Shown: piece after piece, positions 1 to 64,000 of the stretch | Position numbering within the stretch: the first letter of the stretch is position 1 | Layout of the letters: the number at the start of each line of letters is the position of its first letter | Origin: a virus | Lineage: Duplodnaviria > Heunggongvirae > Uroviricota > Caudoviricetes | Virus record (IMG/VR): IMGVR_UViG_3300024246_000004 | Coordinates: 27,446 to 91,445 of that record | Strand: one strand, 5' to 3' | Length of the DNA: 64,000 nucleotides | Made by a program: the position numbers and the translations under genes | The notes under the pieces: model-generated | The model's input: only the letters and a program-made list of their open reading frames with translations | The model's database searches: none | What the model was told of the DNA's origin: nothing

Positions 1-1
1 A

Positions 2-298
2 GAGCAGAACCTGCCGGGTGTGCCGAGCTCCGGCATCCCGACGCTGGTGGACGGAACATCGGTCTCCAACACCTTGTGGCGTCCCGCGACGGTGTACCTC
101 AGCGGCGGCACGAACGTCACGACGGTGGCCGTCTCCCGGCTCGCTGGAGGCGTCAACACGGTCGCCGTGTCCACCGTGGTCAGCCAGGCCGCTGGCGCCC
201 TCCCCGCGAACACCCCGATCCGGCTCGGGCCGGGCCAATGGATCAAGGTCACGACGAGTACCGGGACCTTGCCGACCGCCGTGTGGGTCCTCGACTAA
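2..298 (+). CDS. C-terminal fragment of an ORF entering from upstream of the window, hypothetical (Thr/Val/Ala-rich, possibly structural)
   Basis: Open frame from nt 2 with no upstream stop; ends TAA 296-298; followed 10 nt later by the next gene. Confidence 0.45.
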   Translation, partial: EQNLPGVPSSGIPTLVDGTSVSNTLWRPATVYLSGGTNVTTVAVSRLAGGVNTVAVSTVVSQAAGALPANTPIRLGPGQWIKVTTSTGTLPTAVWVLD

Positions 299-307
299 GG
301 AGAGCGC

Positions 308-847
308 GTGGAATCGCTGCTGGGCCAGATCGAGCGTGTCGCGATCTCCTCGCTCCAGCTCTACCCCGGCAACCCGAACCAGGGCGACGTGGTGGGCATC
401 GCGGAGTCGCTACACGAGAACAAGCAGTTCCTCCCGGTGGTGGTGGACCGAGCGACGCGCAAGATCCTGTCCGGCAACCACACGGTGATCGCTGCCGCAG
501 GCCTGGGCTGGACGGAAATCGACGCGGTTCTGGTGGACGTGGACGAGGACGCCGGACGCCGGATCCTGCTGGCCGCCAACCGGTTGCGGGACCGGGCGAC
601 GACGGACACGGACGCGCTGGCCGAGTTCCTGTCCTACCTGGACGGCGACTACAGCGGCACCGGATATACAGAATATGACGTCAATGTCCTGCTGGACGTC
701 TCGGTGCTGGACCCCAAGGGTATCGTGACGATCGGCGACGACCTGGTGGACTTCGCGAATGCGCAGCCCGCGACGCAGCAGCGCGGGCACCTGTGTCCAA
801 AATGTGGGTACGACACCCGCAACGACCCCGAGGGTTTCCGGGTGTAG
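308..847 (+). CDS. ParB-like nuclease domain protein with C-terminal CxxC Zn-ribbon
   Basis: ParB N-terminal-domain-like segment (...PGNPNQGDV...LSGNHTVIAAAGLGW...LLAANRL...) plus CPKCGY motif. Confidence 0.6.
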   Translation: MESLLGQIERVAISSLQLYPGNPNQGDVVGIAESLHENKQFLPVVVDRATRKILSGNHTVIAAAGLGWTEIDAVLVDVDEDAGRRILLAANRLRDRATTDTDALAEFLSYLDGDYSGTGYTEYDVNVLLDVSVLDPKGIVTIGDDLVDFANAQPATQQRGHLCPKCGYDTRNDPEGFRV

Positions 848-1092
848 ACTGTTCCCGGCAGCCAACATCGTACCGTTCTCCAAAGTGTGGTCGCTGCCAG
901 CGTGTGGTGTGTCCTTCCGGCGGCCAGCCGTGCGGCGAACCCCATTGTATCTGCACCGTCGGTTGCGATACGTTAGTCTCGCTCGGGTAGCCGGTTCCCA
1001 CACGGCTCCGGCTACCTGGGCAGACCAACTCGCCAAAGGGAACTCGAAACCCTGGAGTTCAACGCGAGGATCTGGTAAAGTACCAAATACGA

Positions 1093-1166
1093 CGCGGGGT
1101 AGAGCAGCTCGGTAGCTCGTTGGGCTCATAACCCAAAAGTCGCAGGTTCAAATCCTGCCCCCGCTA
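1093..1166 (+). tRNA. tRNA-Met(CAT), initiator-like
   Basis: Cloverleaf with anticodon loop CTCATAA; GGG/CCC pairs closing the anticodon stem; unpaired 1:72 (C.U); T-arm GCAGG-TTCAAAT-CCTGC. Confidence 0.7.
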
Positions 1167-1215
1167 CTAACCGTCAGGTTCATAATCTGTCGGTGCGATC
1201 GAATACCTTGACCGC

Positions 1216-1566
1216 ATGCCGTACAAAGATCCAGAGGCCCGTAACGCCTATGCGCGAGCCTGGTACGCGAAGAATCAAGAAACGCATGCAGAGCTCGTGC
1301 GCCGTAACCGGGCGCGAGTAAAGGCTGAGGTGACGGAGTACCTCGGGAAGGTTAAGTCACATCCCTGCACAGATTGTGGCGGAACGTTCGACGCAGAGGT
1401 CATGGATTTCGATCATGTTTCGGGCGTGAAGTCGTTCAACATCAGCTCCGCGAAACAAGTTGGATACAGCCTGAGTCGCGTAAAAAAAGAAGTGGCGAAG
1501 TGCGAGCTAGTGTGCTCGAATTGTCATCGTCTACGCACGAAAGCCCGTAGAACGGCTACCGAATAG
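1216..1566 (+). CDS. HNH homing endonuclease
   Basis: HNH motif ...DFDHVSGVK...CELVCSNCH...; sits between tRNA genes. Confidence 0.75.
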   Translation: MPYKDPEARNAYARAWYAKNQETHAELVRRNRARVKAEVTEYLGKVKSHPCTDCGGTFDAEVMDFDHVSGVKSFNISSAKQVGYSLSRVKKEVAKCELVCSNCHRLRTKARRTATE

Positions 1567-1572
1567 CCTAAT

Positions 1573-1645
1573 TCCCCGTTGGAGTAACTGGCAACGTCAC
1601 CGCGCTCTGGACGCGGAGTTCGAGGTTCGAATCCTCGGCGGGGAG
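1573..1645 (+). tRNA. tRNA-Gln(CTG) (D-arm weak)
   Basis: Acceptor TCCCCGT/GCGGGGA, anticodon arm CCGCG-CTCTGGA-CGCGG, T-arm CGAGG-TTCGAAT-CCTCG. Confidence 0.5.
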
Positions 1646-1746
1646 CGAGTGCAGGGGCAAACGCCTGCCAGCGTGCGTCTCGGGTTCGGAGTAAGGATGG
1701 CAGTCCCCTCCGGATCAGGTGGGCGCCTCAATCAAAGCCCACCACA

Positions 1747-1821
1747 TGGCCCGGTATCCCAACGGAAGTAGGAGCTCGGCTCAGACCCGAGTAATGTGTG
1801 GGTTCGAATCCCACTCGGGCT
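1747..1821 (+). tRNA. Atypical tRNA with anticodon CAG (Leu-type anticodon, short variable arm, A73)
   Basis: Acceptor GGCCCGG/TCGGGCT, conserved D-region TATCCCAACGGAAGTAGGA, anticodon loop CTCAGAC, T-arm GTGGG-TTCGAAT-CCCAC. Confidence 0.5.
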
Positions 1822-1822
1822 A

Positions 1823-1907
1823 CGCGGTTGTGCTGGAATGGGAGACAGGCTGGCTTGAGGTGCCAGTGTCCCGCAAGGGGCGTGGGGGTTCGACTCCCCT
1901 CAACCGC
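1823..1907 (+). tRNA. tRNA-Leu(GAG), long variable arm
   Basis: Acceptor GCGGTTG/CAACCGC, anticodon loop TTGAGGT, variable-arm hairpin GTCCC-GCAA-GGGGC, T-loop TTCGACT. Confidence 0.75.
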
Positions 1908-1982
1908 ACTCCACGGCTAGATTCAGAACGAAACCCAGACACCACGCGCCGTGGCCACTGTCCGCCAACGAAAGGGGAGGTA

Positions 1983-2156
1983 ATGGCTAGGGAACATAAG
2001 GCCGACCTGACCGCCATCAAGGGCGCGCTTCAGGCGAACATCAACATCAAGCTCGCTGAAGCGGAGCTGGACGAGCGCAACGACAACCCCGTCGAGGCCA
2101 GGAACACTCGGCGTATCGCCGCCGAGTGGCAGAAGGTCCACGACGGCACCACCTGA
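1983..2156 (+). CDS. Small hypothetical protein (57 aa)
   Basis: Strong SD AAAGGGGAGG 6 nt before the ATG; the upstream part of the 145-aa track ORF overlaps tRNA genes and is discounted. Confidence 0.5.
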   Translation: MAREHKADLTAIKGALQANINIKLAEAELDERNDNPVEARNTRRIAAEWQKVHDGTT

Positions 2157-2209
2157 TCGGCTCGGCGGCCACATACAGCACGAAACCCAGATACGTGCGC
2201 CGCTGTCCG

Positions 2210-2282
2210 CCCGCATAGTCCAACCGGCAGAGGCACCCGATTTAAGTCCGGGGAGTTGTGCGTTCGAATCGCACTGCGGGCA
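2210..2282 (+). tRNA. Atypical tRNA with anticodon TAA (Leu-type, short variable arm, A73)
   Basis: Acceptor GCCCGCA/TGCGGGC perfect; D-region TAGTCCAACCGGCAGAGG; anticodon loop TTTAAGT closed by an A.C mismatch; T-arm GTGCG-TTCGAAT-CGCAC. Confidence 0.45.
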
Positions 2283-2283
2283 C

Positions 2284-2356
2284 GCCCAGGTATCCCAAGG
2301 GAAGAGGAAGCGGCTTCAAGTACCGCTAGTTGTGGGTTCGAATCCCACTCTGGGCA
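2284..2356 (+). tRNA. Atypical tRNA with anticodon CAA (Leu-type, short variable arm, A73)
   Basis: Acceptor GCCCAGG/TCTGGGC; D-region TATCCCAAGGGAAGAGGA; anticodon loop TTCAAGT closed by a C.A mismatch; T-arm identical to the 1747 element. Confidence 0.5.
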
Positions 2357-2357
2357 C

Positions 2358-2430
2358 GGCCGTGTAGCTCAGCTGGTAGAGCATCCCGCTCATAACGGGA
2401 AGGTCGCAGGATCAAGACCTGCCACGGCTA
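2358..2430 (+). tRNA. tRNA-Met(CAT) elongator-type (or Ile-lysidine)
   Basis: GGCCGTG-TA-GCTC-AGCTGGTAG-AGC; anticodon loop CTCATAA; unusual T-loop ATCAAGA. Confidence 0.65.
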
Positions 2431-2436
2431 CGGTGC

Positions 2437-2480
2437 GACAGCTAGGCTTCCCCCGGGCCCCACGCCCGCCTAGCTGTCGT
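2437..2480 (+). other. Stable hairpin (11-bp stem CGACAGCTAGG / CCTAGCTGTCG)
   Basis: Perfect inverted repeat seen directly in the sequence. Confidence 0.5.
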
Positions 2481-2550
2481 GCTACGCTAACACGGCACCG
2501 CCTGGCGGCCGAGAGTAGCTCGAAACCCGTATAAGTCCCGCCGCCAGTAC

Positions 2551-2575
2551 CGGCTTGTAGCTCAATGGCTCAACG
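2551..2575 (+). pseudogene. tRNA 5-prime-half fragment (acceptor plus D-arm, GGCTTGTAGCTCAATGG...)
   Basis: Matches the 5-prime half of tRNA-Thr-like genes in this array; no anticodon arm, T-arm or acceptor 3-prime strand follows; the HNH gene starts 19 nt downstream. Confidence 0.45.
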
Positions 2576-2593
2576 TTGTGGTAGGGTTGAGCT

Positions 2594-3178
2594 GTGAAGC
2601 AGAGCTGGAATGACGATGATCTGCGCCATGCAGTAGCTCAAGCAACTTCATGGCGTCAGGTCTCTCGTATTCTCGGCCTACAAGGGACCAATCCAACTCG
2701 GCTGCGCACAAGAGCTCAAGTTGCTGGCGTAGATTTCTCGCACTTCAAGGGGAGCAGATCCTTTTCCGATGAAGAGCTTCGGGATGCGGTCGCTGAGTCA
2801 GCAACTCCTTTCGAGGTGCAAAAGCGCCTAGGGAGGGGTGCGTGGCATTCAATTCAGAGGCGCATAAGGGAGTTGGGGCTAGAGTTTGGCCTGCCAGCAC
2901 CTGACTCGCGTCGAAAAAGTCTCAACCTAGTACTGACCCCCAACTCGACCTACCAGTCTGACAGGACACGCAAACGCCTCGTCGAAGCCGGACTAAAGGA
3001 GGAGAGGTGCGAGGGATGCGGCCTGGCGGAATGGCTAAATGGCCCGATACCCCTTCATCTCGACCACATTAATGGCGTGCACAATGATAACCGCCTAGAG
3101 AACCTTCGTATCCTCTGCCCCAACTGCCACTCCCTCACTCCCACGTGGGGAAACCGCAAGCGACCTTTGGCCTCCTAG
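2594..3178 (+). CDS. HNH homing endonuclease (paralog of 5554..6066)
   Basis: C-terminal CEGCG...HLDHINGVHNDNRLENLRILCPNCHSLT; about 50% identical to the 5554 ORF over its length. Confidence 0.75.
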   Translation: MKQSWNDDDLRHAVAQATSWRQVSRILGLQGTNPTRLRTRAQVAGVDFSHFKGSRSFSDEELRDAVAESATPFEVQKRLGRGAWHSIQRRIRELGLEFGLPAPDSRRKSLNLVLTPNSTYQSDRTRKRLVEAGLKEERCEGCGLAEWLNGPIPLHLDHINGVHNDNRLENLRILCPNCHSLTPTWGNRKRPLAS

Positions 3179-3240
3179 CTCAGTGGTAGAGCGCTTCTTT
3201 CACACAGAAGAGGTCCCGAGTCCGATTCTCGGGGAGGCTA
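3169..3240 (+). tRNA. tRNA-Val(CAC)
   Basis: Acceptor GGCCTCC/GGAGGCT; anticodon arm CTTCT-TTCACAC-AGAAG; T-arm CCGAG-TCCGATT-CTCGG; its 5-prime end overlaps the HNH stop codon TAG. Confidence 0.7.
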
Positions 3241-3348
3241 CGCGTCCGCCAACCCTAGAGAACTGCTGCAATGTGGCAGGGCACGGGAGAAGCAGCTCCC
3301 ACGCCCAGGCGGATGCCCCTGGGGCACCTAGGAAGGCCGCTGGGGTTA

Positions 3349-3423
3349 CAGCCTATGGCGCAGCTTGGCAGCGCGCCTGGTCGGGGACCAGGAGGTCGCC
3401 AGTTCAAATCTGGCTAGGCTGAC
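3349..3423 (+). tRNA. tRNA-Pro(GGG)
   Basis: C1-G72 acceptor CAGCCTA/TAGGCTG with A73 (bacterial Pro signature); D-arm GCGC-AGCTTGGCA-GCGC; anticodon loop TCGGGGA; T-arm GCCAG-TTCAAAT-CTGGC. Confidence 0.65.
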
Positions 3424-3476
3424 GTTGTGGTGGTCACGTAGCGTACGAGACCTATACCAAGCACACCGCCACGCAC

Positions 3477-3548
3477 CGCCTCGTAGCTCAGCGGCAGAGC
3501 GCCCGCCCGACACGCGGGAGGCCGGACGATCAACACGTCCCGAGGCGA
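3477..3548 (+). tRNA. tRNA-Val(GAC)
   Basis: CGCCTCG-TA-GCTC-AGCGGCA-GAGC; anticodon arm CCCGC-CCGACAC-GCGGG; unusual T-loop ATCAACA. Confidence 0.6.
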
Positions 3549-3583
3549 CGATCATCGGCAGGATGCGACAGGAGACGGACACC

Positions 3584-3760
3584 ATGGATACGGCAGCAGC
3601 CGAAACGAAGACCGCGCTTTCCACGGGGATCCTGGATGCGCGCGCCGTGCCGCTCGGGCGCCTTGCCCAGGAGGGCAACGGCTCGGAGGGAATGTCCCGC
3701 GTGCTGCCCGGCTTCGACGCCAAGAGGGTCGCGGTCGCGTCGTTCCAGTCCTCGGTCTAG
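3584..3760 (+). CDS. FxsA-like small protein with FXSXX-COOH C-terminus (...ASFQSSV)
   Basis: SD AGGAGA 7 nt upstream; C-terminal F-Q-S-S-V; paralogous to the next ORF. Confidence 0.55.
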   Translation: MDTAAAETKTALSTGILDARAVPLGRLAQEGNGSEGMSRVLPGFDAKRVAVASFQSSV

Positions 3761-3792
3761 CGGTCGCGATCCTCGACAGGAAGCAGTGGGAG

Positions 3793-3960
3793 ATGGACAG
3801 CACGGACGTGCTAGTGTCTGAGGTTCCCGACCTCAGGATGATGAGCCTCGCCGATCTTGCGCGGCTGCATTCGGGGAGGGCTCTGCAGAAGGTCGTCGCG
3901 GAGGCCCTGGAGCCCTCCGCCCGGCAGGTCTCCGTGGCGGCGTTCAACTCGTCCATCTAG
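3793..3960 (+). CDS. FxsA-like small protein with FXSXX-COOH C-terminus (...AAFNSSI)
   Basis: 55 aa; leader-like segment LPDLRMMSLADLARL...ALQKVVAEALE followed by AAFNSSI-COOH, the hallmark of the actinobacterial FXSXX-COOH (FxsA) family. Confidence 0.6.
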   Translation: MDSTDVLVSEVPDLRMMSLADLARLHSGRALQKVVAEALEPSARQVSVAAFNSSI

Positions 3961-3966
3961 TTTCAC

Positions 3967-4040
3967 GCGCCCGTAGCTCAGCGGATAGAGCGCCGCCGTC
4001 CTAAGGCGGGCCGTCGCTGGTTCGAATCCAGCCGGGCGCA
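3967..4040 (+). tRNA. tRNA-Arg(CCT)
   Basis: GCGCCCG-TA-GCTC-AGCGGATAG-AGC; anticodon loop GTCCTAA; T-arm GCTGG-TTCGAAT-CCAGC. Confidence 0.8.
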
Positions 4041-4159
4041 CCGTCTCTGGCCATTGTGGATGCGAAAACCTTGCGGTACCCGCCGGGGGCGTGATACGTT
4101 AATCGAGTCGGCAGCCGAAAAGGGTGCGGAAACCCGGATCTCATCGCCGCCGACGCACG

Positions 4160-4345
4160 ACCGATCGGATCCGCTCCAAGGTTGGACGTCTTCCTGTCTC
4201 GGCCCTTGGCGACCGACCGGCGTACCACAAGCACCACCCGGCGATCGTGGCTCGAACTCGAAGTGAGTCCCGAGTCGCCGGTAGCACGGATCGGCGGCTT
4301 CAAGGTTGGGTTTCTGGACTTCTTAGCCCTTGGCCGTCGATCATA
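4160..4345 (+). repeat. Two ~60-nt direct repeats (about 4160-4215 and 4285-4345) sharing GATCGG...CAAGGTTGG...GCCCTTGGC
   Basis: Seen by eye; each copy contains the CCAAGG/CCTTGG inverted pair; no cloverleaf could be folded. Confidence 0.4.
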
Positions 4346-4417
4346 GGTGGGTAGCTCAACTGGTAGAGCGCAGGTCTCCAAAACCTGTCGTTGGGGGTTC
4401 AAGTCCCTCCCCACCTG
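4345..4417 (+). tRNA. tRNA-Trp(CCA)
   Basis: AGGTGGG-TA-GCTC-AACTGGTAG-AGC; anticodon loop CTCCAAA; T-loop TTCAAGT. Confidence 0.8.
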
Positions 4418-4419
4418 CG

Positions 4420-4491
4420 GTGAGTATGGCCGAGCGGCTTAGGCACCGGTTTGTGGAACCGGGCAGACGGGTTCGACCCCCGTTACTCACA
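4420..4491 (+). tRNA. tRNA-His(GTG)
   Basis: Perfect acceptor GTGAGTA/TACTCAC; anticodon arm CCGGT-TTGTGGA-ACCGG; T-arm ACGGG-TTCGACC-CCCGT; a G at position -1. Confidence 0.65.
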
Positions 4492-4631
4492 CGTTCCGTA
4501 GCGTCAGCCTGGTGAGCGGCTACGGAGTTCGGCGAGCGGCACTGACCAACGTCCCAGTACCCAGAAATGGGGATAGAAACAGTCGCCGAATACACGAACG
4601 ACCTGCCCCGACGCGCACGCGGGCAGGCGGT

Positions 4632-4661
4632 CCGCCGAGCCCGATCACTCGGCGGACCGGG
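4632..4661 (+). other. Strong hairpin (11-bp stem GGTCCGCCGAG / CTCGGCGGACC)
   Basis: Perfect inverted repeat in a non-coding spacer of the tRNA array. Confidence 0.45.
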
Positions 4662-4735
4662 AAGTCTGGCGACGGAGTTGGGCCAGACCGGGCGGGCTGA
4701 CGTGGGTTAGGCCTTCCACAAAGTAAACTGAATAC

Positions 4736-4808
4736 GCGCCTGTAGCTCAGCGGAGAGAGCGCCTCACTACGGATGAGGAGGCCGGGGGTTCGAATCCCTC
4801 CAGGCGCA
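4736..4808 (+). tRNA. tRNA-Arg(ACG)
   Basis: GCGCCTG-TA-GCTC-AGCGGAGAG-AGC; anticodon arm CCTCA-CTACGGA-TGAGG; T-loop TTCGAAT. Confidence 0.85.
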
Positions 4809-4809
4809 C

Positions 4810-5545
4810 GAGCGATCGCCGTAGCTCAAAGGCCCGAGAGGACGCCTTATCGGGAGAGCCCCGCTGTACCCCATTAAGGGTGAACGACGGGAGATCCGGC
4901 CGAACCGGCGACGATCCTCCGGGTGTGCTGTACGCCCGGCCAAAAGAGGGACCATGGCCCTCGGCAGCGGCAAGGAGCGAAGGAAGCCTCATCGGGAGGT
5001 GTCTTGACGGCTGGTGATGTGAATGACGAGCCGTCACGTGGGCGAGGGAGCAGATCACACTGTAGCCCGAGCCCTGGAGGTTCGACCCCTCCCCTTTGCA
5101 CGGCAGGTGGCCGCCAGAACCCTTACCTGGCGGACGGAGAGGCCAACCCGGGACAGTGGTACGCGTAGCGGAATGCTCCCCGAGTAAGATCTCCGTACTC
5201 GTAGTAGCGGGCCCTGCGCTTTGACGGGTGGTCGGTTGAGGCAACCACACCGGAGCGTTTGGGGTCGCTCCCCCTCCGGAGATACTGGTTCGAATCCAGT
5301 CCCGTCAGCGCTCCGGCGATTGCAAGCGCCGGTGATGGACACGCGGGTGCGCACTCGTGTGGAATGGTGTACGTGGAGACGGTACGGATAGGGCCCCCTG
5401 AAGGGCCTGATTCCGGGACGGGCGGGTTCGAGTCCCGCAACACCGCGAACGACAGCCAAACAGGGCCCGGTATCCAACATGGGTGCGCTGTCGGTCATGG
5501 CGCCTTAGCTCAGTTGGAAGAGTCTGTCGGACCTGAGCTATATTG
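4810..5545 (+). ncRNA. Zone of tRNA-like elements and fragments that do not fold into standard cloverleaves
   Basis: Three canonical T-arm motifs (GGAGG-TTCGACC-CCTCC near 5085; ACTGG-TTCGAAT-CCAGT near 5295 with a perfect 7-bp acceptor TGACGGG/CCCGTCA spanning 5223-5313; GGCGGG-TTCGAGT-CCCGC near 5445), plus 5-prime fragments GGCCCGGTATCCAAC (5466) and GGCGCCTTAGCTCAGTTGGAAGAG (5499-5535). Confidence 0.35.
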
Positions 5546-5553
5546 TTTCCCGT

Positions 5554-6066
5554 ATGGCTCGATACAGCAAGAATCGGTGCAGATGGACGGATGAACAACT
5601 CAGGGAAGCGGTCGCCAGCAGTCAATCGATCCGCCAGGTCATCGGGATACTCGGCCTGTCGGTGACGGCGGCCGGGAACTGGGGTACGGTCAAAAAGCAT
5701 GTGAGTCGGCTCGGGCTGGACACCTCCCACTGGACGGGGCAATCCTGGGTGGGAACCCGCGAAAACCACCCGGCACGACTCCCTCTTGAACAGATATTGG
5801 TACCAGGTTCAACGTACAGAACTTCTGCGCTTCGAGACCGCCTCATCGGAGCTGGACTCAAAGAATGGCGATGCGAAAGGTGCTTGCGGATCGACTGGGA
5901 GGGGGATCGCATTCCCCTTGAGGTGGATCATGCGAATGGAGTGCCGGACGACCATAGGATCGAGAATCTGCGCTTGCTCTGCCCCAATTGCCATGCGTTA
6001 ACGCCGACATGGCGCGGGCGCAAGAACGCTAGATCATACCACGGCAACGTAGCTGAGAAGGATTAG
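5554..6066 (+). CDS. HNH homing endonuclease (paralog of 2594..3178)
   Basis: C-terminal CERCL...EVDHANGVPDDHRIENLRLLCPNCHALT; preceded directly by a tRNA 5-prime fragment. Confidence 0.75.
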   Translation: MARYSKNRCRWTDEQLREAVASSQSIRQVIGILGLSVTAAGNWGTVKKHVSRLGLDTSHWTGQSWVGTRENHPARLPLEQILVPGSTYRTSALRDRLIGAGLKEWRCERCLRIDWEGDRIPLEVDHANGVPDDHRIENLRLLCPNCHALTPTWRGRKNARSYHGNVAEKD

Positions 6067-6248
6067 CGAGGCTCTGAAAAAGCCTAGAGGCTGGATCGTT
6101 ACCAGTCGTTGCCACGCGGTACAAGCCTGCAAGAAGGCGAGTGCGCAGCTTCGTGTCATAGGCTGCCGAAGACCGATGGCCCTATCGGATGCCATGCTGG
6201 TCGGCTAAGCGAAGCCGCGTCCCCGGCTCGTACCCGGGGGCCGTACCT

Positions 6249-6339
6249 GGAGAGGTCGCCTAGTCCGGTCTATGGCGCCGACCTGCTAAGTCGGTGGGTT
6301 CCGCAAGGGGCCTCATGGGTTCGAATCCCATCCTCTCCG
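6249..6339 (+). tRNA. tRNA-Ser(GCT), long variable arm
   Basis: GGAGAGG/CCTCTCC; anticodon arm CCGAC-CTGCTAA-GTCGG; T-arm ATGGG-TTCGAAT-CCCAT. Confidence 0.8.
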
Positions 6340-6419
6340 CGCAAAACAGTTGGACAGCCCAGCGTGGATGAGATACGTTAGTTCTCGCAGGGGTTCGAGC
6401 CAGGGATAAGCTAGGCGGG

Positions 6420-6466
6420 CCTGTAAAGCCCTACCTTGGAGGTTCGAATCCTCCCGGGCCCACCAA
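6420..6466 (+). pseudogene. tRNA-like minihelix (acceptor GGGCCTG/CGGGCCC plus T-arm GGAGG-TTCGAAT-CCTCC) lacking D and anticodon arms
   Basis: Only 13 nt lie between the acceptor 5-prime strand and the T-arm. Confidence 0.35.
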
Positions 6467-6488
6467 ACCGAGCGAAAGGAGAGTACTG

Positions 6489-6671
6489 ATGGCCAGCAGA
6501 GAGACCAAGGAGCTCCTCGCGGCACTGGACCGGCACCGGGAGTACACGGCGGAGCAGGAACGGATCGCGCACGACAACCTGTTCCGCGTCACGGACCCCG
6601 TCGAGGGAGCCGTCTCGGTGAAGGACACCGGCAAGATCAAGAGGATCCTCAAGCGAACGCGGAACGGCTAG
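6489..6671 (+). CDS. Small hypothetical protein (60 aa)
   Basis: SD GAAAGGAGAG 7 nt upstream of the ATG. Confidence 0.55.
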   Translation: MASRETKELLAALDRHREYTAEQERIAHDNLFRVTDPVEGAVSVKDTGKIKRILKRTRNG

Positions 6672-6717
6672 CACTACCCGTAGTACGCTAATTGACAACT
6701 CCAGAGTGACGCGAAAT

Positions 6718-6788
6718 GCGGATGTAGCTCAATGGTAGAGCGCTACCTTGCCATGGTAGATACGCGAGTTCGATTCTCGTCATCCGCT
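6718..6788 (+). tRNA. tRNA-Gly(GCC)
   Basis: GCGGATG-TA-GCTC-AATGGTAG-AGC; anticodon loop TTGCCAT; U73. Confidence 0.85.
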
Positions 6789-6888
6789 CAACCCGGCGGC
6801 CAGTCTCAGCTCGAAACCCAGAGACCCAACGTCGCCGGACGAGGTGCCCAAGTACCCTCCGAGACTCAAACTCCTCGCGGCACCGCAT

Positions 6889-6963
6889 GTCCCCGTCGTC
6901 TAGCGGTTCCAGGACATCACCCTCTCAAGGTGAAAATCGCCGGTTCGAATCCGGTCGGGGATA
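6889..6963 (+). tRNA. tRNA-Glu(CTC)
   Basis: Glu-type D-arm GTCTAGCGGTTCCAGGAC; anticodon arm TCACC-CTCTCAA-GGTGA. Confidence 0.8.
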
Positions 6964-7017
6964 CTCTCCGGCAGCCAGAATGAGCAGGAAACCCAAGTAC
7001 AGTTCGCTGCCGGACAT

Positions 7018-7091
7018 GGCCCGTTCGTCTAGCGGCCGAGGATCCCACCCCTTCAAGGTGCGAGGCACGGGTTCGAATCCCGTACGGGCTA
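7018..7091 (+). tRNA. tRNA-Glu(TTC)
   Basis: Glu-type D-arm GTCTAGCGGCCGAGGAT; anticodon loop CCTTCAA; T-arm ACGGG-TTCGAAT-CCCGT. Confidence 0.75.
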
Positions 7092-7154
7092 CGGCGTCGC
7101 GGCCACGGCGACAATCGCGGTAGTGGGCGAGCAAGATGCCCGCACAGTGGCAGT

Positions 7155-7228
7155 GCTGTAGTGGCTCAATATGGCGGAGCGTCGCGCTTCCAACGCGAAG
7201 GTCGCAGGTTCGAACCCTGTCTACAGCG
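7155..7228 (+). tRNA. tRNA-Gly(TCC)
   Basis: GCTGTAG/CTACAGC; anticodon arm TCGCG-CTTCCAA-CGCGA. Confidence 0.8.
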
Positions 7229-7229
7229 C

Positions 7230-7301
7230 CGGAATGTGGGGTAATGGTCGCCCGCCTGCCTTGGGAGCAGGTCCACGCAGGTTCGATTCCTGTCATTCCG
7301 A
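7230..7301 (+). tRNA. tRNA-Pro(TGG)
   Basis: C1-G72 acceptor CGGAATG/CATTCCG with A73; anticodon arm CCTGC-CTTGGGA-GCAGG. Confidence 0.75.
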
Positions 7302-7416
7302 CGATCCAAGGGCAAGGATGAGAAGCGGGAACCCAAGGGTAGCGGACATGGTGAATGTATCTAGCCGAGCCGCTGAACTTTCCGTCGGCCAGATACGCCG
7401 GGGGAGCCGCAATCAA

Positions 7417-7490
<74 letters not shown>

Positions 7491-7500
7491 CGTACACTAT

Positions 7501-7573
7501 GCACCTGTGGCCGAGAGGCGAGGCGCTTCCCTGCAAAGGAAGAATGACCCCGGTTCAAATCCGGGCAGGTGCT
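7501..7573 (+). tRNA. tRNA-Cys(GCA)
   Basis: Perfect acceptor GCACCTG/CAGGTGC with U73; anticodon arm CTTCC-CTGCAAA-GGAAG. Confidence 0.8.
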
Positions 7574-7628
7574 CGATTCGGTGGCCATATACGGTACGAG
7601 ATCCACGCCAAGGCTCGCCACCGGACAC

Positions 7629-7699
7629 GCCCTTGTAGCTCAATGGCAGAGCACTCGTTTCGTAATCGAGGGACCGGCGTCCGATTCGTCGCAGGGGCT
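7629..7699 (+). tRNA. tRNA-Thr(CGT)
   Basis: GCCCTTG-TA-GCTC-AATGGCA-GAGC; anticodon loop TTCGTAA; T-loop TCCGATT. Confidence 0.65.
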
Positions 7700-7753
7700 C
7701 AGATCGGCAGCAATGTAGCTTTCGAAGACCATAACCGGCTCGCTGTCGGTCAT

Positions 7754-7826
7754 GGGGGTGTAGCTCAGGGGTTAGAGCGCTTCCCTGATAAGGAAGAGGT
7801 CGGAGGTTCAAATCCTCCCATCCCCA
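7754..7826 (+). tRNA. tRNA-Ile(GAT)
   Basis: GGGGGTG-TA-GCTC-AGGGGTTAG-AGC; anticodon arm CTTCC-CTGATAA-GGAAG. Confidence 0.85.
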
Positions 7827-7830
7827 CTTA

Positions 7831-7905
7831 GGGCCCGTAGCTCAGTCAGGTTAGAGCAGCTTCCTTTTAAGTAGCGGGTCGCAGGTTCGAATCCTGTCGG
7901 GCCCA
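7831..7905 (+). tRNA. tRNA-Lys(TTT)
   Basis: GGGCCCG/CGGGCCC; anticodon loop CTTTTAA; T-arm GCAGG-TTCGAAT-CCTGT. Confidence 0.75.
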
Positions 7906-7922
7906 CCCGCTAGACTCTTGCT

Positions 7923-8363
7923 GTGATCACCGGTAAGAGCTGTGGCAAGTGCGGTGAAGTGAAGAACCTTGAAGAATTCTCAAGGAACTCGCGTAGAAAA
8001 GATGGCCGCCAAACATGGTGCAAGAAATGTGCCCATGCACGCAGAAATGAATGGGCCAAAGAGAATCGCGATAAATGTCGGACTTACCGCCTCTACGACG
8101 CCCATGGAATCCGTATCGCCGACAAGCAGCGCATGTATGAAGAGCAAGGCGGCCTCTGTGCGGCCTGCCAGAAGAAGGAAGCTGTCGTAGTCGATCACGA
8201 CCATTCCTGCTGCCCCAACAACCGGGGCGGCTGTGGGAAGTGCGTGCGAGCGCTCCTTTGTAACCGCTGCAACCTCCTCGCGGGGTTCTTTGAGACCGAC
8301 CCGGAGGCTTGCGAGAGCGTCCAGGCGTATCTTTTGCGGTACAGTAAGACCAACCCTCCGTAA
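7923..8363 (+). CDS. Endonuclease VII-like (T4 gp49-type) nuclease
   Basis: N-terminal CGKCG Zn motif, central VVDHDHSCCP, then CNRCNLLAG: the signature of the Endonuclease_7 family. Confidence 0.7.
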   Translation: MITGKSCGKCGEVKNLEEFSRNSRRKDGRQTWCKKCAHARRNEWAKENRDKCRTYRLYDAHGIRIADKQRMYEEQGGLCAACQKKEAVVVDHDHSCCPNNRGGCGKCVRALLCNRCNLLAGFFETDPEACESVQAYLLRYSKTNPP

Positions 8364-8426
8364 CTCAGCGGCCAGAGTTGCGCCCTCTTAAGGCGAAGGT
8401 CGCCGGTTCGAATCCGGCCGGGGGGA
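8354..8426 (+). tRNA. tRNA-Lys(CTT)
   Basis: Acceptor CCCTCCG/CGGGGGG; D-arm ACTC-AGCGGCCA-GAGT; anticodon loop CTCTTAA; T-arm GCCGG-TTCGAAT-CCGGC; its 5-prime end overlaps the last codons of the endonuclease VII gene. Confidence 0.6.
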
Positions 8427-8529
8427 CGAGGCGTGCGGCACGCCGCGCGGAGATTAGGGCTAGCCCCCCAGGGGAGCCCCTCCAAAAAGCCAACTCCCTA
8501 TACTAGTTCGGGACGAGGCAGCCGCATAA

Positions 8530-8602
8530 GGGCCCGTAGCTCAGCTGGTAGAGCACTCGCCTCGCACGCGAGAGGTCCGGGGTTCGACTCCCCGCCGGTC
8601 CA
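8530..8602 (+). tRNA. tRNA-Ala(CGC)
   Basis: G3.U70 wobble in the acceptor (Ala identity element); anticodon arm CTCGC-CTCGCAC-GCGAG; T-loop TTCGACT. Confidence 0.75.
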
Positions 8603-8669
8603 CGATGCGTAGCGGCGCGCAACGGGCTAAGTAACCCGGAAGCCATGCTAGCCACTGGCAGCCGCGTAA

Positions 8670-8740
8670 GGGGTTGTAGCTCAACGGTGAGCACCTCGTT
8701 TGCATCGAGGCGGACGCGGGTTCGAATCCCGTCAACTCCA
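8670..8740 (+). tRNA. tRNA-Ala(TGC)
   Basis: G3.U70; anticodon arm CCTCG-TTTGCAT-CGAGG. Confidence 0.8.
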
Positions 8741-8876
8741 CTGGGCGGCATGCGGCATGCCGTGGGGAGCGCAGCTAGGAACTGCGCCGTCTGAATGAAG
8801 ACCACTCCCCGGAAGACGAAGGTAGGCAACCGCAAGGGTCCTAGCCTGAAGTGGGGAATCTGGAGTCAGCCGCATT

Positions 8877-8952
8877 GGGCCTATAGCTCAGCCCGGCAGA
8901 GCGCCCGCTCGGCAGGCGGGAGGTTTCGTCGGTTCGAATCCGACTAGGTCCA
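8877..8952 (+). tRNA. tRNA-Ala(GGC)
   Basis: G3.U70; anticodon arm CCCGC-TCGGCAG-GCGGG; T-arm GTCGG-TTCGAAT-CCGAC. Confidence 0.65.
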
Positions 8953-9160
8953 CTACCGCCGCGTGGTCGGCGGGGAGCGACGCATGTCGGAGATTGCGCG
9001 CTCGCAGGACAAGGCTTACCCGTGTTGGATTCCGACTAGGCACGGGAGGTAGCGTGTCCATCCGCACCGCCCCGCAACGGGCTGCCGGACCGGGTTGTGC
9101 CGGTTAGGCTGCAATACCGAGTGAGTCGCCCGGCACTCGTTAATCCCTACCGGCGAACCT

Positions 9161-9248
9161 GGAGAGGTCGGCCCCGCTGGCGGAGGCACTGTCCTGGAAT
9201 GGCAGCGGCCGTTGATTCGGTTCGTGGGTTCGATTCCCACTCTCTCCG
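9161..9248 (+). tRNA. tRNA-Ser(GGA), long variable arm
   Basis: GGAGAGG/TCTCTCC; anticodon arm CTGTC-CTGGAAT-GGCAG; T-loop TTCGATT. Confidence 0.7.
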
Positions 9249-9547
9249 CGAACTCGGCGACCAGTCTTGGAACGCAGCTCACTCTGCCTTCGTTGCCGAG
9301 TCTCACTGTCCGACAGCCAAGCGGTTCCGCGCACCATGTGCCGGGCGCTGTCGGGCTCCATGCGGGCCCTGGGGAGGTAACCTGACGGTCCACGGTGCAC
9401 CAGCGACCGTCAGCAGCTCCGTCCACTCGGAGCGCCCGCTCGATCGACAGCCATAGTGGCCTCGCACCCCGCGCTCCCTACGCTGTCGAGCTCAACCCGG
9501 TGGCCATAGCGAGAACCCTCCCACAGGACACTCCCGCCGCCGGTCGT

Positions 9548-9621
9548 GGTCCTGTAGAGCAGCTGGAGTGCTCGCCACCCTGTCAAGGTGGAGGTCGCGG
9601 GTTCAAGTCCCGTCAGGACCG
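9548..9621 (+). tRNA. tRNA-Asp(GTC)
   Basis: GGTCCTG/CAGGACC with G73; anticodon arm CCACC-CTGTCAA-GGTGG; T-loop TTCAAGT. Confidence 0.85.
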
Positions 9622-9625
9622 CTAA

Positions 9626-9698
9626 GGCGACGTAGCTCAGCGGATAGAGCGCTTCCCTCCGAAGGAAGAGGCCGTGGGTTCAAATCCCACCGTCGCCA
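9626..9698 (+). tRNA. tRNA-Arg(CCG)
   Basis: GGCGACG/CGTCGCC; anticodon arm CTTCC-CTCCGAA-GGAAG. Confidence 0.8.
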
Positions 9699-9699
9699 C

Positions 9700-9782
9700 G
9701 GAAGGTCCGACACTGGTGCGTCAAGCGTCTTCGAAAGGCGTGGCGGTGAAAGCCGTTAGCGGTTCGAGTCCGCTACCTTCCG
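9700..9782 (+). tRNA. tRNA-Ser(CGA), long variable arm
   Basis: GGAAGGT/ACCTTCC; anticodon loop TTCGAAA; T-arm AGCGG-TTCGAGT-CCGCT. Confidence 0.65.
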
Positions 9783-9834
9783 CTACCAGCAGCCGAGGTC
9801 AACGCGTATCCCAAAATCGTTCTGCTGCTGGTTT

Positions 9835-9918
9835 GGAGAGTTGCCGGAACGGTAACGGCGCCGCCTTGAAAGCGGACGGCAGGGAAACCTGGAGCAGGTT
9901 CGACCCCTGCACTCTCCG
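9835..9918 (+). tRNA. tRNA-Ser(TGA), long variable arm
   Basis: GGAGAGT/ACTCTCC; anticodon loop CTTGAAA; variable-arm hairpin CAGG-GAAA-CCTG; T-loop TTCGACC. Confidence 0.7.
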
Positions 9919-9923
9919 CGCGG

Positions 9924-9994
9924 TCCCCGCTAGTTCAATGGCAGAACGCTCGACTGTTAATCGAGAAGTACCTGGATCGATACCAGGGCGGGGA
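9924..9994 (+). tRNA. tRNA-Asn(GTT)
   Basis: TCCCCGC/GCGGGGA; anticodon arm CTCGA-CTGTTAA-TCGAG; unusual T-loop ATCGATA. Confidence 0.65.
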
Positions 9995-10012
9995 GCATGA
10001 AAGGGGGCGGTT

Positions 10013-10450
10013 GTGGCCCCCTCACATCTCAAGAAGATCGAGGAACTCGGCGCGGCGTGCCACCTGTGCGGCAAGACCGAGAAGCTCGTGCTCCAGGGCC
10101 GCGCTCCCGACGGCGCCCATGTGCATTGGAGTAAGCCGGGGAGCAAGTCTGCGGACGTCGCGTGGCGCGTGATCTGTTTGTTCTGCAAGAACGCTAGGCC
10201 GTCGGGGCCCGAGAAGCACAACTGGGCCGCTTACGTGCACGGTTGCCGGTGTGGTGTGTGCACGAAGGCGATGGCCGACTACGGCTACACACGGCAGCGG
10301 CACCTGAACGGTCCGCCTAAGCGGTACAGGCCGCGCCGGTTGTACGACGATACGGTTCCCCCACCTGAGGAGCGCCCGTTCTGGGGTGTTCCTTCGGACG
10401 TTATCCCGGTTCCGGCAACGGGATGGTGGACGGACCTCGGCAGGGAATGA
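10013..10450 (+). CDS. Cys/His-rich Zn-finger protein, possibly HNH-like
   Basis: GTG start preceded by AAAGGGGGCGG; CHLCGK...CLFCKNARP...HGCRCGVC motifs. Confidence 0.45.
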   Translation: MAPSHLKKIEELGAACHLCGKTEKLVLQGRAPDGAHVHWSKPGSKSADVAWRVICLFCKNARPSGPEKHNWAAYVHGCRCGVCTKAMADYGYTRQRHLNGPPKRYRPRRLYDDTVPPPEERPFWGVPSDVIPVPATGWWTDLGRE

Positions 10451-10519
10451 TACGTTAAGCTTTCGGTGCCCAGAGGACTAACGTCACCCGCTGAACACGC
10501 GGCACCGCGAGGAGCTTCC

Positions 10520-10849
10520 GTGCACGTCGTTATGGTAATGGGCGAGGGCGAGGTAGCCCTCCAGGTCTACGGGCCGTACACCACTGCGGGCGAGGCCGAG
10601 GGGGCACGCTCCACCATCGAGCAGCTGCTCGCCCCCTTCCATACTGGAGCCTCAGTGGAGGTCGTGCCGCTGCGCACGATCAACGTCTCGCCGGTGCAGG
10701 TGCCGCACATCTGCCCACCCGTGGTGGTGTTCCCGCAGTGGCAGTACCCGGCATCCCCATGGGTTTCCAACCCTTACGCCCCCTACCGCGTCACTCTGAG
10801 TGCAGGCCCAGGCAGCAGCCCAGGCCTCTACCTGGGAGACGCCGAATGA
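10520..10849 (+). CDS. Hypothetical protein
   Basis: GTG start with GAGGAG SD 8 nt upstream; stop overlaps the next start (ATGA). Confidence 0.45.
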   Translation: MHVVMVMGEGEVALQVYGPYTTAGEAEGARSTIEQLLAPFHTGASVEVVPLRTINVSPVQVPHICPPVVVFPQWQYPASPWVSNPYAPYRVTLSAGPGSSPGLYLGDAE

Positions 10850-11325
10850 TGCCGCAGGACGAGCAGGAGCGCCGCAAACTGGAGCTGGGCAACGCCGCCC
10901 TCCAGGCCCTCGCCGCCCTTCAACCGGTGCGCGACGGCTCGGCCCACTGGCTCGTCGCGGTGCGCTGCCTGAGCGAACTGGGGGACGCGGCGGCGCGCTT
11001 CATGGCCGACTACTACGACGCCATGACCGCCGAGGAGATGGACGTGGAGCTCACCGAGAGCGGGTCGGTACAGATCGAGGCGCCGCGCGGCGAGCCGAAG
11101 ATCGGTTTCTGGTGCGGCTTCACGCGGGCGGAGATGAGAGAGATCAAGGAGTGGGACAACAAGGCCTATACCGGCGACGTCGTGCATGACGCGGCGCTGC
11201 GATGGATCCGCGAGGCTGAGGGTATGCGAATTGCGCTGGCCAAACTCAAAGGTTCCGCGCCGACGCGCGCGGAGATCCTCACGGGCTTGATGCTGGACGA
11301 GACCCCTCCAGGTGCGGTGGAGTAA
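10846..11325 (+). CDS. Hypothetical protein (160 aa)
   Basis: ATGATG start coupled to the upstream stop; codon usage matches its neighbours. Confidence 0.5.
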   Translation: MMPQDEQERRKLELGNAALQALAALQPVRDGSAHWLVAVRCLSELGDAAARFMADYYDAMTAEEMDVELTESGSVQIEAPRGEPKIGFWCGFTRAEMREIKEWDNKAYTGDVVHDAALRWIREAEGMRIALAKLKGSAPTRAEILTGLMLDETPPGAVE

Positions 11326-11843
11326 TGCCGTCTTGGGCCCGCTACCGCGTATTCGCGTGGGATGAATTCCTGCGCCTGTGGTGCGAGGACTGCTACACCG
11401 AGGGCAACGAGCTGGGCTTTTGGTCGGAAGTCGAGCCGGTTCCCGTCAGCGAGATGATCGGCTTGATCGTCCAGCACGAGCTCGCCGTCCACCGGGACCC
11501 TCCTTCGTCGCCGACCAAACTGGTGCGAGACGGCGTGCCTGACGCGATCAGGGCCAACGGCCAGATTCCGATCACCCGTACCGCCGACACCGAGGAGTAC
11601 GTCAAGCTCCTGCGTGAGAAGCTGCTGGAGGAAGTCGGGGAGTTTCTGGACGCCGGGCCGGAGGGCGAGGCGGAGGAGCTGGCTGACGTACTTGAGGTGG
11701 TCTTCGCGCTTGCGCGGCTCACAGGCTTGGGTGCCGTCCTGGCGGCGCGCACTGAGAAGCGCAAGCGCCTTGGTACGTTCATGGACCGCGTGGTCTGGGA
11801 GGGCAACTTCGAAACCGCACGGAAGGAGGGTTCTGATGCTTGA
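11325..11843 (+). CDS. MazG-like nucleotide pyrophosphohydrolase domain protein
   Basis: C-terminal ...EEVGEFLDA...EELADVLEVVFALARLTGL...KRKRLG; start couples to the upstream stop (TAATG). Confidence 0.6.
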   Translation: MPSWARYRVFAWDEFLRLWCEDCYTEGNELGFWSEVEPVPVSEMIGLIVQHELAVHRDPPSSPTKLVRDGVPDAIRANGQIPITRTADTEEYVKLLREKLLEEVGEFLDAGPEGEAEELADVLEVVFALARLTGLGAVLAARTEKRKRLGTFMDRVVWEGNFETARKEGSDA

Positions 11844-11934
11844 GGGTTTGCAGGCGCTGTTCGACATGCTTGTGGAACTGTGCGCGAGCTGCCACGGATT
11901 CTGACGGTCACCCTCCTTCCCGGGCAGCTCCTTA

Positions 11935-12100
11935 AAGCTCGTCGGCCTAAGTCGTTCAAGGCTCCTTCGCGCGCGTTCGCCCATTTCATTCGAGGCTCCT
12001 TCAGTAATTCCTTGATTCAATTCAGTCGGGGCTCCTTCAGGCTCCTTCAGAATGTGTGCGTATCATTTGATTGAGGCTCCTTCTGGGCTCCTTCATGCAA
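11935..12100. repeat. Cluster of about 8 copies of GGCTCCTTC (minus-strand GAAGGAGCC) with irregular spacing
   Basis: Copies near 11957, 11991, 12032, 12041, 12075 and 12086, plus degenerate copies at 11915 and 11935; sits at the convergent junction of the rightward and leftward gene blocks. Confidence 0.6.
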
Positions 12101-12574
12101 TGTGCCCATATTATTCGCTCCGGCCCCCGTCCCTCCCGGCCGCCCCTCCATGATCGTCACGGGCTGTCGGCCGGTGCCGTCCCACGCCCATCCATGTCCG
12201 ATCATCAACCCGTTGACACGTAGGATGCTCGACGCCGCAGCAGCATGGCTGTGCGTCAACGGCAGTACATCCAGGCGGCGCGGTTCAGTGTCGTACATCC
12301 ACGCGCTCGGCCGGTAGCCCACCTGCGCCACGCGGTCTATGTAACCGAGTGGATGCGCGGTGCGTGATTCGAGCATGAGGAACCAGCGGGCCTGCCCGCC
12401 GCGACGCGTCTTGCGTACCGTGAGCCGTGGACCGTGCTCGGCGCACAAGTGCGCCACGGCAGCGTCATAGGCGCCGGAGAGCGAGCGGGAGCGTCCCCCG
12501 TGGGGGCGCGGAGCGGAGCATTTCCAGAACCACAGGACCCCGAACGGGTAGACGCGTGCGCGTTCGCGCGGCAT
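12047..12574 (-). CDS. Hypothetical protein; the C-terminus runs into the repeat cluster, so extent is uncertain
   Basis: Long open frame in the same orientation as the downstream block; no motif recognised. Confidence 0.3.
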   Translation of the reverse strand: MPRERARVYPFGVLWFWKCSAPRPHGGRSRSLSGAYDAAVAHLCAEHGPRLTVRKTRRGGQARWFLMLESRTAHPLGYIDRVAQVGYRPSAWMYDTEPRRLDVLPLTHSHAAAASSILRVNGLMIGHGWAWDGTGRQPVTIMEGRPGGTGAGANNMGTLHEGAQKEPQSNDTHTF

Positions 12575-12690
12575 GAGTTCGATCGGCGTGGGACTCCCCT
12601 TCCGTTGGACGGTTGGTTGACGGCTCGCACAGCGCCACAGAGCGCTGTTGACGGCCGGTTGGGCATCACCTTACCGGGGGACGCCCGGTA

Positions 12691-12716
12691 GCGCCGTAGG
12701 GACGTCCCTACGGCGC
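12691..12716. promoter_or_regulatory. 26-bp perfect palindrome GCGCCGTAGGGACGTCCCTACGGCGC next to a TTGACTAACGTAGCG promoter-like element
   Basis: Self-complementarity checked by hand. Confidence 0.55.
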
Positions 12717-12720
12717 TACG

Positions 12721-12954
12721 TTAGTCAAGCCTCCGGGCGAGCAGGCGCACGAACGCACGCAACTCGCCTGCTTCACGGCACCAAGTGGCATGCCGGAACA
12801 ACCCGGCCTTGCACCATGGTCCTGTATCGAACACGCATATAGCGCACATCTCGGTGTGCTCGACATAGTGTCTGCGAGACTCGGCGAGATGCGCCTTGAG
12901 AGCGGCGAGTTGCTCTAATGCTTGCTGACGCGTCATGCGCGGGGGTACGGCCAT
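12721..12954 (-). CDS. Hypothetical small protein (77 aa)
   Basis: ORF in operon orientation. Confidence 0.45.
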   Translation of the reverse strand: MAVPPRMTRQQALEQLAALKAHLAESRRHYVEHTEMCAICVFDTGPWCKAGLFRHATWCREAGELRAFVRLLARRLD

Positions 12955-13035
12955 ACACTCCCCTTCCGTTCGGTTCGGGTCCGGCGGACATGCCGCAACG
13001 CGCTCCGTGGAGCGCGCCGCAGCAAACCCGCCGGA

Positions 13036-13728
13036 CTACTGGCGGAACGCGACCCACGCGGCCCGGAAGCGCGCCGCGAGCCGCTTGTGCCACGCGGGCA
13101 CGGGGAGCGGCTCCGGCTCCGGCGGAGTCCACCCGTAGTCCATCACGCGGTACGTGCCCGGGTGCATCTCCGTGAGCGGCATGTGGGCCCACCCCATGCC
13201 GGGATAGGGCGTGTGCATGATCAGGTACGGGTCGCCTCCGTCCTCCGGCTCGATCTGCCGCACGGTGAACGCGAACGCGCCGCGCGGGTCGCCCACGCTG
13301 ATTGAAACGGTGACCGCGTCCGACTCCGCGTCGAGGTGGATACCGGCGCTGTTGACCCACGATAGGGGCGTGGACTCTGGGACGTGCACGGGCTTGACGG
13401 GCACGATGCCGTGGCACTGCAAGCTGTCGCACTCGTTCGCGGCGTTCGGGCAGTCATCGGCGCACAGGTGGACCCCGTCGCACTCTTCGCCGTCCGGGTC
13501 GCTGCCGTCCGCGTAGTCGTCCAGCGGACGGCCGCACTCGCCGCACCGGCTGTCGCACACCTCGGAGCCGTCCTCAGCCGTGCCGTCTTCGTCCACGTTC
13601 TCACGGCAGTGCACGCACTGGGACCGGTAGGTGTCGTCCGTGTCGAATTCCACGGTGACGTACTCCGGCGCTTCCGGGGAGTCGTCGTGCTCGACGCTGG
13701 TACCGTCTACGTTCACGCTTGCGTACAT
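13036..13728 (-). CDS. Cys-rich acidic hypothetical protein
   Basis: Start MYASVNVDG with SD GAGGAGAAACGATC-ATG; several CxxC motifs. Confidence 0.55.
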   Translation of the reverse strand: MYASVNVDGTSVEHDDSPEAPEYVTVEFDTDDTYRSQCVHCRENVDEDGTAEDGSEVCDSRCGECGRPLDDYADGSDPDGEECDGVHLCADDCPNAANECDSLQCHGIVPVKPVHVPESTPLSWVNSAGIHLDAESDAVTVSISVGDPRGAFAFTVRQIEPEDGGDPYLIMHTPYPGMGWAHMPLTEMHPGTYRVMDYGWTPPEPEPLPVPAWHKRLAARFRAAWVAFRQ

Positions 13729-13816
13729 GATCGTTTCTCCTCTGTTCGCCGTTCGGCTTGCCCGACCGGAGAGCGCGACCCACGGCCGTAACCGCGCGTC
13801 ACGCGAACCGTTCGGT

Positions 13817-14272
13817 TTACTTGACATCCCTGGTCTGTACGTAGTGCTGACGCTCGGCCGCGCGGCTCTTGACGCTGGCAATGAGCTTGCGGTCGGTAAA
13901 CGTCCGGCATCGTACGACGCCAACGACCCCACCTCTGTTGCCGACGTTGAACCCTGGCTCGTTACTGAATTCCCAGAGCTCGACCGTCGATTGAGCGACG
14001 CGGTATCTGCACTCGGTGCGGCTCAGAAAGCCGTACGTCTCGCTGTAAGACGTGTTCGCCCTTTCCAGGGCCACACCGTAGGTACGCTCTATCGCGCGCT
14101 TCAACGCGGATACTTCGGCTGCGCGGACGCGGCGGTTTTCGGTGCTGTCGCTACGCAGCACGACGAAATGCATGTCGCCAGCGAATGCCATATCCAGGCA
14201 ATCGGATACGGCCATGCTGCTTAGATGCGGCATGTAGGCGCAGTAATCGGTCTCGTTCAGTTCCGCCGTCAT
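13817..14272 (-). CDS. Hypothetical protein
   Basis: GAGGAG SD followed by tandem ATGs; exact start uncertain (14272-14299). Confidence 0.45.
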   Translation of the reverse strand: MTAELNETDYCAYMPHLSSMAVSDCLDMAFAGDMHFVVLRSDSTENRRVRAAEVSALKRAIERTYGVALERANTSYSETYGFLSRTECRYRVAQSTVELWEFSNEPGFNVGNRGGVVGVVRCRTFTDRKLIASVKSRAAERQHYVQTRDVK

Positions 14273-14352
14273 CGTCATCATCTCCTCGGCTTGTCTCATT
14301 CAGCGCCGTGCGCGCCACGCACGGTCAGACCGGCCGGAGCCGGTTTCGACGT

Positions 14353-15498
14353 TCAGGAGAGCTTGCAGCGGGTCAGGACGGTGGCCTTGACGCCGTTGTA
14401 CTCGTCAAGCTTCTTCACGGTGCCCGTGATCGTCACCATGACGCCCGTCTCTTCGCCGAGCGCGGGACGCGACGCAAACCACTTCACGATGTTGCCGGTC
14501 TCCGCGTTGCGCAGCATGTAGAGCGCCGTGCTGCCAAAGTCGGTGGAGATCCACCGGAGCGACTCAATCACGCCCGTGAAGGTGATCTTGTCCTTTTCCG
14601 CGCCGATCCACTCGGATGGCCGCGACCGCTCGGCGCGGCGAACCAAGTCACGCTCTTGGCTGCGGGCCCACGCCTGGGGCGCGGACGCCAGGATGCCGAT
14701 ATAGCGGGGGTTGACGGCTTGCGCACCGGCAAGCGACTTCAGGTTGAGCACGTAATCCGAATCGCCGCCAAACGCGTCAGAGAGCAGGAACGCCTGCAAT
14801 TCCCGTGCGCGCTCCGTGGCCTCCGCAGCAAGCGGCCGGATCATCGCGGCAAACTCGCGGGTCCACTTGTCGCGGCCCGGGTAGAGCGCCGTACGCACGT
14901 TCTGCGCCGTCGAATCGATCATGCGGCTAGGCCGGAAACCGTACGCCTTGACGACGGCCCACGCGACCGCGAGCACGGTTTCGGCGCTGTACTCGAAAAC
15001 GCCACCGGCTCCGCACCAATCGCCCAGTTCGGACTCTTCCGGGGCGTCCAGCCACGCGATGGAAGCCGACCAGCCCAGGAAGTCCTTAAGGCACGTGCCG
15101 CCCACCTGCAACTGACGGCCGGTGACATCGCTGCGTACCAGGTACGTGTTGTTGCGCACGCGCGCCGTCTTGCAGTGGTCGCACCATCCCTCACGCAGGG
15201 TGCTGCGGTCCACGCGGTCGATACCGGGCGCCGAGTTGACGATCAGTCCGGCGCTGGCGTCCCAGTCGAGCCGCGCGAGGAACGTCCACTCGCCGTACTT
15301 GGGCGCGTCGCCCGTGATCAGGCAGTCGAAAGCGTCGTACTCCACGGTGAAGCCGAGCGCGTTGGTCTCGACCACATGCACCGGCTCCGCCGTCAGGACG
15401 AGCCGACCGGCCAGACCGCGCTTTTCGGCCCGCGCGTTGATCTTGGCGAACTTCTCGCGTGTGGCCTCGACTTGCTCGGCGTTGAGTCGGACGGTCAT
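14353..15498 (-). CDS. Hypothetical protein (381 aa)
   Basis: SD AAAGGAACGATC-ATG; long clean frame; a leftward promoter sits just upstream. Confidence 0.55.
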   Translation of the reverse strand: MTVRLNAEQVEATREKFAKINARAEKRGLAGRLVLTAEPVHVVETNALGFTVEYDAFDCLITGDAPKYGEWTFLARLDWDASAGLIVNSAPGIDRVDRSTLREGWCDHCKTARVRNNTYLVRSDVTGRQLQVGGTCLKDFLGWSASIAWLDAPEESELGDWCGAGGVFEYSAETVLAVAWAVVKAYGFRPSRMIDSTAQNVRTALYPGRDKWTREFAAMIRPLAAEATERARELQAFLLSDAFGGDSDYVLNLKSLAGAQAVNPRYIGILASAPQAWARSQERDLVRRAERSRPSEWIGAEKDKITFTGVIESLRWISTDFGSTALYMLRNAETGNIVKWFASRPALGEETGVMVTITGTVKKLDEYNGVKATVLTRCKLS

Positions 15499-15526
15499 GA
15501 TCGTTCCTTTCGGGTAGCGGACTGAC

Positions 15527-15562
15527 ACGGGCTACGTTAGTCGCCTGCGCGTTATGCGTCAA
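15527..15562 (-). promoter_or_regulatory. Sigma70-like promoter TTGACGCATAAC-N-ACTAACGTAGC (-35 TTGACG, 17-nt spacer, -10 TAACGT)
   Basis: Member of a family of 6 near-identical elements upstream of leftward genes. Confidence 0.6.
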
Positions 15563-15936
15563 CTCCGCTTGCGCAGGCGCAGCCTGACCAGATCACCGTT
15601 GTCCGCTTGATACCGGCCGTACCAGCGCCGTCCGTCCGGAGTGACCGCGTAGACGCTGGTGAGGTGAAGCGGCAGGCCGTACGTGCTGTAACGCTTCCGG
15701 CTGGTCGCGGTGTCCGTCACGGTGGCCAGAGGTCCGCCGGTCCACGTCGTGATCCGGCCGTGCTGAACGTAACCGCCGAACACGGTGGTTTCGGGGCTGA
15801 GCACGTGCGCGAGTTCCCGCGCGTCGCAACAGGCGTAGCAGAGCCGCTCGCCCGTGGCCTCCCACGTGCCGTAGCCGGTGCCGATTCCCGCGTTGAGAGT
15901 CGGAGCGTGCCCGCAGTCCAGAATGATCTCAGTCAT
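15559..15936 (-). CDS. Hypothetical protein
   Basis: ORF; stop overlaps the downstream start. Confidence 0.45.
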   Translation of the reverse strand: MTEIILDCGHAPTLNAGIGTGYGTWEATGERLCYACCDARELAHVLSPETTVFGGYVQHGRITTWTGGPLATVTDTATSRKRYSTYGLPLHLTSVYAVTPDGRRWYGRYQADNGDLVRLRLRKRS

Positions 15937-16390
15937 TGTCGTTGCCTTCCATGCGTAGGTTGATCATGTAGTCTGTCGGGTACAGCGCTTCCCGGATGCG
16001 CTGCGGATTCGGCGTATACGGGCCATTGCAGAGTCCTGAGATCTCATCGCGGATCAGGCTGAGCGTCGCTTCCGCGCGCAGCGCGCGGGCCCGGTAGTCC
16101 TCCATGAGGCTGGTCGCTATGGACAGGTTGTCCTGCGCGCTGGCCAGCATGAGCGTGGTCGCAAGTGGCTGCACGTTCGCCGGAAGGTCCCAGATATCAA
16201 CGTCGGCCGTCCCGTCCCCGCTTTCGTTGTACGACTCCGCGCACAGTTCGCAGACGTACCCGCCGGGTACTCGGTACTTACGAGTGTTGGGAAGGTTCTG
16301 CATGCGGCACTCGGCGCACGTGAAGTGAGAAGTCGGCTCCGGCTCTGGCGCGCCATCCGGCCACGGCGGACCCACGTATTCGCTGGTCAC
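15929..16390 (-). CDS. Hypothetical Cys-containing protein
   Basis: ORF; coupled ATGACTGA junction. Confidence 0.45.
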   Translation of the reverse strand: MTSEYVGPPWPDGAPEPEPTSHFTCAECRMQNLPNTRKYRVPGGYVCELCAESYNESGDGTADVDIWDLPANVQPLATTLMLASAQDNLSIATSLMEDYRARALRAEATLSLIRDEISGLCNGPYTPNPQRIREALYPTDYMINLRMEGNDND

Positions 16391-16392
16391 GG

Positions 16393-16713
16393 TCAGTAGT
16401 CCTTTCCGTTGGCGCGGAGCCTGTCCGCGTACCGGTCAAGCACGGTGCCGAACGCCGCGAGATCTTCCACGGTGACCGTGCCGTCATCCAGCATGTCCTG
16501 AATGTCGCTGTCCGGGTAGTCAGCGCTGTTCCCGTCACATCCCGCGCCGTGGCGGAACTGCCACGCGTCCGGGACCATGTCCGGGTCGGCGTGCCAGAGC
16601 ACGTCCGCCACGCCGAACTGCCATCCCATGACGGACCCCCACGTGTCGGCGGGGTCGAACGCCATGTCGAAGTCTGCGCGCAGCGCTTGGTATCCCTCGG
16701 TGTGCATGTCCAT
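16393..16713 (-). CDS. Hypothetical acidic protein
   Basis: SD AGGAG then ATGATCATG. Confidence 0.45.
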   Translation of the reverse strand: MDMHTEGYQALRADFDMAFDPADTWGSVMGWQFGVADVLWHADPDMVPDAWQFRHGAGCDGNSADYPDSDIQDMLDDGTVTVEDLAAFGTVLDRYADRLRANGKDY

Positions 16714-16787
16714 GATCATCTCCTGTGTCAGAGCCCTGAGCGGGCACGGCCGGAGCCGGGTACGGGGCCCGGCTCCGCCGAATCGGC

Positions 16788-18041
16788 TCAGAACTCGTCG
16801 AGCGCGGACCGGTACGGCAGGCAGATACGGCACTGCTGCACGTGCTCTCCGATTTCGTCCCGGTCGGGGGTCGCGTTCACGTGCCGCGCTGTGTCGAAGA
16901 TCAAGAAGATCTCTTCGCAGTCACTCGTGGGGAGTGCATCCTCCAAACCCGCGAGGCAGAACCGCTCATATCGCGCGGTGAGAGCGTCCCACGCGAATTG
17001 CGCCGCCGCTTCGGTCCCGTACTGGTCCACGGTCACGAAACCCAGGCTGTCCGTGGCCAGAACGGCGCACTCGGCACGGAACAGCGAGTAGTGCCCGAAA
17101 CCGTCCGTGTCGCCCATGGTGTCATCCGGGAAATCGGAGTCGTGCAGCCGCTCGGCCAGGCCGTTGCTGAACTTCTCGGAGGTCGCAGGCCACTGCATCG
17201 CGTCCGCCAGCTTCCGCCACTCGTTATCTGTGACGATGATGCCCGTTCCGCCGTTCGCGCACGTCTCGGGACGGTATCCAGCCGCGTAGAGCGACAGACC
17301 GTCTTCCCATTCGACGAAATCGACTTGCGTACCGTCCGACGCGCGGTAGACAGCGCAACCGGCCGTCACTCCGTTGGAGACCTTGACCACGCGGGTATCG
17401 ACGTCGCCCCAGTAGGGATTGGGCGTGAAATCGTCCGTGACGGCCGGAGCCGGTGCGGGGGCGGCGTTGCCCGCCGGTACCTCGGAATGGGCCGCAGCGT
17501 CGCTCTGCGGCTCGCCCTGGGGCATGTGCGGGTCGGCCGGGCCGAACGGGTCACCCATCATCGCCCGGTACGCCTCGGACGCCGCCTGATCGGGCGACAG
17601 GTGACGCTGCGCATAGTGCTCGCGGGCCATGGCGTAAGCGTCGCGCGCCACGGCCGCAGCACCGATCAGCGCGCCGTTGAAGAAAGCGGCGCAACCTCCA
17701 CCGTTCACGGACTCGATCGAGTAGCGGCCGTCACCCTCGCGGGCAGACTCCCCCGTACCGACCACCGGCCGGATATCGATCCCGGTGCGGCCGTTGACGG
17801 TGACCCGGTCGGCCCGAGCGAGCAAGTACGGGCCGTCCAAGATCTTGAAATAGGCGATGCGGTTACGAACCCACCCGCCATGCTCGACGTAGCCGGACCT
17901 GATACCGGCCGTGGCGCCCATGCTCCACGTGATGACGCCGTAATCGTCCGAGATGGCGAAGCGGACGCTGTAACCGCCGCCCAGCATGCTGTAGTCATGC
18001 AGTTGCTCGCCGCGCGCGTTGAACGCGTGCAATTGGTACAT
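16788..18041 (-). CDS. Hypothetical protein (417 aa)
   Basis: SD AGGGAG 10 nt upstream of the ATG; long frame. Confidence 0.55.
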   Translation of the reverse strand: MYQLHAFNARGEQLHDYSMLGGGYSVRFAISDDYGVITWSMGATAGIRSGYVEHGGWVRNRIAYFKILDGPYLLARADRVTVNGRTGIDIRPVVGTGESAREGDGRYSIESVNGGGCAAFFNGALIGAAAVARDAYAMAREHYAQRHLSPDQAASEAYRAMMGDPFGPADPHMPQGEPQSDAAAHSEVPAGNAAPAPAPAVTDDFTPNPYWGDVDTRVVKVSNGVTAGCAVYRASDGTQVDFVEWEDGLSLYAAGYRPETCANGGTGIIVTDNEWRKLADAMQWPATSEKFSNGLAERLHDSDFPDDTMGDTDGFGHYSLFRAECAVLATDSLGFVTVDQYGTEAAAQFAWDALTARYERFCLAGLEDALPTSDCEEIFLIFDTARHVNATPDRDEIGEHVQQCRICLPYRSALDEF

Positions 18042-18122
18042 GGTGTCAACTCCCTGAGTTGTCTCGTTCAGCGCCGTGGGAATCACCCACGGACGGACGG
18101 GGGATCACTCCCCCGTTTCGAC

Positions 18123-18374
18123 CTAGCGGGAGAGATGCGCGGGGGCGGTCAGCGCGCGGTACTTGTCGAGCGCCGTCTCATACCAGCGCTCGGTGCGCTG
18201 GGTGATACCCGCGCCGTCCGCCAGTTGCGCCGCCACCTGCGCGCTGGTCTCCCACGCGCTCCCGGCCACGGCGGACACGGTGTCCTGCCACGCCTGCCGG
18301 AAGGTGCGGGTCGGGGCGCTGCTGCGGCGCGGCGCGTTGCCGCCGGTGAGGGCGTTGCCATTCCTGCGAACCAT
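18123..18374 (-). CDS. Hypothetical protein
   Basis: SD GAGGTAACGATC-ATG. Confidence 0.5.
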   Translation of the reverse strand: MVRRNGNALTGGNAPRRSSAPTRTFRQAWQDTVSAVAGSAWETSAQVAAQLADGAGITQRTERWYETALDKYRALTAPAHLSR

Positions 18375-18403
18375 GATCGTTACCTCTTTCGTGTCGGTGT
18401 GCT

Positions 18404-18441
18404 GTACGTACGCTAGTACCGGATGTGCGATGCGTCAACTA
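18404..18441 (-). promoter_or_regulatory. Sigma70-like promoter TTGACGCATCGCACATCCGGTACTAGCGTAC
   Basis: Same family; -35 TTGACG, 17-nt spacer, -10 TAGCGT. Confidence 0.6.
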
Positions 18442-18695
18442 CACCGGTCGAGCCAGTAGTTCAGCCCGAACGGCGTGGCCGTGGCGTCCGCCAGGTACTT
18501 GTGAGCCAGCTCTGACGTGTTGAACGGGCCCACGGCACCCAACCTGTCCACGGCGCCGTACCGGATTTCGATGATCTTGCGTACGGTTTCCTCGGTGTGC
18601 GGAGCGCGGTCGCCATCGGTCACGGTGACCGTTCCGGAACCCTCGGTTCCCCGGAGGAACAGAACGGCCCAGTAAGCCAACGTGTTGTCAGCCAT
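18435..18695 (-). CDS. Hypothetical protein
   Basis: ORF. Confidence 0.4.
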   Translation of the reverse strand: MADNTLAYWAVLFLRGTEGSGTVTVTDGDRAPHTEETVRKIIEIRYGAVDRLGAVGPFNTSELAHKYLADATATPFGLNYWLDRCS

Positions 18696-18912
18696 TGCGG
18701 AGCATCCTCTCCGTGTCGCCGGTGATCGCGTCCGTCCGTTCGGCTATCTCGCATACAATGCCTTCCGCGTAGAACGACGGCCCGAACCCTTCCCCGTCCC
18801 ACGCGCCGATAGCGTCAGAGGCCTGAGACTGCCAGTCCCGTAGCGCCCGTTCGATCTCGCATACGCCGTTCGCCAGACGTACCCGCGCGCGATCTTGCGG
18901 AGTGTCGCTCAC
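18688..18912 (-). CDS. Hypothetical protein
   Basis: ORF with an overlapping start/stop. Confidence 0.4.
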   Translation of the reverse strand: MSDTPQDRARVRLANGVCEIERALRDWQSQASDAIGAWDGEGFGPSFYAEGIVCEIAERTDAITGDTERMLRNG

Positions 18913-19133
18913 GACCCACCCCCGTAGGTTTCGACACGGGCCGCGTACTCATTGAGCGAGTCCGCGAGAGAGCGCGCCTGCGCGGGGGTGAACTGCGCGT
19001 GAATCCGCCGCCCCGCATTCGGCTCCGGTTGCCCGGTCACGGTGAGATCCAGATTCACGTAGTACGTACGGTCCCGCGAATCCCACCCCATGCCGCTCGC
19101 CGCGAGCACGGCCGTCCAGATCTTCCGGTACAT
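18909..19133 (-). CDS. Hypothetical protein (75 aa)
   Basis: Internal ATG chosen; upstream frame extension is Gly/Arg-rich. Confidence 0.35.
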   Translation of the reverse strand: MYRKIWTAVLAASGMGWDSRDRTYYVNLDLTVTGQPEPNAGRRIHAQFTPAQARSLADSLNEYAARVETYGGGS

Positions 19134-19135
19134 GC

Positions 19136-19567
19136 TCAGCCCTCCCGCCGGACATAGAGGGTGGTGAACTCTTCCACGGTGCGTGCGCCACGGTCGCAGG
19201 AACCGAATTCGTTGAACGTCACGCTGTAGGCCACACACGGGATGCCCGTACCGTCCAGATAGAGCGCGTCCACCCGCACACGCGTCGTATGTCCCGCGCG
19301 CTTCCATGATTCGCCCGGCAGGGGCGTACGGACCGGCTCCGGCCATTCGGGCGACGCGATCGCGAGGTACGGCGCGAACGGCGCGGTTCCCACCCGCAGA
19401 CTAGACAGGACCACCGTGTCCCGCTCGGCACTCGCAGCGCTTTGCAGTACGGGCACGCCGTCGCACGACTCGCGACGCCACACGGCGCCGTCATAGGCGC
19501 ACACGTGCGTCCCCTCGGGCAGGGCGAGCAACTCGCCGTAAGTCCACAGTTCACGCGGCTTGCTCAC
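19136..19567 (-). CDS. Hypothetical protein
   Basis: GTG start 2 nt after the upstream stop; the N-terminal part of the 244-aa track ORF is low-complexity. Confidence 0.35.
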   Translation of the reverse strand: MSKPRELWTYGELLALPEGTHVCAYDGAVWRRESCDGVPVLQSAASAERDTVVLSSLRVGTAPFAPYLAIASPEWPEPVRTPLPGESWKRAGHTTRVRVDALYLDGTGIPCVAYSVTFNEFGSCDRGARTVEEFTTLYVRREG

Positions 19568-19569
19568 GG

Positions 19570-19812
19570 TCAGGCTCCGAGCGCGGAGCGACCGGCGATC
19601 GTCAGCACGACGCGCCGACCGGCGCGGCCGTTGGACAGCCGGGTACGGGACGCGCCGTTGACCCGCACGACGCCGCGCGCCAGCAGGGACCGGAAGGTCT
19701 GCGCGGTGACCTGCGCGCCGTACACGCGTCCCGCGTTGTCCACGTAGACCTTGACGGTCCGGACGGCCGCGAGCGCGGAGGCCTGGACGGGGGACAGTTT
19801 GGTCGAGCTCAT
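19570..19812 (-). CDS. Hypothetical protein (80 aa)
   Basis: SD GGAG followed by ATGATGATCATG. Confidence 0.5.
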   Translation of the reverse strand: MSSTKLSPVQASALAAVRTVKVYVDNAGRVYGAQVTAQTFRSLLARGVVRVNGASRTRLSNGRAGRRVVLTIAGRSALGA

Positions 19813-19898
19813 GATCATCATCTCCAGGATTTAAGGGTGTTGTCCGGCTGAGTACCGGCGGGTAGAGCACGGGCTAGCCGCACTCCCCCGTCTGGCGA

Positions 19899-20600
19899 TC
19901 AGTAGGTCAGCAGGTTGCGCAAGCCGTCCAAACCGTCGTCTGCGTCGAAGGTGACGGGGTTCGCCGTGCCGTGTGCGGCCACCGTGGCGTCCGTGAGGGC
20001 ACCGGCGGCAACGTCCGCGTCCTGCGCCGCCATCTCGGCCTGGTGAGCCTCGTACGCGTCCGCGACCGCGTCGGCCGCAGTCTCATCGATCCACAGGCCG
20101 TCACGCATGATCCGGGTGACGGGGAAGGTACGCGAGCGGCGGGAAACCCACTCCTCAGCGTCCGCACGGCGGGCGAAATGCATGTCGTTGCGACCCTCGC
20201 TGCGGAACGTGCGCCACTCGCCTCCGGCCGTCCGGTACTGCGCGGTGAACGGCTTGAACGCGTTCTCGAAGGCCTCCGCCGTGTCGTACGCGTCGCCCAT
20301 GGCGTTGAACAACCGGTCGCAGGTGGCGCAGTCGTTGCCGGAGTCGAACCCCTTGCACCGCGACTGGTGGAGGTAGCGCTTGTCATCCGCCGCGCCGTGC
20401 TCGGCCCATAGCGCGGCGGACGCCTCGGCCCGGTCCACCCACACCCGGCCGGTGGTCAGGCTGCGATCGATCAGGCCACGGTCCAGCAGCGCCGTGAAGG
20501 TGGCGAACCGGATGTCGGCGGCCTTGACCCATTCGTCTGCGGCCTCGGCGCGCGCGAGCGTCATCAGGACTTTGAGCTGGGGTGCGGTGATCTTCGCCAT
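19899..20600 (-). CDS. Hypothetical protein (233 aa)
   Basis: SD GAGGAGACGGCC-ATG; a leftward promoter sits upstream. Confidence 0.55.
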   Translation of the reverse strand: MAKITAPQLKVLMTLARAEAADEWVKAADIRFATFTALLDRGLIDRSLTTGRVWVDRAEASAALWAEHGAADDKRYLHQSRCKGFDSGNDCATCDRLFNAMGDAYDTAEAFENAFKPFTAQYRTAGGEWRTFRSEGRNDMHFARRADAEEWVSRRSRTFPVTRIMRDGLWIDETAADAVADAYEAHQAEMAAQDADVAAGALTDATVAAHGTANPVTFDADDGLDGLRNLLTY

Positions 20601-20627
20601 GGCCGTCTCCTCGGTGGGTCGGTGCGT

Positions 20628-20668
20628 GGGGGATACGTTAGTCCCCGGGATGTGATGCGTCAACCCTG
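20628..20668 (-). promoter_or_regulatory. Sigma70-like promoter TTGACGCATCACATCCCGGGGACTAACGTATCC
   Basis: Same family. Confidence 0.6.
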
Positions 20669-20857
20669 GGAGTCGTGCTCTCCCATGGCCCAGCCGAGCG
20701 CGACCACGGCGAGCACGGTGAGCGCCGCGACCAGGACGCCCGCGCCGACGCAGAGCAGATAGAGCCAGTCCGCGCCGGTGAGCGGCGCGTGCGGGCACGG
20801 CGCGTGGCAGTAACCGCCGCCGCCCCCTTTGATCACAGGTCCGCGCGGGTTGGGCAT
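20660..20857 (-). CDS. Small membrane protein
   Basis: Hydrophobic C-terminal half; start uncertain. Confidence 0.35.
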   Translation of the reverse strand: MPNPRGPVIKGGGGGYCHAPCPHAPLTGADWLYLLCVGAGVLVAALTVLAVVALGWAMGEHDSQG

Positions 20858-21099
20858 CAGGACACCCGCCCGGTCTCGCGGTACGTCTCCCACGCGTCCG
20901 ACAGGGTCGGGCGGGTACGCAGGTCGCCTGCGTAGTACGCCGTGACCGCGTCCACGTAGGACTGCGCGAACTCGGTGGGCACCGGCGCGTCCATACGCGT
21001 CAGCTCCGGCATCGCGTCGCGCCGTCCGGACGCGTAGCCCAGCGCGAGCATGCGGGAACGGAATTCGTCGGGGGTGTCGGCAGGGTAGGCCTGGGCCAT
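20857..21099 (-). CDS. Hypothetical protein
   Basis: SD GAAAGGCCGTGACC-ATG. Confidence 0.45.
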   Translation of the reverse strand: MAQAYPADTPDEFRSRMLALGYASGRRDAMPELTRMDAPVPTEFAQSYVDAVTAYYAGDLRTRPTLSDAWETYRETGRVS

Positions 21100-21101
21100 G
21101 G

Positions 21102-21338
21102 TCACGGCCTTTCGATCAGCGATGCGGGAGCGTCCGCGCGCCATGCCCGGCAGGCCAGGCACGCACACGTCTCGGGGGTGTGGTCGCGTTCCACCGTGTC
21201 AATCAGGGTGTCCCACGCGGTTTGCTCGGCGCGGTCGAACCGGGCCCATTGCGCGGTGTCGCTCATGCGCTGTTGCGTGCGGTAGGCCACGGCCCACGCG
21301 TCGAACAGCGCGCGGCCTTCGGCGATCTTGCTCGGCAT
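21102..21338 (-). CDS. Hypothetical protein
   Basis: SD AAGGACACAGCC-ATG. Confidence 0.5.
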   Translation of the reverse strand: MPSKIAEGRALFDAWAVAYRTQQRMSDTAQWARFDRAEQTAWDTLIDTVERDHTPETCACLACRAWRADAPASLIERP

Positions 21339-21348
21339 GGCTGTGTCC

Positions 21349-21744
21349 TTAGATGTAGCGGGCGTGGGACGGGCGGCGGGCGGGCATCCGCAGGCGCGGC
21401 ATGCTCGGGCGGCTCGCCACCGGCAGGCGGCGGTACCAGCGCACGCCCAGGAACAGGTACACGGGCACGGAGAAGTAGAACGCGGGGAGGATCAGGAACA
21501 GCAGCGAGACTTTCAGCCGCTTCGCTGCGACCGCGTGGCGCTGATTGAACGTCGGGCGCGGCGGGGCCACGGCGAACAGTCCGCGCCCGCCGACCGCGTT
21601 CACCTGGTACCCGGCGGAGGCGAGCAGCATGTGCGCCTGCCCGCTGACCACCGTGTTGGGGAACGCGAGCACGTATCCGCCGTTGGGGGACAGGCTCGCC
21701 TGGTGTGCGATGCCGAGTTCCGCGAGGATCCTCATCTGGGCCAT
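21349..21744 (-). CDS. Membrane protein
   Basis: SD GGAAGGCAACGATC-ATG; hydrophobic segments. Confidence 0.5.
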   Translation of the reverse strand: MAQMRILAELGIAHQASLSPNGGYVLAFPNTVVSGQAHMLLASAGYQVNAVGGRGLFAVAPPRPTFNQRHAVAAKRLKVSLLFLILPAFYFSVPVYLFLGVRWYRRLPVASRPSMPRLRMPARRPSHARYI

Positions 21745-21774
21745 GATCGTTGCCTTCCGTGTGAGCGGTGCGTG

Positions 21775-21815
21775 AGCGCTACGTTAGTACCAGGTGTGTG
21801 ATGCGTCAAGCGTCA
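21775..21815 (-). promoter_or_regulatory. Sigma70-like promoter TTGACGCATCACACACCTGGTACTAACGTAGCG
   Basis: Same family. Confidence 0.6.
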
Positions 21816-22115
21816 GTTGGAGCCGGTGAACCATCCGGGGGTGCCGTACACCTCGTAGCCGAACGTCCAGTTCTCCGGCGTGAGCGGGGTGTGCCAGAAG
21901 TAGCCGCCGTTCAAGGCGGAGCCGTAGCCGTAGCGGTGCACCGACAGGGCGACCACGGCCAGAGCGACCGCCAGCGCGGCCCACAGCGCCACCGTGACGG
22001 CCTTGCGGTAGTCGCGCGCCGCACGGTGCCTGGGCTCGGCGGACGGGCGCCACACGGCGCTGTGCGCGGTCGCCGTGGTCGCGGCGTCGTTCAGGATCAT
22101 CTCGTCGCTCGGCAT
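21813..22115 (-). CDS. Membrane protein
   Basis: ORF with a hydrophobic core. Confidence 0.4.
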   Translation of the reverse strand: MPSDEMILNDAATTATAHSAVWRPSAEPRHRAARDYRKAVTVALWAALAVALAVVALSVHRYGYGSALNGGYFWHTPLTPENWTFGYEVYGTPGWFTGSN

Positions 22116-22210
22116 GGGGAAACCTCCAGGATCGGTAGGGACCGGCTGAGTACCGGACGCTGCGGCCCGTGCGAGACGGACCGCGCGCTCTGGCGATCAG
22201 AGATGGACGC

Positions 22211-22408
22211 CTACACCCGTGAGCGCGAGCCTTGAACGATGGCGACCAGGGACGCGGCGAACGCGAACAGCGCCATACCGAAGATCACACCGGCCCACAC
22301 GTCGGCCTGAGCGAGCACGGCCATTGCGGCGACCAGCGCCACGCCGGTGCACAGGAACAGCACGGCGACCAACATCATTTCAACCATCTGGACGACTGCG
22401 GCGACCAT
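22211..22408 (-). CDS. Small membrane protein (65 aa)
   Basis: SD GGAAGGTTTGGATC-ATG; two hydrophobic helices. Confidence 0.5.
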   Translation of the reverse strand: MVAAVVQMVEMMLVAVLFLCTGVALVAAMAVLAQADVWAGVIFGMALFAFAASLVAIVQGSRSRV

Positions 22409-22482
22409 GATCCAAACCTTCCGGTAGAGGGGTGTTGCCGAGTAGCCGCGCGCCGATCCGCGAGCGCACGCGCGGCCGGGTG

Positions 22483-22725
22483 CTACCGGACGGGAACGGT
22501 GAGCGCGATGCGGGGCAGGCGCGCCGCCACGTCCGCGTCGATCTCGGACTGCGGGCGCACGCGGTGCACGTCGAAACGCGCCATCCCGAGGCTCGCGGCC
22601 AGACGCCGCACCTCGCGCAGCGCTTCGGCGTCATCGGCCGCTTCGAACGGGATGTGCCGCACGGGGGCGTTGGACGGCATCAGGATGGCGACATAGTCCA
22701 CGGTGGGCCCGTATGCGTCGTTCAT
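22483..22725 (-). CDS. Hypothetical protein
   Basis: SD GAGAGGACCGACC-ATG. Confidence 0.5.
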   Translation of the reverse strand: MNDAYGPTVDYVAILMPSNAPVRHIPFEAADDAEALREVRRLAASLGMARFDVHRVRPQSEIDADVAARLPRIALTVPVR

Positions 22726-22754
22726 GGTCGGTCCTCTCGGTCGGGGGTGCGGGG

Positions 22755-22795
22755 GATACGCTAGCGCGGTACGTGTGATGCGTCAAGCTCACCAG
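22755..22795 (-). promoter_or_regulatory. Sigma70-like promoter TTGACGCATCACACGTACCGCGCTAGCGTATCC
   Basis: Same family. Confidence 0.6.
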
Positions 22796-23427
22796 CCCTG
22801 CCGAATCTCCTCATCCGTGGCGTAGTGCGCGGGGCCCATGCACAGCGCAAGCGACATGCCGTGCTCGCACTGCGGATACAGCCGCTTGACCAGCCGCCCG
22901 CAGGCGTCCGGAACCGGCTCCGATTCCACCTCGGCGAAGTAGCGCCCCGGGTGGGCATCCATGTACGCGAGCACCTGGTCTTGCGTGGCGAACCGGACAC
23001 GGTAGGACATCCACGGGCCGGAGCCGGAACCCCGAACGTCAAGGACGATCGGCGTAGCGGCATCCGAGGCGTCCAGCGCAGCGCGCTCGGCGGCGAGCCG
23101 GACGTCAAGCAAGCGGAAGTACTCGGCCCACAGGTGAGCGGCCGTGTCTTCCAAGATCTCGTCGTGCGGGAAAGCGTTCGCCGCGTCCTGCGCGTCCTGC
23201 GCTGCCACGTAAGCCGCGTGAGACGCATCGTAAGCCGCGACGTGCGCCGTGCGCAGTTCGGCCAGCACGGCGGCTTTGCCGGGCGTGTAAAGCCGGGAGA
23301 GAGCGTCGGTGCCGTTGCGCTCGGCCGTGCGGCGGCAGTTCAAGCACACGGGCACGTTGTAGTCGTACGCAGGCTGTCCGCAGTGCTTGCACGGGCCGCC
23401 GTAGCGGTGCGCGATGTCGCTTGCCAT
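22789..23427 (-). CDS. Cys-rich hypothetical protein (212 aa)
   Basis: SD GAAAGGCTGATC-ATG; CKHCGQ...CLNCRR motifs. Confidence 0.55.
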   Translation of the reverse strand: MASDIAHRYGGPCKHCGQPAYDYNVPVCLNCRRTAERNGTDALSRLYTPGKAAVLAELRTAHVAAYDASHAAYVAAQDAQDAANAFPHDEILEDTAAHLWAEYFRLLDVRLAAERAALDASDAATPIVLDVRGSGSGPWMSYRVRFATQDQVLAYMDAHPGRYFAEVESEPVPDACGRLVKRLYPQCEHGMSLALCMGPAHYATDEEIRQGW

Positions 23428-23451
23428 GATCAGCCTTTCGGTCGGAAGCGG

Positions 23452-23492
23452 AACAAGGGCGAGACTAGTACTCGGCGCGTGATGCGTCAACC
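23452..23492 (-). promoter_or_regulatory. Sigma70-like promoter TTGACGCATCACGCGCCGAGTACTAGTC
   Basis: Same family; first promoter of the leftward block, divergent from the terminase operon. Confidence 0.55.
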
Positions 23493-23512
23493 GTGCAGGT
23501 GGAAGGGAAGAA

Positions 23513-24031
23513 ATGGCAGCACTACCCGCCGACGCCAAAGCCATGACACAGGTCGAGCGGCGCCACAAAGCCATCGAGATGCGCCGCGTCGGCATCCCCT
23601 GGGAGAAAATCGCCGAAGAATGCGGCTACTCCACCCCCGCCGTCGCAGCGGCCGACATCTACAAAGTACTCAGCGACCGCGTCCGGGAAATGGGCGACGC
23701 CGTCTCCGCGCTGCGCTCTTTGGAAGCCGACAAACTCGACGCCATGGAACGCGTCATCATCAACGTGATGCGCAAACCCCATATCCTTGCGCAGCAAGGC
23801 CGCATCATCATCGACCCCGCCACCGGGAAACCGGCAGAGGATCCGGGCCCCGTCTTCCAATGCGTAGACCGGCTCCTGCGCATCGCCGAACGCAGAGCGA
23901 AACTCCTCGGAATCGACAACCCCGTCAAAACGCAAGTCGAAATCAAGGCGGTGGGCGTTGACGCCGAAATTGCCGGAATCCTGGCAGGAATGGTCACCGG
24001 AAGAGAAGAAGAAACTCCTCGCGACGCTTAA
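23513..24031 (+). CDS. Terminase small subunit (putative)
   Basis: Position directly upstream of the large terminase; HTH-like N-terminus, oligomerisation-like C-terminus. Confidence 0.55.
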   Translation: MAALPADAKAMTQVERRHKAIEMRRVGIPWEKIAEECGYSTPAVAAADIYKVLSDRVREMGDAVSALRSLEADKLDAMERVIINVMRKPHILAQQGRIIIDPATGKPAEDPGPVFQCVDRLLRIAERRAKLLGIDNPVKTQVEIKAVGVDAEIAGILAGMVTGREEETPRDA

Positions 24032-25379
24032 ATTCGCCCAATGGCGTCAAGCCGCCCGCACCGACCAGCTACCCCCGCGCGGCCCGTGGGTCACCCTCTA
24101 CCTGCGCGGCGGACGCGGAAGCGGCAAAACATGGTCCGGAGGCCATATCCTCCTGGAGCGCGTCCTAGCCGACCCCGAACCGGGAGAATGGGCGGTCGTC
24201 GCACCGACGTACGAAGATGCGTGGGCCACCTGCTGCGAAGGCCCCAGCGGCATCCTCGCGGCACTGGGAACCAACGCCGTGCAGGTCAAACAGCACGACT
24301 CGCCCCTCGTACGGTACTGGAACCGCACCATGGGCGAACTACGCATGCGCAACGGACACCTCATCCGGTTCGCCTCCGCCGACGACGGAGCGCTGAGGAT
24401 CCAGGGCAAGAACCTCAAAGGCGTATGGGCCGACGAAATCGGCCTCTGGGACAAATGGCAGACCGCCTGGGACGAATCCATCCAATACGCGGTACGCATG
24501 GGCGACGCGATCCGCATCGTCACCGGCACACCCAAATCGAGCCGCAAAGCCCGCGAACTGATCAAACGGCTCATGCTCGACCCCGCCGTACACGTGCAAG
24601 TCCTGCGCACCGTAGACAACGCCGCCAACCTGAGCCCCGCGTTCATGGCCTCCGTCGTCGCCGCCGCGAAAGGCACCCGGCTAGAGCGGCAAGAACTCGA
24701 AGGAGAACTCCTCGAAGATGTAGACGGCGCACTGTGGACCCTGGAGATGATCGAACGCGGACGCGTAGACGAACACCCCGAACTGAGCCGCATCGTCGTC
24801 GCCGTAGACCCCGCCGTCACCGGCAGCGAAACCAGCGACGAATCGGGAATCGTCGTCGTCGGAGAACACCAAGGCCACGGCTACGTACTCGCCGACTACT
24901 CCATGGTCGGCTCACCCCAAGAAGTCATGGAGAAAGTCGTCTGGGCCTACCACGAACACCAAGCGGATAGGGTGCTCGCCGAAGTCAACAACGGCGGCGA
25001 CTACATCGGCACCCTGCTGCGCGTCGTCGATTCCTCCGTGCCCTACCAGGCCGTGAGGGCGACCAGAGGCAAACTGCTGCGCGCCGAACCGGTAGCGGCG
25101 CTCTACGAACAAGGCCGCATGCACCACGTCGGACGGTACCTCGATCTTGAAGAACAGATGATCGTCTGGCACCCCGACAGCTCGAAAAGCCCCGACCGCC
25201 TAGACGCATTGGCATGGGCCGTAGCAGGACTACGCACCCTCACCGCAGGATCATGGGCACAAGCCCACGGCATCGTCTACTGCGACGAATGCCAACAGCC
25301 ATTCATGATCAAACTACACCCGCTGAACTGCCCCAACTGCCGCACAACACACGGAAAAGGCACCGAAATAGGGAGCTGA
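23958..25379 (+). CDS. Terminase large subunit
   Basis: Walker A-like GGRGSGKT near the N-terminus and a nuclease-type C-terminal half; TTG start overlaps terS by 74 nt. Confidence 0.7.
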   Translation: MTPKLPESWQEWSPEEKKKLLATLKFAQWRQAARTDQLPPRGPWVTLYLRGGRGSGKTWSGGHILLERVLADPEPGEWAVVAPTYEDAWATCCEGPSGILAALGTNAVQVKQHDSPLVRYWNRTMGELRMRNGHLIRFASADDGALRIQGKNLKGVWADEIGLWDKWQTAWDESIQYAVRMGDAIRIVTGTPKSSRKARELIKRLMLDPAVHVQVLRTVDNAANLSPAFMASVVAAAKGTRLERQELEGELLEDVDGALWTLEMIERGRVDEHPELSRIVVAVDPAVTGSETSDESGIVVVGEHQGHGYVLADYSMVGSPQEVMEKVVWAYHEHQADRVLAEVNNGGDYIGTLLRVVDSSVPYQAVRATRGKLLRAEPVAALYEQGRMHHVGRYLDLEEQMIVWHPDSSKSPDRLDALAWAVAGLRTLTAGSWAQAHGIVYCDECQQPFMIKLHPLNCPNCRTTHGKGTEIGS

Positions 25380-25640
25380 ATGGCCACCCTCACCTACAAC
25401 GGCGGACCCGCCCACGGCACCCAACACACCGTGCCCGGGAAACCACCCAACACCCGGTACTACGCACCCCCAGGCGACCGAGCACAAGCCGGGCAATGGT
25501 TACAACTAGGGCGTTATAGCCTGAAATGGAAACAAGCAGACGGAACGTATACGTATACGTTCAGCGGATATTCGGACGTCCTAGGACCCAAACCGGCCGT
25601 CGGAGCGAACGGGGGAGAGCCGATCGAGGGGTGGTCATAG
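25380..25640 (+). CDS. Hypothetical protein
   Basis: ATG abuts the terL stop (TGAATG). Confidence 0.45.
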   Translation: MATLTYNGGPAHGTQHTVPGKPPNTRYYAPPGDRAQAGQWLQLGRYSLKWKQADGTYTYTFSGYSDVLGPKPAVGANGGEPIEGWS

Positions 25641-26640
25641 TCGCACGTTTATGCAGGTGGCACTACATAAAGGCCTGTTTGGCAGTGTGTTGACTCACTG
25701 GGAAGTACGTCTATTCCGGGCATTGCGGGCGCGAATCAGGGTTCAACTACATGCGCCGACGGGGGGCGCGACGTCACGACCTGCGCAAAGTCACCTTCGC
25801 TCACCGGCGGGTAAGCAACGGAGGCGTGAGCGACTGGAGTAGGCCGGTGGCGGGCATCCCCTCAGTACCGCGTACGCGTGCCTGCGTTCCGCGCGTACGA
25901 ACGCAGGCACGCGAGACTGGGGTACTCCAGTAGGCGCCCCCCAAGGGCCCTCCCTGCGCTTGTGCTGCATAAGAGTGATTATGCATGAGATGGAATGCCC
26001 ACATAGGGCGCAATACGGGCATCACGTTCCATGATTCGCTCACATGTGCGACTGGCGCACTCCAGTGGAAGCCCCCTACGGGCCGCTGTGCCACTGGCAC
26101 ACCCCAGTAGGCGCTGTGTACCGAGGCACGGGTGTACGGCGCTCCACGGTGCCCTACAGGGCCAGGAATCGCACTCCACTGGGCTACTCCACTGGCACAC
26201 TCCAGTGGAAACACCCCCCACCCCACTGGAGTATTCCAGTATTGAGGTACTCCACTTGGGCACATACATGCAGGTGGGGCCACTGGTGTACCCCAGTAGG
26301 GGGCCTACATATAGGCATGCATACACACTGGGGTACCACAGTAGGGCCACCTGTGTACGTACGGGTGTGTGCACTGTGGGTGTACACACATAGGCCCCCA
26401 TGGGACAGGCACACGGGGGTCCTACGTACATCCATGCATGGGCATGCCGCCTAGGTGCGTGCACGTTCACGTGTGGGCATGCGGGGGTGGCACCGGCTCT
26501 CACCTGCATGTGCCCGTGCGTGTGTCAACCTGTGAGTTCGCGCACGTCAAGGGGATGATAACTCAACCTCAAGGGGCTGATGTGGGCACCGCGCGGCGTC
26601 CCCCCGTTCTACGTGGTTCCCCCATCCGCCCTTCAGCTTA
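25641..26640. repeat. About 1 kb non-coding, lower-GC, repeat-dense region (CCACTGG/CCAGTGG, CCCAGTAGG, TTATGCA motifs; 14-bp-stem hairpin at 25871-25908)
   Basis: More than 12 copies of (A/C)CTCCAGTGG / CCACTGG within 26040-26350; no credible ORF. Confidence 0.55.
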
Positions 26641-26664
26641 ACGTATCCGTGTTACACTTCCCCC

Positions 26665-26919
26665 GTGCCCGACTCCCAGATCCGCAGCGAGCTCATCACC
26701 CGCCTCGCGTACGCCATCCGCAACCGGATGCCCGACGCCCCGGATCCGGAGCTGCTGGCACGGGTGTCCCTGGATGCGTTGCCGGACGGCACGCAGTGGC
26801 TGATGCGCATGGCGGAGCACTACCAGGCGCGGGCGGATGCGGCGGAGGCGCTGCTGGTGGCGAGGGTTGAGCCTGTGAGGCACAATCCGCTGTGTCGGCT
26901 GTTGTTGCGGCGCCGCTAG
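26665..26919 (+). CDS. Hypothetical protein
   Basis: GTG start 17 nt downstream of a TTAACGTATCC motif. Confidence 0.4.
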   Translation: MPDSQIRSELITRLAYAIRNRMPDAPDPELLARVSLDALPDGTQWLMRMAEHYQARADAAEALLVARVEPVRHNPLCRLLLRRR

Positions 26920-26922
26920 GGC

Positions 26923-27123
26923 TTACCACCCTTGGGGCGTGCTGTGCCTGCGTGCACGCCTGCACACCGTGCATTCTACGGGCGCCAGCCCTCCGTAGGC
27001 CGCTGGCCGGTTCTCGTGCCCCCCGGTGCACTTCCACGCGGCTTTGGGGCAGTCGGGCAGGTGGTCGGCTTCCCCTTCGGCGAACCATTCCTCGCAGATG
27101 CAGTCGTTCCCCCAGATTCTCAC
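26923..27123 (-). CDS. Cys-rich small protein
   Basis: GTG directly after a GATACGTTAAGC motif (leaderless-like); CICEEW...CPKAAWKC...CTVC. Confidence 0.35.
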   Translation of the reverse strand: MRIWGNDCICEEWFAEGEADHLPDCPKAAWKCTGGHENRPAAYGGLAPVECTVCRRARRHSTPQGW

Positions 27124-27137
27124 GCTTAACGTATCCC

Positions 27138-27455
27138 CTACCCCAGTCTGCGGATCCCGGTGACGATGTCCACGGCGACGAGGTAGGTGATGCTGCCGTC
27201 TTCGCGTTCGCAGGTGTAGTACTCGGTGTCGCCTTCTTGGGCGGTCGTCACGTCGAGTTGGAAGCTTTTCGGGGAGTCCTCGGTGGCGTGTGCGTGCACG
27301 GTGACGCCCCTGGTCCAGGTGTGTCCGTGGACGCGCTGGGTGGAGGCGAGCAGTTCCCCTGTGGCGGCGTGTGTGGTGTGCAGGTAGACGTCGTACGCGG
27401 TGAGTTCCTGGTCGTCGTCGCGCCGGGGGTACCACAGGGATTGTACGGTGGGCAT
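27138..27455 (-). CDS. Hypothetical protein
   Basis: SD TAAGGAC-ATG preceded by GATACGTTAAAC. Confidence 0.5.
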   Translation of the reverse strand: MPTVQSLWYPRRDDDQELTAYDVYLHTTHAATGELLASTQRVHGHTWTRGVTVHAHATEDSPKSFQLDVTTAQEGDTEYYTCEREDGSITYLVAVDIVTGIRRLG

Positions 27456-27464
27456 GTCCTTAGT

Positions 27465-27632
27465 TTAACGTATCCGGTCTTCCGGCAGCACTGTCCAGCT
27501 CATCCCGTCGGGCACTTCGAGGACGTCCCGGTAGTCGCACCGGTGGCACCACCAGCTCCATACGGTGAACGCGAAACGCTTGTGGTTCGCGGTGAAGTGG
27601 GAGCGGTGCCCTGTGACTTTGACTTTGCTCAC
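27465..27632 (-). CDS. Hypothetical small protein
   Basis: SD GGAGAGGG then GTG; coupled GTGA with the upstream gene. Confidence 0.4.
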   Translation of the reverse strand: MSKVKVTGHRSHFTANHKRFAFTVWSWWCHRCDYRDVLEVPDGMSWTVLPEDRIR

Positions 27633-27823
27633 GCGTCCCTCTCCGGTTCCTCGCTGCGCGTCGAGGGCCCCAAGCACCAGGTGGTCTCCACCTTCGCCCA
27701 CAGCTGCCGCGTGTTCTCGCCTTCGGCGTCGGGCCAGCCGCAGGTGCAGGCTAGTTCGCCGCCGTCGCGGTACATGATCCCGACGGTGCCGTCCAGGTGC
27801 AGGGCGAGGGCTTCAAGGTCCAC
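27629..27823 (-). CDS. Hypothetical small protein
   Basis: ORF. Confidence 0.4.
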   Translation of the reverse strand: MDLEALALHLDGTVGIMYRDGGELACTCGWPDAEGENTRQLWAKVETTWCLGPSTRSEEPERDA

Positions 27824-28016
27824 GGCCGATCCATTCGTCCAGGATGATCATGACGAGCGAGTAGTCGTCGCAGGGCTGCGCCATGCAGTGCCACTGCCAG
27901 TTGCGTTCCCAGTCGATGCCCCCGGCGGGGTCGTCGCGGAACGCCAGCCGCCCGCCGATCTTGTGGACGCAGGCGTCCCAGCCGTGGCAGGGGCAGGTGG
28001 GCCGCTCGTTTTCCAT
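27813..28016 (-). CDS. Cys/His-rich small protein
   Basis: ORF; first gene of the leftward unit that starts at the 28.05-28.30 kb control region. Confidence 0.4.
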   Translation of the reverse strand: MENERPTCPCHGWDACVHKIGGRLAFRDDPAGGIDWERNWQWHCMAQPCDDYSLVMIILDEWIGRGP

Positions 28017-28089
28017 GGCTCCAGGGTAGCGCTCCGCGCCCGCTTAACGTAGCCGCCTGAAAGGCCCTTCGGGTTCGGCTCGGACAGGG

Positions 28090-28300
28090 GCCCTCTTTAT
28101 ATATAAGGAATTTGCCCGGAACGTGCCGTTGACCTGGGAACTTACGGTACCGTAAGTTACGACGTGGCGTAACAAATACTGCAACGGATCGTATATGCGG
28201 GCCTCGGTGGTTTAGGCCAGTATACACGGTGCCGCCCTCGCGCAGACATGCTCTAGACTGTATGCCAGTTTACGAATCCTCGTAAGTTGACGGCGGCGCG
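28090..28300. promoter_or_regulatory. Divergent AT-richer control region: 20-bp perfect palindrome AACTTACGGTACCGTAAGTT (28139-28158), a further CGTAAGTT copy at 28281, TTGACC at 28128, and CTTTATATATAAGG
   Basis: Palindrome checked by hand; leftward genes start at 28016 and the winged-helix gene at 28306. Confidence 0.6.
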
Positions 28301-28305
28301 GAGCG

Positions 28306-28779
28306 GTGATGGCGGAAGTCAACGAGAAGGACTACTATGTCGTCCTCAACCCACGCACCGGCGAACTGGCGAAGCCCAAGAAGAAGAAGCCGGGAAGGTA
28401 TGGTTATCGCATGGGCCAGTACGTCACGGTCGGCCAGTTGGACGCGGAGGCGCTGGCGGACCTGAACCTCACCGCGATGGAGTGGCGCACTTTCTGGCTG
28501 ATCGTCGCGAAGTGCGAGGTGCACGGCTGGACCCCCTTCGTGGCCACGAAGCTAGCCGAACGGCTGGGGACCACGCAGCCCTACATGTCCCGCGTCCTGA
28601 AGAGGCTTGTGGATGTCGGGCTGCTGCTGCGCGCGGAGTACGGGGACGGCCATTCGCACCGCTACCGCCTCAACCCCGCGCACGTCTTCAAGGGCGACAC
28701 CCAGCAGCACCAAGATGCCCTGCGCGAGACCGACGCACGCCCCGTCTCCGCACCGCGCCCGGCGGCCCCACCGGCTTAA
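28306..28779 (+). CDS. Winged-helix / HTH DNA-binding protein (candidate early regulator or replication-control protein)
   Basis: ...TKLAERLGTTQPYMSRVLKRLVDVGLLLR... has an HTH-like pattern; first gene after the palindromic control region. Confidence 0.5.
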   Translation: MMAEVNEKDYYVVLNPRTGELAKPKKKKPGRYGYRMGQYVTVGQLDAEALADLNLTAMEWRTFWLIVAKCEVHGWTPFVATKLAERLGTTQPYMSRVLKRLVDVGLLLRAEYGDGHSHRYRLNPAHVFKGDTQQHQDALRETDARPVSAPRPAAPPA

Positions 28780-28800
28780 CGTATCTGCTACACTCTCCCC

Positions 28801-28908
28801 ATGAAAACTCCCCGCACTCCCCTCGGCGCGTGGATGGCGTCCATCGCGGTCGCCGTCGTCGCCGCAGCGGTCGGCGCCGCCCTCCAGCTGACGGTCCTGA
28901 GCCGGTGA
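28801..28908 (+). CDS. Small membrane peptide (35 aa)
   Basis: TTAACGTATC motif 16 nt upstream; hydrophobic helix; stop overlaps the next GTG. Confidence 0.4.
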   Translation: MKTPRTPLGAWMASIAVAVVAAAVGAALQLTVLSR

Positions 28909-29768
28909 GCCGCCTCACCCGCTCCCAGATCGCGCAGATCGAGCAGCACCTTCAGGCCGCGATCAACGACTACCCCGTGGCCGCCGAGCACTACGCCTAC
29001 GTCTCCACCCTGCTGGCGCACATCCAGGCCGACTTCTCCCAGCTACTCGCGGAGTTCCCCTTCGACGCTCCGGCCGAGGCACAGATCCATTCCAGTTACT
29101 CCTTGATCGTCGCCGCCGTCCTGCGCACGCAGAACCCGTTCGAGCAGACCCCGGAGGAGCGCGCCGCGCAGATCGTCGAGGCTTTGCCCCGTGCCGAGGC
29201 GCAGGAGATCGCGCGCCTGAAGGCGGAGCTGAAGAAGGCCGGGAAGGCGTACGGCAGGGCCTCTGCCGCGATCGGGAGCCTGCGCCGCGATCTGGCGATG
29301 GCGCGCCTCTACAGCGTCTACTGGAGGCAGTGCCAGGAGTCCGAGTGCGTGCGCTGCCGCACCGTCTTCGCCGAGACCCCCTTCTACGAACGCCTGCCCA
29401 GCGCCGAGGAGATCGCCAACGCCCCCCGCCGGAAGATCAAGCTCCCGGACGCTCCGGTGGTCGGCAAGGGCCAGTTCGAGGACCCCGGCAGCCTGGAGGC
29501 CCTCCAGCGTGAACGCTCCCGCACGCGTCCATGGAGCACCTTCGCCGCCGCGATCGAGGATGACGCCGAGGCGGACGCGGTGATGGCGCAGGAGCTGGCC
29601 GACGACGGGGTGCGCATCTGCGCCGCCGCGTACACCGACTCCGGCCGCGACACCGGCCACGCCCTGTGCGGCTCTGCCGAGGGCCCGCTCGCGGTGGACA
29701 ACAACACGGTCAGCTGCCTGGACTGCGTGCGCCTGCTGGAGGACGGCTGGGCCGTGGAGGAGGACTGA
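28905..29768 (+). CDS. Hypothetical protein with C-terminal Cys cluster
   Basis: GTG coupled to the upstream stop; CVRCR...C...C...CLDC. Confidence 0.45.
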   Translation: MSRLTRSQIAQIEQHLQAAINDYPVAAEHYAYVSTLLAHIQADFSQLLAEFPFDAPAEAQIHSSYSLIVAAVLRTQNPFEQTPEERAAQIVEALPRAEAQEIARLKAELKKAGKAYGRASAAIGSLRRDLAMARLYSVYWRQCQESECVRCRTVFAETPFYERLPSAEEIANAPRRKIKLPDAPVVGKGQFEDPGSLEALQRERSRTRPWSTFAAAIEDDAEADAVMAQELADDGVRICAAAYTDSGRDTGHALCGSAEGPLAVDNNTVSCLDCVRLLEDGWAVEED

Positions 29769-29962
29769 TGCGCAACTGGCGTACGGGTACTTTGGGCTAC
29801 TGGGACAGGATGCCGAACGGCAACCATGTCTTTGAGCCGAACCTGAACGGCGCCGTGCAGATGGTCGAGGTGATGGATGACACGGGCAACGAGGCGACGG
29901 TCGTGCAGGAAGTAGACGAAGAGGGCTTCACGGTCCTCGTGTGGCGCGTCCAGATCGACTAG
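29768..29962 (+). CDS. Hypothetical small protein
   Basis: ATG overlaps the upstream stop (TGATG). Confidence 0.45.
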   Translation: MRNWRTGTLGYWDRMPNGNHVFEPNLNGAVQMVEVMDDTGNEATVVQEVDEEGFTVLVWRVQID

Positions 29963-30245
29963 CGTACCCCAAACCAGCCGTCCGCCATGGTGTCCGGGGA
30001 GAACCCGGAACGGGGTTCCTGGTGTACTGCCCCTCATGAAACAGCGGGCGGCGTTCTCATCTCCACGATGCGACAGCAACGGTTGCATGTACGCGCCTCG
30101 ACGACCCGCGCCCAGTTGAGGCTTCGCCAGTCGCCGGGGTCATGCCTGCGCGGGCACGGGTCAAGGCAGAGCCTGATCGCATGCATCCGCATCCGGTGCC
30201 AGCGGTTGTGCACCTGCTTGCGGCTGCCGCCCGTGAAGTACCTGA

Positions 30246-30755
30246 TCACCACTGCGCCAGCTCCTGGAGTGCCGTGTGGTCGTCGATCGCGTACTGCGGT
30301 TCGACCTCGCAGAGGTCTCCGTGGAAGCTCCAGCCGACCTCGAACAGCTCGATGCACTGCGCGCCAGGCCACTCGTCCGCCCGGAACCAGGGCATGATCA
30401 CGCGCGGGAGCCTGCCGCCGACCACCTTCCACGGGTTCTTCTCCTGCGGCGGCATGTTCGCCGGATCCTGGACGACGCTGACCTCGGTGACCTCCATGCG
30501 CCCACCCCGCTCGACGCCCCCCATGCTCAGTGACGGACAGACCATGAGCGTGAGCAGGCCGTTCCGGCTCACGACGATCTCCGTCGCGACCCCCAGCGCG
30601 CCGCCCGGCTCGTGGACCAGGGTGACGACCTTCCCGATGGGATACAGGCGTGGGCTGTGGTTGACGCGCAGCGTCGTGTCCGGCCAGAACATGGTCGAGA
30701 ATTCGCGCCCCCCGGGCGGTCGCACGCTCCCGAAGATGGTCAGCTCCCCGAACAT
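30246..30755 (-). CDS. Hypothetical protein (169 aa)
   Basis: SD GGGGGGTGG then ATG; protein-like composition. Confidence 0.45.
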   Translation of the reverse strand: MFGELTIFGSVRPPGGREFSTMFWPDTTLRVNHSPRLYPIGKVVTLVHEPGGALGVATEIVVSRNGLLTLMVCPSLSMGGVERGGRMEVTEVSVVQDPANMPPQEKNPWKVVGGRLPRVIMPWFRADEWPGAQCIELFEVGWSFHGDLCEVEPQYAIDDHTALQELAQW

Positions 30756-31068
30756 CAGCCCACCACCCCCCGGTGGATGCGTCGCCACGCGTACTGCCCG
30801 CACGCGAAACACGTCGAGCCGAGGATTCCCGGGCTTACCGGGGGGACCGTCCCGTGTCTCCACAGGTGCCGGTCCGACACGACGCTGTGCCGTCTGCGCC
30901 GCACGCAGTTGCCGTCGGTGCAGTGTTCGCGCACCGCGCGGCCGATCTCCTCCAGGATGACGTCCGCGCAGCAGTCGAACTCGTCGCGCGGCAACCCCTG
31001 CGGGTCAATGTGTGTAGGCGGCTGGTGCTCACGCAGCACTCTCGCCAGCCGCACTCTCAGATCCTGCA

Positions 31069-31464
31069 TCAGTCCTCTTCCACCCATTGCCCGTTACGGC
31101 GTATCTCGACCTTGATGTCTGTGGCCTGTGCGGGCTTGTCGTTGCGCACCCACCGGCCGCCCTCAAACTTCCAGGCGTATCCCCGGTTCGCGCCCTCGCC
31201 GCCCTCATGCAGTTGGCGGTTCAACCACAGCTTGAACTTCGGGTGCGCCGCCATCCGCTTGAACGCGGCCCTCCGGTTTTGCAGCTGGCTGCGTTCCTCC
31301 CGACTTTCGCCGACCGCACCAGAGGGCTCATGCACGATCCTGATGCCGGTGTTGCGCTTGTTCTGGTTCTGGCCGCCGGGACCGCCGGAGCGGAACTCGT
31401 CCACCCGGCAGTCGCTGATCTTGACACTGAGTACCAGTTTACGTTCGTTCACGCCGCCCATCAT
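31069..31464 (-). CDS. ArfB-like peptidyl-tRNA hydrolase (RF-1 domain, GGQ motif)
   Basis: FRSGGPGGQNQNKRNTGIRIVHEPSG matches the class-I release-factor / ArfB catalytic GGQ region; about 130 aa with a basic C-terminal tail, as in ArfB. Confidence 0.7.
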   Translation of the reverse strand: MMGGVNERKLVLSVKISDCRVDEFRSGGPGGQNQNKRNTGIRIVHEPSGAVGESREERSQLQNRRAAFKRMAAHPKFKLWLNRQLHEGGEGANRGYAWKFEGGRWVRNDKPAQATDIKVEIRRNGQWVEED

Positions 31465-31888
31465 CGCACGGGTGGTGGCCGTAGGCGAAGAACCACTTGT
31501 TGGCCTTGCGGAACTTCCCGTTCAGCCAGAAACCCCAGGAGCGCCTCGGGCGGCCGGTGACCAGGACCGTCCACGCCCCGCCCGCGTCCGGCACGACCGT
31601 GTGGCGGTGCAGTGCCGGGCGATACCGCACTGAGCCCGCCCGCAGGTGCTCGTCGCCGTCAGGGTTCTTATCTACGTACCCCCCGCGCAGCACTAGCGTA
31701 ACAAACCACCACGGGTGATCATGGAAGGCCCGGTCGTCGTCGGGACCCAGCCAGTGGTGGACGCGCAGCGAGCCGAGCGGCGTTTCCAGGCGCCAGCGGA
31801 TGACGTACGGGCATTCCGGCAGGCCGAGCTTCTCGGCCCACCTCACCAGTCCCAGGGGATGATTTCGAGTCACCGACCTCTGCTTCAT
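31439..31888 (-). CDS. Hypothetical protein
   Basis: ORF (HDHPWWF...); overlaps the ArfB start. Confidence 0.4.
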   Translation of the reverse strand: MKQRSVTRNHPLGLVRWAEKLGLPECPYVIRWRLETPLGSLRVHHWLGPDDDRAFHDHPWWFVTLVLRGGYVDKNPDGDEHLRAGSVRYRPALHRHTVVPDAGGAWTVLVTGRPRRSWGFWLNGKFRKANKWFFAYGHHPCDDGRRERT

Positions 31889-31956
31889 CTGAGCAGCGCT
31901 CTGCCTCTGAGCTACCCTGAGTCGCCGCACACCTCCGTGGCGCGTCGGCTCCCACC

Positions 31957-32319
31957 CTAGCACGGCTTGGCTGCCGCACGCCGCGAAGCCCAGTGCGCCA
32001 GGCAGTTCGGCCGTGCGCACACCACCGCGAGCAGCAGGTTGCCGTGGCTGGACGGCACCCATTGCACGATCGCGACGCTCGGGATGTCCGTGCCCAGCAC
32101 CTCGGACCCACAGGTCGCGCACTTCGTGTCGTCCACGGGCGCGGGCCAGCGCGTCCCCTCGTGCCGTGAGAGCCGGTGGGCGCGGCGTTCCTTCATTCGC
32201 TCCAGCCGCTGCTCGTCGGTGGGCTCGACGTACTGGTGCCAGCCGAGCCCCTGACTCCACAGGCCGGGATGGCTGCGCTTGAGCACCCCGCAGTGCCTGC
32301 ACCCGTTCGGCTCAGTCAC
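31957..32319 (-). CDS. Zn-finger-like hypothetical protein
   Basis: CRHCG...CATCG...CARPNC. Confidence 0.4.
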   Translation of the reverse strand: MTEPNGCRHCGVLKRSHPGLWSQGLGWHQYVEPTDEQRLERMKERRAHRLSRHEGTRWPAPVDDTKCATCGSEVLGTDIPSVAIVQWVPSSHGNLLLAVVCARPNCLAHWASRRAAAKPC

Positions 32320-32578
32320 CGTCCACCACCGCCCACCGCTTCATCCCCGCGAACCACTCGACTCCGGTGACGTGCCAGCGGTTGCCGCGCAGCCATGTCA
32401 GTTCGTAGCCGCCCTCGGGATCCACCTCGCTGGGGGTGATCTGGACGCCCAGCTCGTACGCCCTGTTCAGTAGGGCTGCGAAGTCGCGGGCGATCCCTTC
32501 TGCGGCCCTATCCACGAAGGCCTGGAACCGTGCTTCGAGTTCGAGTGCGGACGGCGCTGGTTTCACTGGCTTCTGCAT
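32312..32578 (-). CDS. Hypothetical protein
   Basis: GATCTACGTTAGG motif 13 nt upstream of the ATG on the coding strand. Confidence 0.45.
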   Translation of the reverse strand: MQKPVKPAPSALELEARFQAFVDRAAEGIARDFAALLNRAYELGVQITPSEVDPEGGYELTWLRGNRWHVTGVEWFAGMKRWAVVDGD

Positions 32579-32668
32579 GCGCCCAGCCTAACGTAGATCG
32601 TGCTACGCTGCCACAGCGCCCACGATGACACCGAAACCCATAATGCGTACGGCGCCCAAGGAGAACCT

Positions 32669-32983
32669 GTGGACCTCTTCGCGGACATCGCCGCAATCAA
32701 CGCCTGGCTGGACCGCAGCAACCCGCACGACGAGCACGAGGACTCGATGCGCGTCATGAAACTCGCGGAGGAATGCGGCGAGGCTATCGGCGCCTACATC
32801 GGCATGGTCGGCCAGAACCCCCGCAAGGGCAAGACACACACCATGGAGGACCTGCTGGGCGAGCTGGCGGACGTTGCGGTGACCGCGCTGTGCGCCATCC
32901 AGCACTTCACTCTCGACGCGGAGCTCGCCGAGCGCCTCGTGACGCACAAGGCGACCATGATCAAGGCGCGCGCAGGCCTCTAG
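32669..32983 (+). CDS. MazG-like nucleotide pyrophosphohydrolase (second copy)
   Basis: SD AAGGAGAACC then GTG; ...KLAEECGEA...DLLGELADVAVTAL... Confidence 0.55.
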   Translation: MDLFADIAAINAWLDRSNPHDEHEDSMRVMKLAEECGEAIGAYIGMVGQNPRKGKTHTMEDLLGELADVAVTALCAIQHFTLDAELAERLVTHKATMIKARAGL

Positions 32984-33230
32984 GCCTCCTCGCCGATCTG
33001 GCGCAGGTATTCCCGCGCCGTCGGCACGGTGCTGCGATGGTTCATGATGTCGCCCAGCACCGTGCCGCAGCGGTGCTCGCACGGGGCCTGTGGGTCGGCG
33101 CCCACGAACGCGTGGTACTGGCCGCGCGGGCACCGCACCGGGTCCAGTTCGTTCAGCCGCCGCATCCTGGTCGCCTGCCAGCAGTCGTACGGCTGCGTGT
33201 GCGCACCTGCGCACCATTCCTCGTGCCCCG

Positions 33231-33620
33231 TCACAGCAGCTCCTTGACTACCCGGAACGTCCCGCACGGCCACTCCACGGTCCCTTCGCCATAGTAGTCG
33301 CAGGCACAGCACTCGTTGCAGGTGATGGCGGTGCCGTTGTCCAGCACCGGCGCATGCAGGCCGAGGACGGCGAACGCCACGGTCTCCAGCTGCCGCTCGG
33401 CCTTGGCTCGCTGCTCGCGCCAGTCGGATTCGGCCGTCTCCAGGGCGTCCAGCATCGCCCGCTCGCGCCTTTCCCGCTCCAGCTGCCGGTCAGTGCGCGC
33501 CATGCGCTGGGCGTGCGTCTCCGGCGTTCCCGGCAGCGGCGCCGCGAAGGGCTGAAGGGCCGGGTACACCAGCTGTGCGGGCACTTCGAGGTCGAAAGGT
33601 GCAAAACCCTTGTCATCCAT
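33231..33620 (-). CDS. Hypothetical protein
   Basis: ORF. Confidence 0.45.
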   Translation of the reverse strand: MDDKGFAPFDLEVPAQLVYPALQPFAAPLPGTPETHAQRMARTDRQLERERRERAMLDALETAESDWREQRAKAERQLETVAFAVLGLHAPVLDNGTAITCNECCACDYYGEGTVEWPCGTFRVVKELL

Positions 33621-33885
33621 CGCACACCAACTCGTAGGTCTCGGCGAACACGCCCTCGTCGCAGGGGTAGAACTCGCCCCGCACGCCCTTGAGCACCCAG
33701 TCCCCGAGCTTCACCCTGATCCAGGTTCCGTGCAGCTCGTCGTAGATCCCTGCGACGCATCGGGGGTACTCAAGGAAGTGCTCCGGATAGAAGCACTTGT
33801 CAGCAAACCGCCAGACGTCCTCGGCGTTGTCGCCGGTCCACTGCACGGCTTCCACGTCCACGGGCTTCTTGCGGTAGAGGGCCAT
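33613..33885 (-). CDS. Hypothetical protein
   Basis: ORF; motif plus about 45-nt leader upstream. Confidence 0.45.
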   Translation of the reverse strand: MALYRKKPVDVEAVQWTGDNAEDVWRFADKCFYPEHFLEYPRCVAGIYDELHGTWIRVKLGDWVLKGVRGEFYPCDEGVFAETYELVCDG

Positions 33886-34002
33886 TCCCGGATTCTAGCG
33901 CGCCGCTGGACATCCCCACGAGACTAACGTATATTGTCCCCGGAGCCCATCGCACTCGCGGAACCCATGCGCGACCCGGCTCCCTCATCCGAAGGAGGCT
34001 TC

Positions 34003-34089
34003 ATGCGCAGTCGAGTTCTGTTGTGGATCGCCCGTACTTGCGAGGCGGGCGCCGGTGTGATTCTCGCCAACTGGCTGGTGCACCGATGA
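34003..34089 (+). CDS. Leader micro-ORF (28 aa, hydrophobic), translationally coupled to the next gene
   Basis: Strong SD GAAGGAGG 5 nt upstream; stop TGA overlaps the next ATG (ATGA). Confidence 0.45.
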   Translation: MRSRVLLWIARTCEAGAGVILANWLVHR

Positions 34090-34463
34090 CCGAGTGGTCC
34101 AAGTACGGTGCCCGGTCGGGCAACCATGCGCCCGACGTCATCCTGGTGGCCCGCGCCGACAGCGGCGCCATCACCTCCGCCGACCACGACGACCTGAAGA
34201 TGCGCTTGAACGCCGACGTCCCCGCCACGCTGGAGGTCGCGTCCCGGTTCGCCGGAATCGACGGGGACCACCACAAGCAGTGGGTCATCGACCAGATGGT
34301 CCGGCGCCTGACCGGCTGCCCCACCATCCTGGGCACCGCGATCCACGTCAACGGCCAGCCGTACACCTTCACCCGCCTCGGCGAATCCCCCGAGTACCTC
34401 GCCTGGATCGCCGAGTACAACCAGCCTGGCTACGACGACTGGGACGAAGGGATCGCTCCGTAG
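34086..34463 (+). CDS. Hypothetical protein
   Basis: ORF coupled to the leader peptide. Confidence 0.5.
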   Translation: MTEWSKYGARSGNHAPDVILVARADSGAITSADHDDLKMRLNADVPATLEVASRFAGIDGDHHKQWVIDQMVRRLTGCPTILGTAIHVNGQPYTFTRLGESPEYLAWIAEYNQPGYDDWDEGIAP

Positions 34464-34465
34464 TT

Positions 34466-34897
34466 TCACGGTGGCGGCGGAATTTCCTGTCGGGTGGTGA
34501 TCACCGGTGGCCGCACCGTCCAGCGTGGGTAGGCACCTCGGCCCTCCCACATCGCCTTGGACCGCTCGTTCTCGCGGTGCATCGGTGTGTCCTGCGGCAC
34601 CTTCGTGAGCGTGTACGCCAAACGCCACGTTGGCGGCCGTTCGGTACGCGAACGCCTCCAGCCGACGCCGTCCACCTCGTCCCAGAGGATCAGAACCCTG
34701 TTCCGGTGGGGGAGCTGCGCGGGCTCCACCTCTAGAACGGTCGCCAAGTCCCACGCCGCCTTCACCCGGTCGCCCGGCTGGAAGCTGTAGCGCTCCTGGC
34801 TCTGCCGCATACCGTCGGCCATCGCCTGTGGCATCCCCTCGGCGGCTTTGAGCAGCCTCTTCGATGGCGAACGCCACGGTAGCCAGTTCATCAGCAC
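34466..34897 (-). CDS. Hypothetical protein
   Basis: ORF. Confidence 0.45.
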   Translation of the reverse strand: MLMNWLPWRSPSKRLLKAAEGMPQAMADGMRQSQERYSFQPGDRVKAAWDLATVLEVEPAQLPHRNRVLILWDEVDGVGWRRSRTERPPTWRLAYTLTKVPQDTPMHRENERSKAMWEGRGAYPRWTVRPPVITTRQEIPPPP

Positions 34898-35370
34898 ACC
34901 GGGTACTTGAATGCGCGCGGTGAGCGCCGGAAGAACGGATGGCCTTCGTTCGGCATCTGCACGTCCACGGGTTTGATGTCGGCGAGCTCCCCGAAGAGGC
35001 TCGGGTTGACGTGCCGGTCGGTGAAGTCGCGCCGGTCCTCGTGCAGCCTCTTAGTCACGGCCCGCAGCCTCTCCCGGGCCAGCGCCGCCTCGGCACGCGC
35101 CTGCCCGATCTTCGCGGACATCTCGCCGTACATCTTGTTGTGCCGCTTGCCCGCGCCCTTCCAATACTCCAGCTCTTTGCGCAGCGTGGCGATACCGACC
35201 TCGTGCCACGCCAGAGCGTTCGCGGCGCCGGTGAGCTCCGCAGCGAGCCACGCCAGGTCGTCTTGTGCCTGCACCATCTCCTCGGCGCTCCACGGCCCGT
35301 CGTGCGCCGCCGCGACGCGTGCTTTGACCGCGTCGAAGCGCTCTTTGCGCATGGCTTCCGGGGTCGTCAT
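34891..35370 (-). CDS. Hypothetical protein
   Basis: GGTATACGTTAAGC motif 14 nt upstream. Confidence 0.5.
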   Translation of the reverse strand: MTTPEAMRKERFDAVKARVAAAHDGPWSAEEMVQAQDDLAWLAAELTGAANALAWHEVGIATLRKELEYWKGAGKRHNKMYGEMSAKIGQARAEAALARERLRAVTKRLHEDRRDFTDRHVNPSLFGELADIKPVDVQMPNEGHPFFRRSPRAFKYPVC

Positions 35371-35399
35371 GCCCCAAGCTTAACGTATACCCTCTGTGC

Positions 35400-35846
35400 A
35401 TGGATATCTTCGGCCGCGAGAACCTCGGCCTGAACTACACGGTTCAGACCAACCCCCACGGCTACCCGATGAGCTACTCGACGGCCACCGGTGAGTTCAC
35501 GATCCACGACGGCAAGACTCCGCTGGAGCCACGACCCGACTTCGGATTCTTCTACCTGCTGCCCTGGCTCGCCGGGTACGCGGGTCAGGGCTGGGAGAAG
35601 GTCATCCTGGTCGCCACCGACCACATCTACAGCAACCTGATCGAGCGGTTCGGCTTCTACGGCGACCTCACCGTGATCGCGATGCCCGTGATCGATGCGA
35701 CGTTCCTGTTCTACGCAATCCCCTTCCCTCGCGAGGAGCCGAAGCCCGAGCGGAAGCCTCGGCCCGCCCCCGGCTTCGTGGGCATCGCAAGGGAGAGCAC
35801 GTTCAGCACCCCGGTCGTGCCGACGACCTTCCTGCCGATGGACTAG
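35400..35846 (+). CDS. Hypothetical protein
   Basis: Divergent from 35370; shares the single motif at 35377-35390 (TAACGT is 16 nt upstream of the ATG). Confidence 0.5.
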   Translation: MDIFGRENLGLNYTVQTNPHGYPMSYSTATGEFTIHDGKTPLEPRPDFGFFYLLPWLAGYAGQGWEKVILVATDHIYSNLIERFGFYGDLTVIAMPVIDATFLFYAIPFPREEPKPERKPRPAPGFVGIARESTFSTPVVPTTFLPMD

Positions 35847-36040
35847 CCGCCGCAGTCGATCAGCATGCCGTCGCCGGTACCACATACGAAGCACCACCGG
35901 ATCTTGGTGCACAGCAGGTGGTTGTTCTCGGTATCGTGCCGGAGGGTGACGTTGAGCGGTTCGTCGCGTCCATGCCGCGCACACTCGGCGCACTTGTCGT
36001 CGTCGGGCGCTGCCAGGGCCGTCTTTTTCTTCACCGCCAT
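35843..36040 (-). CDS. Zn-ribbon small protein
   Basis: CAEC...C..C pattern; start uncertain. Confidence 0.35.
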   Translation of the reverse strand: MAVKKKTALAAPDDDKCAECARHGRDEPLNVTLRHDTENNHLLCTKIRWCFVCGTGDGMLIDCGG

Positions 36041-36076
36041 CGTACTAACATAACGTAGCTGTAGTATCATGTCCAC

Positions 36077-36160
36077 ATGACAGATACTCATAAGATCGCC
36101 GTCTTCTGCGCCGCCGTGGTGGCCTGCGCGACCGCCTTCGCGGAACTGATGGGCCGCTGA
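36077..36160 (+). CDS. Leader micro-ORF (27 aa, hydrophobic), coupled to the next gene
   Basis: Stop TGA overlaps the ATG of 36160 (TGATG). Confidence 0.35.
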   Translation: MTDTHKIAVFCAAVVACATAFAELMGR

Positions 36161-36630
36161 TGGATCTCACTGTGACCCTCGACGACGGCACCACCCTCCC
36201 CCTGGCCGAATGCGACTGGGCGTTGCTGCGGCCCTGCGGATGCGCCGAAGCGATCAGCCTGGCAGTGGTGGACGACGACGAGGTGCTCGCCACCGCGCAG
36301 ATGGCCTTCGCCGGGTTCGAGCCGACCGCCCGCAAGCGCGAGAGCATGATCGGGAACGGCTACACGGTCAAGCTCATGCGCCGCCACGAGGCATCAGACC
36401 TCTTCCTGGCGAAGTGCGTACACGAAAGCATCTTCCGCTCCGTCGTCACCTGCACGGGGCCCGACGGCAGCAGCTGGACGAACGTCTACGGCCCCTATCG
36501 TACCCGCAACACGGCCCGGGGCGTGGCGACGCTGAAAAACCGATCGCGCAATCGCTGGGGGATTGAGGACCCGGTGAAGCGCGAGACTGTGATCCAGCGT
36601 GCCACGGTCTCCTGGGAAGACCTTCCGTGA
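36160..36630 (+). CDS. Hypothetical protein
   Basis: ORF; followed by three translationally coupled genes. Confidence 0.5.
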   Translation: MDLTVTLDDGTTLPLAECDWALLRPCGCAEAISLAVVDDDEVLATAQMAFAGFEPTARKRESMIGNGYTVKLMRRHEASDLFLAKCVHESIFRSVVTCTGPDGSSWTNVYGPYRTRNTARGVATLKNRSRNRWGIEDPVKRETVIQRATVSWEDLP

Positions 36631-36833
36631 CGGAGATCAAAGCGCGGTTCGCAGTCGGCGACCGTGTGGCGCTTACCGAGTGCCCCTCGGTCGGCACGAT
36701 CGTGGACGCCGAGCTGGAGGACCGCCCGGTGCGCCCCGGCGTCCGTGCGCAGCGATGGTTCTACCTGATCGACTGGCCCGAGTTCACCAACGACCACGGC
36801 TGGCATCCCGAAGACGAGCTGGTGACGCCGTGA
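36627..36833 (+). CDS. Hypothetical protein
   Basis: GTG overlaps the upstream stop (GTGA). Confidence 0.45.
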   Translation: MTEIKARFAVGDRVALTECPSVGTIVDAELEDRPVRPGVRAQRWFYLIDWPEFTNDHGWHPEDELVTP

Positions 36834-37171
36834 CCGACGAGGACTTCGAGGAGCGCGTCCAGCGCAACATCGAGCGCGTGCGTCCAGCTTTGGAGCGCAT
36901 GGCACGCGGCCCGTATCCGCTGGAGCAGCAGTGCCCGCACTGGCTGACGCGCCAGCCGAGGAAAGGGCTGGTGACGCGGTACCTGTGCCGCCGTTGCGAG
37001 GGCTACCACGATCAGTGGTGGGATCCAGCCTTCAAGACCATGGAGGGTATGGACGTGCACGTGGAGGCCGTCACCGGCGGCGAGGTGCTGTCCATGCGGG
37101 TACGGCCCCTGGGGGAGGGTGAGATCGACCCGACGTGGGATCAGGGGCCCGGAAAAGAACCCTTGGCATAA
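36830..37171 (+). CDS. Hypothetical Cys-containing protein
   Basis: GTG overlaps the upstream stop. Confidence 0.45.
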   Translation: MTDEDFEERVQRNIERVRPALERMARGPYPLEQQCPHWLTRQPRKGLVTRYLCRRCEGYHDQWWDPAFKTMEGMDVHVEAVTGGEVLSMRVRPLGEGEIDPTWDQGPGKEPLA

Positions 37172-37222
37172 CGTATCCTGCACGCTATGCTGACCCCACG
37201 AACCTAGCGAAAGGGGTCAGCC

Positions 37223-37372
37223 ATGCAGATCTTCATCTCCGGCGTAGTGATCGTCGTGTCCTACCTGGGCGCCGACGCCCTGCACGACCGCTTCCCGCGC
37301 CCCGCACCCTACGACTGGCCGGTGTGGGTCTACCGCCTGCGGCTCGCGGTGCGCTCCCGGCTCTCGCGCTAA
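37223..37372 (+). CDS. Small membrane peptide (49 aa)
   Basis: SD GAAAGGGG 7 nt upstream of the ATG. Confidence 0.4.
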   Translation: MQIFISGVVIVVSYLGADALHDRFPRPAPYDWPVWVYRLRLAVRSRLSR

Positions 37373-37659
37373 CCCTCGCTCTTGTCGTCGTGCCCGCACG
37401 GCTGGTTGAAGAACCACACGAACCCGCCGACCAGCGGCACGACCACCAGCTTCGAAGCGCGCTCGCCGTCGCAGGCGTCCATCCAGGCGAACTTCCAGGG
37501 ACTGCTACACGCCCACGGCGGCCAGTACTGCCAGCGCTCCATGTAGACCGTCATCCAGCCACCCCAGCTGTACGGCCTACACCACTCGTAGTTCTCGTAG
37601 TCATGGTTCGGCCGCTTCCACATCACCGCGCGCCGGAACGGCTCCTCGTCCCCGATCAT
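37369..37659 (-). CDS. Trp-rich hypothetical protein
   Basis: SD GGAGGGAAGA then ATG. Confidence 0.4.
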   Translation of the reverse strand: MIGDEEPFRRAVMWKRPNHDYENYEWCRPYSWGGWMTVYMERWQYWPPWACSSPWKFAWMDACDGERASKLVVVPLVGGFVWFFNQPCGHDDKSEG

Positions 37660-38102
37660 TCTTCCCTCCATTTGATCCGGCAGCGTTTGCGGCCCTTCGC
37701 GTGCGCGAGCCACAGGTGCCGGGGGAAGACCGCCCACGTGGCCGAAACTGTTTCGTGGTACTTGCCATGCACCGCAGTGCACCCCTCTACGTCGTGCAGG
37801 CACACCACGCAGTACGCCGTGCGTGGAGGGCGGTAGAGCCCGCGAGCCTCCCAGGATCCCTGGACGGATGTCCAGATCCTCGGATTCTCGTCGTCCAGGA
37901 GCCACTTGGCCGAACGCTCATAGTCGTGGAAGTCGGTCATGCCCCGAGTGTTGCCGCCTTGGGCGAAACTGGAGAACGGCCGCACCATCAGGCCCCAGGT
38001 CGGGGTGTGGAGGGTGATCTGGATCGGGCAGCCGTACATGTGGTGGTCCACGTCCCACCAGGGGATCCAGAAGATGTGCGCTTGAACGAAGGGGATCTTC
38101 AC
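37656..38102 (-). CDS. Hypothetical protein
   Basis: GTG coupled to the upstream stop. Confidence 0.4.
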   Translation of the reverse strand: MKIPFVQAHIFWIPWWDVDHHMYGCPIQITLHTPTWGLMVRPFSSFAQGGNTRGMTDFHDYERSAKWLLDDENPRIWTSVQGSWEARGLYRPPRTAYCVVCLHDVEGCTAVHGKYHETVSATWAVFPRHLWLAHAKGRKRCRIKWREE

Positions 38103-38509
38103 TCGTCGTGGTTCTCCGGGTGGCAGCAGTTCGCGCCGTCGCAGGTGCATGTCTCCATGTGGTTGCCGAACACGCAGCACTGGCAGGTGGCTGCGTCGAG
38201 TTCTCCGCTCAGCCGCTGGACCTCCTCCAGCTCCTCGGTAGCGCCCTCGTGGTCGTCGATCCATTGCTCCAGGCCGGTGGACTCGATGAGACGCTCGTAG
38301 GCCACGATCAGGCGCATCTGGAGCTCGCCGAGCGCCCGCTCGTGCCGGTGCAGAGCCCGAACACCCTCCACTACCTCCGTCCACGTCCCCCCGTAGACCG
38401 TGAGAACCTCTGCGAGCGCGGTCATCACCGAGCCGGTCGCCGAGTGCTCTTTCCCGGCGGCGCGGTCGATGATCTCTTTGATCTCCGCCGGGATCATCTC
38501 GGGCTTCAC
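38099..38509 (-). CDS. Hypothetical acidic, Cys-containing protein
   Basis: ORF. Confidence 0.4.
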   Translation of the reverse strand: MKPEMIPAEIKEIIDRAAGKEHSATGSVMTALAEVLTVYGGTWTEVVEGVRALHRHERALGELQMRLIVAYERLIESTGLEQWIDDHEGATEELEEVQRLSGELDAATCQCCVFGNHMETCTCDGANCCHPENHDE

Positions 38510-38871
38510 AGGTCGAGAGCCTTCCGTGCCCGCTCCACACGCTTCCCGGCCTCCTGGTAGCGATGAGCCCATTCGACGTCACCACTCGGGATCATCCCGG
38601 TGGCGTATGCCAGCTGCGCCCACGCCTCGTCGAGTTCCTCGATCAAGCTGCTGGGATAGCACTTCTCGCCGTTGATCCAGACTTCGCCGTCGCTGATCAC
38701 AGTGCCGGAGTTGCTGCTGATCGAAATACTGCGCGCCGCCTGGATGTTGGTGCCGCCGCCACTGGCACGCTGGCTGGTCCCCACCCCGCCGAGCGCCACC
38801 CGCACGGAGTCCAGTGCCCGCAGCCCCGCCGCCAGCGCCGCGCTGGCGTCGCCACCGTGCTTCTCTTTCAC
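38506..38871 (-). CDS. Hypothetical protein
   Basis: SD GGAGGA then GTG. Confidence 0.4.
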   Translation of the reverse strand: MKEKHGGDASAALAAGLRALDSVRVALGGVGTSQRASGGGTNIQAARSISISSNSGTVISDGEVWINGEKCYPSSLIEELDEAWAQLAYATGMIPSGDVEWAHRYQEAGKRVERARKALDL

Positions 38872-39191
38872 TCGCCGTCCTCCGGCTCGTAGGGCGCCCA
38901 TACCTGGTAGTCCGTGGGCACGCGCAGCGCCCGCCGAGGATGCGCGTGGGCGATGACGGCCGCCTGGGCCTTCGCGCGCATGCAGCGGTCGCAGACGTTA
39001 ATCATCAGGTATTGACCGCTCATCTCGTCGAATACCGTGGAGCCGTACTGTCCGTGGGACGTGAAAGCCGTGGCACCGTAAGGCTGCCAGTTCATGTCGT
39101 CTTCGGGAAAGCCGGTGGGGAAGACCAGCTCCGGCTTGTGGCCGCAGACGATGCAGGGCAGCGGGAACTCCGGCTCTGCGGGTTCACTCAC
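38868..39191 (-). CDS. Zn-finger-like hypothetical protein
   Basis: CIVCGH...CDRC. Confidence 0.45.
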   Translation of the reverse strand: MSEPAEPEFPLPCIVCGHKPELVFPTGFPEDDMNWQPYGATAFTSHGQYGSTVFDEMSGQYLMINVCDRCMRAKAQAAVIAHAHPRRALRVPTDYQVWAPYEPEDGE

Positions 39192-39420
39192 AGTCGAGTT
39201 CCCCTTCCCCGTCCAGCCACCGGTCCAGGTTGTCCACGGACTTCTTGGCAGTGTCGAAGTCCAGGACCCACACCCACGGCCCGTTCTCGTGGAACTTGTC
39301 GGGTTTGGCCTTCGTGACGCGGTAGATGTCGTCCAGGGGGCCGTCCAGGCGCGGGTCCCAGGCGACGACTTCGCGCTCGGGGTCGCGCTTCAGGATCTCG
39401 ATCAGTTCAGACGCTTTCAC
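39184..39420 (-). CDS. Hypothetical protein
   Basis: SD GGAGGCACC then GTG. Confidence 0.45.
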   Translation of the reverse strand: MKASELIEILKRDPEREVVAWDPRLDGPLDDIYRVTKAKPDKFHENGPWVWVLDFDTAKKSVDNLDRWLDGEGELDCE

Positions 39421-39442
39421 GGTGCCTCCGGCTTGGCGTTGG

Positions 39443-39892
39443 TTAGCGCTTACTGTACTGCGGGGCCTTGCGCGCCTTCTTGAGACCGGCCTTCTTGCGC
39501 TCGATGACGCGCGAGTCGCGGGTCAGCAGCCCCGCCGCCTTGAGCGCGGGCCGGTTCGCGTCACGGTCCGCCGCGTTCAGCGCGCGGGCGATGCCGAGGC
39601 GCAGGGCGTCCGCCTGGCCGGAGATGCCGCCGCCGTCGATCCGGGCGACGACGTGGCATGTGCCGTCCAGCCCGAGCAGGCGCAGCGCGGTGCGGGCGCT
39701 CTGCTGGTGCACCTTGTTCGGGAAGTACTCCTCCAGGGAGCGCCCGTTGATCTTCCAGGTGCCGTAGCCGGGCATCACCCAGACGCGGGCCACGGCCTCC
39801 TTGCGGCGGCCCGTGCCGTACGACGCGGTGAGCAGCGAGCCGGTCGGCGTCGCGGCGTCCTCGACGGGGGTTTCAGTGACGTAAGTTTCCAT
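39443..39892 (-). CDS. rpsI: Ribosomal protein uS9 homolog
   Basis: ...[18 protein letters not shown]...C-terminal ...[18 protein letters not shown] is the canonical S9 pattern; SD AGTAAGGATGATC-ATG. Confidence 0.8.
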
Positions 39893-39900
39893 GATCATCC

Positions 39901-40320
39901 TTACTGCGCGACCTGGGACAGCTGGTACGGCTCGGGGCGCTGTGCGGCGTGCGGGTGCTCCGGGCCGCCGTAGACCTTGAGCTTCTTCAGCACCTGGCGG
40001 CCGAGGGTGTTCTTGGGGAGCATGCCGCGCACGGCCTTCTCGACGGCCTTGCGGGAGTCCTTGTCGATCAGCTCGCCGTACTTGACCGAGCGCAGACCGC
40101 CCGGGTAGCCGGAGTGCCGGTAGGCCAGCTTGTCCTCGCGCTTGTTGCCGGACAGGTAGACCTTGTCGGCGTTGATGATGACCACGAAGTCGCCGGTGTC
40201 CACGTGCGGGGCGAACTGCGGCTTGTGCTTTCCGCGCAGCAGGATGGCAGTCTGGCTGGCCAAGCGGCCGAGCGGGATGTCGGCGGCGTCGATGACGCGC
40301 CAGGTCTGTTCGGCAGACAT
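39901..40320 (-). CDS. rplM: Ribosomal protein uL13 homolog
   Basis: [54 protein letters not shown]... is the canonical L13 pattern; SD GGAAGGAAGATC-ATG; stop abuts the rpsI start, as in the bacterial rplM-rpsI operon. Confidence 0.8.
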
Positions 40321-40354
40321 GATCTTCCTTCCGGATTGTCGGACTAACGTATCA

Positions 40355-40525
40355 CTAGTCGTGGAAGATCGCAGCCAGCAGGACCATGGCGAAGATCCAG
40401 GTGACGAAGAGTCCGACGGCCAGGCCACCGAGGACCGCGAGCGCCATCGCGGGCGCCGACAGGTGGAACAGCACCAGCGGCAGCATCGTGCACACCCCGA
40501 TGAACACCCCGGCCAATACGATCAT
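40355..40525 (-). CDS. Small membrane protein (56 aa)
   Basis: SD AAAGGAG; two hydrophobic helices. Confidence 0.5.
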
Positions 40526-40586
40526 GGGCCTACTCCTTTCGAGTCCCGACTTGCCAAGCGGCTGACGTCTATGTCTACATGGTTAT

Positions 40587-41099
40587 ATGAACGAGACACG
40601 GGAGACCGCACTGAACGCCGCGATCGGCGTCTGGGCGATCGAGCGCGGCCCGGCCGACGCTTCGCGTGCCGACGTCCGGCGCATCCTGCGTATCGCGGAC
40701 CGGTTCGCCGCATGGCTGGACTGGCCCAACCCCGCAGTGGCTCTCGCCTTCGCCGTCGGCGAGGTTCGGCCCATCACTGAAAGGCACTCCAGCATGGCAC
40801 TCCAGGTTCCCGTCGGCTACGAGTTCGACATCGTGGTCTCGCCGACCGACATCGAGGGCAACGCGGTCCCGGACGCCCTCACGTGGACGATCTCCGACAC
40901 GACCAACACGACCCTCGCGGTGGACGACGCCACCACGCTGAAGGTCACCATCCAGGTTCTCGCGCCGTCCACCGGCGTCGTGGTCACCGCCACCGACGCG
41001 ACCGGCCTGACGGGCACGCTCGACTTCGACGCAGTGCCGGACGTCGTCACGGCGCTGGCGCTCGCCCCCTCCACGCCGGTCAAGATCCCGGCCGCCTGA
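40587..41099 (+). CDS. Hypothetical protein with Ig-like (Thr/Val-rich beta) C-terminal half
   Basis: ORF; the opposite-strand frame is Gly/Arg-rich junk. Confidence 0.45.
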   Translation: MNETRETALNAAIGVWAIERGPADASRADVRRILRIADRFAAWLDWPNPAVALAFAVGEVRPITERHSSMALQVPVGYEFDIVVSPTDIEGNAVPDALTWTISDTTNTTLAVDDATTLKVTIQVLAPSTGVVVTATDATGLTGTLDFDAVPDVVTALALAPSTPVKIPAA

Positions 41100-41143
41100 T
41101 GCGCAGCCGCCCCGGAGGCCGGGCAACCTCCGGGGCGGCCCGC

Positions 41144-41392
41144 TCATTCGCCGTTCCAGTCCAGCCCGGGGGACCCCACGCCCGCGCACTCATAGGGCTT
41201 GCCACTTCCGTCGGCCTTCACGGTCTCGTGCCAGAGGACGACGCGTTCCGCAGTCGCGCAGCGCGGCGTGCCGCAGGTTTCGCACAGCAGCGTAAGCGGG
41301 GCGTGACGGGCGATGGGCGGCGCGAGGGGTGTGGTTTCCCAGACGCGCCGGGTGCGCCGTGCGGAACCCTCGATGTTGGATAGTGCTGCCAC
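41144..41392 (-). CDS. Cys-containing hypothetical protein
   Basis: SD AAAGGAGGAG then GTG, preceded by GATACGTTAATC. Confidence 0.5.
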   Translation of the reverse strand: MAALSNIEGSARRTRRVWETTPLAPPIARHAPLTLLCETCGTPRCATAERVVLWHETVKADGSGKPYECAGVGSPGLDWNGE

Positions 41393-41420
41393 CGCTCCTC
41401 CTTTTGTTGCGATTAACGTA

Positions 41421-41831
41421 TCATATCTTGGTGCAGTTCTGGAGCGCCAGAGTCCCCAGGACCTCCCTCAAGTCGGCGCGGTCGTACCACGTGCCCACCA
41501 GGACGTACTTCTGGCCACGGAAGCCGCGCACCCGCCACACGTCGCTCACGTACACCGCGTCGTGGTAACGGTTCAAGCCGAGCTCGGCGCAATACTGCTC
41601 GTATTGGCGGTACGTGCCCGCCACCACCAGGAGCTTGAACCTCGGCTCCTGGTACTTCGGGATGCGTTCGGTGACCTGTTCGTCGGGGAGTCTCCTGCGT
41701 GGCCGCCAGCCGAAGATCATACGCCAGCTGCCCCATAAGGCCGTGACGCCACCCAGGCCCCCGAAGATCAGCGCGCCCAACTGCTCCGTGTTCGCATTCA
41801 CCGGCGCTCCAGCCCGCAGTAGCCCCAGCAC
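41421..41831 (-). CDS. Hypothetical protein
   Basis: ORF. Confidence 0.45.
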   Translation of the reverse strand: MLGLLRAGAPVNANTEQLGALIFGGLGGVTALWGSWRMIFGWRPRRRLPDEQVTERIPKYQEPRFKLLVVAGTYRQYEQYCAELGLNRYHDAVYVSDVWRVRGFRGQKYVLVGTWYDRADLREVLGTLALQNCTKI

Positions 41832-41986
41832 ATGCGGTTATGCTTCTGGCAGTAGCCGTCGTAGGCCATGCCGCGCAAGCAGCTGCGCCGGTGCGTCCAG
41901 TGTCCACGGTGGCGGCAGCGCCGCCAGTACCCGCGCCGCAGGAGCATGTCGATGAGGTTCACGGCGACCTCGTGGGTACCGTGCAT
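41798..41986 (-). CDS. Cys/His-rich small protein
   Basis: ORF. Confidence 0.35.
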   Translation of the reverse strand: MHGTHEVAVNLIDMLLRRGYWRRCRHRGHWTHRRSCLRGMAYDGYCQKHNRMCWGYCGLERR

Positions 41987-42153
41987 ACGTTCGCCTTACG
42001 GGCTGCGCTATAGGACCAGGTACCCCCCTTGGCGTTGCAGGCGTGCTTCTGCGAGTTCTCCTCGCTACCTAGCCAAATGAGGAACGCGGCGAATCCGGCG
42101 GCAAACGCCACCAGCACGGCAGCGGCTCCAAAATCGAGCAGCTTTTCCCTCAC
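41959..42153 (-). CDS. Small membrane protein
   Basis: ORF with a hydrophobic helix. Confidence 0.4.
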   Translation of the reverse strand: MREKLLDFGAAAVLVAFAAGFAAFLIWLGSEENSQKHACNAKGGTWSYSAARKANVCTVPTRSP

Positions 42154-42572
42154 ACCGCCCTGCCGATCCCCGCCAGCGCCGCAGGGGGCGCTTCTCCGCG
42201 TGTCGCGGCCACCGGGTACCAGCCCTGCTGGCGGGCATCAAGCCCCACCTGGCCCAGGAACGCGTACTTCCTCGGCGGCAGGTACACGACCAGCGACCGT
42301 GCGTAGCGCAGGCTCTCCAACCATACGCAGCTAGGATCCCCGACGTAATCGCCCGGCGATTTCGCGGTGCACAGCAATGGCGTATTGGCGCGGATCCAGA
42401 GCAATCCCCAGGGGTCGGCCGCGAGGTTGTAGTCGGCGACTCCGTGCCCGTCGGACCAGAACCAGCCCCAGCTGTCCTCGAAGGAGACACCGCCCAGGCC
42501 GTACTGGAGCTGCGCCACCGTAGGGGCTTTCTTCCACTCCGGAAGATTCCACATGTATGCTTGATCGCTCAT
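42150..42572 (-). CDS. Trp-rich hypothetical protein
   Basis: ORF. Confidence 0.45.
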   Translation of the reverse strand: MSDQAYMWNLPEWKKAPTVAQLQYGLGGVSFEDSWGWFWSDGHGVADYNLAADPWGLLWIRANTPLLCTAKSPGDYVGDPSCVWLESLRYARSLVVYLPPRKYAFLGQVGLDARQQGWYPVAATRGEAPPAALAGIGRAV

Positions 42573-42575
42573 CGT

Positions 42576-42788
42576 TCAACCTCCGTAGCTGTTGGCGACC
42601 CCCCAATACATGCGGTGGAGGAGCGCGACGATCGTCTTTTCGGGTATTCCGGATTGCACTAACAAAAGGGCGGTTTGTTCGAATACCGCATGGCCGTCTT
42701 GTGTGAGCCAGCCGTTTTCGCCGGGGATTTCTTCGATTTTCCACTGCAACCCCGGGCTGATGCGCTGAGGGGCGCTTCCCTGTTCCAT
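42576..42788 (-). CDS. Hypothetical protein
   Basis: ORF. Confidence 0.4.
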   Translation of the reverse strand: MEQGSAPQRISPGLQWKIEEIPGENGWLTQDGHAVFEQTALLLVQSGIPEKTIVALLHRMYWGVANSYGG

Positions 42789-42822
42789 GACTCTCCCTAC
42801 GAACCGAAGGGGGTCTAAAGTA

Positions 42823-43158
42823 TCACGGAACGCGGGGTTTCCGGTCCCTGCCTACGGGGTTGCGCCGATTCTTGACCACCGATTCGGGGTCGTATCCGAG
42901 AGCCGCGATCTCTCCCAGATAAATCTGCTCGTACTCCTCGTAATGGCGCCGCCGCAGGATACCCAGCGCCCGGTCGCGCGCCTGGCACAGCGCTTGCGTC
43001 CGCGCCATGCGGGCTTGGACGACTGCGGCGCCTGGGCCCTTGCGTTCCTTGAGGCGGCACTCGTAGCAGAGGGTCTGGTCCCCCTGGTACTCGCGCAGCG
43101 GCCGGTCGGCGAAGCACCTGCTGCACGACTGGGTCTGCGGCTCCCCGCGCCCCTGCAT
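42823..43158 (-). CDS. Zn-finger-like hypothetical protein
   Basis: CSRCF...CYEC; start uncertain. Confidence 0.35.
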   Translation of the reverse strand: MQGRGEPQTQSCSRCFADRPLREYQGDQTLCYECRLKERKGPGAAVVQARMARTQALCQARDRALGILRRRHYEEYEQIYLGEIAALGYDPESVVKNRRNPVGRDRKPRVP

Positions 43159-43838
43159 CACGCCGCCCCCCAGTAGTGCCTGCGCACCCGCAGCAGCCAC
43201 GCCTGAGCCGCCAGCGCGTCCGGCTCAGGCGGCAGCGCCGGTGTAGCGCTGTCGAACAGCATGCTGTAGGCCTCGACCATCTTGCGCGCCTTCTCGATGT
43301 CGCCCCCCGCCACGGCATCGCCGAACGCGTGATAGTCCTGCGGGTTCTCCAGCCTGATCGGCAGGCTGCCGGTCGTGTACAGGTGGAGGCCCTGGTGGCA
43401 CAGCCGCATCAGGTGCCGGGCGTGCTTCGCGACCCGGCGCTCCGGGATGTCCGCGTCGAGAGACGTGCCGCCGCGCTGCTCCAGCCGGTGGAACTGCGCT
43501 CTGGCGTACCCGAGGTACCGGTAGCGCACCTGCCCGGCGCTCAGGAACGCCTCCCGAATGTCCACCAGATCGGCGCCCAGCGGGTTGATGATCTCGTACT
43601 CCCCGAGGAACATCAGCTCCAGGACGGTGGGGTTGCACTCCAGGGCGAGCCGCACGTACTTCGCGGCCTCGTGGAACGCGACGTCCGGGTTATGGCCGTC
43701 CAGCGTCTCCTTGGGCCTGCCCAGACCGAGGATCAGCTGGGTGGGGTAGGCGAACACCCCGAGCCGGTCCACATCCGAACCCGGTCCGGCCAGGCCGTAT
43801 GCGGTCGAGCCCACGACCCCCGAGAGCAGGACCTTCAT
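43158..43838 (-). CDS. Pol-beta-superfamily nucleotidyltransferase
   Basis: N-terminal GSTAYGLAGPGSDVDRLGVF fits the hG[GS]...[DE]h[DE] minimal NTase motif; the upstream 120 codons of the track ORF are low-complexity and excluded. Confidence 0.5.
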   Translation of the reverse strand: MKVLLSGVVGSTAYGLAGPGSDVDRLGVFAYPTQLILGLGRPKETLDGHNPDVAFHEAAKYVRLALECNPTVLELMFLGEYEIINPLGADLVDIREAFLSAGQVRYRYLGYARAQFHRLEQRGGTSLDADIPERRVAKHARHLMRLCHQGLHLYTTGSLPIRLENPQDYHAFGDAVAGGDIEKARKMVEAYSMLFDSATPALPPEPDALAAQAWLLRVRRHYWGAA

Positions 43839-43840
43839 GT

Positions 43841-44383
43841 CTAGTTCGTTGGACACCCGGTCACCCCCACCTCGGTCCCGATCACGGGGTAGTCGATGCT
43901 GCGGCCGTCGGACGTGAGGCCGGTGATCAGGTAGTCCAGTTCGTACGTTCCGTTCGTGCAGGTCGGGGCGTTCACGATGTACTGCCACGCGGCGCCCGGA
44001 CCCACGCCCGGCGGGTACTCGACCGTGGAACTGGCGATTTCCGTCAGCTTCTTGCCCTCGATCTTGGCCAGGGTCAGTTCGGTCGTCTGCTGGCCCGGGA
44101 TCTGGGCCGGGGTGTCGCAGTAGATGTCCACGCGCCCTTGGATCTGCGGGTACACGTCCGTGGTGACGGAGATCCCCGAAGGGAACGGAACGGGTTTGTC
44201 GTGGCACTCGTAGTGCGGGTCCGGTCCGGGCGCGGCGTCTGCTTTGGTCACCGGCGCGGGAGCGGCCCCGCCGACGGTGGCGTGCGCACTGGCGCTAGCC
44301 CCGGAGTGGTTGACGAGTTGGCTGGTGCAGCCGGTCAGCGCCAGAGCCAACGCGACCGCCATGATCTTGGTCCTGATCTTCAT
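43841..44383 (-). CDS. Lipoprotein (signal peptide plus lipobox LTGC)
   Basis: SD AAGGAGGACC then ATG; MKIRTKIMAVALALALTGCTS... Confidence 0.6.
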   Translation of the reverse strand: MKIRTKIMAVALALALTGCTSQLVNHSGASASAHATVGGAAPAPVTKADAAPGPDPHYECHDKPVPFPSGISVTTDVYPQIQGRVDIYCDTPAQIPGQQTTELTLAKIEGKKLTEIASSTVEYPPGVGPGAAWQYIVNAPTCTNGTYELDYLITGLTSDGRSIDYPVIGTEVGVTGCPTN

Positions 44384-44391
44384 GGTCCTCC

Positions 44392-44772
44392 TTAGTCCCA
44401 CCAGCGTGGGAAGTGTTCGGCGAAGCGCATCATCGCGTCCTTCGCCTCCTCGCGGACCCGCAACTGGGTCTCCACGTCGCGCTTGAACTTGTCCTGGGCG
44501 TATTCCATGAGCGGCCGGGCGATGCCGATGAAGTATTCCCGGGTGCCCTCCTCGCCCATCTCCTCGAAGTAGCCGGAGCCCTCGTGGGCGAACTTGAGAG
44601 CCGCCCGCGCGACGACCTCGGCGATGTACTGGTCGAAGGCCCACCAGTCGAAGACGGAGAACCCGTCCTCGGCCCGCTGGGTGCGATGTTTCGCCACGTC
44701 GGCCGCAGTCCAGTCTTCGGGCTGCTCGCGGTCGCCGTGGAAGTCGGGCACGCCGTACAGGGTGTCGGTCAC
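44392..44772 (-). CDS. Hypothetical protein
   Basis: SD AAGGAGAACGAGAGGCC then GTG. Confidence 0.45.
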   Translation of the reverse strand: MTDTLYGVPDFHGDREQPEDWTAADVAKHRTQRAEDGFSVFDWWAFDQYIAEVVARAALKFAHEGSGYFEEMGEEGTREYFIGIARPLMEYAQDKFKRDVETQLRVREEAKDAMMRFAEHFPRWWD

Positions 44773-45209
44773 GGCCTCTCGTTCTCCTTGGCCATCTCGC
44801 CCAGCTGCTTCTCCAGGTCCGCGACGTACGCGGCGTCGGCAGCGGCTTTCTTCTTGCGGGCTGCTTCGACCTCGGCCGGAGCTAGCGGCGGATCGTCGGT
44901 GACGAACACGTAGATGCCGTAGCCGACCAGCGCGACCGGCCAGAAGAACCCGTGGAAGATGGCGATCCTCGTCAGGGCGTCGTTGCTGTAAACGCGGCCC
45001 GATTCGACGCCGTCCTTCTCCTCCCACCACAGGACGTTGTAGCGGCACTTCGTGCAGTTGCCGTTGTGGTTGCGCATGGTCTGGCGCTTCGGGCAGGCCG
45101 ACTTCTTGGCTTCGTGGAGTCGGTAGCGGCGGTAGAGCAGCCGGGACGCGTAGGCCCAGAGCACCAGGTCGAGCAGCGGGATTGCGACCCCCAGTACGGC
45201 TGCGACCAT
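44769..45209 (-). CDS. Membrane protein with Cys cluster
   Basis: ORF; hydrophobic segments. Confidence 0.45.
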   Translation of the reverse strand: MVAAVLGVAIPLLDLVLWAYASRLLYRRYRLHEAKKSACPKRQTMRNHNGNCTKCRYNVLWWEEKDGVESGRVYSNDALTRIAIFHGFFWPVALVGYGIYVFVTDDPPLAPAEVEAARKKKAAADAAYVADLEKQLGEMAKENERP

Positions 45210-45424
45210 TATCGCACCCCCTTTTCTTCCAGTTCGCGGATATTGCGCCTGATCGATGAGAGCGTGTTCAAGCTGCTGCGCACGTCGGAGGGTGACGTGG
45301 ATATAGGCCCCACGTAGACCCCCTTGAAGGTTACGCGCAGGTGCTTGCCGCGTTTGTGGTGCGTGATCTCGCAGCCCATCTCTCTGATGGTTGCAACGAG
45401 GTCGCGATCGATGTGACGGGACAT
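45209..45424 (-). CDS. Small basic protein, possibly HicA-like
   Basis: ...GCEITHHKRGKHLRVTFKG... loosely resembles HicA/YcfA mRNA-interferase folds. Confidence 0.3.
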   Translation of the reverse strand: MSRHIDRDLVATIREMGCEITHHKRGKHLRVTFKGVYVGPISTSPSDVRSSLNTLSSIRRNIRELEEKGVR

Positions 45425-45436
45425 GGGCCTGCCCTT

Positions 45437-45478
45437 CTCGGGTGGGGTGTACGGGACTAACGTATCACGTACACCCCA
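45437..45478 (-). terminator. 13-bp-stem hairpin GGTGGGGTGTACG / CGTACACCCCACC enclosing the ACTAACGTATCAC motif in its loop
   Basis: Seen directly; lies between the pnkp stop and the next leftward gene. Confidence 0.5.
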
Positions 45479-45490
45479 CCAGCGCCAGGC

Positions 45491-46390
45491 CTAGAAGGCT
45501 CCGAAAGCCACCTGCGGACAGAAGATGCCCATGCCGCGCCACAGCCTGACCAGTCGGTTGCGGTCGTCCAGCATCGCCTGGAAGTTGTAGCGGTGCCGCA
45601 CGAACTTGTCAAACATCTCCAACTTCACCACGTCGTCAGGTCGGTCGTCGCCCGGCTCGCGTGTGTGGAACTCGCGGTAGAACAGGCCGTTTTTCGCCAA
45701 CCAGCGTTCGCGCTGCTCCTTGAACTCGCCCTTGCCGCCCGACAGGAGCAATACGTCGAAACCCGCGTCGCGGTACAGCCCCAGCAGGTGCGCCACCGGC
45801 ACGTTGACCGCGTCCGTCTCGATCTTGTCGAACTCGAAAGGCCCGCGCGCCACATGTAGCGCCAGCGTCCCGTCGAGGTCGCAGCCGACCGCCTTGGGCA
45901 GCGACTCGTCGGGCACGTACGGCAGCGCCACCGGCCGGTCGTTCATCCACTCGGTGGTCAGCCGCCAGCCGCCCTTGCGAGCGCCTTCCATATCCTTGGC
46001 GAGCTTATGGATCACATCCCTGCCGACGGTGCCGGTCCGACGCATCATGTCGCGTCGGACGCACTCCTCGACCGGCACATCCGTCAAGTCGTGCACCTCG
46101 AAGCGCGCCTCGGGCAGCAGGATGAAGTTGTCCTTGTAGAGCCGGGGCAGCTTGCGGTTCAGGTGCGTATTGTCGAGCACGATGTCGCTTCCCGCGCGGG
46201 CGACCGCCAGCGCGCCCTCCAGCATCGCTGTGACGGCCAGGCGCTCCCGGTCCCTCGACCAGTTTTCGCCGGTGAAACCGAGCATCGCCCTGTACTCGTC
46301 CAGGTTGAAACGCGGCACGCCCAGCGACCGCGCTAGAGTGGTCTTCCCGGACGCCGGGAGCCCTGTCGTCACATGCAGAGTTTGTGCCAT
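45491..46390 (-). CDS. Polynucleotide kinase-phosphatase (Pnkp: P-loop 5-prime kinase plus HAD 3-prime phosphatase)
   Basis: N-terminal Walker A GLPASGKTT; C-terminal HAD motif I DLDGTLA; SD GAAGGAGAGTG-ATG. Confidence 0.75.
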   Translation of the reverse strand: MAQTLHVTTGLPASGKTTLARSLGVPRFNLDEYRAMLGFTGENWSRDRERLAVTAMLEGALAVARAGSDIVLDNTHLNRKLPRLYKDNFILLPEARFEVHDLTDVPVEECVRRDMMRRTGTVGRDVIHKLAKDMEGARKGGWRLTTEWMNDRPVALPYVPDESLPKAVGCDLDGTLALHVARGPFEFDKIETDAVNVPVAHLLGLYRDAGFDVLLLSGGKGEFKEQRERWLAKNGLFYREFHTREPGDDRPDDVVKLEMFDKFVRHRYNFQAMLDDRNRLVRLWRGMGIFCPQVAFGAF

Positions 46391-47517
46391 CACTCTCCTT
46401 CGGTGGACGAGAACGTCGCGGTGCCGCTCGGCTTGACCATCTTCCACGCCATCTCCTCGATACTCTTGCCGTCGTACAGCCGGAACAGCATGGAGCTCAG
46501 GCCGGTCGGAATCGCCTCCTGCGCGAACTCCTTGCGCAGCGCCTTGTTCGTGATCGCCGCGTAGGCCACGTTCGCGGCCAGCACCTTCTCGGCGTGCGCC
46601 TGCCGCAGCCGGTCCGCGACGTCCTGCACCCAGCGCATGAACTCGTCCGGCACGTTGGCGAGCAGGTCGTCCAGCGAACCGCCGTTGGCGAGCACCTCCC
46701 AGATGGTGCGCTCGTTCATGCCGGTCAAGATCGCATGCATGCGGATGTACTCCGTGAGTTTGATCTTCACTCGCCGACCCGAGCGGTATCGCAGGACGTA
46801 GCCCTCCATGTCCGTGCCGGTGCGTACCATGCCGTGGATGTCGGCGCTGCGACCCGCGAGCTCGACCAGGACATCCAGCGGCATCTGCGGCCAGCTGCGC
46901 ACCACGGAGCCGATCGACATCCAGTCCACCATCAGGGCGTCCAGCGGGAGCTCGTCGCCCAGCCTGCCGTACACGCCGAGCAGGACCAGGTCGCGCCTGT
47001 TGCCGTGGTTGACGACGATCCGGTTTTCCGGGTAGACAATCTCGGCGAGGTAGGTGCTGCCCACACACAGGCGACTGGAGACCGGACGCCCGAACTCGTC
47101 GGCCCGGTCGATCCACGCCTGCGCCCACTGGGCCTGCTCGGAGGCGAACGAGCCGCGCGAAGCGGCGCGCCAGCGCTCCTGGCGGCGGTCCCAGAAGACG
47201 ATGCCCAGCGACCCGTCCACCTTGTCGTAGACCGTGAACGGCTCGTCCGGCAGGTCCGGCGCCCACGGGTTGCCGTGGCCGTGCTCCGAATGGTTGAAGA
47301 ACTTCGGGAACGGCCACGCGAGGATCTCGCCAGTCACGTCGTCCGCGATCAGGCCCCGGCAGCGCAGCGTCACCTCGTTCCAGTGGTGGCCGTACTGGCA
47401 GGTCTCCGTGTAGTTGAAGATCGACAGGCCGTCGCCGGAGCGTCCGCGCCGGACGCGGCCCGCGTCGATCTCCTCCTGGAGCCGTCCAGGGCCGAACAGC
47501 TCGTCGAGCGTGGTCAT
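46390..47517 (-). CDS. RNA ligase (Rnl1-like, KxDG nucleotidyltransferase)
   Basis: Motif I YDKVDGSLG; SD GAAGGGGGCAGTC-ATG; stop overlaps the pnkp start (TGATG). Confidence 0.6.
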   Translation of the reverse strand: MTTLDELFGPGRLQEEIDAGRVRRGRSGDGLSIFNYTETCQYGHHWNEVTLRCRGLIADDVTGEILAWPFPKFFNHSEHGHGNPWAPDLPDEPFTVYDKVDGSLGIVFWDRRQERWRAASRGSFASEQAQWAQAWIDRADEFGRPVSSRLCVGSTYLAEIVYPENRIVVNHGNRRDLVLLGVYGRLGDELPLDALMVDWMSIGSVVRSWPQMPLDVLVELAGRSADIHGMVRTGTDMEGYVLRYRSGRRVKIKLTEYIRMHAILTGMNERTIWEVLANGGSLDDLLANVPDEFMRWVQDVADRLRQAHAEKVLAANVAYAAITNKALRKEFAQEAIPTGLSSMLFRLYDGKSIEEMAWKMVKPSGTATFSSTEGE

Positions 47518-47597
47518 GACTGCCCCCTTCATGGATTGCGGCGTGAGGATCATGGGTTTCGAGAGTACTGTGGCCGCAATGGGGACTAACGTATACC

Positions 47598-47632
47598 AGA
47601 AAGGAGCTGGACGCTACACGATATCGTCCAGC
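47598..47632 (-). terminator. 11-bp-stem hairpin GGAGCTGGACG / CGTCCAGCTCC, followed on the coding strand by GGTATACGTTAGTCC
   Basis: Seen directly; a terminator-then-promoter arrangement between the HTH gene and the rnl-pnkp operon. Confidence 0.5.
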
Positions 47633-47814
47633 TCCTCGCCCCGCGCCATGCCCTTCACGAGAAGACCCATGATCATTGAGCGGGCGAAGCGGTACTGGCC
47701 GCCTGGAGTCAAACACGTCGGCTCAAGCTGGCCGCGCTTCACCCACGCGCACACGGTCTTCGTGCTCACGCCGAACAGCTCCGCCACCTCGCCGGAGCGC
47801 ATGAGCTTATCCAC
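47614..47814 (-). CDS. MerR/Xis-family HTH DNA-binding protein
   Basis: GEVAELFGVSTKTVCAWVKRGQL helix-turn-helix. Confidence 0.6.
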   Translation of the reverse strand: MDKLMRSGEVAELFGVSTKTVCAWVKRGQLEPTCLTPGGQYRFARSMIMGLLVKGMARGEELDDIV

Positions 47815-47820
47815 CGTCGC

Positions 47821-48129
47821 CTACTCTCCAGGGTGGATGGCCGCAGCAGCATCCCTCAGCTTGCGCGCCAGACCGCTGCGCACCGCCGTCAGGTCGCTCG
47901 CCAGCTGCTCCTTGACCAGGCGCCCCTGCTCGCGCAGGTCGTCCATGGCGGACGGCGCGGCGTCCTGGGGCTGGATCTCCGCCAACCGCCTCTCCAGCTC
48001 CTCGACCTCGGGGATCAAGGTCTTGAGGGACACGGCGATGGCCCTGAGGGTGCTGGCGGGCGCGGTGCTCGGTCCATCGGCCAGTTCCAGGACGATCTCA
48101 AGCTTCGCGCTTGTCGTAACGAGTCCCAC
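47821..48129 (-). CDS. Hypothetical protein
   Basis: ORF. Confidence 0.45.
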   Translation of the reverse strand: MGLVTTSAKLEIVLELADGPSTAPASTLRAIAVSLKTLIPEVEELERRLAEIQPQDAAPSAMDDLREQGRLVKEQLASDLTAVRSGLARKLRDAAAAIHPGE

Positions 48130-48147
48130 GACAACTCCTTTCGATAG

Positions 48148-48199
48148 GGCCCGGCGGCGGGGCGAGGTAGGTCGTCGAGTCCTCCTTGGCCGCCGGGCC
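48148..48199 (-). terminator. 11-bp GC-rich hairpin GGCCCGGCGGC / GCCGCCGGGCC adjacent to a CTTCTAACGTACTAC motif
   Basis: Seen directly. Confidence 0.45.
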
Positions 48200-48211
48200 G
48201 CTTCTAACGTA

Positions 48212-48523
48212 CTACGAGACGTTCAAGTGGGCCGCTTCCACGGCCGCGTCCGACTTCGCCTGGAGGAGGTCTTCCTCCCAGGCGAATGTCGGTCTGTGCG
48301 CCGTGGAGACGAACCGGAAGTTCTGGCGGCCGACACGGCTGCCCTGCACATCACGGTACAGGTACACCATGACGCCGCCCTCCACCGGCTCGCTGGCCGC
48401 CTTCCATAGCGCGCGGTCGGTTTCCTTGCGCATCCTGTCTTGGCGTGAACCCCGGATGACCAGCATCATGGCGAACACCACGATGCCGATCACCGGGACC
48501 GCCACGATGACGGCGTCGCCCAT
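48212..48523 (-). CDS. Membrane protein
   Basis: N-terminal hydrophobic helix. Confidence 0.45.
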   Translation of the reverse strand: MGDAVIVAVPVIGIVVFAMMLVIRGSRQDRMRKETDRALWKAASEPVEGGVMVYLYRDVQGSRVGRQNFRFVSTAHRPTFAWEEDLLQAKSDAAVEAAHLNVS

Positions 48524-48526
48524 GGC

Positions 48527-49570
48527 TTACTGAGTCGCCAGATTCAGGCCGCTGCCGCTACCGAGAGATAGCAGCCCCTTCGGGAGCGCGCCCAGTTCGT
48601 CGATCGTCTGGCACGCCGGGCAGTTCTTGTAGCCCGCCTCCTTGGCCGCGTTCGCCTCGGCCTGGAGCTGCGCCTGCTTGACCAGGGCCTGCTGCTTCGA
48701 GACCTCCGCGTACGCCGCCTGTGCGTCGTTGACCGCGCCCTGCACGTTGCTCGGCAGCGAGACGCGCACGATCGTGAACCGCACGCCGGTCAGGAACTGG
48801 AACGGCTTGCCGCCGTGCTTGGCGAGGTCCGAAGCGTCCACCGCCGTGTTCAGCTGAGTGTCCAAGTCCTGCTGCAACGTGGCGTTGATCTTGTCCTGCA
48901 CGGCCGCGATGTTGCCGTTGTTGTTCACGCCGCCGGTGACCACGGCCGCCTGCTGCGTCGAGTTCTGCACCAGCGCACACGCGCTGTCCAGCTCGGCGCA
49001 GGACGTCTGCGCCACGAGCTCGCGCAGGTCGTTGTTCAGGATCGGCCGTACCGCCACGTCGATGAACGCGCCCCACCCCTGGTCACCGTCGTAGGCGTGG
49101 AACGCGTTGCCGTTGTCGGTGTAGGTGCGGGTGCCGTACAGATTGTCGAACACGCCGAGGGTCTGGTGGTCGAGGTTCAGGCTGTAGTACAGAGTGCCCT
49201 CGATGCCCATCTCCACGCCGTCGGAGCTCGGCGTCTGCACGACGTCCACGCCCACCTTGTCGCCCTGGTTCGGGTCGGCCGAGATCGTGTACGTACGCTG
49301 CTGCGCCGGGTACGTGTGGATCGTGGAGTAGATGCCCGTGTTGGTCATGCTGCTCTGCGGATCCAGGAAGCCGCGCTCGTTGGAGTTCGAGAACCAGCCT
49401 CCGTTGCGCTCCACGCCGATGTGTCCCGCGTCCATGCTCTGGAACGCACCGATCCACGGGAACAGGAAGATCATCCCGACGGTGACGCCGACGACGCCCA
49501 GCAGGCCGCAGCCGACGAGCTTCGCCGAAACCTCCGGCACGCCGGACGTGTTGCGCGAGTAACCGCTCAT
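48527..49570 (-). CDS. Membrane-anchored protein, possibly SPFH/band-7-like, with C-terminal coiled coil
   Basis: N-terminal TM helix, beta-rich middle, Ala/Gln-rich C-terminus; SD GGAGGGGTGT-ATG. Confidence 0.4.
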   Translation of the reverse strand: MSGYSRNTSGVPEVSAKLVGCGLLGVVGVTVGMIFLFPWIGAFQSMDAGHIGVERNGGWFSNSNERGFLDPQSSMTNTGIYSTIHTYPAQQRTYTISADPNQGDKVGVDVVQTPSSDGVEMGIEGTLYYSLNLDHQTLGVFDNLYGTRTYTDNGNAFHAYDGDQGWGAFIDVAVRPILNNDLRELVAQTSCAELDSACALVQNSTQQAAVVTGGVNNNGNIAAVQDKINATLQQDLDTQLNTAVDASDLAKHGGKPFQFLTGVRFTIVRVSLPSNVQGAVNDAQAAYAEVSKQQALVKQAQLQAEANAAKEAGYKNCPACQTIDELGALPKGLLSLGSGSGLNLATQ

Positions 49571-49598
49571 ACACCCCTCCATTCATTCGATGCTTCTC

Positions 49599-50498
49599 TT
49601 ATCCCCCGGGCGCGTTCACCGTGACTTTCGCGCTGAATAAGGCCCGGAAGTTCAATCGCGGCGGCTGGATGATGGGTTCCGGTTCACCTTTGGCCGCGAA
49701 GCCTGTGTGCCAGCCGTGGAACTCGCTGGGGCGCGGCTCCTGCACGGCTGGGGCCTCCTCGAACGAGGGCAGCGGCGGAATGTGCCTCGCCAGCCACGCA
49801 TCCGGAGCGGCGGTCATCGAGGGAGCGTCCTGCATGAGCCACCGGACATCGACGCTGCCGAGTTCCTGGCGTACACAGACCCGGCCGTAGCGGAACGCCT
49901 TCGGCTCGTCGATCCAGTAGACGCCCTTCTCCTGCTCCAGTTTGTCCTCCAGTTCGACCCCGCCGAGGCCCTGGATCTCGCCGTGGGGGAAGTGTGCCCG
50001 TGCCAACATGATCTTGGAGTTGCGCTCCGTGTCGCGCTGCCGCCACGCGAAGTAGTTTGCGACTTCGACGGCGTTCGGAAGCGGGAAGACCCGTGCGTCG
50101 AACATGCCGGGGCGGCGCAGGATGACGCCGGGTTCGCGCGAGTAGCCGAGGAACGCCAGGGTGGCGATGGCGGAGCTGATGGACGCGATCTTCTGGACGC
50201 GTCCGCCGAACCACGGCTGGGTGCGGTAGTCCTCGTACCCACATACCAGGACACTGACTTCGTCGGACTGCTGGTAGGCGAATACCGCGCCGCCGATCTC
50301 GGCGCACAGCGCCTGGGCGACGTATCCCATGTACCGGGCCACGACCGTGTCGAACGGCTTGTCGGCACCGCGCAGCAGGGTGTGGAACGCCCGGCCGTCC
50401 ACGCGGATGATCGCAGGCAGGTAGCGGGGCAGGATGCTGCCGGTTGCGGCCTCGTAGGCCTTCATCCGGTCACCGAGACCAGTTCCGTCGCTCGCCAT
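49599..50498 (-). CDS. Thg1-like protein (tRNA-His guanylyltransferase family; 3-prime-5-prime polymerase for tRNA 5-prime end repair)
   Basis: MKAYEAATGSILPRYLPAIIRVDGRAFHTLLRG...FAYQQSDEVSVLV matches the Thg1/TLP N-terminal catalytic core; SD GAATGGAGGCGCT-ATG. Confidence 0.65.
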   Translation of the reverse strand: MASDGTGLGDRMKAYEAATGSILPRYLPAIIRVDGRAFHTLLRGADKPFDTVVARYMGYVAQALCAEIGGAVFAYQQSDEVSVLVCGYEDYRTQPWFGGRVQKIASISSAIATLAFLGYSREPGVILRRPGMFDARVFPLPNAVEVANYFAWRQRDTERNSKIMLARAHFPHGEIQGLGGVELEDKLEQEKGVYWIDEPKAFRYGRVCVRQELGSVDVRWLMQDAPSMTAAPDAWLARHIPPLPSFEEAPAVQEPRPSEFHGWHTGFAAKGEPEPIIQPPRLNFRALFSAKVTVNAPGG

Positions 50499-50569
50499 AG
50501 CGCCTCCATTCGTGAGCCGGGGACCGACGGCGGTCCGATCATGGGAATCGCAGTTCCTTGGGCCGTCGG

Positions 50570-50725
50570 TGTGCATAACGTATCACGTTCACTTCAGTTC
50601 TCGCAACCGCCCCCGGACGCACAGTGCACTGGGCTTCGGGTCGTCGATGGTCCGGGAGCGGCCGGTCGCGGAGGAGGGCTGGGTCTCGCTTGACCTCTGG
50701 TGACCGGCATAACGTATCACGCCTG
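50570..50725 (+). promoter_or_regulatory. Two direct copies of GGCATAACGTATCACG (50575 and 50708) in the divergent region between the Thg1-like gene and a rightward 4-gene unit
   Basis: Seen directly; 133 bp apart. Confidence 0.5.
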
Positions 50726-50834
50726 TACGCCCAAAGGAATGAACCTCCTACTATCCACACACGAAAGAGCGTATGTTGGTCGCGTAACGACGACAGGAGG
50801 CACGGTGGAGCGGGAAGAACCCGAACAGGAAGAC

Positions 50835-50972
50835 ATGATCACTCCGGCGATGCAGACCGCCATCTCGACCCACGAGATGTTCACGGCGCTGCGCCAGGCC
50901 GGGTTCTCGCGCAGCGAGGCGCTCACCATCGTCATCGGCATGCTCTCCGCGAACAGCGGATCAGGCGATTGA
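50835..50972 (+). CDS. Small hypothetical protein (45 aa)
   Basis: SD GAACAGGAAGAC-ATG. Confidence 0.4.
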   Translation: MITPAMQTAISTHEMFTALRQAGFSRSEALTIVIGMLSANSGSGD

Positions 50973-50973
50973 C

Positions 50974-51210
50974 ATGTGGCCCAACGACCTCGCCGAGGCG
51001 CAGAACCCGATCACCCGCAGCCTGGTGCGCTTCCATCCGTCAGTGCACATCGAGAACGCCGCGCAGTTCGACTACTTCTACGCCGCCTTCAAGGAATACT
51101 GCGAGGTCGCCTACCGCCTCGCGCACCTCGATCCCGGTCATATCGACGCACCTTACGGCTGGGTGCTGCCTCGTGAACCCCACATGCTTCCGGAGGAAAC
51201 CCGTGGATGA
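50974..51210 (+). CDS. Hypothetical protein
   Basis: ATG overlaps the upstream stop. Confidence 0.45.
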   Translation: MWPNDLAEAQNPITRSLVRFHPSVHIENAAQFDYFYAAFKEYCEVAYRLAHLDPGHIDAPYGWVLPREPHMLPEETRG

Positions 51211-51391
51211 GCCGATCTCCGCTTTCGGACGCCCCTATCACGCCGACGACACCCGCGTGCTGTTCTGCGGTGCCGCCGGTCCCTGGTGCGGCTGGCTGCG
51301 CACGAGCAACAACGAAGCGCAGCACACGCGGTTCGTCGCCGAGCGCGAGGAGCACCAGGACGGCTGCAAGAGCGGCCTGGTACGCCTGTGA
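51203..51391 (+). CDS. Cys-containing small protein
   Basis: SD GGAGGAAACCC then GTG. Confidence 0.45.
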   Translation: MDEPISAFGRPYHADDTRVLFCGAAGPWCGWLRTSNNEAQHTRFVAEREEHQDGCKSGLVRL

Positions 51392-51855
51392 CGACTTGGA
51401 GCAATCTGGCGCGGGTCGTCGAGGCCCGCGCTACACTCCCCAGTCCGGCCGAGCGCAGGCGGTTGCGCATCGACGCGGGCATCACGGTCAAGTCGCTGGC
51501 CCAGGTCCTCGGCATTTCCGTGAGCGCCATGAACTCGCTGGAGCGCGCGGAGAACCCCGGCGAGAAGTACCTGGTGGACTATGTTAACGCGCTCAATACG
51601 ATGCGCCGCCCCGCGCCGGAACCCGCACTCACCACGCAAGAGGCCGCTGAACTGCGCGAGCAGTGGGAGAAGTCCCCCTGCGGGGCCTGCGGAGGCCTAC
51701 ACGTCACGGCCCTGAAAACTCCCGGGGCGTGCCCGCGCATCAAGCGGATCGCCTACGACGCCCAGGGCCGTATGCTCGAAGTCGAATACTGGCCGGACGG
51801 CAAATGGCCGAAAGACGGCATCATCTGGCCGGACGGGATCATGGCGGAAGAGTAG
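51388..51855 (+). CDS. XRE-family HTH transcriptional regulator
   Basis: LRIDAGITVKSLAQVLGISVSAMNSLERAEN HTH; GTG coupled to the upstream stop. Confidence 0.6.
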   Translation: MTTWSNLARVVEARATLPSPAERRRLRIDAGITVKSLAQVLGISVSAMNSLERAENPGEKYLVDYVNALNTMRRPAPEPALTTQEAAELREQWEKSPCGACGGLHVTALKTPGACPRIKRIAYDAQGRMLEVEYWPDGKWPKDGIIWPDGIMAEE

Positions 51856-51861
51856 CCCCGG

Positions 51862-51911
51862 CGCCGCGAGCGCCCTGGTTATCGTTTTTGTCTCGGGCGC
51901 CGGGACGACTA
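51862..51911 (+). terminator. Hairpin CCCGGCGCC...GGCGCCGGG with an internal CGTTTTTGTC
   Basis: Seen directly, after the XRE gene. Confidence 0.4.
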
Positions 51912-51977
51912 AAGTAGCAGGGTCACGTGACATTGACGAGTTCTGGCGCTACGATAACCACGATGGGAGCACTGGCG

Positions 51978-52166
51978 ATGGAAATCCCCCTGCGCCGCAA
52001 GTACAAGTCCGCGAGCGCCAAGAACACGCGTTCGACCAGTAGCACCTCCGGCTCCTCGAAGCAGAAGCGCAAGGGTCAGAGCGTGAAGAACGCGCCGACC
52101 CGTATCCGCGTGCTCGTCTTGGTGGATGGACGCCGCCGCTCCTGGACTTGGCGGGACGTAAACTGA
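51978..52166 (+). CDS. Small basic Lys/Ser/Arg-rich protein (62 aa)
   Basis: SD GGGAGCACTGGCG-ATG. Confidence 0.45.
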   Translation: MEIPLRRKYKSASAKNTRSTSSTSGSSKQKRKGQSVKNAPTRIRVLVLVDGRRRSWTWRDVN

Positions 52167-52168
52167 GC

Positions 52169-52212
52169 GAACCGGCCGCCGCGCTGACCCCCGGCGGCCG
52201 GTTCTATTCTGC
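52169..52212. terminator. Strong bidirectional rho-independent terminator (12-bp stem GAACCGGCCGCC / GGCGGCCGGTTC followed by TATTCT)
   Basis: Seen directly, between convergent genes. Confidence 0.7.
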
Positions 52213-52262
52213 GGCGGATCTTGATATGGGCTACGCGCCTGTTATGGCCGCCAGGCCGCTGC

Positions 52263-53390
52263 TCACTCGTACTCCGTGCCGCCCTTGCGCTCCAGGTAGG
52301 CGTCACTCACGAACTTCAGGATGGCCCGGCCGCCGAGGATGCCCGAACGCCGCTCCGCCATCGAACGGACCACGACCCCCTCGCGCAGGGTGTCCGGGTC
52401 GAGCATGCTCTGCTTGACCTCGGCGAACGCGGCGAGCAGCCCGTAGTCGTACGGCCCCTGATACACCAAGGGTGCGCGGGGAACGCCGGTGCGGTTGGCG
52501 AACGCCCCCAGGTATCCCTCGGAAAGCCAGAACGGCTCGCCCTCCACCGGCACGAGGTACGCGTCGAACAGGGCGTAACCGAGCGTCTCGTTCCGGCTGG
52601 CGTCCGCGCCGTAATGCAAGTCCTGCACGCCTTTGCCGTACACCTCCCCGAACAAGCCGACCGCGCGCACGCCGTAGAACTCTTTGGCCGCCAGCGCGGC
52701 CTCGCGCAGCCGGTACTGGCGCGCGGCGCGCCAGTAGAGGTTGGTCTCCGACTCCTTGAGCGCCAGGCTCTTGCCGCCGAAACCCTTCGAGGAGACGTAC
52801 TCGCGGCCATCCTCGGCCAGCGTGTACAGGCAGCACGTACCGTGGATCTTCTCCGTGGCGACCACCATCTCGCCGGGCGTGAAGACCTCCGGGTAGCGCT
52901 TGACGTTCTCGATCTCGATCCAGCGGATCAAATCCGGTGCCGACTCCACTTCACCAGCCATGCCGACGGGGATTGGCGGAATCCACTTGGTGATGCCGAG
53001 GGCTTCAGCGAAGTCGCTCTCGGGCGTCCAGGGCCCCTCCGATTCCGGCATGGCGTTGGCGGCCCACTCCCACACCTCCCGCATCGCACCCCACTCGAAG
53101 GGGACGCCTTTCGGGCGGCAGACGATGCCCTGGGATAGCTCGCCGCGCAGTCGCACCGCCTTGACGCGGTTCTTCGCCGGGCCCGCGAGCCTGCCGGTCA
53201 GGCCGAGCTCCTCGATGAGCGCATCCGGCAGAACCGCCTGCTCCGGGATGTACAACGCAAGCTCGCCGTCCTTATAGACGCCCTTCGGTACGACGGCGCG
53301 GAACAGGCCCACCTGGGCGAGTTCCAGCAGATCGGCGTTGGGGTGCGGGAAGATCCGCAGCTTCTCGACTTTGACCTCGAACCCTGACAT
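52263..53390 (-). CDS. Rnl2-family RNA ligase with an N-terminal extension
   Basis: Motif I ATEKIHGTCC (KIHGT, as in T4 Rnl2-type ligases); the N-terminal 160 aa are an additional domain. Confidence 0.5.
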   Translation of the reverse strand: MSGFEVKVEKLRIFPHPNADLLELAQVGLFRAVVPKGVYKDGELALYIPEQAVLPDALIEELGLTGRLAGPAKNRVKAVRLRGELSQGIVCRPKGVPFEWGAMREVWEWAANAMPESEGPWTPESDFAEALGITKWIPPIPVGMAGEVESAPDLIRWIEIENVKRYPEVFTPGEMVVATEKIHGTCCLYTLAEDGREYVSSKGFGGKSLALKESETNLYWRAARQYRLREAALAAKEFYGVRAVGLFGEVYGKGVQDLHYGADASRNETLGYALFDAYLVPVEGEPFWLSEGYLGAFANRTGVPRAPLVYQGPYDYGLLAAFAEVKQSMLDPDTLREGVVVRSMAERRSGILGGRAILKFVSDAYLERKGGTEYE

Positions 53391-53400
53391 AAACCCCTAC

Positions 53401-54231
53401 TTACTCGTCGGTGAACGGCAGGTCCACCACCGTCCACGAGCCTTCCTTCGTGTAGCCCGCCCACTGCGCGCCGCTCGGATCGCAGTCCAGGCCGAACACC
53501 CAAGCGTGCCCACCGTCATAGGTGGGAATGCGGTCGGTGTACGGGAAGTGCAGGTGCCCGTGATACAGGCGCTTGGCCTGGAGTTCCGCCAGCGCGTGCT
53601 GGATGCGGCGCTGATTCGGCAGGCAATCGGCCAGGGCCTTGCGGTTCCACGGCGGGTTGGACCCGAACGGTTTGTCGTGACTGAAGATCACGTCCACCGG
53701 CGACGAGTCGGCGTCCATGATCGCCATGAACTGCTCGTCGGTCATCTCCTCCTCGGGGAACCACAGGGTGCCTGAGAAGTCTTTCGGGACGCCCGCCCAC
53801 TGAGCGGCGCGCTTCTCCGACTTCAGCGTGTTGACGTACTCCTCGGTGACGCGCCAGTCCTTGTCCACCGAATACGCCCCGCCGAGGGCGATGAACCGGG
53901 TGTCGGCCCACGTCCACCGGTGCCCGCGCGGCGCATAGCGGACATGCTTGCGGCAGACGAGGAAGCCCTCGTCGTCGCGGTTGTCCCCGTACTTCTCCAG
54001 CACCAGCGATGTCTTGTCGTGGTTGCCGTCGAGAAAGTACAGGATGACGCCGCTGTGCGCGGCGTGCCGCTCCACGTCGTCGAAGAACTTCACGCCGTCG
54101 GCGGTGTGTTCCCAGGCCCCGAAGTCGCCGAGCTGGAAGATCCGGTCGGCGCCAGCTTTCTTGGCCCGGCCCAGCAGGGTGATCACGTGTGTGCAATTGC
54201 CATGAACATCGCCAGCTATCAACAACTTCAC
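53401..54231 (-). CDS. Calcineurin-like metallophosphoesterase
   Basis: GDVHGN, GNHD and GHLH metal-binding motifs; SD GAAAGGGTTGCT then GTG. Confidence 0.7.
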   Translation of the reverse strand: MKLLIAGDVHGNCTHVITLLGRAKKAGADRIFQLGDFGAWEHTADGVKFFDDVERHAAHSGVILYFLDGNHDKTSLVLEKYGDNRDDEGFLVCRKHVRYAPRGHRWTWADTRFIALGGAYSVDKDWRVTEEYVNTLKSEKRAAQWAGVPKDFSGTLWFPEEEMTDEQFMAIMDADSSPVDVIFSHDKPFGSNPPWNRKALADCLPNQRRIQHALAELQAKRLYHGHLHFPYTDRIPTYDGGHAWVFGLDCDPSGAQWAGYTKEGSWTVVDLPFTDE

Positions 54232-54335
54232 AGCAACCCTTTCGTGTCGATGCCCAATGACGTTTTCTGCGTGTGCCTTGCACGGATTGTGGTCATCGAG
54301 CCGGACTAACGTATCACACGAGAAGCGGGGTGTCC

Positions 54336-57300
54336 ATGTCGAACTCCGCGCGCCGCGTACTCCAGTCGGTCAAGGCCGTGAAGCCGTCACCGGCGGTTCC
54401 GGGCTCCGGCTACGGCGTGCCCGGCGGTTCGTACGGATCCGGCATGTCCCCGCTCGTGGCCTCCTACGCCATGCCCGGCATGCCCTACGGCGAGCGGACC
54501 TACGGCACCGCGCTGCCCCGCGACCCGATGGAATTCCTGTCGGGTATGTTCTCGCCGCTCTCCCCGATCCAGCCAGTCGCCATCGACCAGCCGAAGCCCG
54601 GGTTCGATCGGCCCGAGCCGCGCCAGTTCGAGTATCCCGTCAGCTGGAACATGCCGATAGGAGTTCCCGGCTCCGAAGGCCTCAAGCTCGCTAGTTTCGC
54701 CAACCTGCGCTCCATCGCGGACATCTACTCCGTGGCGCGCGCCTGCATCAAACTGCGCATCCAGGAAATCCTCGGCCTGGAGTGGGACATCATCCCCACG
54801 AAAGACGCCGAGAAGAACATGCGCGGCGACGACAAGAAGCACTCGAATTTCCAGAAGCGCCGCAACGAGGCCATGGAATTCTGGCGCAACCCGGACCCGA
54901 ACTACGGCTCGTTCGAGTCCTGGCTCAGCGCCGTCCTTGAGGACATCCTCGTCGTCGATGCGCTCTCGCTCTACGTCCACCCGACGCGGATGCGCGGCAA
55001 GGGCCTGCTCGGCTCCGACGTGGCGTCCCTCGAAGTGATCGCGGGCGAAACCATCAGGCCCCTGCTGGACGTGTCCGGCGGACGGCCCAAGCCACCCAAC
55101 CCCGCGTTCCAGCAGTATATGTACGGGGTTCCGCGCACCGACCTGATGACGGTCATCAACGAAGAGGACCTCGACGGCCTCTCGGACGCGATGGTGGCCG
55201 AATACCGGGGCGACCAGCTGCTTTACCTGCCATATTTCCGCCGTTCTTGGACGCCGTACGGCTTCTCCCCCGTGGAGCAGGCCCTTATTCCGGCCATGAT
55301 GGGAATCCAGCGGCAGAGCTGGCAGCTGGACACCTACTCCGAGGGCACCGTCCCTGCGGTATTCATTTCCGCCGGTGACACGAATTCCACGCCGAACCAG
55401 CTGCGCGAATTGCAGGATGCACTCAACGCCATGGCCGGGGACCCGGCCTGGAAGCACAAGATCATTGTCCTGCCGGGCGGCTCGAAGATCGACCCGATGA
55501 AGCCGCAGGCCCTGGCCGACGCCTTCGATGAGATCATGATGACCCAGATGTGCATGGCGTTCGACGTCATGCCGATGGAGCTGGGCATCGCGCCGAAAGT
55601 CTCGACGACGCAGAGCCCCGGCGCCGCCAACCAGATGGCTAAGGCGAGCGAGCAGGTCAACCAGCGCAAGGCCCTGCGTCCCATGCTCAAGTGGTTGAAG
55701 GCAAGCGTCTTCGACTTCCTCTTGCAGAAGGTATGCAAGCAGGACGACATGCAGTGGATGTGGGAGGGCCTGGAGGAGGGCGTTGACGAGGAGTCCCAGG
55801 TCGGCCTCCTGATCCAGGAGATCAGCTTCGGCCTGCGCTCGATCGACGAAGCGCGCATCTCTCGCGGCGAACAGCCGTGGGGCCTGCCGCTGACCTCCGA
55901 CCCGGTCTACGCCACCCCCAACGGCCTGATGCCCATCGGTTCCATCGATCCCGCCACCGGCATGCCCGCCGCCCTCCAGCCCGAAGTCGCCCCCGGCTCC
56001 GCGCTGCCCGGCGCGAACATGCCCAACGGCGCGTTGGCCGGTACGACGCCGAGCGGCAACCAGTCCTCGACGCGCACCGTCAAGCCGGGCAAGCCGGTGC
56101 GGCTGCCGACCGCCTCCGTGCCGGGCCCCAAGGCCAAGCCGAAGCCGACCAAGCCGTCCGCCGGACCGCGCGTCTCCCCGTCGCACACCGCCCGGGGGTC
56201 CGCGTCGAAAGGTATCGACGGGAAGGCGGCCCTCAAAGAGCTCGACCTGATCCGCAGGCAGCTCAAGAGGGACCGCTCGATCGAGGACTGGCAGCCCAAG
56301 GACGTGCCGCAGCAGGTCATGGACATGCTGCGCGCCGACCTGTGGCGGATGGACGCCGCTGAGGCGATCATGAAGGCCCGCGATGGCGTGTACAAGCTGC
56401 TCAAGGAGCGCGCCGGACAGGGCACCGCCGACCGCGAGAGCGCGATCATGCACGTGCAGTCCCGCGTCGCCACCGACCTGCGCACCCTCGCAGACCAGGT
56501 GGAGAACGGGAAACTGTCCACGGCCGACTTCCTCCAGCGGGCCACCGACACGATGCGAGCCGGAATCCGCGCCGGTCTCCAGGCCGGTGCATACGCCGCT
56601 ATAGATCAGGGCCGCACCGAGAAGCACACCCAGCTGCGCATCCAGGGCGAGACGTGGTCCAACATCGTCAAGGACGACGGCGACGAGGGCGACGGCTACG
56701 ACGAGGCGCTGCACGGCGACTCGCCCTACAACGCCTACCTCGACCAGCTGGCCAGCACGGAAGCCGACCGGCAGTCCGGCTACCTCAGCGGCCTGCTGCG
56801 CGACATCCTTGGCGCGCTGGGCATGAAGGACTGGCTGGACAAGCTCGGCTCGCGCCTGGACCTGTACGCCGCCCAGGTGCGCTCCGCGTACGAACAGGGC
56901 TACGGCTACACGTACGCGGCGATGAACCCGTCCGGCTCGGTGGTCTACACCTGGTTCACCACGTCCGCCAAGCCGTGCGCACTGTGCTCGGCGAAGGACG
57001 GCCAGCAGTTCAGCGAAGACCAGCTGCCCGGTTTCCCGGGTCAGGGCGGCTTCGGCGACCCCGGCGACATCGCGGGGGCCGAACTCGCCATCTGCATGGG
57101 CGGCGTGAACTGCAAATGCTACCTCAGTGCCACCACCATCCCCGACGGAACCGGGGGCGGTGGGTTCTTCAGCGCGGCCCGCAACGCCTGGAACGCCGCG
57201 CTCAGCAGCATCCTGGGCAAATCCGCCCAGGAGATCACCAGCCACGACCACATCAGCCATTCCCACGCGGATGAGACGCACGAGGTCTATGCATACCTCG

Positions 57301-57695
57301 CGCGCCACTACCCGGCGGGTTCGCTGGAGTGGGTCAAGGCAGCGCGTTGGCATGGACCGGTGGAGATCAAGCTGGACCGGATCAACATGGGCCGCCGCGC
57401 TGGCGGGGCGAGGGATCCGAACAAGGTCAGGATGATCTCCTTCGCGATCGAGGACGGCCACAAGATCGACCCGATCGTGGTCGTGCGGGTGCCCGGGAAG
57501 AACAAGTACCAGGTCGCCGACGGCTGGCACCGCACGCTCGCCGTCAAGGACAGCGGGCGCAAGTCGATCATGGCCTGGGTCGGCGACGTGGACAGCGACT
57601 CCACCTTCTCCCCCGAGGAGATGGGCTCCGAGAAGCTGAACACCGACAAGAAGTCTCCGGGCCTTGAGAACAACCGCAAGGACTCCGGTGGCTAA
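54336..57695 (+). CDS. Portal protein fused to a MuF-like head-morphogenesis region and a C-terminal ParB-like nuclease domain (1119 aa)
   Basis: About 500-aa portal-like N-terminus first in the structural unit; Pro/Ala-rich linker; Cys-containing MuF-like segment (CALCSAKDG); C-terminal ...IVVVRVPGKNKYQVADGWHRTLAV... is ParB-N-like. Confidence 0.6.
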   Translation: MSNSARRVLQSVKAVKPSPAVPGSGYGVPGGSYGSGMSPLVASYAMPGMPYGERTYGTALPRDPMEFLSGMFSPLSPIQPVAIDQPKPGFDRPEPRQFEYPVSWNMPIGVPGSEGLKLASFANLRSIADIYSVARACIKLRIQEILGLEWDIIPTKDAEKNMRGDDKKHSNFQKRRNEAMEFWRNPDPNYGSFESWLSAVLEDILVVDALSLYVHPTRMRGKGLLGSDVASLEVIAGETIRPLLDVSGGRPKPPNPAFQQYMYGVPRTDLMTVINEEDLDGLSDAMVAEYRGDQLLYLPYFRRSWTPYGFSPVEQALIPAMMGIQRQSWQLDTYSEGTVPAVFISAGDTNSTPNQLRELQDALNAMAGDPAWKHKIIVLPGGSKIDPMKPQALADAFDEIMMTQMCMAFDVMPMELGIAPKVSTTQSPGAANQMAKASEQVNQRKALRPMLKWLKASVFDFLLQKVCKQDDMQWMWEGLEEGVDEESQVGLLIQEISFGLRSIDEARISRGEQPWGLPLTSDPVYATPNGLMPIGSIDPATGMPAALQPEVAPGSALPGANMPNGALAGTTPSGNQSSTRTVKPGKPVRLPTASVPGPKAKPKPTKPSAGPRVSPSHTARGSASKGIDGKAALKELDLIRRQLKRDRSIEDWQPKDVPQQVMDMLRADLWRMDAAEAIMKARDGVYKLLKERAGQGTADRESAIMHVQSRVATDLRTLADQVENGKLSTADFLQRATDTMRAGIRAGLQAGAYAAIDQGRTEKHTQLRIQGETWSNIVKDDGDEGDGYDEALHGDSPYNAYLDQLASTEADRQSGYLSGLLRDILGALGMKDWLDKLGSRLDLYAAQVRSAYEQGYGYTYAAMNPSGSVVYTWFTTSAKPCALCSAKDGQQFSEDQLPGFPGQGGFGDPGDIAGAELAICMGGVNCKCYLSATTIPDGTGGGGFFSAARNAWNAALSSILGKSAQEITSHDHISHSHADETHEVYAYLARHYPAGSLEWVKAARWHGPVEIKLDRINMGRRAGGARDPNKVRMISFAIEDGHKIDPIVVVRVPGKNKYQVADGWHRTLAVKDSGRKSIMAWVGDVDSDSTFSPEEMGSEKLNTDKKSPGLENNRKDSGG

Positions 57696-57702
57696 GAAGT
57701 GG

Positions 57703-57927
57703 ATGCGCCCTGCCCCGTGGCAGGCGACAGCGGAGCTGATCGAGAGGATCGGCCGCTGCGCGAGCTGCGGGGCCACCGCCGTCTGGTGCCTGGTCTCGGA
57801 GGACACCGCGTTCGCGTTCTGCGGCCCGTGCTGCTGCCGCTGGTCGCACCCCTCCTCGCCGTCCATGGACGAGGACGACCCCTACCAGTCATGCCCCGAG
57901 TGCTCCAAAGCCGAGGTCACTGCATGA
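57703..57927 (+). CDS. Cys-rich Zn-ribbon small protein
   Basis: CASCG...CGPCCC...CPEC. Confidence 0.45.
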   Translation: MRPAPWQATAELIERIGRCASCGATAVWCLVSEDTAFAFCGPCCCRWSHPSSPSMDEDDPYQSCPECSKAEVTA

Positions 57928-58133
57928 ACGTATTCAAGGTCACCTATGTCGAGAAGGACGCCTCCACGACGTCCGACCAGCAGATGGCCGTCGATTCCAT
58001 CGCAGCCCTCGACTACGAGGTGGGCACGGACTTCGTGGCCTTCCTCGGCGACAACCACCAGGTCGTTGCGGCGTACGCGGTCCACCGCGTCGTCTCCATC
58101 CTCACTGAAACCTCCGGCGCGCAGGCGTCGTAA
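57924..58133 (+). CDS. Hypothetical small protein
   Basis: ATG overlaps the upstream stop. Confidence 0.45.
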   Translation: MNVFKVTYVEKDASTTSDQQMAVDSIAALDYEVGTDFVAFLGDNHQVVAAYAVHRVVSILTETSGAQAS

Positions 58134-58163
58134 CCCATTCCCGACAGCCACCGGAGGAGATGT

Positions 58164-60875
58164 GTGGCAGTAACCGACAAGATTTACGCCTCGTTCCCCA
58201 TTGTGAAGTCCGAGACCGACGCCGACGGCAACCTGGTCGTCTACGGCAAGGCCACCAGCGGACTGGTCGATTCCGACCGCCAGATCATCGACCCCGCGTG
58301 GTCGGCCAGTGCCCTCCAGAAGTGGATGTCCAGCGGCGCGAACCTGCGGGTTCAGCACCAGGCGCGGCGGGACCCTGCGGGTAAAGGCCTGGTGGTCGAG
58401 CCGGACCGCGACGGCGACGGCGGCCACTGGCTCAAGGCCCTCGTGGTCGAGCCGGTTGCCCAGAAGCTCGTCCAGCACGGTGTGCTGCGCGCGTTCAGCG
58501 TCGGCATCTCGAACCCGGTGATCAACCGGGACATGACCGGCAAGGCCGCTGGCGGCATCATCACCGGCAACGACGAGACCGAGATCTTCGAGGTCTCCCT
58601 CGTGGACCGGCCCGCCAACAAGGAGTGCGGCTTCACGCTGGCCAAGTCGGCGGGCGACGAAGGCGACTGGGGCGACGTCGGCGACTTCGACAAGCTCCTG
58701 TTCGACGCCCAGGCCGCCAAGCTGGCCAAGAGCGAGTCGGGCGCGGCGCCGGATTCCGAGGACGACTCCACGGGCACCGACACGGACGACGGCAGCATCG
58801 CGGACGACGAGAAGGACGACGAGGAGACTCAGAAGGCTTACCAGGCCGCTCACCGCACCTGGAAGTCCGTCGAGCCGTCGCTGGCGAAGGCCGCCGGGCC
58901 CACCGAGTACCTCCAGGCCCGCGCCGCGTACCAGCGGTGGCTAGCCGAGGGTGAAGGCGAAGGCCTGGTCGAGGGCACGTACGGCACCCAGGCCGGTCTC
59001 GCGCAGTTCGTGGCGAAGCGCAACTTCGACATGGGTGTGGGCGGCGGCGTGGACCGCGACAAGATCCCGGCCGAGGACTTCGGCGACCCGGCGAACCGCA
59101 AGTACCCGATCGTTACACCAGGCGACGTGAAGGACGCGGGTGGGCTGATCGGCCACGCCGCCGACCCGGACGCCGTCAAGGCCCGGATCATCGCCATCGC
59201 CAAGCGCAAGGGCGCCGCGTTCGTCGCCCAGCTCCCGAAGGCCTGGAACGTGAAGACCGAGGAGCACGAGGACGCGCTAGAGAAGGCCAAGGGCAAGGGC
59301 AAGAAGAAGCCAGCCTTCAACGGAGCCGCCAAGCCGTTCGACGGCCAGGACGACGACGGCGACGGCAAGGACGCCGACAAGCCTGCCGAGAAGTCCGTGG
59401 ATACCGCCGAGAAGGCGGGCGGCAAGACGTGCCCGAAGTGCGGCAAGGTCTTCCACATGGACACGAAGGTCAAGGCCTGTACTTCGTGTGGCACCAAGCT
59501 GCCCAAGGGCAAGGCGATCAAGGCCGCCGAGATCGCGAACCTGATCGTGGACCTTAAGGGGCAGTCGTTCATGTCCGAGGCCGAGATGACCGACCTGGTC
59601 AAGCAGATCGGCGAACAGCTCGGCAAGAAGAAGCGCCCGCTTCCCGCCGACACCAAGCCCGCTGGCACGCACCGCGAGCCCGACGGCACCCTCGTGGAAG
59701 GACTGGAGCACATGGCGGGCATGCCCACGACGCCGGACTCCACGGCCGACCACACCCCGGCCTCCGTCAAGGACGCCGAGCCGGTCTCGTACTCGGTCAA
59801 GCGCATGCACGACGTGTTCTGTGCCGCTTACCACGAGGACGACGTGCGCGCCGAGTACCCATCCCTCAAGGGCCTGGGCGATGCGGCGGACGAGGCGTAC
59901 TGGTCGCGCGAGCTGGCCAAGGCCAACGCCGCCGGGGACGCCGAAGCCACAGCTGAACTGTCCTACATGGTGCAGGCCGCGCAGCACCTCAAGGGCGCCG
60001 ACCCGTTGGCCGTGGCCGACGGCCGCGCGCTGCTGCACAAGGCGTTCGCGGACCTCTACCCGAACACCGCCAAGCCGACGCCGACCGACATGTCCCCGGG
60101 CAAGTTCCAGCGCCCGTACCTGTCCGCCGGACGTGCGCCGCTCACCGCGACGGGCGCTTCGCCCCGAGTTCCCCCGAGCACGCACACCCCGGAGCCGCAG
60201 GACTTCCAGCGCGGCCTGATCACCTCGGGCCACCAGGCGACTCCTCCGGCCGCCAAGGGCGGCAACAACCCGAACGGCTACAACGCCCGGGACTACTACG
60301 GCCCGGCAGCCCGCGAGGCCGCGAAGAACGCCATGCAGTCGCAGCACGACCGCCTGGTGGGCTCGCAGCCGGACCTGTGCCCGATGTCCCCCAGCCGTTC
60401 CGTCATGCCGCCGGACCTGTCCGCCGGTTCCGTCCCGACGCCCGTCACGCCTCCCGCGACCAACACCGCCCCCGGCGAGAAGTCGGTGGACGGCGGCGGC
60501 GAAGTCGTCACCTTGCTCAAGGCTCTGCTCACGCAGACCGAGAAGCAGAACAAGAAGATCACCAAGGCCCTCGACGCTCAGCTCGCCGAGGCCAACGAGA
60601 AGATCGTCGAACTGTCCAAGCAGATCGATCAGCTGGGAAGCCAGCCAGATCCAGCCCAGGCCCCAGTGCGGGGAGTGGTTCGGAAGTCGGCTGTCCACGG
60701 CGAGCCCGCTCCGGTGGAGCGTCGCAGCCTCGTGGACGAGGCACAGCAGCACGTCGAGCAGGAGCGCCAGGAGCGTCTGGCCTACCTCACGCGCCTGACC
60801 AAGTCGGGAGACCCGGCCATGCGCCAGAAGGCCGAAGACGCCATCGAGCGTCTCGTGCTCGAAAAGGCCGAATAA
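58164..60875 (+). CDS. Prohead protease (HK97/S78-like) fused to a scaffold-like coiled-coil region (903 aa)
   Basis: The N-terminal 170 aa resemble caudoviral prohead proteases; the middle is acidic and Lys-rich; the C-terminal coiled coil ...LLKALLTQTEKQNKKITKALDAQLAEANEKIVELSKQIDQL is scaffold-like. Confidence 0.55.
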   Translation: MAVTDKIYASFPIVKSETDADGNLVVYGKATSGLVDSDRQIIDPAWSASALQKWMSSGANLRVQHQARRDPAGKGLVVEPDRDGDGGHWLKALVVEPVAQKLVQHGVLRAFSVGISNPVINRDMTGKAAGGIITGNDETEIFEVSLVDRPANKECGFTLAKSAGDEGDWGDVGDFDKLLFDAQAAKLAKSESGAAPDSEDDSTGTDTDDGSIADDEKDDEETQKAYQAAHRTWKSVEPSLAKAAGPTEYLQARAAYQRWLAEGEGEGLVEGTYGTQAGLAQFVAKRNFDMGVGGGVDRDKIPAEDFGDPANRKYPIVTPGDVKDAGGLIGHAADPDAVKARIIAIAKRKGAAFVAQLPKAWNVKTEEHEDALEKAKGKGKKKPAFNGAAKPFDGQDDDGDGKDADKPAEKSVDTAEKAGGKTCPKCGKVFHMDTKVKACTSCGTKLPKGKAIKAAEIANLIVDLKGQSFMSEAEMTDLVKQIGEQLGKKKRPLPADTKPAGTHREPDGTLVEGLEHMAGMPTTPDSTADHTPASVKDAEPVSYSVKRMHDVFCAAYHEDDVRAEYPSLKGLGDAADEAYWSRELAKANAAGDAEATAELSYMVQAAQHLKGADPLAVADGRALLHKAFADLYPNTAKPTPTDMSPGKFQRPYLSAGRAPLTATGASPRVPPSTHTPEPQDFQRGLITSGHQATPPAAKGGNNPNGYNARDYYGPAAREAAKNAMQSQHDRLVGSQPDLCPMSPSRSVMPPDLSAGSVPTPVTPPATNTAPGEKSVDGGGEVVTLLKALLTQTEKQNKKITKALDAQLAEANEKIVELSKQIDQLGSQPDPAQAPVRGVVRKSAVHGEPAPVERRSLVDEAQQHVEQERQERLAYLTRLTKSGDPAMRQKAEDAIERLVLEKAE

Positions 60876-60902
60876 CGAATCCCTCGGGGCCGCCACCTGA
60901 CC

Positions 60903-62774
60903 GTGGCGGCCCCTCACCCCGTAAGGAGGGGTATGGCAGTCAACGAAGTCGTCAGGGCGCTCGGAGCAGCCCCCGACGAGCGCTGGGTCGCGTCGGACAC
61001 CGACGCCACGCGCTACAGCTACGCCGCCGAGATGCTCGGCGAGAAGATGCCCACCCTGGTCAAGGGCGCCGGTTACGCCCGTCCCGGCGGCAACAAGCCG
61101 CTGAGCGACGACGACCAGATCTTCAAGGCGTCGATGAAGGCTGAGACGGCCTTCATGAAGTCGATGAAGAACGGCATCGACAACCCCGAGGGCGTCATCA
61201 AGTCGTTCTCCCCCGAGTTCGCCGGACACTTCGGCGCGTTCATGGCGGCCTCGCCGCAGAACCAGCAGATGGCCCGCATGGTGGACTCCCTGTCCGCCCA
61301 GCTGTCCACCATCCTGGACAAGTCCGTCACGCTGACAAGCCCTCTGGGCTCGGGTTTCGTGCCGTTCAACCTGGTCAGCCCCTCCCGGCTGATCTACCCG
61401 GTCTACTCGCCGATCCGCAACAAGATGCCCCGCACCCAGGGCCAGGGCACCTCGTACCGCGCGAAGGTGATCACGGGTGTCAGCGGCTCGCAGACCGGCC
61501 CGTCCGGCGGCAAGTTCCTCGACCTCGCCATCCCGGAGCTCGTGCAGGGCGGCGGCTCGTTCTCCAACTGGCCCCTGAACCTGCCCGGTGCGGGCACTCA
61601 GGACGCTGTTGACCTCAACATCCCGTACAAGTTCTTCGGCCAGTCCGAGAACCTGTCCTGGCTGGCCCAGTTCTCGGGCCAGGGCTTCGAGGACATCAGC
61701 GCGCTGGCGAACCTCCTGCTGCTCCAGGAGTTCATGCTCAACGAGGAGGCGATGTTCCTCGAAGGAACGTCCGTCGCCTACGTCGCGCCGACCAACCCGA
61801 CGCTGACGGCCCGCGCCGCGAACGCCGGTGAGACCGCCCTGACCGGCGTGACCACCAACGTGTTCGTCAAGGTCACCGGCGTCAACTACTTCGGCGAGAC
61901 GGTCGCGCAGGCCTCCGGCGCTTCCGTCGCCTGGTCCGCTGGCCAGGTCGTGGACGTCAGCCTGGTGCCGGAGTCCGGCGTCGTGTCCTACAACATCTAT
62001 GTGACCACCGGTGCGTCTGCGGGCACGTACTTCATCATGGCCTCCGGCGTCGGCGGCCTGAACTTCACCCTCCAGGGCGCGCTGCCGACCTCCGGCGCGA
62101 ACCCGCCGTCCTCGGACACCACGTCCTCGACGACGTACCGCCTCGAAGGCATCATCCCGACGCTGACCGGCCACTCCGCCGGTTCGTCCAACCCGTACCC
62201 GAGCAACTGGCAGGGCGGCTACGTCAACCAGTCGGTCGGCGACACCCTCAAGACGTCGGTCATCAACAACGCCCTCCAGGCGATGTGGGACGGCACCGGC
62301 GCGGGCATCAGCACCTACGGTTCGTTCCGCGCGGACCCGGCCGAGCTGATCGCCGAGGGCGGCGACGTCATGCGCCTGTCCAACGACATCGTGCAGACCG
62401 GCGCCAACACGAACTACCGCCTGTTCATCGACCAGGGCGAGGTCCCGGGCACGCGCCTCGGCGCGGCGGTGAGCGAGTTCCAGAACCCGATCACCCGCTC
62501 CGTCGTGCGCATCGTCGTGCACCCGTGGCTCACGCAGGGCACCGCCCTGCTCATGAGCTACACCCTGCCGATGGCGTGGTCGAACGTCAGCAACTGCTGG
62601 GAGTTCAACACCGTTCAGGACTACCTGAGCATCTCCTGGCCCGTGATCGACGCGACCTTCCGGTACTCGCTGTTCACGTACGGCGCCATGATCGCCAACG
62701 CGCCGCAGTACTCCGGTCTGCTGTCCGGCATCCAGAAGACCGACCGTTCCGGCTCTACCGGAACCTGGTCGTAA
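60903..62774 (+). CDS. Major capsid protein (putative, 623 aa)
   Basis: Sits directly after the protease-scaffold gene; large Gly/Ser/Thr-rich beta protein. Confidence 0.5.
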   Translation: MAAPHPVRRGMAVNEVVRALGAAPDERWVASDTDATRYSYAAEMLGEKMPTLVKGAGYARPGGNKPLSDDDQIFKASMKAETAFMKSMKNGIDNPEGVIKSFSPEFAGHFGAFMAASPQNQQMARMVDSLSAQLSTILDKSVTLTSPLGSGFVPFNLVSPSRLIYPVYSPIRNKMPRTQGQGTSYRAKVITGVSGSQTGPSGGKFLDLAIPELVQGGGSFSNWPLNLPGAGTQDAVDLNIPYKFFGQSENLSWLAQFSGQGFEDISALANLLLLQEFMLNEEAMFLEGTSVAYVAPTNPTLTARAANAGETALTGVTTNVFVKVTGVNYFGETVAQASGASVAWSAGQVVDVSLVPESGVVSYNIYVTTGASAGTYFIMASGVGGLNFTLQGALPTSGANPPSSDTTSSTTYRLEGIIPTLTGHSAGSSNPYPSNWQGGYVNQSVGDTLKTSVINNALQAMWDGTGAGISTYGSFRADPAELIAEGGDVMRLSNDIVQTGANTNYRLFIDQGEVPGTRLGAAVSEFQNPITRSVVRIVVHPWLTQGTALLMSYTLPMAWSNVSNCWEFNTVQDYLSISWPVIDATFRYSLFTYGAMIANAPQYSGLLSGIQKTDRSGSTGTWS

Positions 62775-62862
62775 TAAGGGCACGGGGCCGCGTCGGCGCA
62801 AGTCGATCGACGCGGCCCTTCCCTGTTCACACCTCAAAGAAAGGTCCTGAAAGGGAACCCTT

Positions 62863-63396
62863 ATGCCTACCAACACGAACTTCAACCCGCAGGGCGCCAG
62901 CACGGTACCCGGCGGTTTCGCCCAGCCGTCCCCCGGCGTCACCGAGCAGATCGAGACTCCGGCCGACCCGTCCGGCAACGCCTACGCCACGGTGCTCGCG
63001 GCGAGCGGCACCGCGATCCTGGAGACCGCGAACTACCGCGACTCCGGTGTCACGGTCCAGGTCGCCACGGCGACCACCGGCCCAGCGGCGGCGGCGGTGC
63101 TCGCGACGGTCACCCCTGGCACGGCGGGTCTCTGGGAGGTCACCGGCGAGATCTCGATCACCGGCACCAGCGTGGTGGCCGTCGAGTCGAACAACGCCGC
63201 GCTGTATCAGACCAGCACCGCGAAGCTCAACCCGATCCCGATGCCCGCGACGACCGCCGGTGTCAACCCGCCGGTCGCCATCGGTCCGGTCGTGCTGAAC
63301 CTGTCCGCTGCGGACACCGTGAACATCAAGGCCCTGGCGAACGCGACCGGCACCGCGATCTACGCGGCGTCGATCATCGCCCGCCGGGTCGGCTGA
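62863..63396 (+). CDS. Structural protein (head decoration or auxiliary capsid, putative)
   Basis: SD AAAGGGAACCCTT-ATG; Ala/Thr/Gly-rich. Confidence 0.45.
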   Translation: MPTNTNFNPQGASTVPGGFAQPSPGVTEQIETPADPSGNAYATVLAASGTAILETANYRDSGVTVQVATATTGPAAAAVLATVTPGTAGLWEVTGEISITGTSVVAVESNNAALYQTSTAKLNPIPMPATTAGVNPPVAIGPVVLNLSAADTVNIKALANATGTAIYAASIIARRVG

Positions 63397-63400
63397 TCCC

Positions 63401-63676
63401 ATGGCCGTTGGCTCACAGCAGTACACCGTGGCCACCGGCCCCACGCTGATCGCCTCTGCCCCCGGGGACGCGCTTCCCGGGGGCACGCCGTCGCCGTCGG
63501 CGTGGGTGACCGTCAACAACACCGGCGCGACTGCTTACCTCGGCGGCTCGAACGTGTCGGCTTCCAACGGGATGCCGATGCTCACCGCCACCACGCAGTC
63601 TTTCGCCCTGTTCCCCGGCGACCAGCTGTACGCGTTCTGCGCGACCAGCTCAGTGGTCTCCGTCCTCCAGACGTAG
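63401..63676 (+). CDS. Hypothetical structural protein
   Basis: ORF in the structural unit. Confidence 0.45.
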   Translation: MAVGSQQYTVATGPTLIASAPGDALPGGTPSPSAWVTVNNTGATAYLGGSNVSASNGMPMLTATTQSFALFPGDQLYAFCATSSVVSVLQT

Positions 63677-63685
63677 GAGTCGCTT

Positions 63686-63982
63686 GTGACGCGAGTTCAG
63701 CTGCCGCCCGGTTGTTACGGCGTCGAAGGAGTCAACGGCCAGAAGTACTCGGCGAGGCCCGGCGGGACGCTCGACGTCCCGCAGCACGTCGCCGACCGCA
63801 TCAGCAAGTCAACCGCTGGCGCAACCGGTGTCCTTCGCGGCGGCGAGCTGCTCTCGCTGGGCACCAAGCGCGGGCGGCTGTGCCGCGACTGCCGCCGCAT
63901 GTGGCAGGCGTGGAGCACTACCTGTCCGCGCTGCGGTGAACCCACCGAGGCGGACCACGAATCCGAAGAGGTGGAAGTATGA
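63686..63982 (+). CDS. Hypothetical protein with C-terminal Zn-ribbon
   Basis: SD AGGAGTCGCTT then GTG; CRDCRR...CPRCG. Confidence 0.45.
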   Translation: MTRVQLPPGCYGVEGVNGQKYSARPGGTLDVPQHVADRISKSTAGATGVLRGGELLSLGTKRGRLCRDCRRMWQAWSTTCPRCGEPTEADHESEEVEV

Positions 63983-64000
63983 CTATTTACGCCCCCACGG
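63979..64000 (+). CDS. 5-prime end of an ORF running out of the window
   Basis: ATG overlaps the upstream stop (ATGA). Confidence 0.3.

Follow-up and report, generated by a model that had tools for sequence, protein, structure and literature searches.

The window analysed here, a stretch of 64,000 nucleotides from an uncultured phage, contains a gene for a small protein that is, judged by its sequence, a stand-alone GGQ-domain protein of the RF1/RF2 type and not an ArfB. The gene probably encodes a minimal release-factor peptidyl hydrolase that rescues stalled ribosomes in a codon-independent manner. Such rescue hydrolysis appears to be the most sensible function for the protein, for which we infer catalysis, the mode of ribosome binding and the stall that is recognised. 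The family to which the protein belongs (PHROG 3122) is already annotated, and the protein described here adds to it a member with a subgroup-specific insert.

The GGQ gene and its genomic setting

The features of the gene and of the window are collected in Table 1. The GGQ ORF is real; its in-frame GC3 is 0.82, like that of the other genes of the window (65.8% GC), and an identical GGQ protein is encoded on two metagenome contigs (42.8 and 91.4 kb). The peptide SGGPGGQNQNKRNTGIRIVHEPSG corresponds to residues 26-49 of the protein and includes the catalytic motif at residues 30-32.

Table 1. Coordinates of the GGQ gene, its parts, its neighbours and other features of the window
Feature	Position	Strand	Remarks and basis
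GGQ (RF-1 domain) protein gene, stand-alone	31069..31464	-	131 aa; ATG start, TGA stop; Pfam, PHROG
GGQ catalytic domain, release-factor domain 3 type	31246..31431	-	aa 12-73, Pfam
GGQ motif G30 G31 Q32	31369..31377	-	GGC GGC CAG, read from sequence
C-terminal module, family-specific	31072..31242	-	aa 75-131
Upstream co-directional gene, cupin-like, 149 aa	31439..31888	-	PHROG 4786 'cysteine dioxygenase' 1.2e-33; L001 gene call
Downstream co-directional gene, 104 aa	30755..31069	-	sequence; gene call in L001
tRNA array, 36 tRNAs, 19 amino acids (none for Tyr)	1093..9996	+	ARAGORN; 33 confirmed by Rfam at gathering score
uS9	39443-39898	-	Pfam Ribosomal_S9 148.6 bits, full length
uL13	39901-40428, probable start 40320	-	Pfam Ribosomal_L13 151 bits, full length
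RlaP nucleotidyltransferase	43158-44207	-	Pfam
T4 Rnl1-type RNA ligase	46390-47553	-	Pfam
Band_7	48527-49582	-	Pfam
Thg1-like	49599-50576	-	Pfam
RNA ligase PF09414	52263-53390	-	Pfam

The gene lies within a tight run of co-directional genes on the minus strand. At its 3' end, the ATG of the downstream 104-aa gene shares bases with the stop codon of the GGQ gene (TGATG at 31067-31071), a layout that is typical of translational coupling; this downstream gene had no Pfam, PHROG or PADLOC match. At the 5' end, the cupin-like gene overlaps the start of the GGQ ORF by 26 nt. The true start of the GGQ gene may be the GTG at 31452, which would yield a protein of 127 aa with the MNERK N-terminus of the closest homologues and would shorten this overlap to 14 nt. 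The cupin-like gene gave no match in a Pfam search, and homologues of it are found near the GGQ gene in two loci of relatives (L057 and L045). Among the ten flanking ORFs, a Pfam search returned no matches and PHROG returned only families of unknown function and the cupin 'cysteine dioxygenase'. The adjoining genes were also considered as functional partners and set aside, as these ten ORFs are uninformative and a census of neighbours in relatives revealed no universal partner. A scan for promoters and terminators in its vicinity gave no signal beyond that expected from shuffling.

Farther away, the RNA-repair genes of the window, called from Pfam matches above the gathering score, form a block spanning 43158..53390 on the minus strand. 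The suggestion in the preliminary description that the GGQ protein complements tRNA supply and repair genes is thereby borne out as far as the content of the window goes, which includes both a tRNA array and RNA-repair genes, but not as far as their placement is concerned: the array and the GGQ gene are separated by 21,073 bp and occupy opposite strands, the repair genes are 12-22 kb away, and the adjoining ORFs are small and uncharacterised. It counts against a rescue role that the GGQ gene in this window adjoins no RNA or translation gene. Within the window, tmRNA was found neither by ARAGORN nor by Rfam, tblastn revealed no RtcB, and no Pth was found. Portal and capsid-like genes at 54273-62774 confirm that the source is a phage. 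It is an actinobacterial phage, and its uL13 shares up to 89% identity with uL13 proteins of actinobacteria.

Domain identity and fold

The protein matches the Pfam RF-1 family (PF00472) with 62.7 bits (E = 4e-17; gathering cut-off 35 bits) over residues 12-73, which align to profile positions 5-67 of 116, and it matches PHROG 3122 ('RF-1 domain peptide chain release factor') with E = 1.1e-36 and 126.9 bits. Since the Pfam score exceeds the gathering threshold and the GGQ motif is unchanged in all 118 aligned homologues, its initial identification as a phage-encoded GGQ/RF-1-domain protein stands. The protein has only ~11 residues ahead of the GGQ domain and ~57 beyond it, and it lacks domain 1 as well as the codon-recognition domains 2 and 4.

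Within the broad group of GGQ factors, the closest relationship is with domain 3 of RF1, RF2 and mtRF1, that is, the GGQ domain together with helix alpha7, which gave the best sequence and fold matches and shares the same catalytic motif. In a sequence search of the PDB, these domains were found with E values of 1e-9 to 1e-11 over residues 15-85 without gaps, followed by PrfH (1e-6) and C12orf65 (7.5e-5), and the GGQ domain aligns gaplessly to residues 109-179 of E. coli RF1 and 297-354 of mtRF1. The NCBIfam profiles gave the same picture for the release factors, with 62.9 bits for prfB, 58.6 for prfA and 49.5 for prfH, and only 26.2 bits for ArfB. The protein is nonetheless not a full-length RF1 or RF2, a candidate rejected on account of scores of 55-63 bits against cut-offs of 370-423 (TIGR00019, TIGR00020, NF001859), with matches limited to profile positions ~209-283. 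Whereas full-length RF1 and RF2 comprise ~360 aa and carry the PxT/SPF tripeptide 'anticodon' motif, the phage protein, at 131 aa, has no means of reading a stop codon.

AlphaFold2 (AF2) models were obtained for the GGQ protein (pLDDT 79.7, and above 90 across most of the GGQ domain) and for a 112-aa homologue from M. abscessus (pLDDT 87.4). Both models show an RF domain 3 fold that leads into a long helix and ends in a small terminal beta-hairpin, and the GGQ protein contains all the elements of domain 3, namely a three-stranded sheet, the GGQ loop and the long helix. Foldseek matched it to ribosome-bound RF1 and RF2 with a probability of 1.0. The fold searches placed mtRF1, PrfH, RF1 and RF2 ahead of C12orf65, and the latter ahead of YaeJ and ICT1, the paired values of the comparison being 8.0 / 8.6 for mtRF1, 8.0 / 8.4 for PrfH, 7.2 / 7.5 for RF1, 6.8 / 7.4 for RF2, 6.2 / 6.8 for C12orf65, 5.5 / 5.6 for YaeJ and 4.8 / 4.7 for ICT1.

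The intermediate position of C12orf65 bears on one of the alternatives to the proposed function. C12orf65 (mtRF-R) is a eukaryotic, organellar factor that has MTRES1 as its partner. A phage protein that worked as mtRF-R does would release peptides from peptidyl-tRNA stuck on split large subunits and not on 70S ribosomes, perhaps aided by an S4-domain protein of the host (Hsp15/RqcP type). This is decidedly unlikely, as C12orf65 is outmatched by RF1, RF2 and PrfH in every comparison, the neighbourhood census contains no gene for an S4-domain partner, and the C-terminal modules have no detectable similarity. A counterpart of the C-terminal extension of C12orf65 or of its partnership with MTRES1 was likewise not detected in the phage.

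Comparison with ArfB and features of the C-terminal module

ArfB/YaeJ and ICT1 (mL62) resemble the phage protein in being small stand-alone GGQ proteins of similar length that are presumed to be codon-independent hydrolases, and the ArfB-like size that had been noted for the protein is accurate (131 aa versus about 140). In spite of this, they are the weakest match among the GGQ families, and the assignment to the ArfB type made in the preliminary description is not supported. The ArfB / YaeJ equivalog profile (NCBIfam NF006718) requires 100 bits and is matched by residues 12-45 only; in the PDB search, ArfB, YaeJ and ICT1 appeared with E values of 0.1-0.9 and with alignments that stop at residues 43-45, whereas the phage sequence remains collinear with RF1 past this point, where ArfB and ICT1 diverge; and no ArfB is found among the best 50 Foldseek matches. 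The GGQ domain is thus of the RF1/RF2 type and not of the ArfB/ICT1 type, and ArfB was rejected as an identity for the protein, every feature tested (profile score, tail and type of GGQ domain) having failed.

The basic tail that the protein had been credited with is also missing. The tail of E. coli ArfB has a net charge of approximately +13. In the phage protein, the distal 47 residues (85-131) have a net charge of -1, and the helix segment 62-84 is the only basic stretch. Across the 118 homologues, the region that follows the Pfam match has a median length of 50 residues and a median net charge of +1, with a range from -10 to +5, so that +6 is reached by none of them. Moreover, AF2 predicts the tail region of the two modelled proteins as hairpins and short helices, not as an extended basic helix. 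The phage protein could in principle be a true ArfB-type factor, whose C-terminal tail would insert into the mRNA entry channel left empty in non-stop ribosomes, thereby licensing release by the GGQ motif; given the profile, structural and charge comparisons described above, this is very improbable, and probing of the channel in the manner of ArfB is the least supported variant of the mechanism. Correction of the label has a practical side, as the model of a basic tail in an empty channel should not be assumed when experiments are designed.

Instead of a basic tail, the family possesses a C-terminal module of its own, for which a search of the C-terminal 73 residues alone against the PDB found no sequence match. 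It is composed of a stretch that prolongs the long helix (PKFKLW), a subgroup insert and a conserved terminal hairpin, IKVEIRRNGQWV. The signature of the family consists of P-K-F-K-x-W at positions 75-80 and [N/D]-L-K-V-E-V-R-x-[N/D]-G-x-W-V at positions 116-128, in which F77, W80, E120, G125 and W127 are conserved in at least 90% of the 118 homologues. The insert, of ~20 aa (residues 88-108), occurs in 31 of the 118 sequences; AF2 models it as a low-confidence beta-hairpin and places helices at the same position in the short members. The module, which possibly confers ribosome binding or stall specificity, has 57 residues and is nearly neutral, a size and charge that count against the proposed function.

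The GGQ motif is present in 118/118 homologues, and the alignment contains 18 invariant columns, which include R55, R58, Q60 and N63 of the release-factor core. Such strict conservation of the motif and of the catalytic core speaks for catalysis and against a decoy role.

Distribution of the family and genomic context of its members

A protein search identified 667 relatives, of which most are metagenomic and most measure 105-131 aa. Within the phage collection, a full-length relative is encoded by 207 records (47-58% identity over residues 8-130), the best match being the M. abscessus prophage prophiT49-2 (58.5% identity), and no near DNA match to this uncultured phage was found there. Named members of PHROG 3122 are gp204 of Mycobacterium phage ScottMcG, gp209 of McGee and gp135 of prophiT49-2. 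The present protein shares with the family its size, the GGQ motif, the conserved residues F77, W80, E120, G125 and W127 and the C-terminal module, and differs from most members in belonging to the insert-bearing subgroup. In a scan for cellular or prophage copies, the matches listed were housekeeping RF1/RF2 genes only.

The literature on phage GGQ/RF-1 proteins that was found consists of annotations and a survey of tRNA arrays from 2018; an experimental study was not found. The survey tied a phage RF-1 gene to mycobacterial tRNA arrays and suggested a rescue role for these genes, with extra rescue factors going together with extra tRNAs (PMC5966550), while a genome announcement merely lists the RF-1 gene (PMC9583779) and the classification of release-factor hydrolases by Burroughs and Aravind never mentions phages (PMC6514570).

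Genomic context was compared in 80 IMG/VR loci drawn from 205 viral contigs that encode relatives, which de-replication at 80% identity reduced to 43 lineages. At least five tRNAs lie within 10 kb of the gene in 29/80 loci (12/43 lineages), and a tRNA lies within 1 kb in 24/80 loci (10/43 lineages). In 6/43 lineages the array surrounds the gene, with a tRNA no more than 300 bp away on either side, and nearly all array tRNAs are on the strand of the gene (584/589). The density of tRNAs is 0.97 per kb over the first kilobase and drops to 0.2-0.3 per kb at a distance of 5-10 kb (80 loci), this within-locus fall with distance being the only control for tRNA proximity. The array-linked lineages cover 36-64% GC, and in L008, which at 74% identity is the closest relative among the viruses, the gene is flanked by tRNAs at 45 bp on its upstream and 23 bp on its downstream side. 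In prophiT49-2, the gene lies within a tRNA array, between tRNA-Asp and tRNA-Glu, with tmRNA 5 kb upstream and with the gene order RF-1, tRNA, RtcB, Pth; a copy in an M. abscessus chromosome is in the same block, with PTH2. The present copy thus differs from that of prophiT49-2 and of many metagenomic relatives, in which the gene is in or beside a tRNA array, in being located elsewhere. Other recurrent neighbours are tmRNA (7/80 loci) and a metallophosphoesterase (12 loci), and an unbiased census of neighbours is made up mainly of antisense shadow ORFs, HNH endonucleases, the metallophosphoesterase, primase-helicase and terminase.

The association with RtcB is relevant to a second alternative, a PrfH-like factor for ribosomes damaged by nucleases, for instance by a cut in 16S rRNA at the decoding centre, with a working order in which the peptide is released, the subunits split and an RNA ligase repairs the RNA. 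The PrfH-RtcB2 mechanism has been established experimentally, and the specificity of PrfH is provided by an N-terminal rRNA-recognition domain of ~100 residues, which is akin to RF domains 2 and 4 and formed by residues 2-98 and 180-204 (PMC9304027). RtcB is encoded within 10 kb of the phage gene in 9/80 loci and within ~1 kb in five of the 80 (L012, L015, L039, L069 and L073, which differ in GC), in addition to the gene order of prophiT49-2; the prfH profile scores well above that of ArfB, and genes for RlaP and two RNA ligases are present in the window. On the other hand, PrfH itself was rejected as an identity, as the match (TIGR03072) is far below the equivalog cut-off of 166.65 and covers the GGQ domain only, and the phage protein has ~11 residues where PrfH (RFH), the partner of RtcB2, has its rRNA-recognition domain. 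The ligases of the window are of the Rnl1 and Rnl2 types and lie 15-21 kb away, there is no RtcB in the window, and 71/80 loci have none within 10 kb. A PrfH-like role is therefore unlikely.

The gene is also found in other surroundings. Its neighbours in ScottMcG are DNA polymerase III alpha and UvsX, in Cluster C phages it is surrounded by replication and recombination genes, and in another relative it is near terminase. The Cluster C and near-terminase placements limit the association with tRNA arrays to about a quarter of the lineages. That the gene of many phages is unlinked to tRNA or repair genes, as in the replication module of Cluster C and in the early-type clusters of small ORFs seen here, would suit a factor for host shut-off or modulation of translation, acting through premature termination on host ribosomes or as a competitor or decoy in the A site, and any vacant A site is in principle a target for a protein without codon recognition. 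Such a role is nevertheless highly improbable: the strictly conserved catalytic residues point to catalysis, the recurrent co-oriented embedding in tRNA arrays and the linkage to Pth2, tmRNA and RtcB point to support of translation, and the protein matches no known defence-system component (no PADLOC match).

Proposed function

In the preferred reading, that of a codon-independent rescue hydrolase, the protein would consist of a GGQ domain and the long helix that follows it, capped by the small family-specific C-terminal module. Where a ribosome is unable to proceed, the protein would enter its A site and insert the GGQ loop into the peptidyl-transferase centre, where the P-site peptidyl-tRNA would be hydrolysed without a stop codon being read, after which the ribosome could be recycled for the synthesis of phage proteins. 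Binding or the sensing of the stall may be supplied by the helix together with the Trp-rich module, both reaching toward the decoding-centre side, a role that would parallel those of the basic tail of ArfB and of the rRNA-recognition domain of PrfH. An unregulated codon-independent hydrolase would harm translation, so some form of discrimination must exist. Candidate stalled states are the non-stop 70S ribosome, a ribosome with a hungry A-site codon, one whose decoding centre has been damaged by a nuclease, and the split 50S subunit. The source of the stall would likely be damage to or depletion of tRNA, mRNA or rRNA, brought about by host nucleases, by toxins or by the shut-off of the host that the phage induces, and the 36 tRNAs, the RNA ligases, the Thg1-like enzyme and RlaP of this phage may address the same problem. 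The presence of these genes in the window, together with uL13 and uS9, speaks for the rescue reading, as does the linkage to tRNA supply and repair genes in relatives.

Phage tRNA arrays are now viewed as countermeasures to tRNA-targeting immunity and to the loss of host tRNAs. Replacement of tRNAs leaves behind those ribosomes that are already jammed with peptidyl-tRNA, and a codon-independent release factor encoded by the phage would fill this gap; it would also explain the repeated embedding of the gene in tRNA arrays beside RtcB, Pth2 and tmRNA. A bolder version of the rescue reading, which we regard as possible but doubtful, would make PHROG 3122 a fourth, mechanistically distinct class of stand-alone GGQ rescue factors of bacterial type beside ArfB, PrfH and C12orf65, in which the Trp-rich module senses an A-site codon starved of its tRNA. 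The stalls would then arise from tRNAs cleaved or depleted by defence nucleases of the host, a state that ArfB handles poorly, and the gene would be the protein partner of the tRNA arrays, often co-transcribed with them, in an anti-defence 'translation rescue kit'.

The lead is thus one at the level of the family, given its non-ArfB architecture, the embedding of its genes in the tRNA arrays of diverse phages and its occasional pairing with RtcB. The family is widespread: members occur in roughly 200 cultured mycobacteriophages amenable to engineering, in M. abscessus prophages of clinical relevance and in metagenomic phages numbering in the hundreds. A single GGQ gene is ordinary for large actinophages.

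Gene junctions and the upstream cupin-like gene

The gene encoding the stand-alone GGQ protein is closely packed between its neighbours. Its stop codon overlaps the start of a downstream 104-aa ORF as TGATG (31067-31071), and the upstream gene overlaps it by 26 nt (31439-31464), or by 14 nt if translation starts at the GTG at 31452. Such an arrangement would fit an operon of small genes linked by translational coupling. A scan around the gene revealed no promoter or terminator signals above chance near these junctions.

The directly upstream gene encodes a cupin-like protein. Two further viral loci carry homologues of it (68-76% identical) close to their GGQ genes, at 10559-10978 in L057 and at 8070-8507 in L045. 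Since gene order and spacing vary among these two loci and the window, the co-occurrence may reflect shared ancestry rather than functional coupling.

Features annotated in the window
Feature	Position	Strand	Remarks
tRNA call Gly-tcc	21554-21655	-	ARAGORN, 102 nt; without Rfam support
Cupin-like protein	31439-31888	-	PHROG 4786 'cysteine dioxygenase'; HDHPWW...H.H motif
tRNA call Ile-gat	31849-31921	-	ARAGORN; without Rfam support
uS9	39443-39898	-	full-length Pfam match, 148.6 bits
uL13	39901-40428 (probable start 40320)	-	full-length Pfam match, 151 bits
RlaP nucleotidyltransferase	43158-44207	-	
T4 Rnl1-type RNA ligase	46390-47553	-	
SPFH/Band_7	48527-49582	-	
Thg1-like 3'-5' polymerase	49599-50576	-	
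RNA ligase PF09414	52263-53390	-	with OB domain
Metallophos_2	53401-54231	-	weak match, sub-threshold
1140-aa ORF	54273-57695	+	Phage_portal domain, residues 154-528 only

RNA repair functions in related loci and in the window

Among the viral loci encoding relatives of the GGQ protein, an RtcB-family RNA ligase lies about 1 kb or less from the GGQ gene in L012, L015, L039, L069 and L073, and within 10 kb also in L049, L060, L074 and L086. The contigs with RtcB beside the small GGQ gene differ in GC content. These neighbourhoods echo the bacterial prfH-rtcB2 pairing, although PrfH carries a recognition domain that the small viral GGQ proteins lack. In 12 loci (L011-L016, L031, L060, L076, L078, L086 and L087), a gene no more than 4 kb from the GGQ gene encodes a calcineurin-like metallophosphoesterase, as exemplified by L060 8070-8636, with DLHLGH...GNHD motifs; the identification is based only on motifs seen by eye and on a Pfam Metallophos label in L004. 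The recurrent protein may be an RNA-end-healing enzyme.

In the window, genes for RNA repair and tRNA maturation are grouped at 43158-54231 on the minus strand. The tRNA array (1093-9996, plus strand) comprises 36 genes covering 19 amino acids, with Tyr missing, and 33 of the 36 are supported by Rfam at the gathering score. Neither ARAGORN nor Rfam detected a tmRNA in the window, whereas Cluster C mycobacteriophages and the M. abscessus prophage prophiT49-2 possess one. The two minus-strand tRNA calls receive no support from Rfam and are likely to be spurious hits within coding sequence of high GC content; the Ile-gat call extends over the beginning of the cupin-like gene.

Structural and ribosomal proteins

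Apart from the Phage_portal match, roughly 600 residues of the portal ORF are unassigned, and the ORFs that follow it (903 and 623 aa) gave weak sub-threshold matches only (zinc ribbon; SU10 major capsid).

The adjacent uL13 and uS9 genes (39443-40428, minus strand) are arranged as in the bacterial rplM-rpsI operon. In all 80 related viral loci the pair is absent from the 10 kb on either side of the GGQ gene. A survey of ribosomal proteins encoded by viruses lists uS9, whereas L13 is not mentioned (PMC6375957). Phage uL13 shares up to 89% identity with uL13 from uncultured actinobacteria, 84% with that of Actinospica and 81-82% with that of Catenulispora; this high identity implies a recent capture from the host and suggests that the host resembles Catenulisporales.

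Follow-up and report, generated by a model that had tools for sequence, protein, structure and literature searches.

A large, tRNA-rich phage, probably of soil actinobacteria, carries its own trimmed genes for the ribosomal proteins uL13 (rplM) and uS9 (rpsI), which clearly belong to the phage and do not represent host DNA. The pair lies in a window of 64,000 nucleotides (positions 27,446 to 91,445 of IMG/VR record IMGVR_UViG_3300024246_000004), taken from a contig of ~91 kb of an uncultivated phage. It is known from this single phage genome in two assemblies, the second being an independent Logan assembly, possibly from the same sample, that is 100% identical over 20 kb. Comparison with bacterial loci shows the cassette as a mosaic: the rplM body is young, whereas rpsI and the 5' stub of rplM on either side of it are old, giving the two genes strikingly different histories. 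The positions of the features are compiled in Table 1.

Table 1. Features of the phage window and of the rplM-rpsI cassette (window coordinates)
Feature	Position	Strand	Evidence or remarks
36-tRNA gene array	1093..9996	+	ARAGORN; 33 confirmed by Rfam
Terminase large subunit	23958..25379	+	phrog_979 (8.8e-34); tblastn to annotated terminases of Arthrobacter, Microcystis and Caulobacter phages
Phage gene, 107 aa	38868..39191	-	tblastn 52% to L008 15419-15709; DNA 73.6%
Downstream phage gene, 78 aa	39184..39420	-	no family match; GGAGG SD
rpsI (uS9), 149 aa	39443..39892	-	PF00380 and NF001099 matches; exact match to P0001
rplM stop/rpsI start junction	39890..39902	-	TAA then AAGGATGATCATG; DNA alignment with L005, L025, L024, L002
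rplM (uL13), 139 aa	39901..40320	-	ATG start; PF00572 and TIGR01066 matches
"Young" rplM tract	39901..40260	-	95% DNA identity (18 mismatches/360 nt) to L024
"Old" 5' rplM stub	40261..40320	-	14 mismatches/51 aligned nt (27%) to L024; phage-specific start
rplM initiation module	40318..40330	-	AAGGAAGATCATG; 12/13 nt same as rpsI module
Upstream phage gene, 56-aa hydrophobic protein	40355..40525	-	tblastn 55% to L008 13662-13826; DNA 73%
Portal protein, long C-terminal extension	54273..57695	+	PF04860 (6e-13); phrog_2662 (1.9e-47); tblastn to annotated portals
Capsid-like protein	60903..62774	+	phrog_13692 (1.9e-63); weak SU10_MCP match

Both open reading frames exceed the curated cut-offs of their families and, as a sequence-only reading of the window had claimed, follow each other in the bacterial order. 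uL13 matches PF00572 (9e-45, 152 bits, cut-off 23.8) and the equivalog model TIGR01066 for bacterial rplM (186.7 bits, cut-off 93), of which positions 10-140 are covered. uS9 matches PF00380 over model positions 1-121 of 121 (1.5e-43, 148.6 bits, cut-off 22.5) and the NCBIfam equivalog NF001099 (173.1 bits, cut-off 112). rplM precedes rpsI with a gap of 2 nt, or 8 nt when counted from the start of the 149-aa uS9. This start, at 39892, is the choice of the gene caller, is preceded by an AAGGA Shine-Dalgarno (SD) sequence at good spacing and gives the form under which uS9 occurs in the public collection (P0001); an alternative start at 39898 yields a uS9 of 151 aa (39443-39898). For rplM, no alternative in-frame start is found upstream as far as the preceding gene.

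The pair is located between the terminase (24-25 kb) and portal (54-57 kb) genes, ~14-15 kb from the nearest hallmark on either side. The phage genome also contains head genes and RNA-repair genes, with essentially no other housekeeping genes in the window. The closest cellular loci show the order rpoA-rplQ-truA...rplM-rpsI-glmM, and none of these neighbours, truA and glmM included, occurs in the window. The immediate neighbours of the pair are small leftward genes without Pfam matches, in line with the phage embedding described earlier. The tRNA array represents a large translational cargo that forms the setting of the pair.

A related IMG/VR phage of 119 kb (L008) is collinear with the window, with a portal protein 70% identical and a capsid-like protein 90% identical. 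Comparison of the two phages delimits a variable slot, bordered on the left by the 56-aa gene, which lies 34 nt from rplM, and on the right by the 107-aa gene, both of which are conserved in the related phage. The 78-aa gene, starting 23 nt past the rpsI stop, belongs to the segment missing there. In this closest relative, whose slot was reached via its own RlaP sequence, the flanks are conserved, a different gene occupies the slot, and the pair is absent. A metagenome scan with the RNA ligase yields 14 loci without ribosomal proteins, all of them too distant to inform on the slot itself. Because the pair is absent from the nearest related phage and from these 14 more distant loci, the lineage can do without it. 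In 50,697 phage records, megablast with a stretch of 4 kb around the pair gives no match, and IMG/VR scans with either protein likewise give none. When phages are searched with both proteins by tblastn, identity reaches 63% at most, all in small records that are unannotated or host-like and were rejected as relatives. The sole match of an IMG/VR scan with the uL13 alignment, L104, was likewise rejected as a host rplM-rpsI flank at a contig edge.

Compared to the bacterial operon, the cassette retains neither the leader nor the 3' UTR; also gone are the spacer and the beginning of each gene, 8 codons in rplM and ~18 in rpsI. Homology to the bacterial locus stops at the rpsI stop codon. The SD and ATG of rpsI are newly carved out of the old rpsI coding sequence after a deletion of ~95 nt comprising the spacer and the first ~18 codons. 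The tight junction is therefore not a feature kept from bacteria, as had been supposed, since the spacer in bacteria of the donor lineage measures 26-46 nt. The initiation module of rplM stands in place of the bacterial leader of ~200 nt and its GTG start. With at most one mismatch, the initiation pattern occurs 4 times in contrast to 0.03 expected, and three of the four occurrences are at plausible gene starts. The GATC-ATG start architecture had been described as shared with the neighbouring genes; it is present in only 2 of the 47 called genes, which are rplM and rpsI themselves, whereas SD-like cores are common (26 of the 47). A promoter and terminator scan around the pair gives counts near the shuffle expectation.

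The donor lineage is the order Catenulisporales, and it is Actinocrinis-like: uL13 falls inside this order in 200 of 200 neighbor-joining (NJ) bootstraps, the best-matching genomes are those of Actinocrinis, Actinospica and Catenulispora, and the protein is 88-92.5% identical to Actinocrinis/Actinospica-type loci (L024-L027, L002, L003, L005). The probable host is likewise Actinocrinis-like and belongs to this order. uS9 forms a long branch with no settled position in the NJ analysis, and its tie to the Catenulisporales consists only of the DNA ranking, where the top 8 of 83 belong to this order, and a slightly higher amino-acid identity. In DNA, rplM is 93.5% identical to a MAG. Aligned with the Actinocrinis-like MAG Actinomycetota bacterium GM_EKS_MAG_00002 (L024), it falls into two tracts, the old one ending and the young one beginning past aligned nt 51 (p ≤ 0.001 by permutation). 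Breakpoint tests of the mosaic give p ≤ 0.003 and p ≤ 0.001. Third-position mismatches to L024 number 15/134 in rplM versus 42/123 in rpsI (p < 1e-4), with cellular controls at p = 0.07-1.0.

The silent-site divergence of rpsI and of the first ~60 nt of rplM equals that between actinobacterial orders. In rpsI the silent sites are saturated, with a third-position mismatch of 0.315 compared to an inter-order baseline of 0.318-0.323, and positions 1 and 2 show a mismatch of 0.155 compared to 0.133 between orders. An explanation of the uS9 divergence as a recent capture followed by fast evolution was dropped, since the silent sites show rpsI as saturated and the rplM body as young. By parsimony, we infer that the young tract would be a patch acquired through gene conversion from the chromosome of a recent host, keeping uL13 compatible with the host. 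The mosaic makes the prediction of an Actinocrinis-like host within the Catenulisporales a concrete one and provides a testable example of recombination between phage and host housekeeping genes.

The evidence inclines slightly towards a domesticated, phage-resident rplM-rpsI cassette, an auxiliary translation gene pair that would feed host ribosome assembly. The comparisons show that the pair derives from an actinobacterial rplM-rpsI operon, was reduced to bare coding sequence and received SD/ATG modules of phage type; it is now part of a long operon of leftward phage genes, at a site whose content differs among related phages. According to the proposal, both proteins would be made from phage transcripts that escape host operon control, that is, stringent control and the autogenous repression exerted via the leader, as in E. 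coli. uL13 and uS9 would then enter the ribosomal subunits assembled during infection. The effect could be to sustain ribosome production when host ribosomal protein synthesis is shut down or, alternatively, to produce 30S heads with a phage-specific globular domain of uS9 and unchanged P-site contacts of its tail. uL13 acts early in the assembly of the 50S subunit, and uS9 is a secondary, assembly-dependent protein of the 30S head (PMC10931766, PMC6736130); the pair would therefore act only via new assembly and not by exchange into mature ribosomes. Against this proposal, the supply of 2 of ~54 ribosomal proteins would not obviously raise ribosome output.

A nonfunctional passenger, a captured host fragment carried as neutral and decaying cargo at least as far as uS9 is concerned, is unlikely, although several features of the pair fit it, among them its absence from the closest related phage. 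Among 5.8 billion proteins, the exact match P0001 aside, none exceeds 76% identity to uS9; P0002 and P0005, which appeared as closer relatives, were rejected as internally duplicated assembly artefacts. Its core is 72-75% identical to that of the donor-type bacteria listed above, compared to 85-100% among those bacteria. Eight of 87 columns that are ≥90% conserved in Actinomycetota deviate in the phage protein (T5V, R38W, V66A, P69A, D80H, G95D, K119A and F122L), in contrast to a mean of 0.8 and a maximum of 6 in cellular homologues. Of the core motifs (GRRK..ARV, GGGxSGQAGA and LKKAGF.TRD), GRRK and GGG..GQA are preserved, but G95D, K119A, F122L, R38W, P69A and D80H affect positions with 95-100% conservation across 117 homologues, and most of these positions are also conserved in the solved chains from C. 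acnes and Mycobacterium. Four invariant positions are substituted, including G95D within the GGGxSGQAGA motif, and such substitutions could impair assembly. The terminal branch of uS9 is the longest (0.216, mean 0.040), Tajima tests count 16-20 unique changes in the phage compared to 2-5, and the pairwise dN/dS is 0.33-0.53 for the single phage copy.

uL13 in turn lacks the N-terminal ~8 residues with the T-Y-x-P-K-P motif that are present in 120 of 120 aligned actinobacterial homologues. Within the deleted stretch, the T-Y/F-x-x-K-P segment is conserved at 94-100% in these homologues, and alignments of the phage protein to all solved bacterial uL13 chains in the PDB begin at chain residue 12-13. 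The absence of this universally present N-terminus could also impair assembly.

Against decay, both open reading frames are intact, their SD sequences are good, and the trimming to coding sequence is precise, which argues for selection for expression. The uS9 gene appears still constrained because 79 of the 87 conserved columns and the tail of 19 residues are kept, with 74% identity, despite saturated silent sites. The rplM body, judged by its branch lengths, evolves at the cellular rate, like a cellular gene: the terminal branch of uL13 is 0.059 compared to a mean of 0.052, relative-rate tests are mostly nonsignificant, and the pairwise dN/dS to the closest genomes (L024, L025, L027) is 0.24-0.36 for the single phage copy.

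A more far-reaching version, in which the phage would bring about phage-specific ribosomes, is decidedly unlikely. Here, the divergent, long-resident uS9, with a charge-reversed surface helix, no acidic N-terminal extension and changed invariant residues, would be built into new 30S heads. uL13, repeatedly "refreshed" by gene conversion from the host, would fit the 23S rRNA and at the same time repress the leader-controlled rplM-rpsI mRNA of the host, forcing the swap. If true, this would be the first virus to replace a core, nonexchangeable ribosomal protein through de novo assembly and the first example of a ribosomal protein gene in which phage and host continue to recombine.

Distinctly improbable is a mainly regulatory role, in which the host-like uL13 would function chiefly off the ribosome, repressing translation of the host rplM-rpsI mRNA via its leader, and the leaderless phage mRNA would escape, so that the phage uS9 instead of the host protein ends up in newly made 30S subunits. 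In E. coli, this operon is repressed autogenously by uL13 (PMC10931766). Bacteria of the donor lineage possess a conserved rplM leader of ~190 nt with a helix covering the SD and the GUG start, and the phage cassette, which has lost this leader, shows no similarity to it. Such a role would also fit the combination of a host-like uL13 with a divergent uS9 and would explain why the genes are kept together. The leaders of L13, however, differ between phyla (PMC7247131), Rfam detects no L13 leader in the window or the donor loci, and the alignment of the bacterial leaders is almost without covariation. In addition, the truncated N-terminus of uL13 might affect RNA binding, and the argument is inferential throughout.

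The C-terminal tail of uS9 touches the anticodon stem-loop of the P-site tRNA. The sequence-only reading had correctly recognized this tail, which ends in SKR, and had proposed that a phage uS9 could adjust decoding together with the phage tRNA set. With 36 tRNAs in the phage and a tail that reaches the P-site tRNA, the proposal has a basis, but altered P-site tRNA contacts that adjust decoding or initiation are very improbable: all eight conserved-column deviations lie at or before residue 122, in the N-terminal extension, the globular domain and the first part of the tail, from residue 131 to the C-terminus the protein is the same as its cellular homologues, and 60 invariant columns, most of the tail among them, are retained. 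About 18 codons are missing from the acidic N-terminal extension. An AF2 model of uS9 shows pLDDT values of 89-96 for residues 21-120, a weak test of the fold since the alignment consists of cellular homologues. The best Foldseek matches of this model, an equally weak test, are solved uS9 chains, with rmsd values of 1.0-2.3 Å over ~100 residues and a TM score of up to 0.95.

Host chromosomal DNA, either as the flank of an integrated prophage or as a chimeric assembly of phage and host metagenome sequences, is extremely improbable: the 93.5% DNA identity of rplM to a MAG and the occurrence of host rplM-rpsI at contig edges in viral databases, as in L104 and, by their look, in several of the small "phage" GenBank records found by tblastn, would fit such an origin, but the terminase is ~15 kb and the portal ~14 kb away, phage genes conserved in the related phage adjoin at 23-34 nt, truA, glmM and the leader are missing, both N-termini and the spacer are deleted, uS9 is divergent from known proteins, and the second assembly is identical. 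The combination of near-identity to the host and host-derived flanks, which the sequence-only reading had named as the finding that would speak against a phage-carried and diverged pair, was looked for and is not what the locus shows. The case illustrates what separates a true phage ribosomal protein gene from host-flank contamination, which is common in viral databases.

Virus-encoded ribosomal proteins are already known, and the uL13-uS9 cassette is a new addition that extends their repertoire. A survey of 424,225 viral contigs, for which a Ribosomal_L13 profile was among the search models, reported uS9 on 6 uncultivated viral contigs and lists no uL13 (Mizuno et al. 2019, Nat Commun 10:752; PMC6375957). 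uL13 in a phage appears not to have been reported before. As in that survey, where the viral genes are retained under purifying selection, bacterial ribosomal protein genes have been captured by a phage. More than 99% of the contigs in question carry a single ribosomal protein, and the viral set shows an enrichment of loosely bound proteins that can be exchanged, such as bS21, bL12, bL9, bL31 and bL33 (PMC6375957). The accepted view is that phages carry one such protein at a time, for example bS21 or bL12. In contrast, the present phage carries two proteins in one operon-derived cassette, of which uL13 belongs to the essential early-assembly core and uS9 is an assembly-dependent head protein. 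Since uL13 and uS9 cannot enter the mature ribosome, the cassette implies that some phages may act on ribosome biogenesis during infection. In Actinomycetota, the cellular rplM-rpsI operon shares the gene order, the orientation and the identical uS9 tail with the cassette, which differs from it by the missing leader of ~200 nt, truA/glmM and spacer, the trimming of both N-termini and the setting in a phage operon.

The tRNA-rich Streptomyces phages of cluster BE1, such as Riptide, are comparable as large actinophages (132 kb, 39 tRNAs) with annotated genes similar to ribosomal proteins (PMC12509530). Among these are genes for uL24, another early assembly protein, and for proteins with the C-terminal domain of bL12, annotated at the level of HHpred similarity (PMC12509530). 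The BE1 phages differ in these other ribosomal proteins and in their low GC content, and searches of the phage collection give no DNA or close protein similarity to the window. For PhiMa05, six ribosomal proteins have been claimed (PMC13157829), with several ribosomal protein genes that include operon-like neighbours (bS1-bL21-bL27 and uL11-uL1). This claim has been criticized because of abundant cellular genes and the lack of a terminase or a coherent morphogenesis module (PMC13623518). Unlike PhiMa05, the present window contains terminase, portal and head genes.

Both ribosomal-protein genes of the window encode proteins of the bacterial type. uS9 is full length (PF00380, 1.5e-43, model positions 1-121 of 121; NCBIfam equivalog NF001099, 173 bits against a cut-off of 112) and its C-terminal tail is present, while uL13 matches PF00572 at 9e-45 and TIGR01066 with 187 bits (cut-off 93). 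With profile matches above the cut-offs and the uS9 tail in place, the L13 and S9 patterns noticed in the sequence-only reading are real and far beyond chance. The two genes show nearly identical starts built on the module AAGGA[A/T]GATCATG, which occurs four times in the window at no more than one mismatch (0.03 expected), three of these at plausible gene starts. Shine-Dalgarno (SD) cores are common among the called genes (26 of 47). GATC-ATG was thought to be shared with neighboring genes, which is wrong because only rplM and rpsI carry it among the 47 called starts. A third copy of the module, AAGG-N-TGATCATG at 23425-23437 (-), contains an internal ATG of the open reading frame (ORF) 22789-23595 and suggests 23427 as the true start of this gene, giving 212 aa.

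Coordinates of the ribosomal-protein pair and of other features in the window
Feature	Position	Strand	Remarks
rplM (uL13)	39901-40320	-	139 aa
rpsI (uS9)	39443-39898	-	151 aa; public gene call starts at 39892, giving 149 aa
tRNA array	1093-9996	+	36 tRNA genes; 33 confirmed by Rfam
tRNA-His	4419-4492	+	acceptor stem GTGAGTA/TACTCAC
Terminase large subunit	23958-25379	+	phage hallmark gene
RF-1-domain (ArfB-like) protein	31069-31464	-	131 aa
Leftward arm shared with the pair	43158-54231	-	RlaP, Pnkp (AAA_33 + HAD_PNKP), Rnl1-like RNA ligase, Thg1-like enzyme, second RNA ligase, metallophosphoesterase
Thg1-like enzyme	49599-50576		
Portal	54273-57695	+	PF04860; phrog_2662, 1.9e-47
Head and capsid-like genes	58-63 kb		

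Identity of uL13 to metagenome-assembled genomes (MAGs) of Actinocrinis, Actinospica, and Catenulispora reaches 91% and does not exceed 78% for Streptomyces, and the protein falls inside the Catenulisporales in 200 of 200 bootstraps of neighbor-joining trees. Its terminal branch is ordinary (0.059; mean, 0.052), relative-rate tests are mostly nonsignificant, and in a calibration with 58 genomes the third-position difference of rplM to Catenulisporales (0.185, with a minimum of 0.112) is of within-order size. uL13 evolves like a cellular gene, which counts in favor of function.

uS9 reaches at most 76% identity to any of 5.8 billion proteins searched. Its core shares 72-75% identity with Catenulisporales, whose members are 85-100% identical to one another. 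It has the longest terminal branch of the neighbor-joining tree (0.216 versus a mean of 0.040) and 16-20 phage-unique changes, compared to 2-5 in the ingroup (relative-rate tests, p=0.0002-0.017). The third-position difference of rpsI to Catenulisporales, 0.315 in the same calibration, equals the inter-order baseline (0.318-0.323). Ranked by DNA score for rpsI, the best eight among 83 loci all belong to Catenulisporales, and amino acid identity is 74% to this order versus 69% to other orders, values that point only weakly to an origin of rpsI in Catenulisporales. Two public uS9-like sequences of 191-204 aa (P0002 and P0005), located on contigs of <1 kb and tandemly duplicated in the N-terminal half, are most likely assembly artefacts that inflate similarity scores.

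Compared with the locus of an Actinocrinis-like MAG (L024), dS is 0.16 for rplM and 0.53 for rpsI; these Nei-Gojobori estimates, like the neighbor-joining trees, concern short, GC3-biased genes. Third-position mismatches amount to 15/134 in rplM versus 42/123 in rpsI (p<1e-4), a heterogeneity not seen in cellular pairs (p=0.07-1.0), and a maximum-chi-square breakpoint lies near the gene junction (p<=0.003). rplM itself is split, with 14 mismatches to L024 in the first 51 aligned nucleotides and 18 in the other 360 (p<=0.001). Fast evolution of uS9 after a recent capture was considered and dropped, since the silent sites of the two genes, compared with one and the same genome, contradict it. 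Given the contrast in silent sites and the split within rplM, the cassette is a three-part mosaic, in which a 5' stub that is old and holds the phage start is followed by a young, host-like body of rplM and then by rpsI, again old. By parsimony, the best model would be a cassette long resident in the phage, in which recent homologous recombination with a host chromosome replaced the body of rplM. This is preferred because the alternative, a recent capture between two segments that are separately old or hypermutated, needs more events.

Several observations count for function. Neither ORF is disrupted, and both have good SDs. uS9 retains 79 of 87 conserved columns together with its entire tail, and although its silent sites are saturated, the difference in codon positions 1 and 2 is only 0.155, versus 0.133 between cellular orders. 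The globular domain of uS9 gives a confident model that fits onto solved uS9 chains, a weak test with a cellular alignment as input. Two features of uS9 count against function: it departs from the conserved residue at eight such columns (T5V, R38W, V66A, P69A, D80H, G95D, K119A, and F122L), where cellular uS9 proteins show a mean of 0.8 and a maximum of 6, and the net charge of one segment has changed to +1 from between -3 and -6. The pair is found in one phage genome only. The related phage IMGVR_UViG_3300044706_000074 is conserved on both flanks (73% DNA identity each) and carries an unrelated 454-aa ORF without a Pfam family (13927-15291, +) in place of uL13, uS9, and a 78-aa product, which also counts against function. 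As accessory cargo, the cassette thus occupies a variable slot, which marks a hotspot of cargo exchange between conserved flanks. On balance, a decaying passenger is unlikely.

In E. coli, uL13 is an essential protein and one of those required at the first step of 50S assembly. uS9 belongs to the secondary proteins of the 30S head, where it stabilizes uS7 and is needed for uS10, and the rplM-rpsI operon is under stringent control (PMC10931766). In a delta-srmB strain, assembly of the large subunit is limited when too little L13 and S9 is made (PMC6736130). Neither protein belongs to the exchangeable ribosomal proteins that dominate the viral examples (PMC6375957), so the phage proteins, if functional, must act through new subunit assembly. 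The cassette would be expressed from phage transcripts without the host leader, and both proteins would enter subunits newly assembled during infection. Expression of the pair and its incorporation into newly made ribosomes are judged somewhat likely.

E. coli uL13 also represses translation of rplM-rpsI autogenously via the 5' untranslated region (PMC10931766); a regulatory hijack through the phage uL13 is improbable. The donor bacteria share a conserved region of ~190 nt 5' of rplM (1290-1475 in the Actinocrinis/Actinospica-type loci L024-L027; 5823-6008 in L002 and L003), in which long-range pairing of GGGCACGG with CCGUGCCC would hide the SD and the GUG start in a helix. No described family covers this leader, which is absent from Rfam, and its alignment shows little covariation, the sequences being too similar to one another to show any. 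The region is a candidate actinobacterial L13 leader. The earlier proposal that phage S9 tunes P-site decoding with the phage tRNAs is very improbable, because the tail is identical to the host type from residue 131 to the C terminus and all conserved-column deviations lie at or before residue 122.

That the pair is host DNA or a chimera is hardly credible. The nearest cellular homologues lie in the canonical actinobacterial context rpsM-rpsK-rpsD-rpoA-rplQ-truA...rplM-rpsI-glmM, and none of these neighbors occurs in the window. The cassette is reduced to coding sequence: the conserved bacterial region of ~200 nt 5' of rplM is missing and replaced by a 34-nt spacer behind a phage membrane-protein gene, and homology to bacteria stops exactly at the rpsI stop codon, 23 nt before the next phage gene. 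rplM lacks its first 8 codons with the motif T-Y-x-P-K-P, whose conservation across 120 homologues is 94-100% and which every solved chain contains. A deletion of ~95 nt at the junction removed the bacterial spacer of 26-46 nt and the first ~18 rpsI codons, and the new SD and ATG of phage rpsI arose from former coding sequence. The identical uS9 is on record on two contigs of 91,445 bp and 42,832 bp; the shorter one comes from a Logan assembly of SRR7687014 and is 100% identical to window positions 29443-49892. The related phage, a collinear 118,920-bp IMG/VR contig, shares the portal (70% identity), the capsid-like protein (90%), and the RNA ligase (71%). Viral databases do hold host rplM-rpsI as contamination, and host-like copies also occur in many short unannotated GenBank "phage" records (Listeria, Staphylococcus, Enterococcus, and E. 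coli). The sole other IMG/VR contig matched with the uL13 alignment, IMGVR_UViG_3300023371_002249, carries full-length rplM-rpsI with normal N termini at the contig edge (5953-6808), just beyond a lysis cassette, and is typical host flank.

Virus-encoded ribosomal proteins have been established since 2019, when a survey of 424,225 viral contigs with 106 profiles, including Ribosomal_L13, detected uS9 on 6 contigs and no uL13 (PMC6375957). More than 99% of the positive contigs carried a single ribosomal protein (PMC6375957), in contrast to the two-gene cassette of the window. Huge phages carry S1, S4, S21, and L7/L12, and uL24 and bL12-domain proteins are annotated in BE1 Streptomyces phages. 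A recent critique disputes the six ribosomal proteins claimed for PhiMa05 and sets criteria for calling such proteins viral (PMC13623518), with which the window agrees. Full-text searching, with incomplete coverage, did not bring up any description of L13 in a phage. The pair is notable for including the uL13 family, for forming a two-gene cassette, for the core-assembly nature of both proteins, and for its mosaic history.

The GC content of the window is 62-70%. A long block of small leftward genes fills the 29 kb between terminase and portal, and among the called genes around the pair no Pfam families besides the two ribosomal proteins were found. The portal ORF (1140 aa) has a C-terminal extension of ~600 aa with a weak ParB-like match at residues 1046-1109. 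RlaP, Pnkp, two RNA ligases, the Thg1-like enzyme, and the RF-1-domain protein form an RNA-repair and translation-rescue cargo, which suggests equipment against tRNA-cleaving or ribosome-stalling defenses. The tRNA array covers 19 amino acids, with no tRNA-Tyr seen in the window; two ARAGORN-only calls outside it (21554-21655 and 31849-31921, both -) fall within coding sequence and are probably false positives. The phage tRNA-His has A at position 73, and only one nucleotide, a G at position -1, separates it from tRNA-Trp. Together with the Thg1-like enzyme, A73 resembles the eukaryotic route to G-1.
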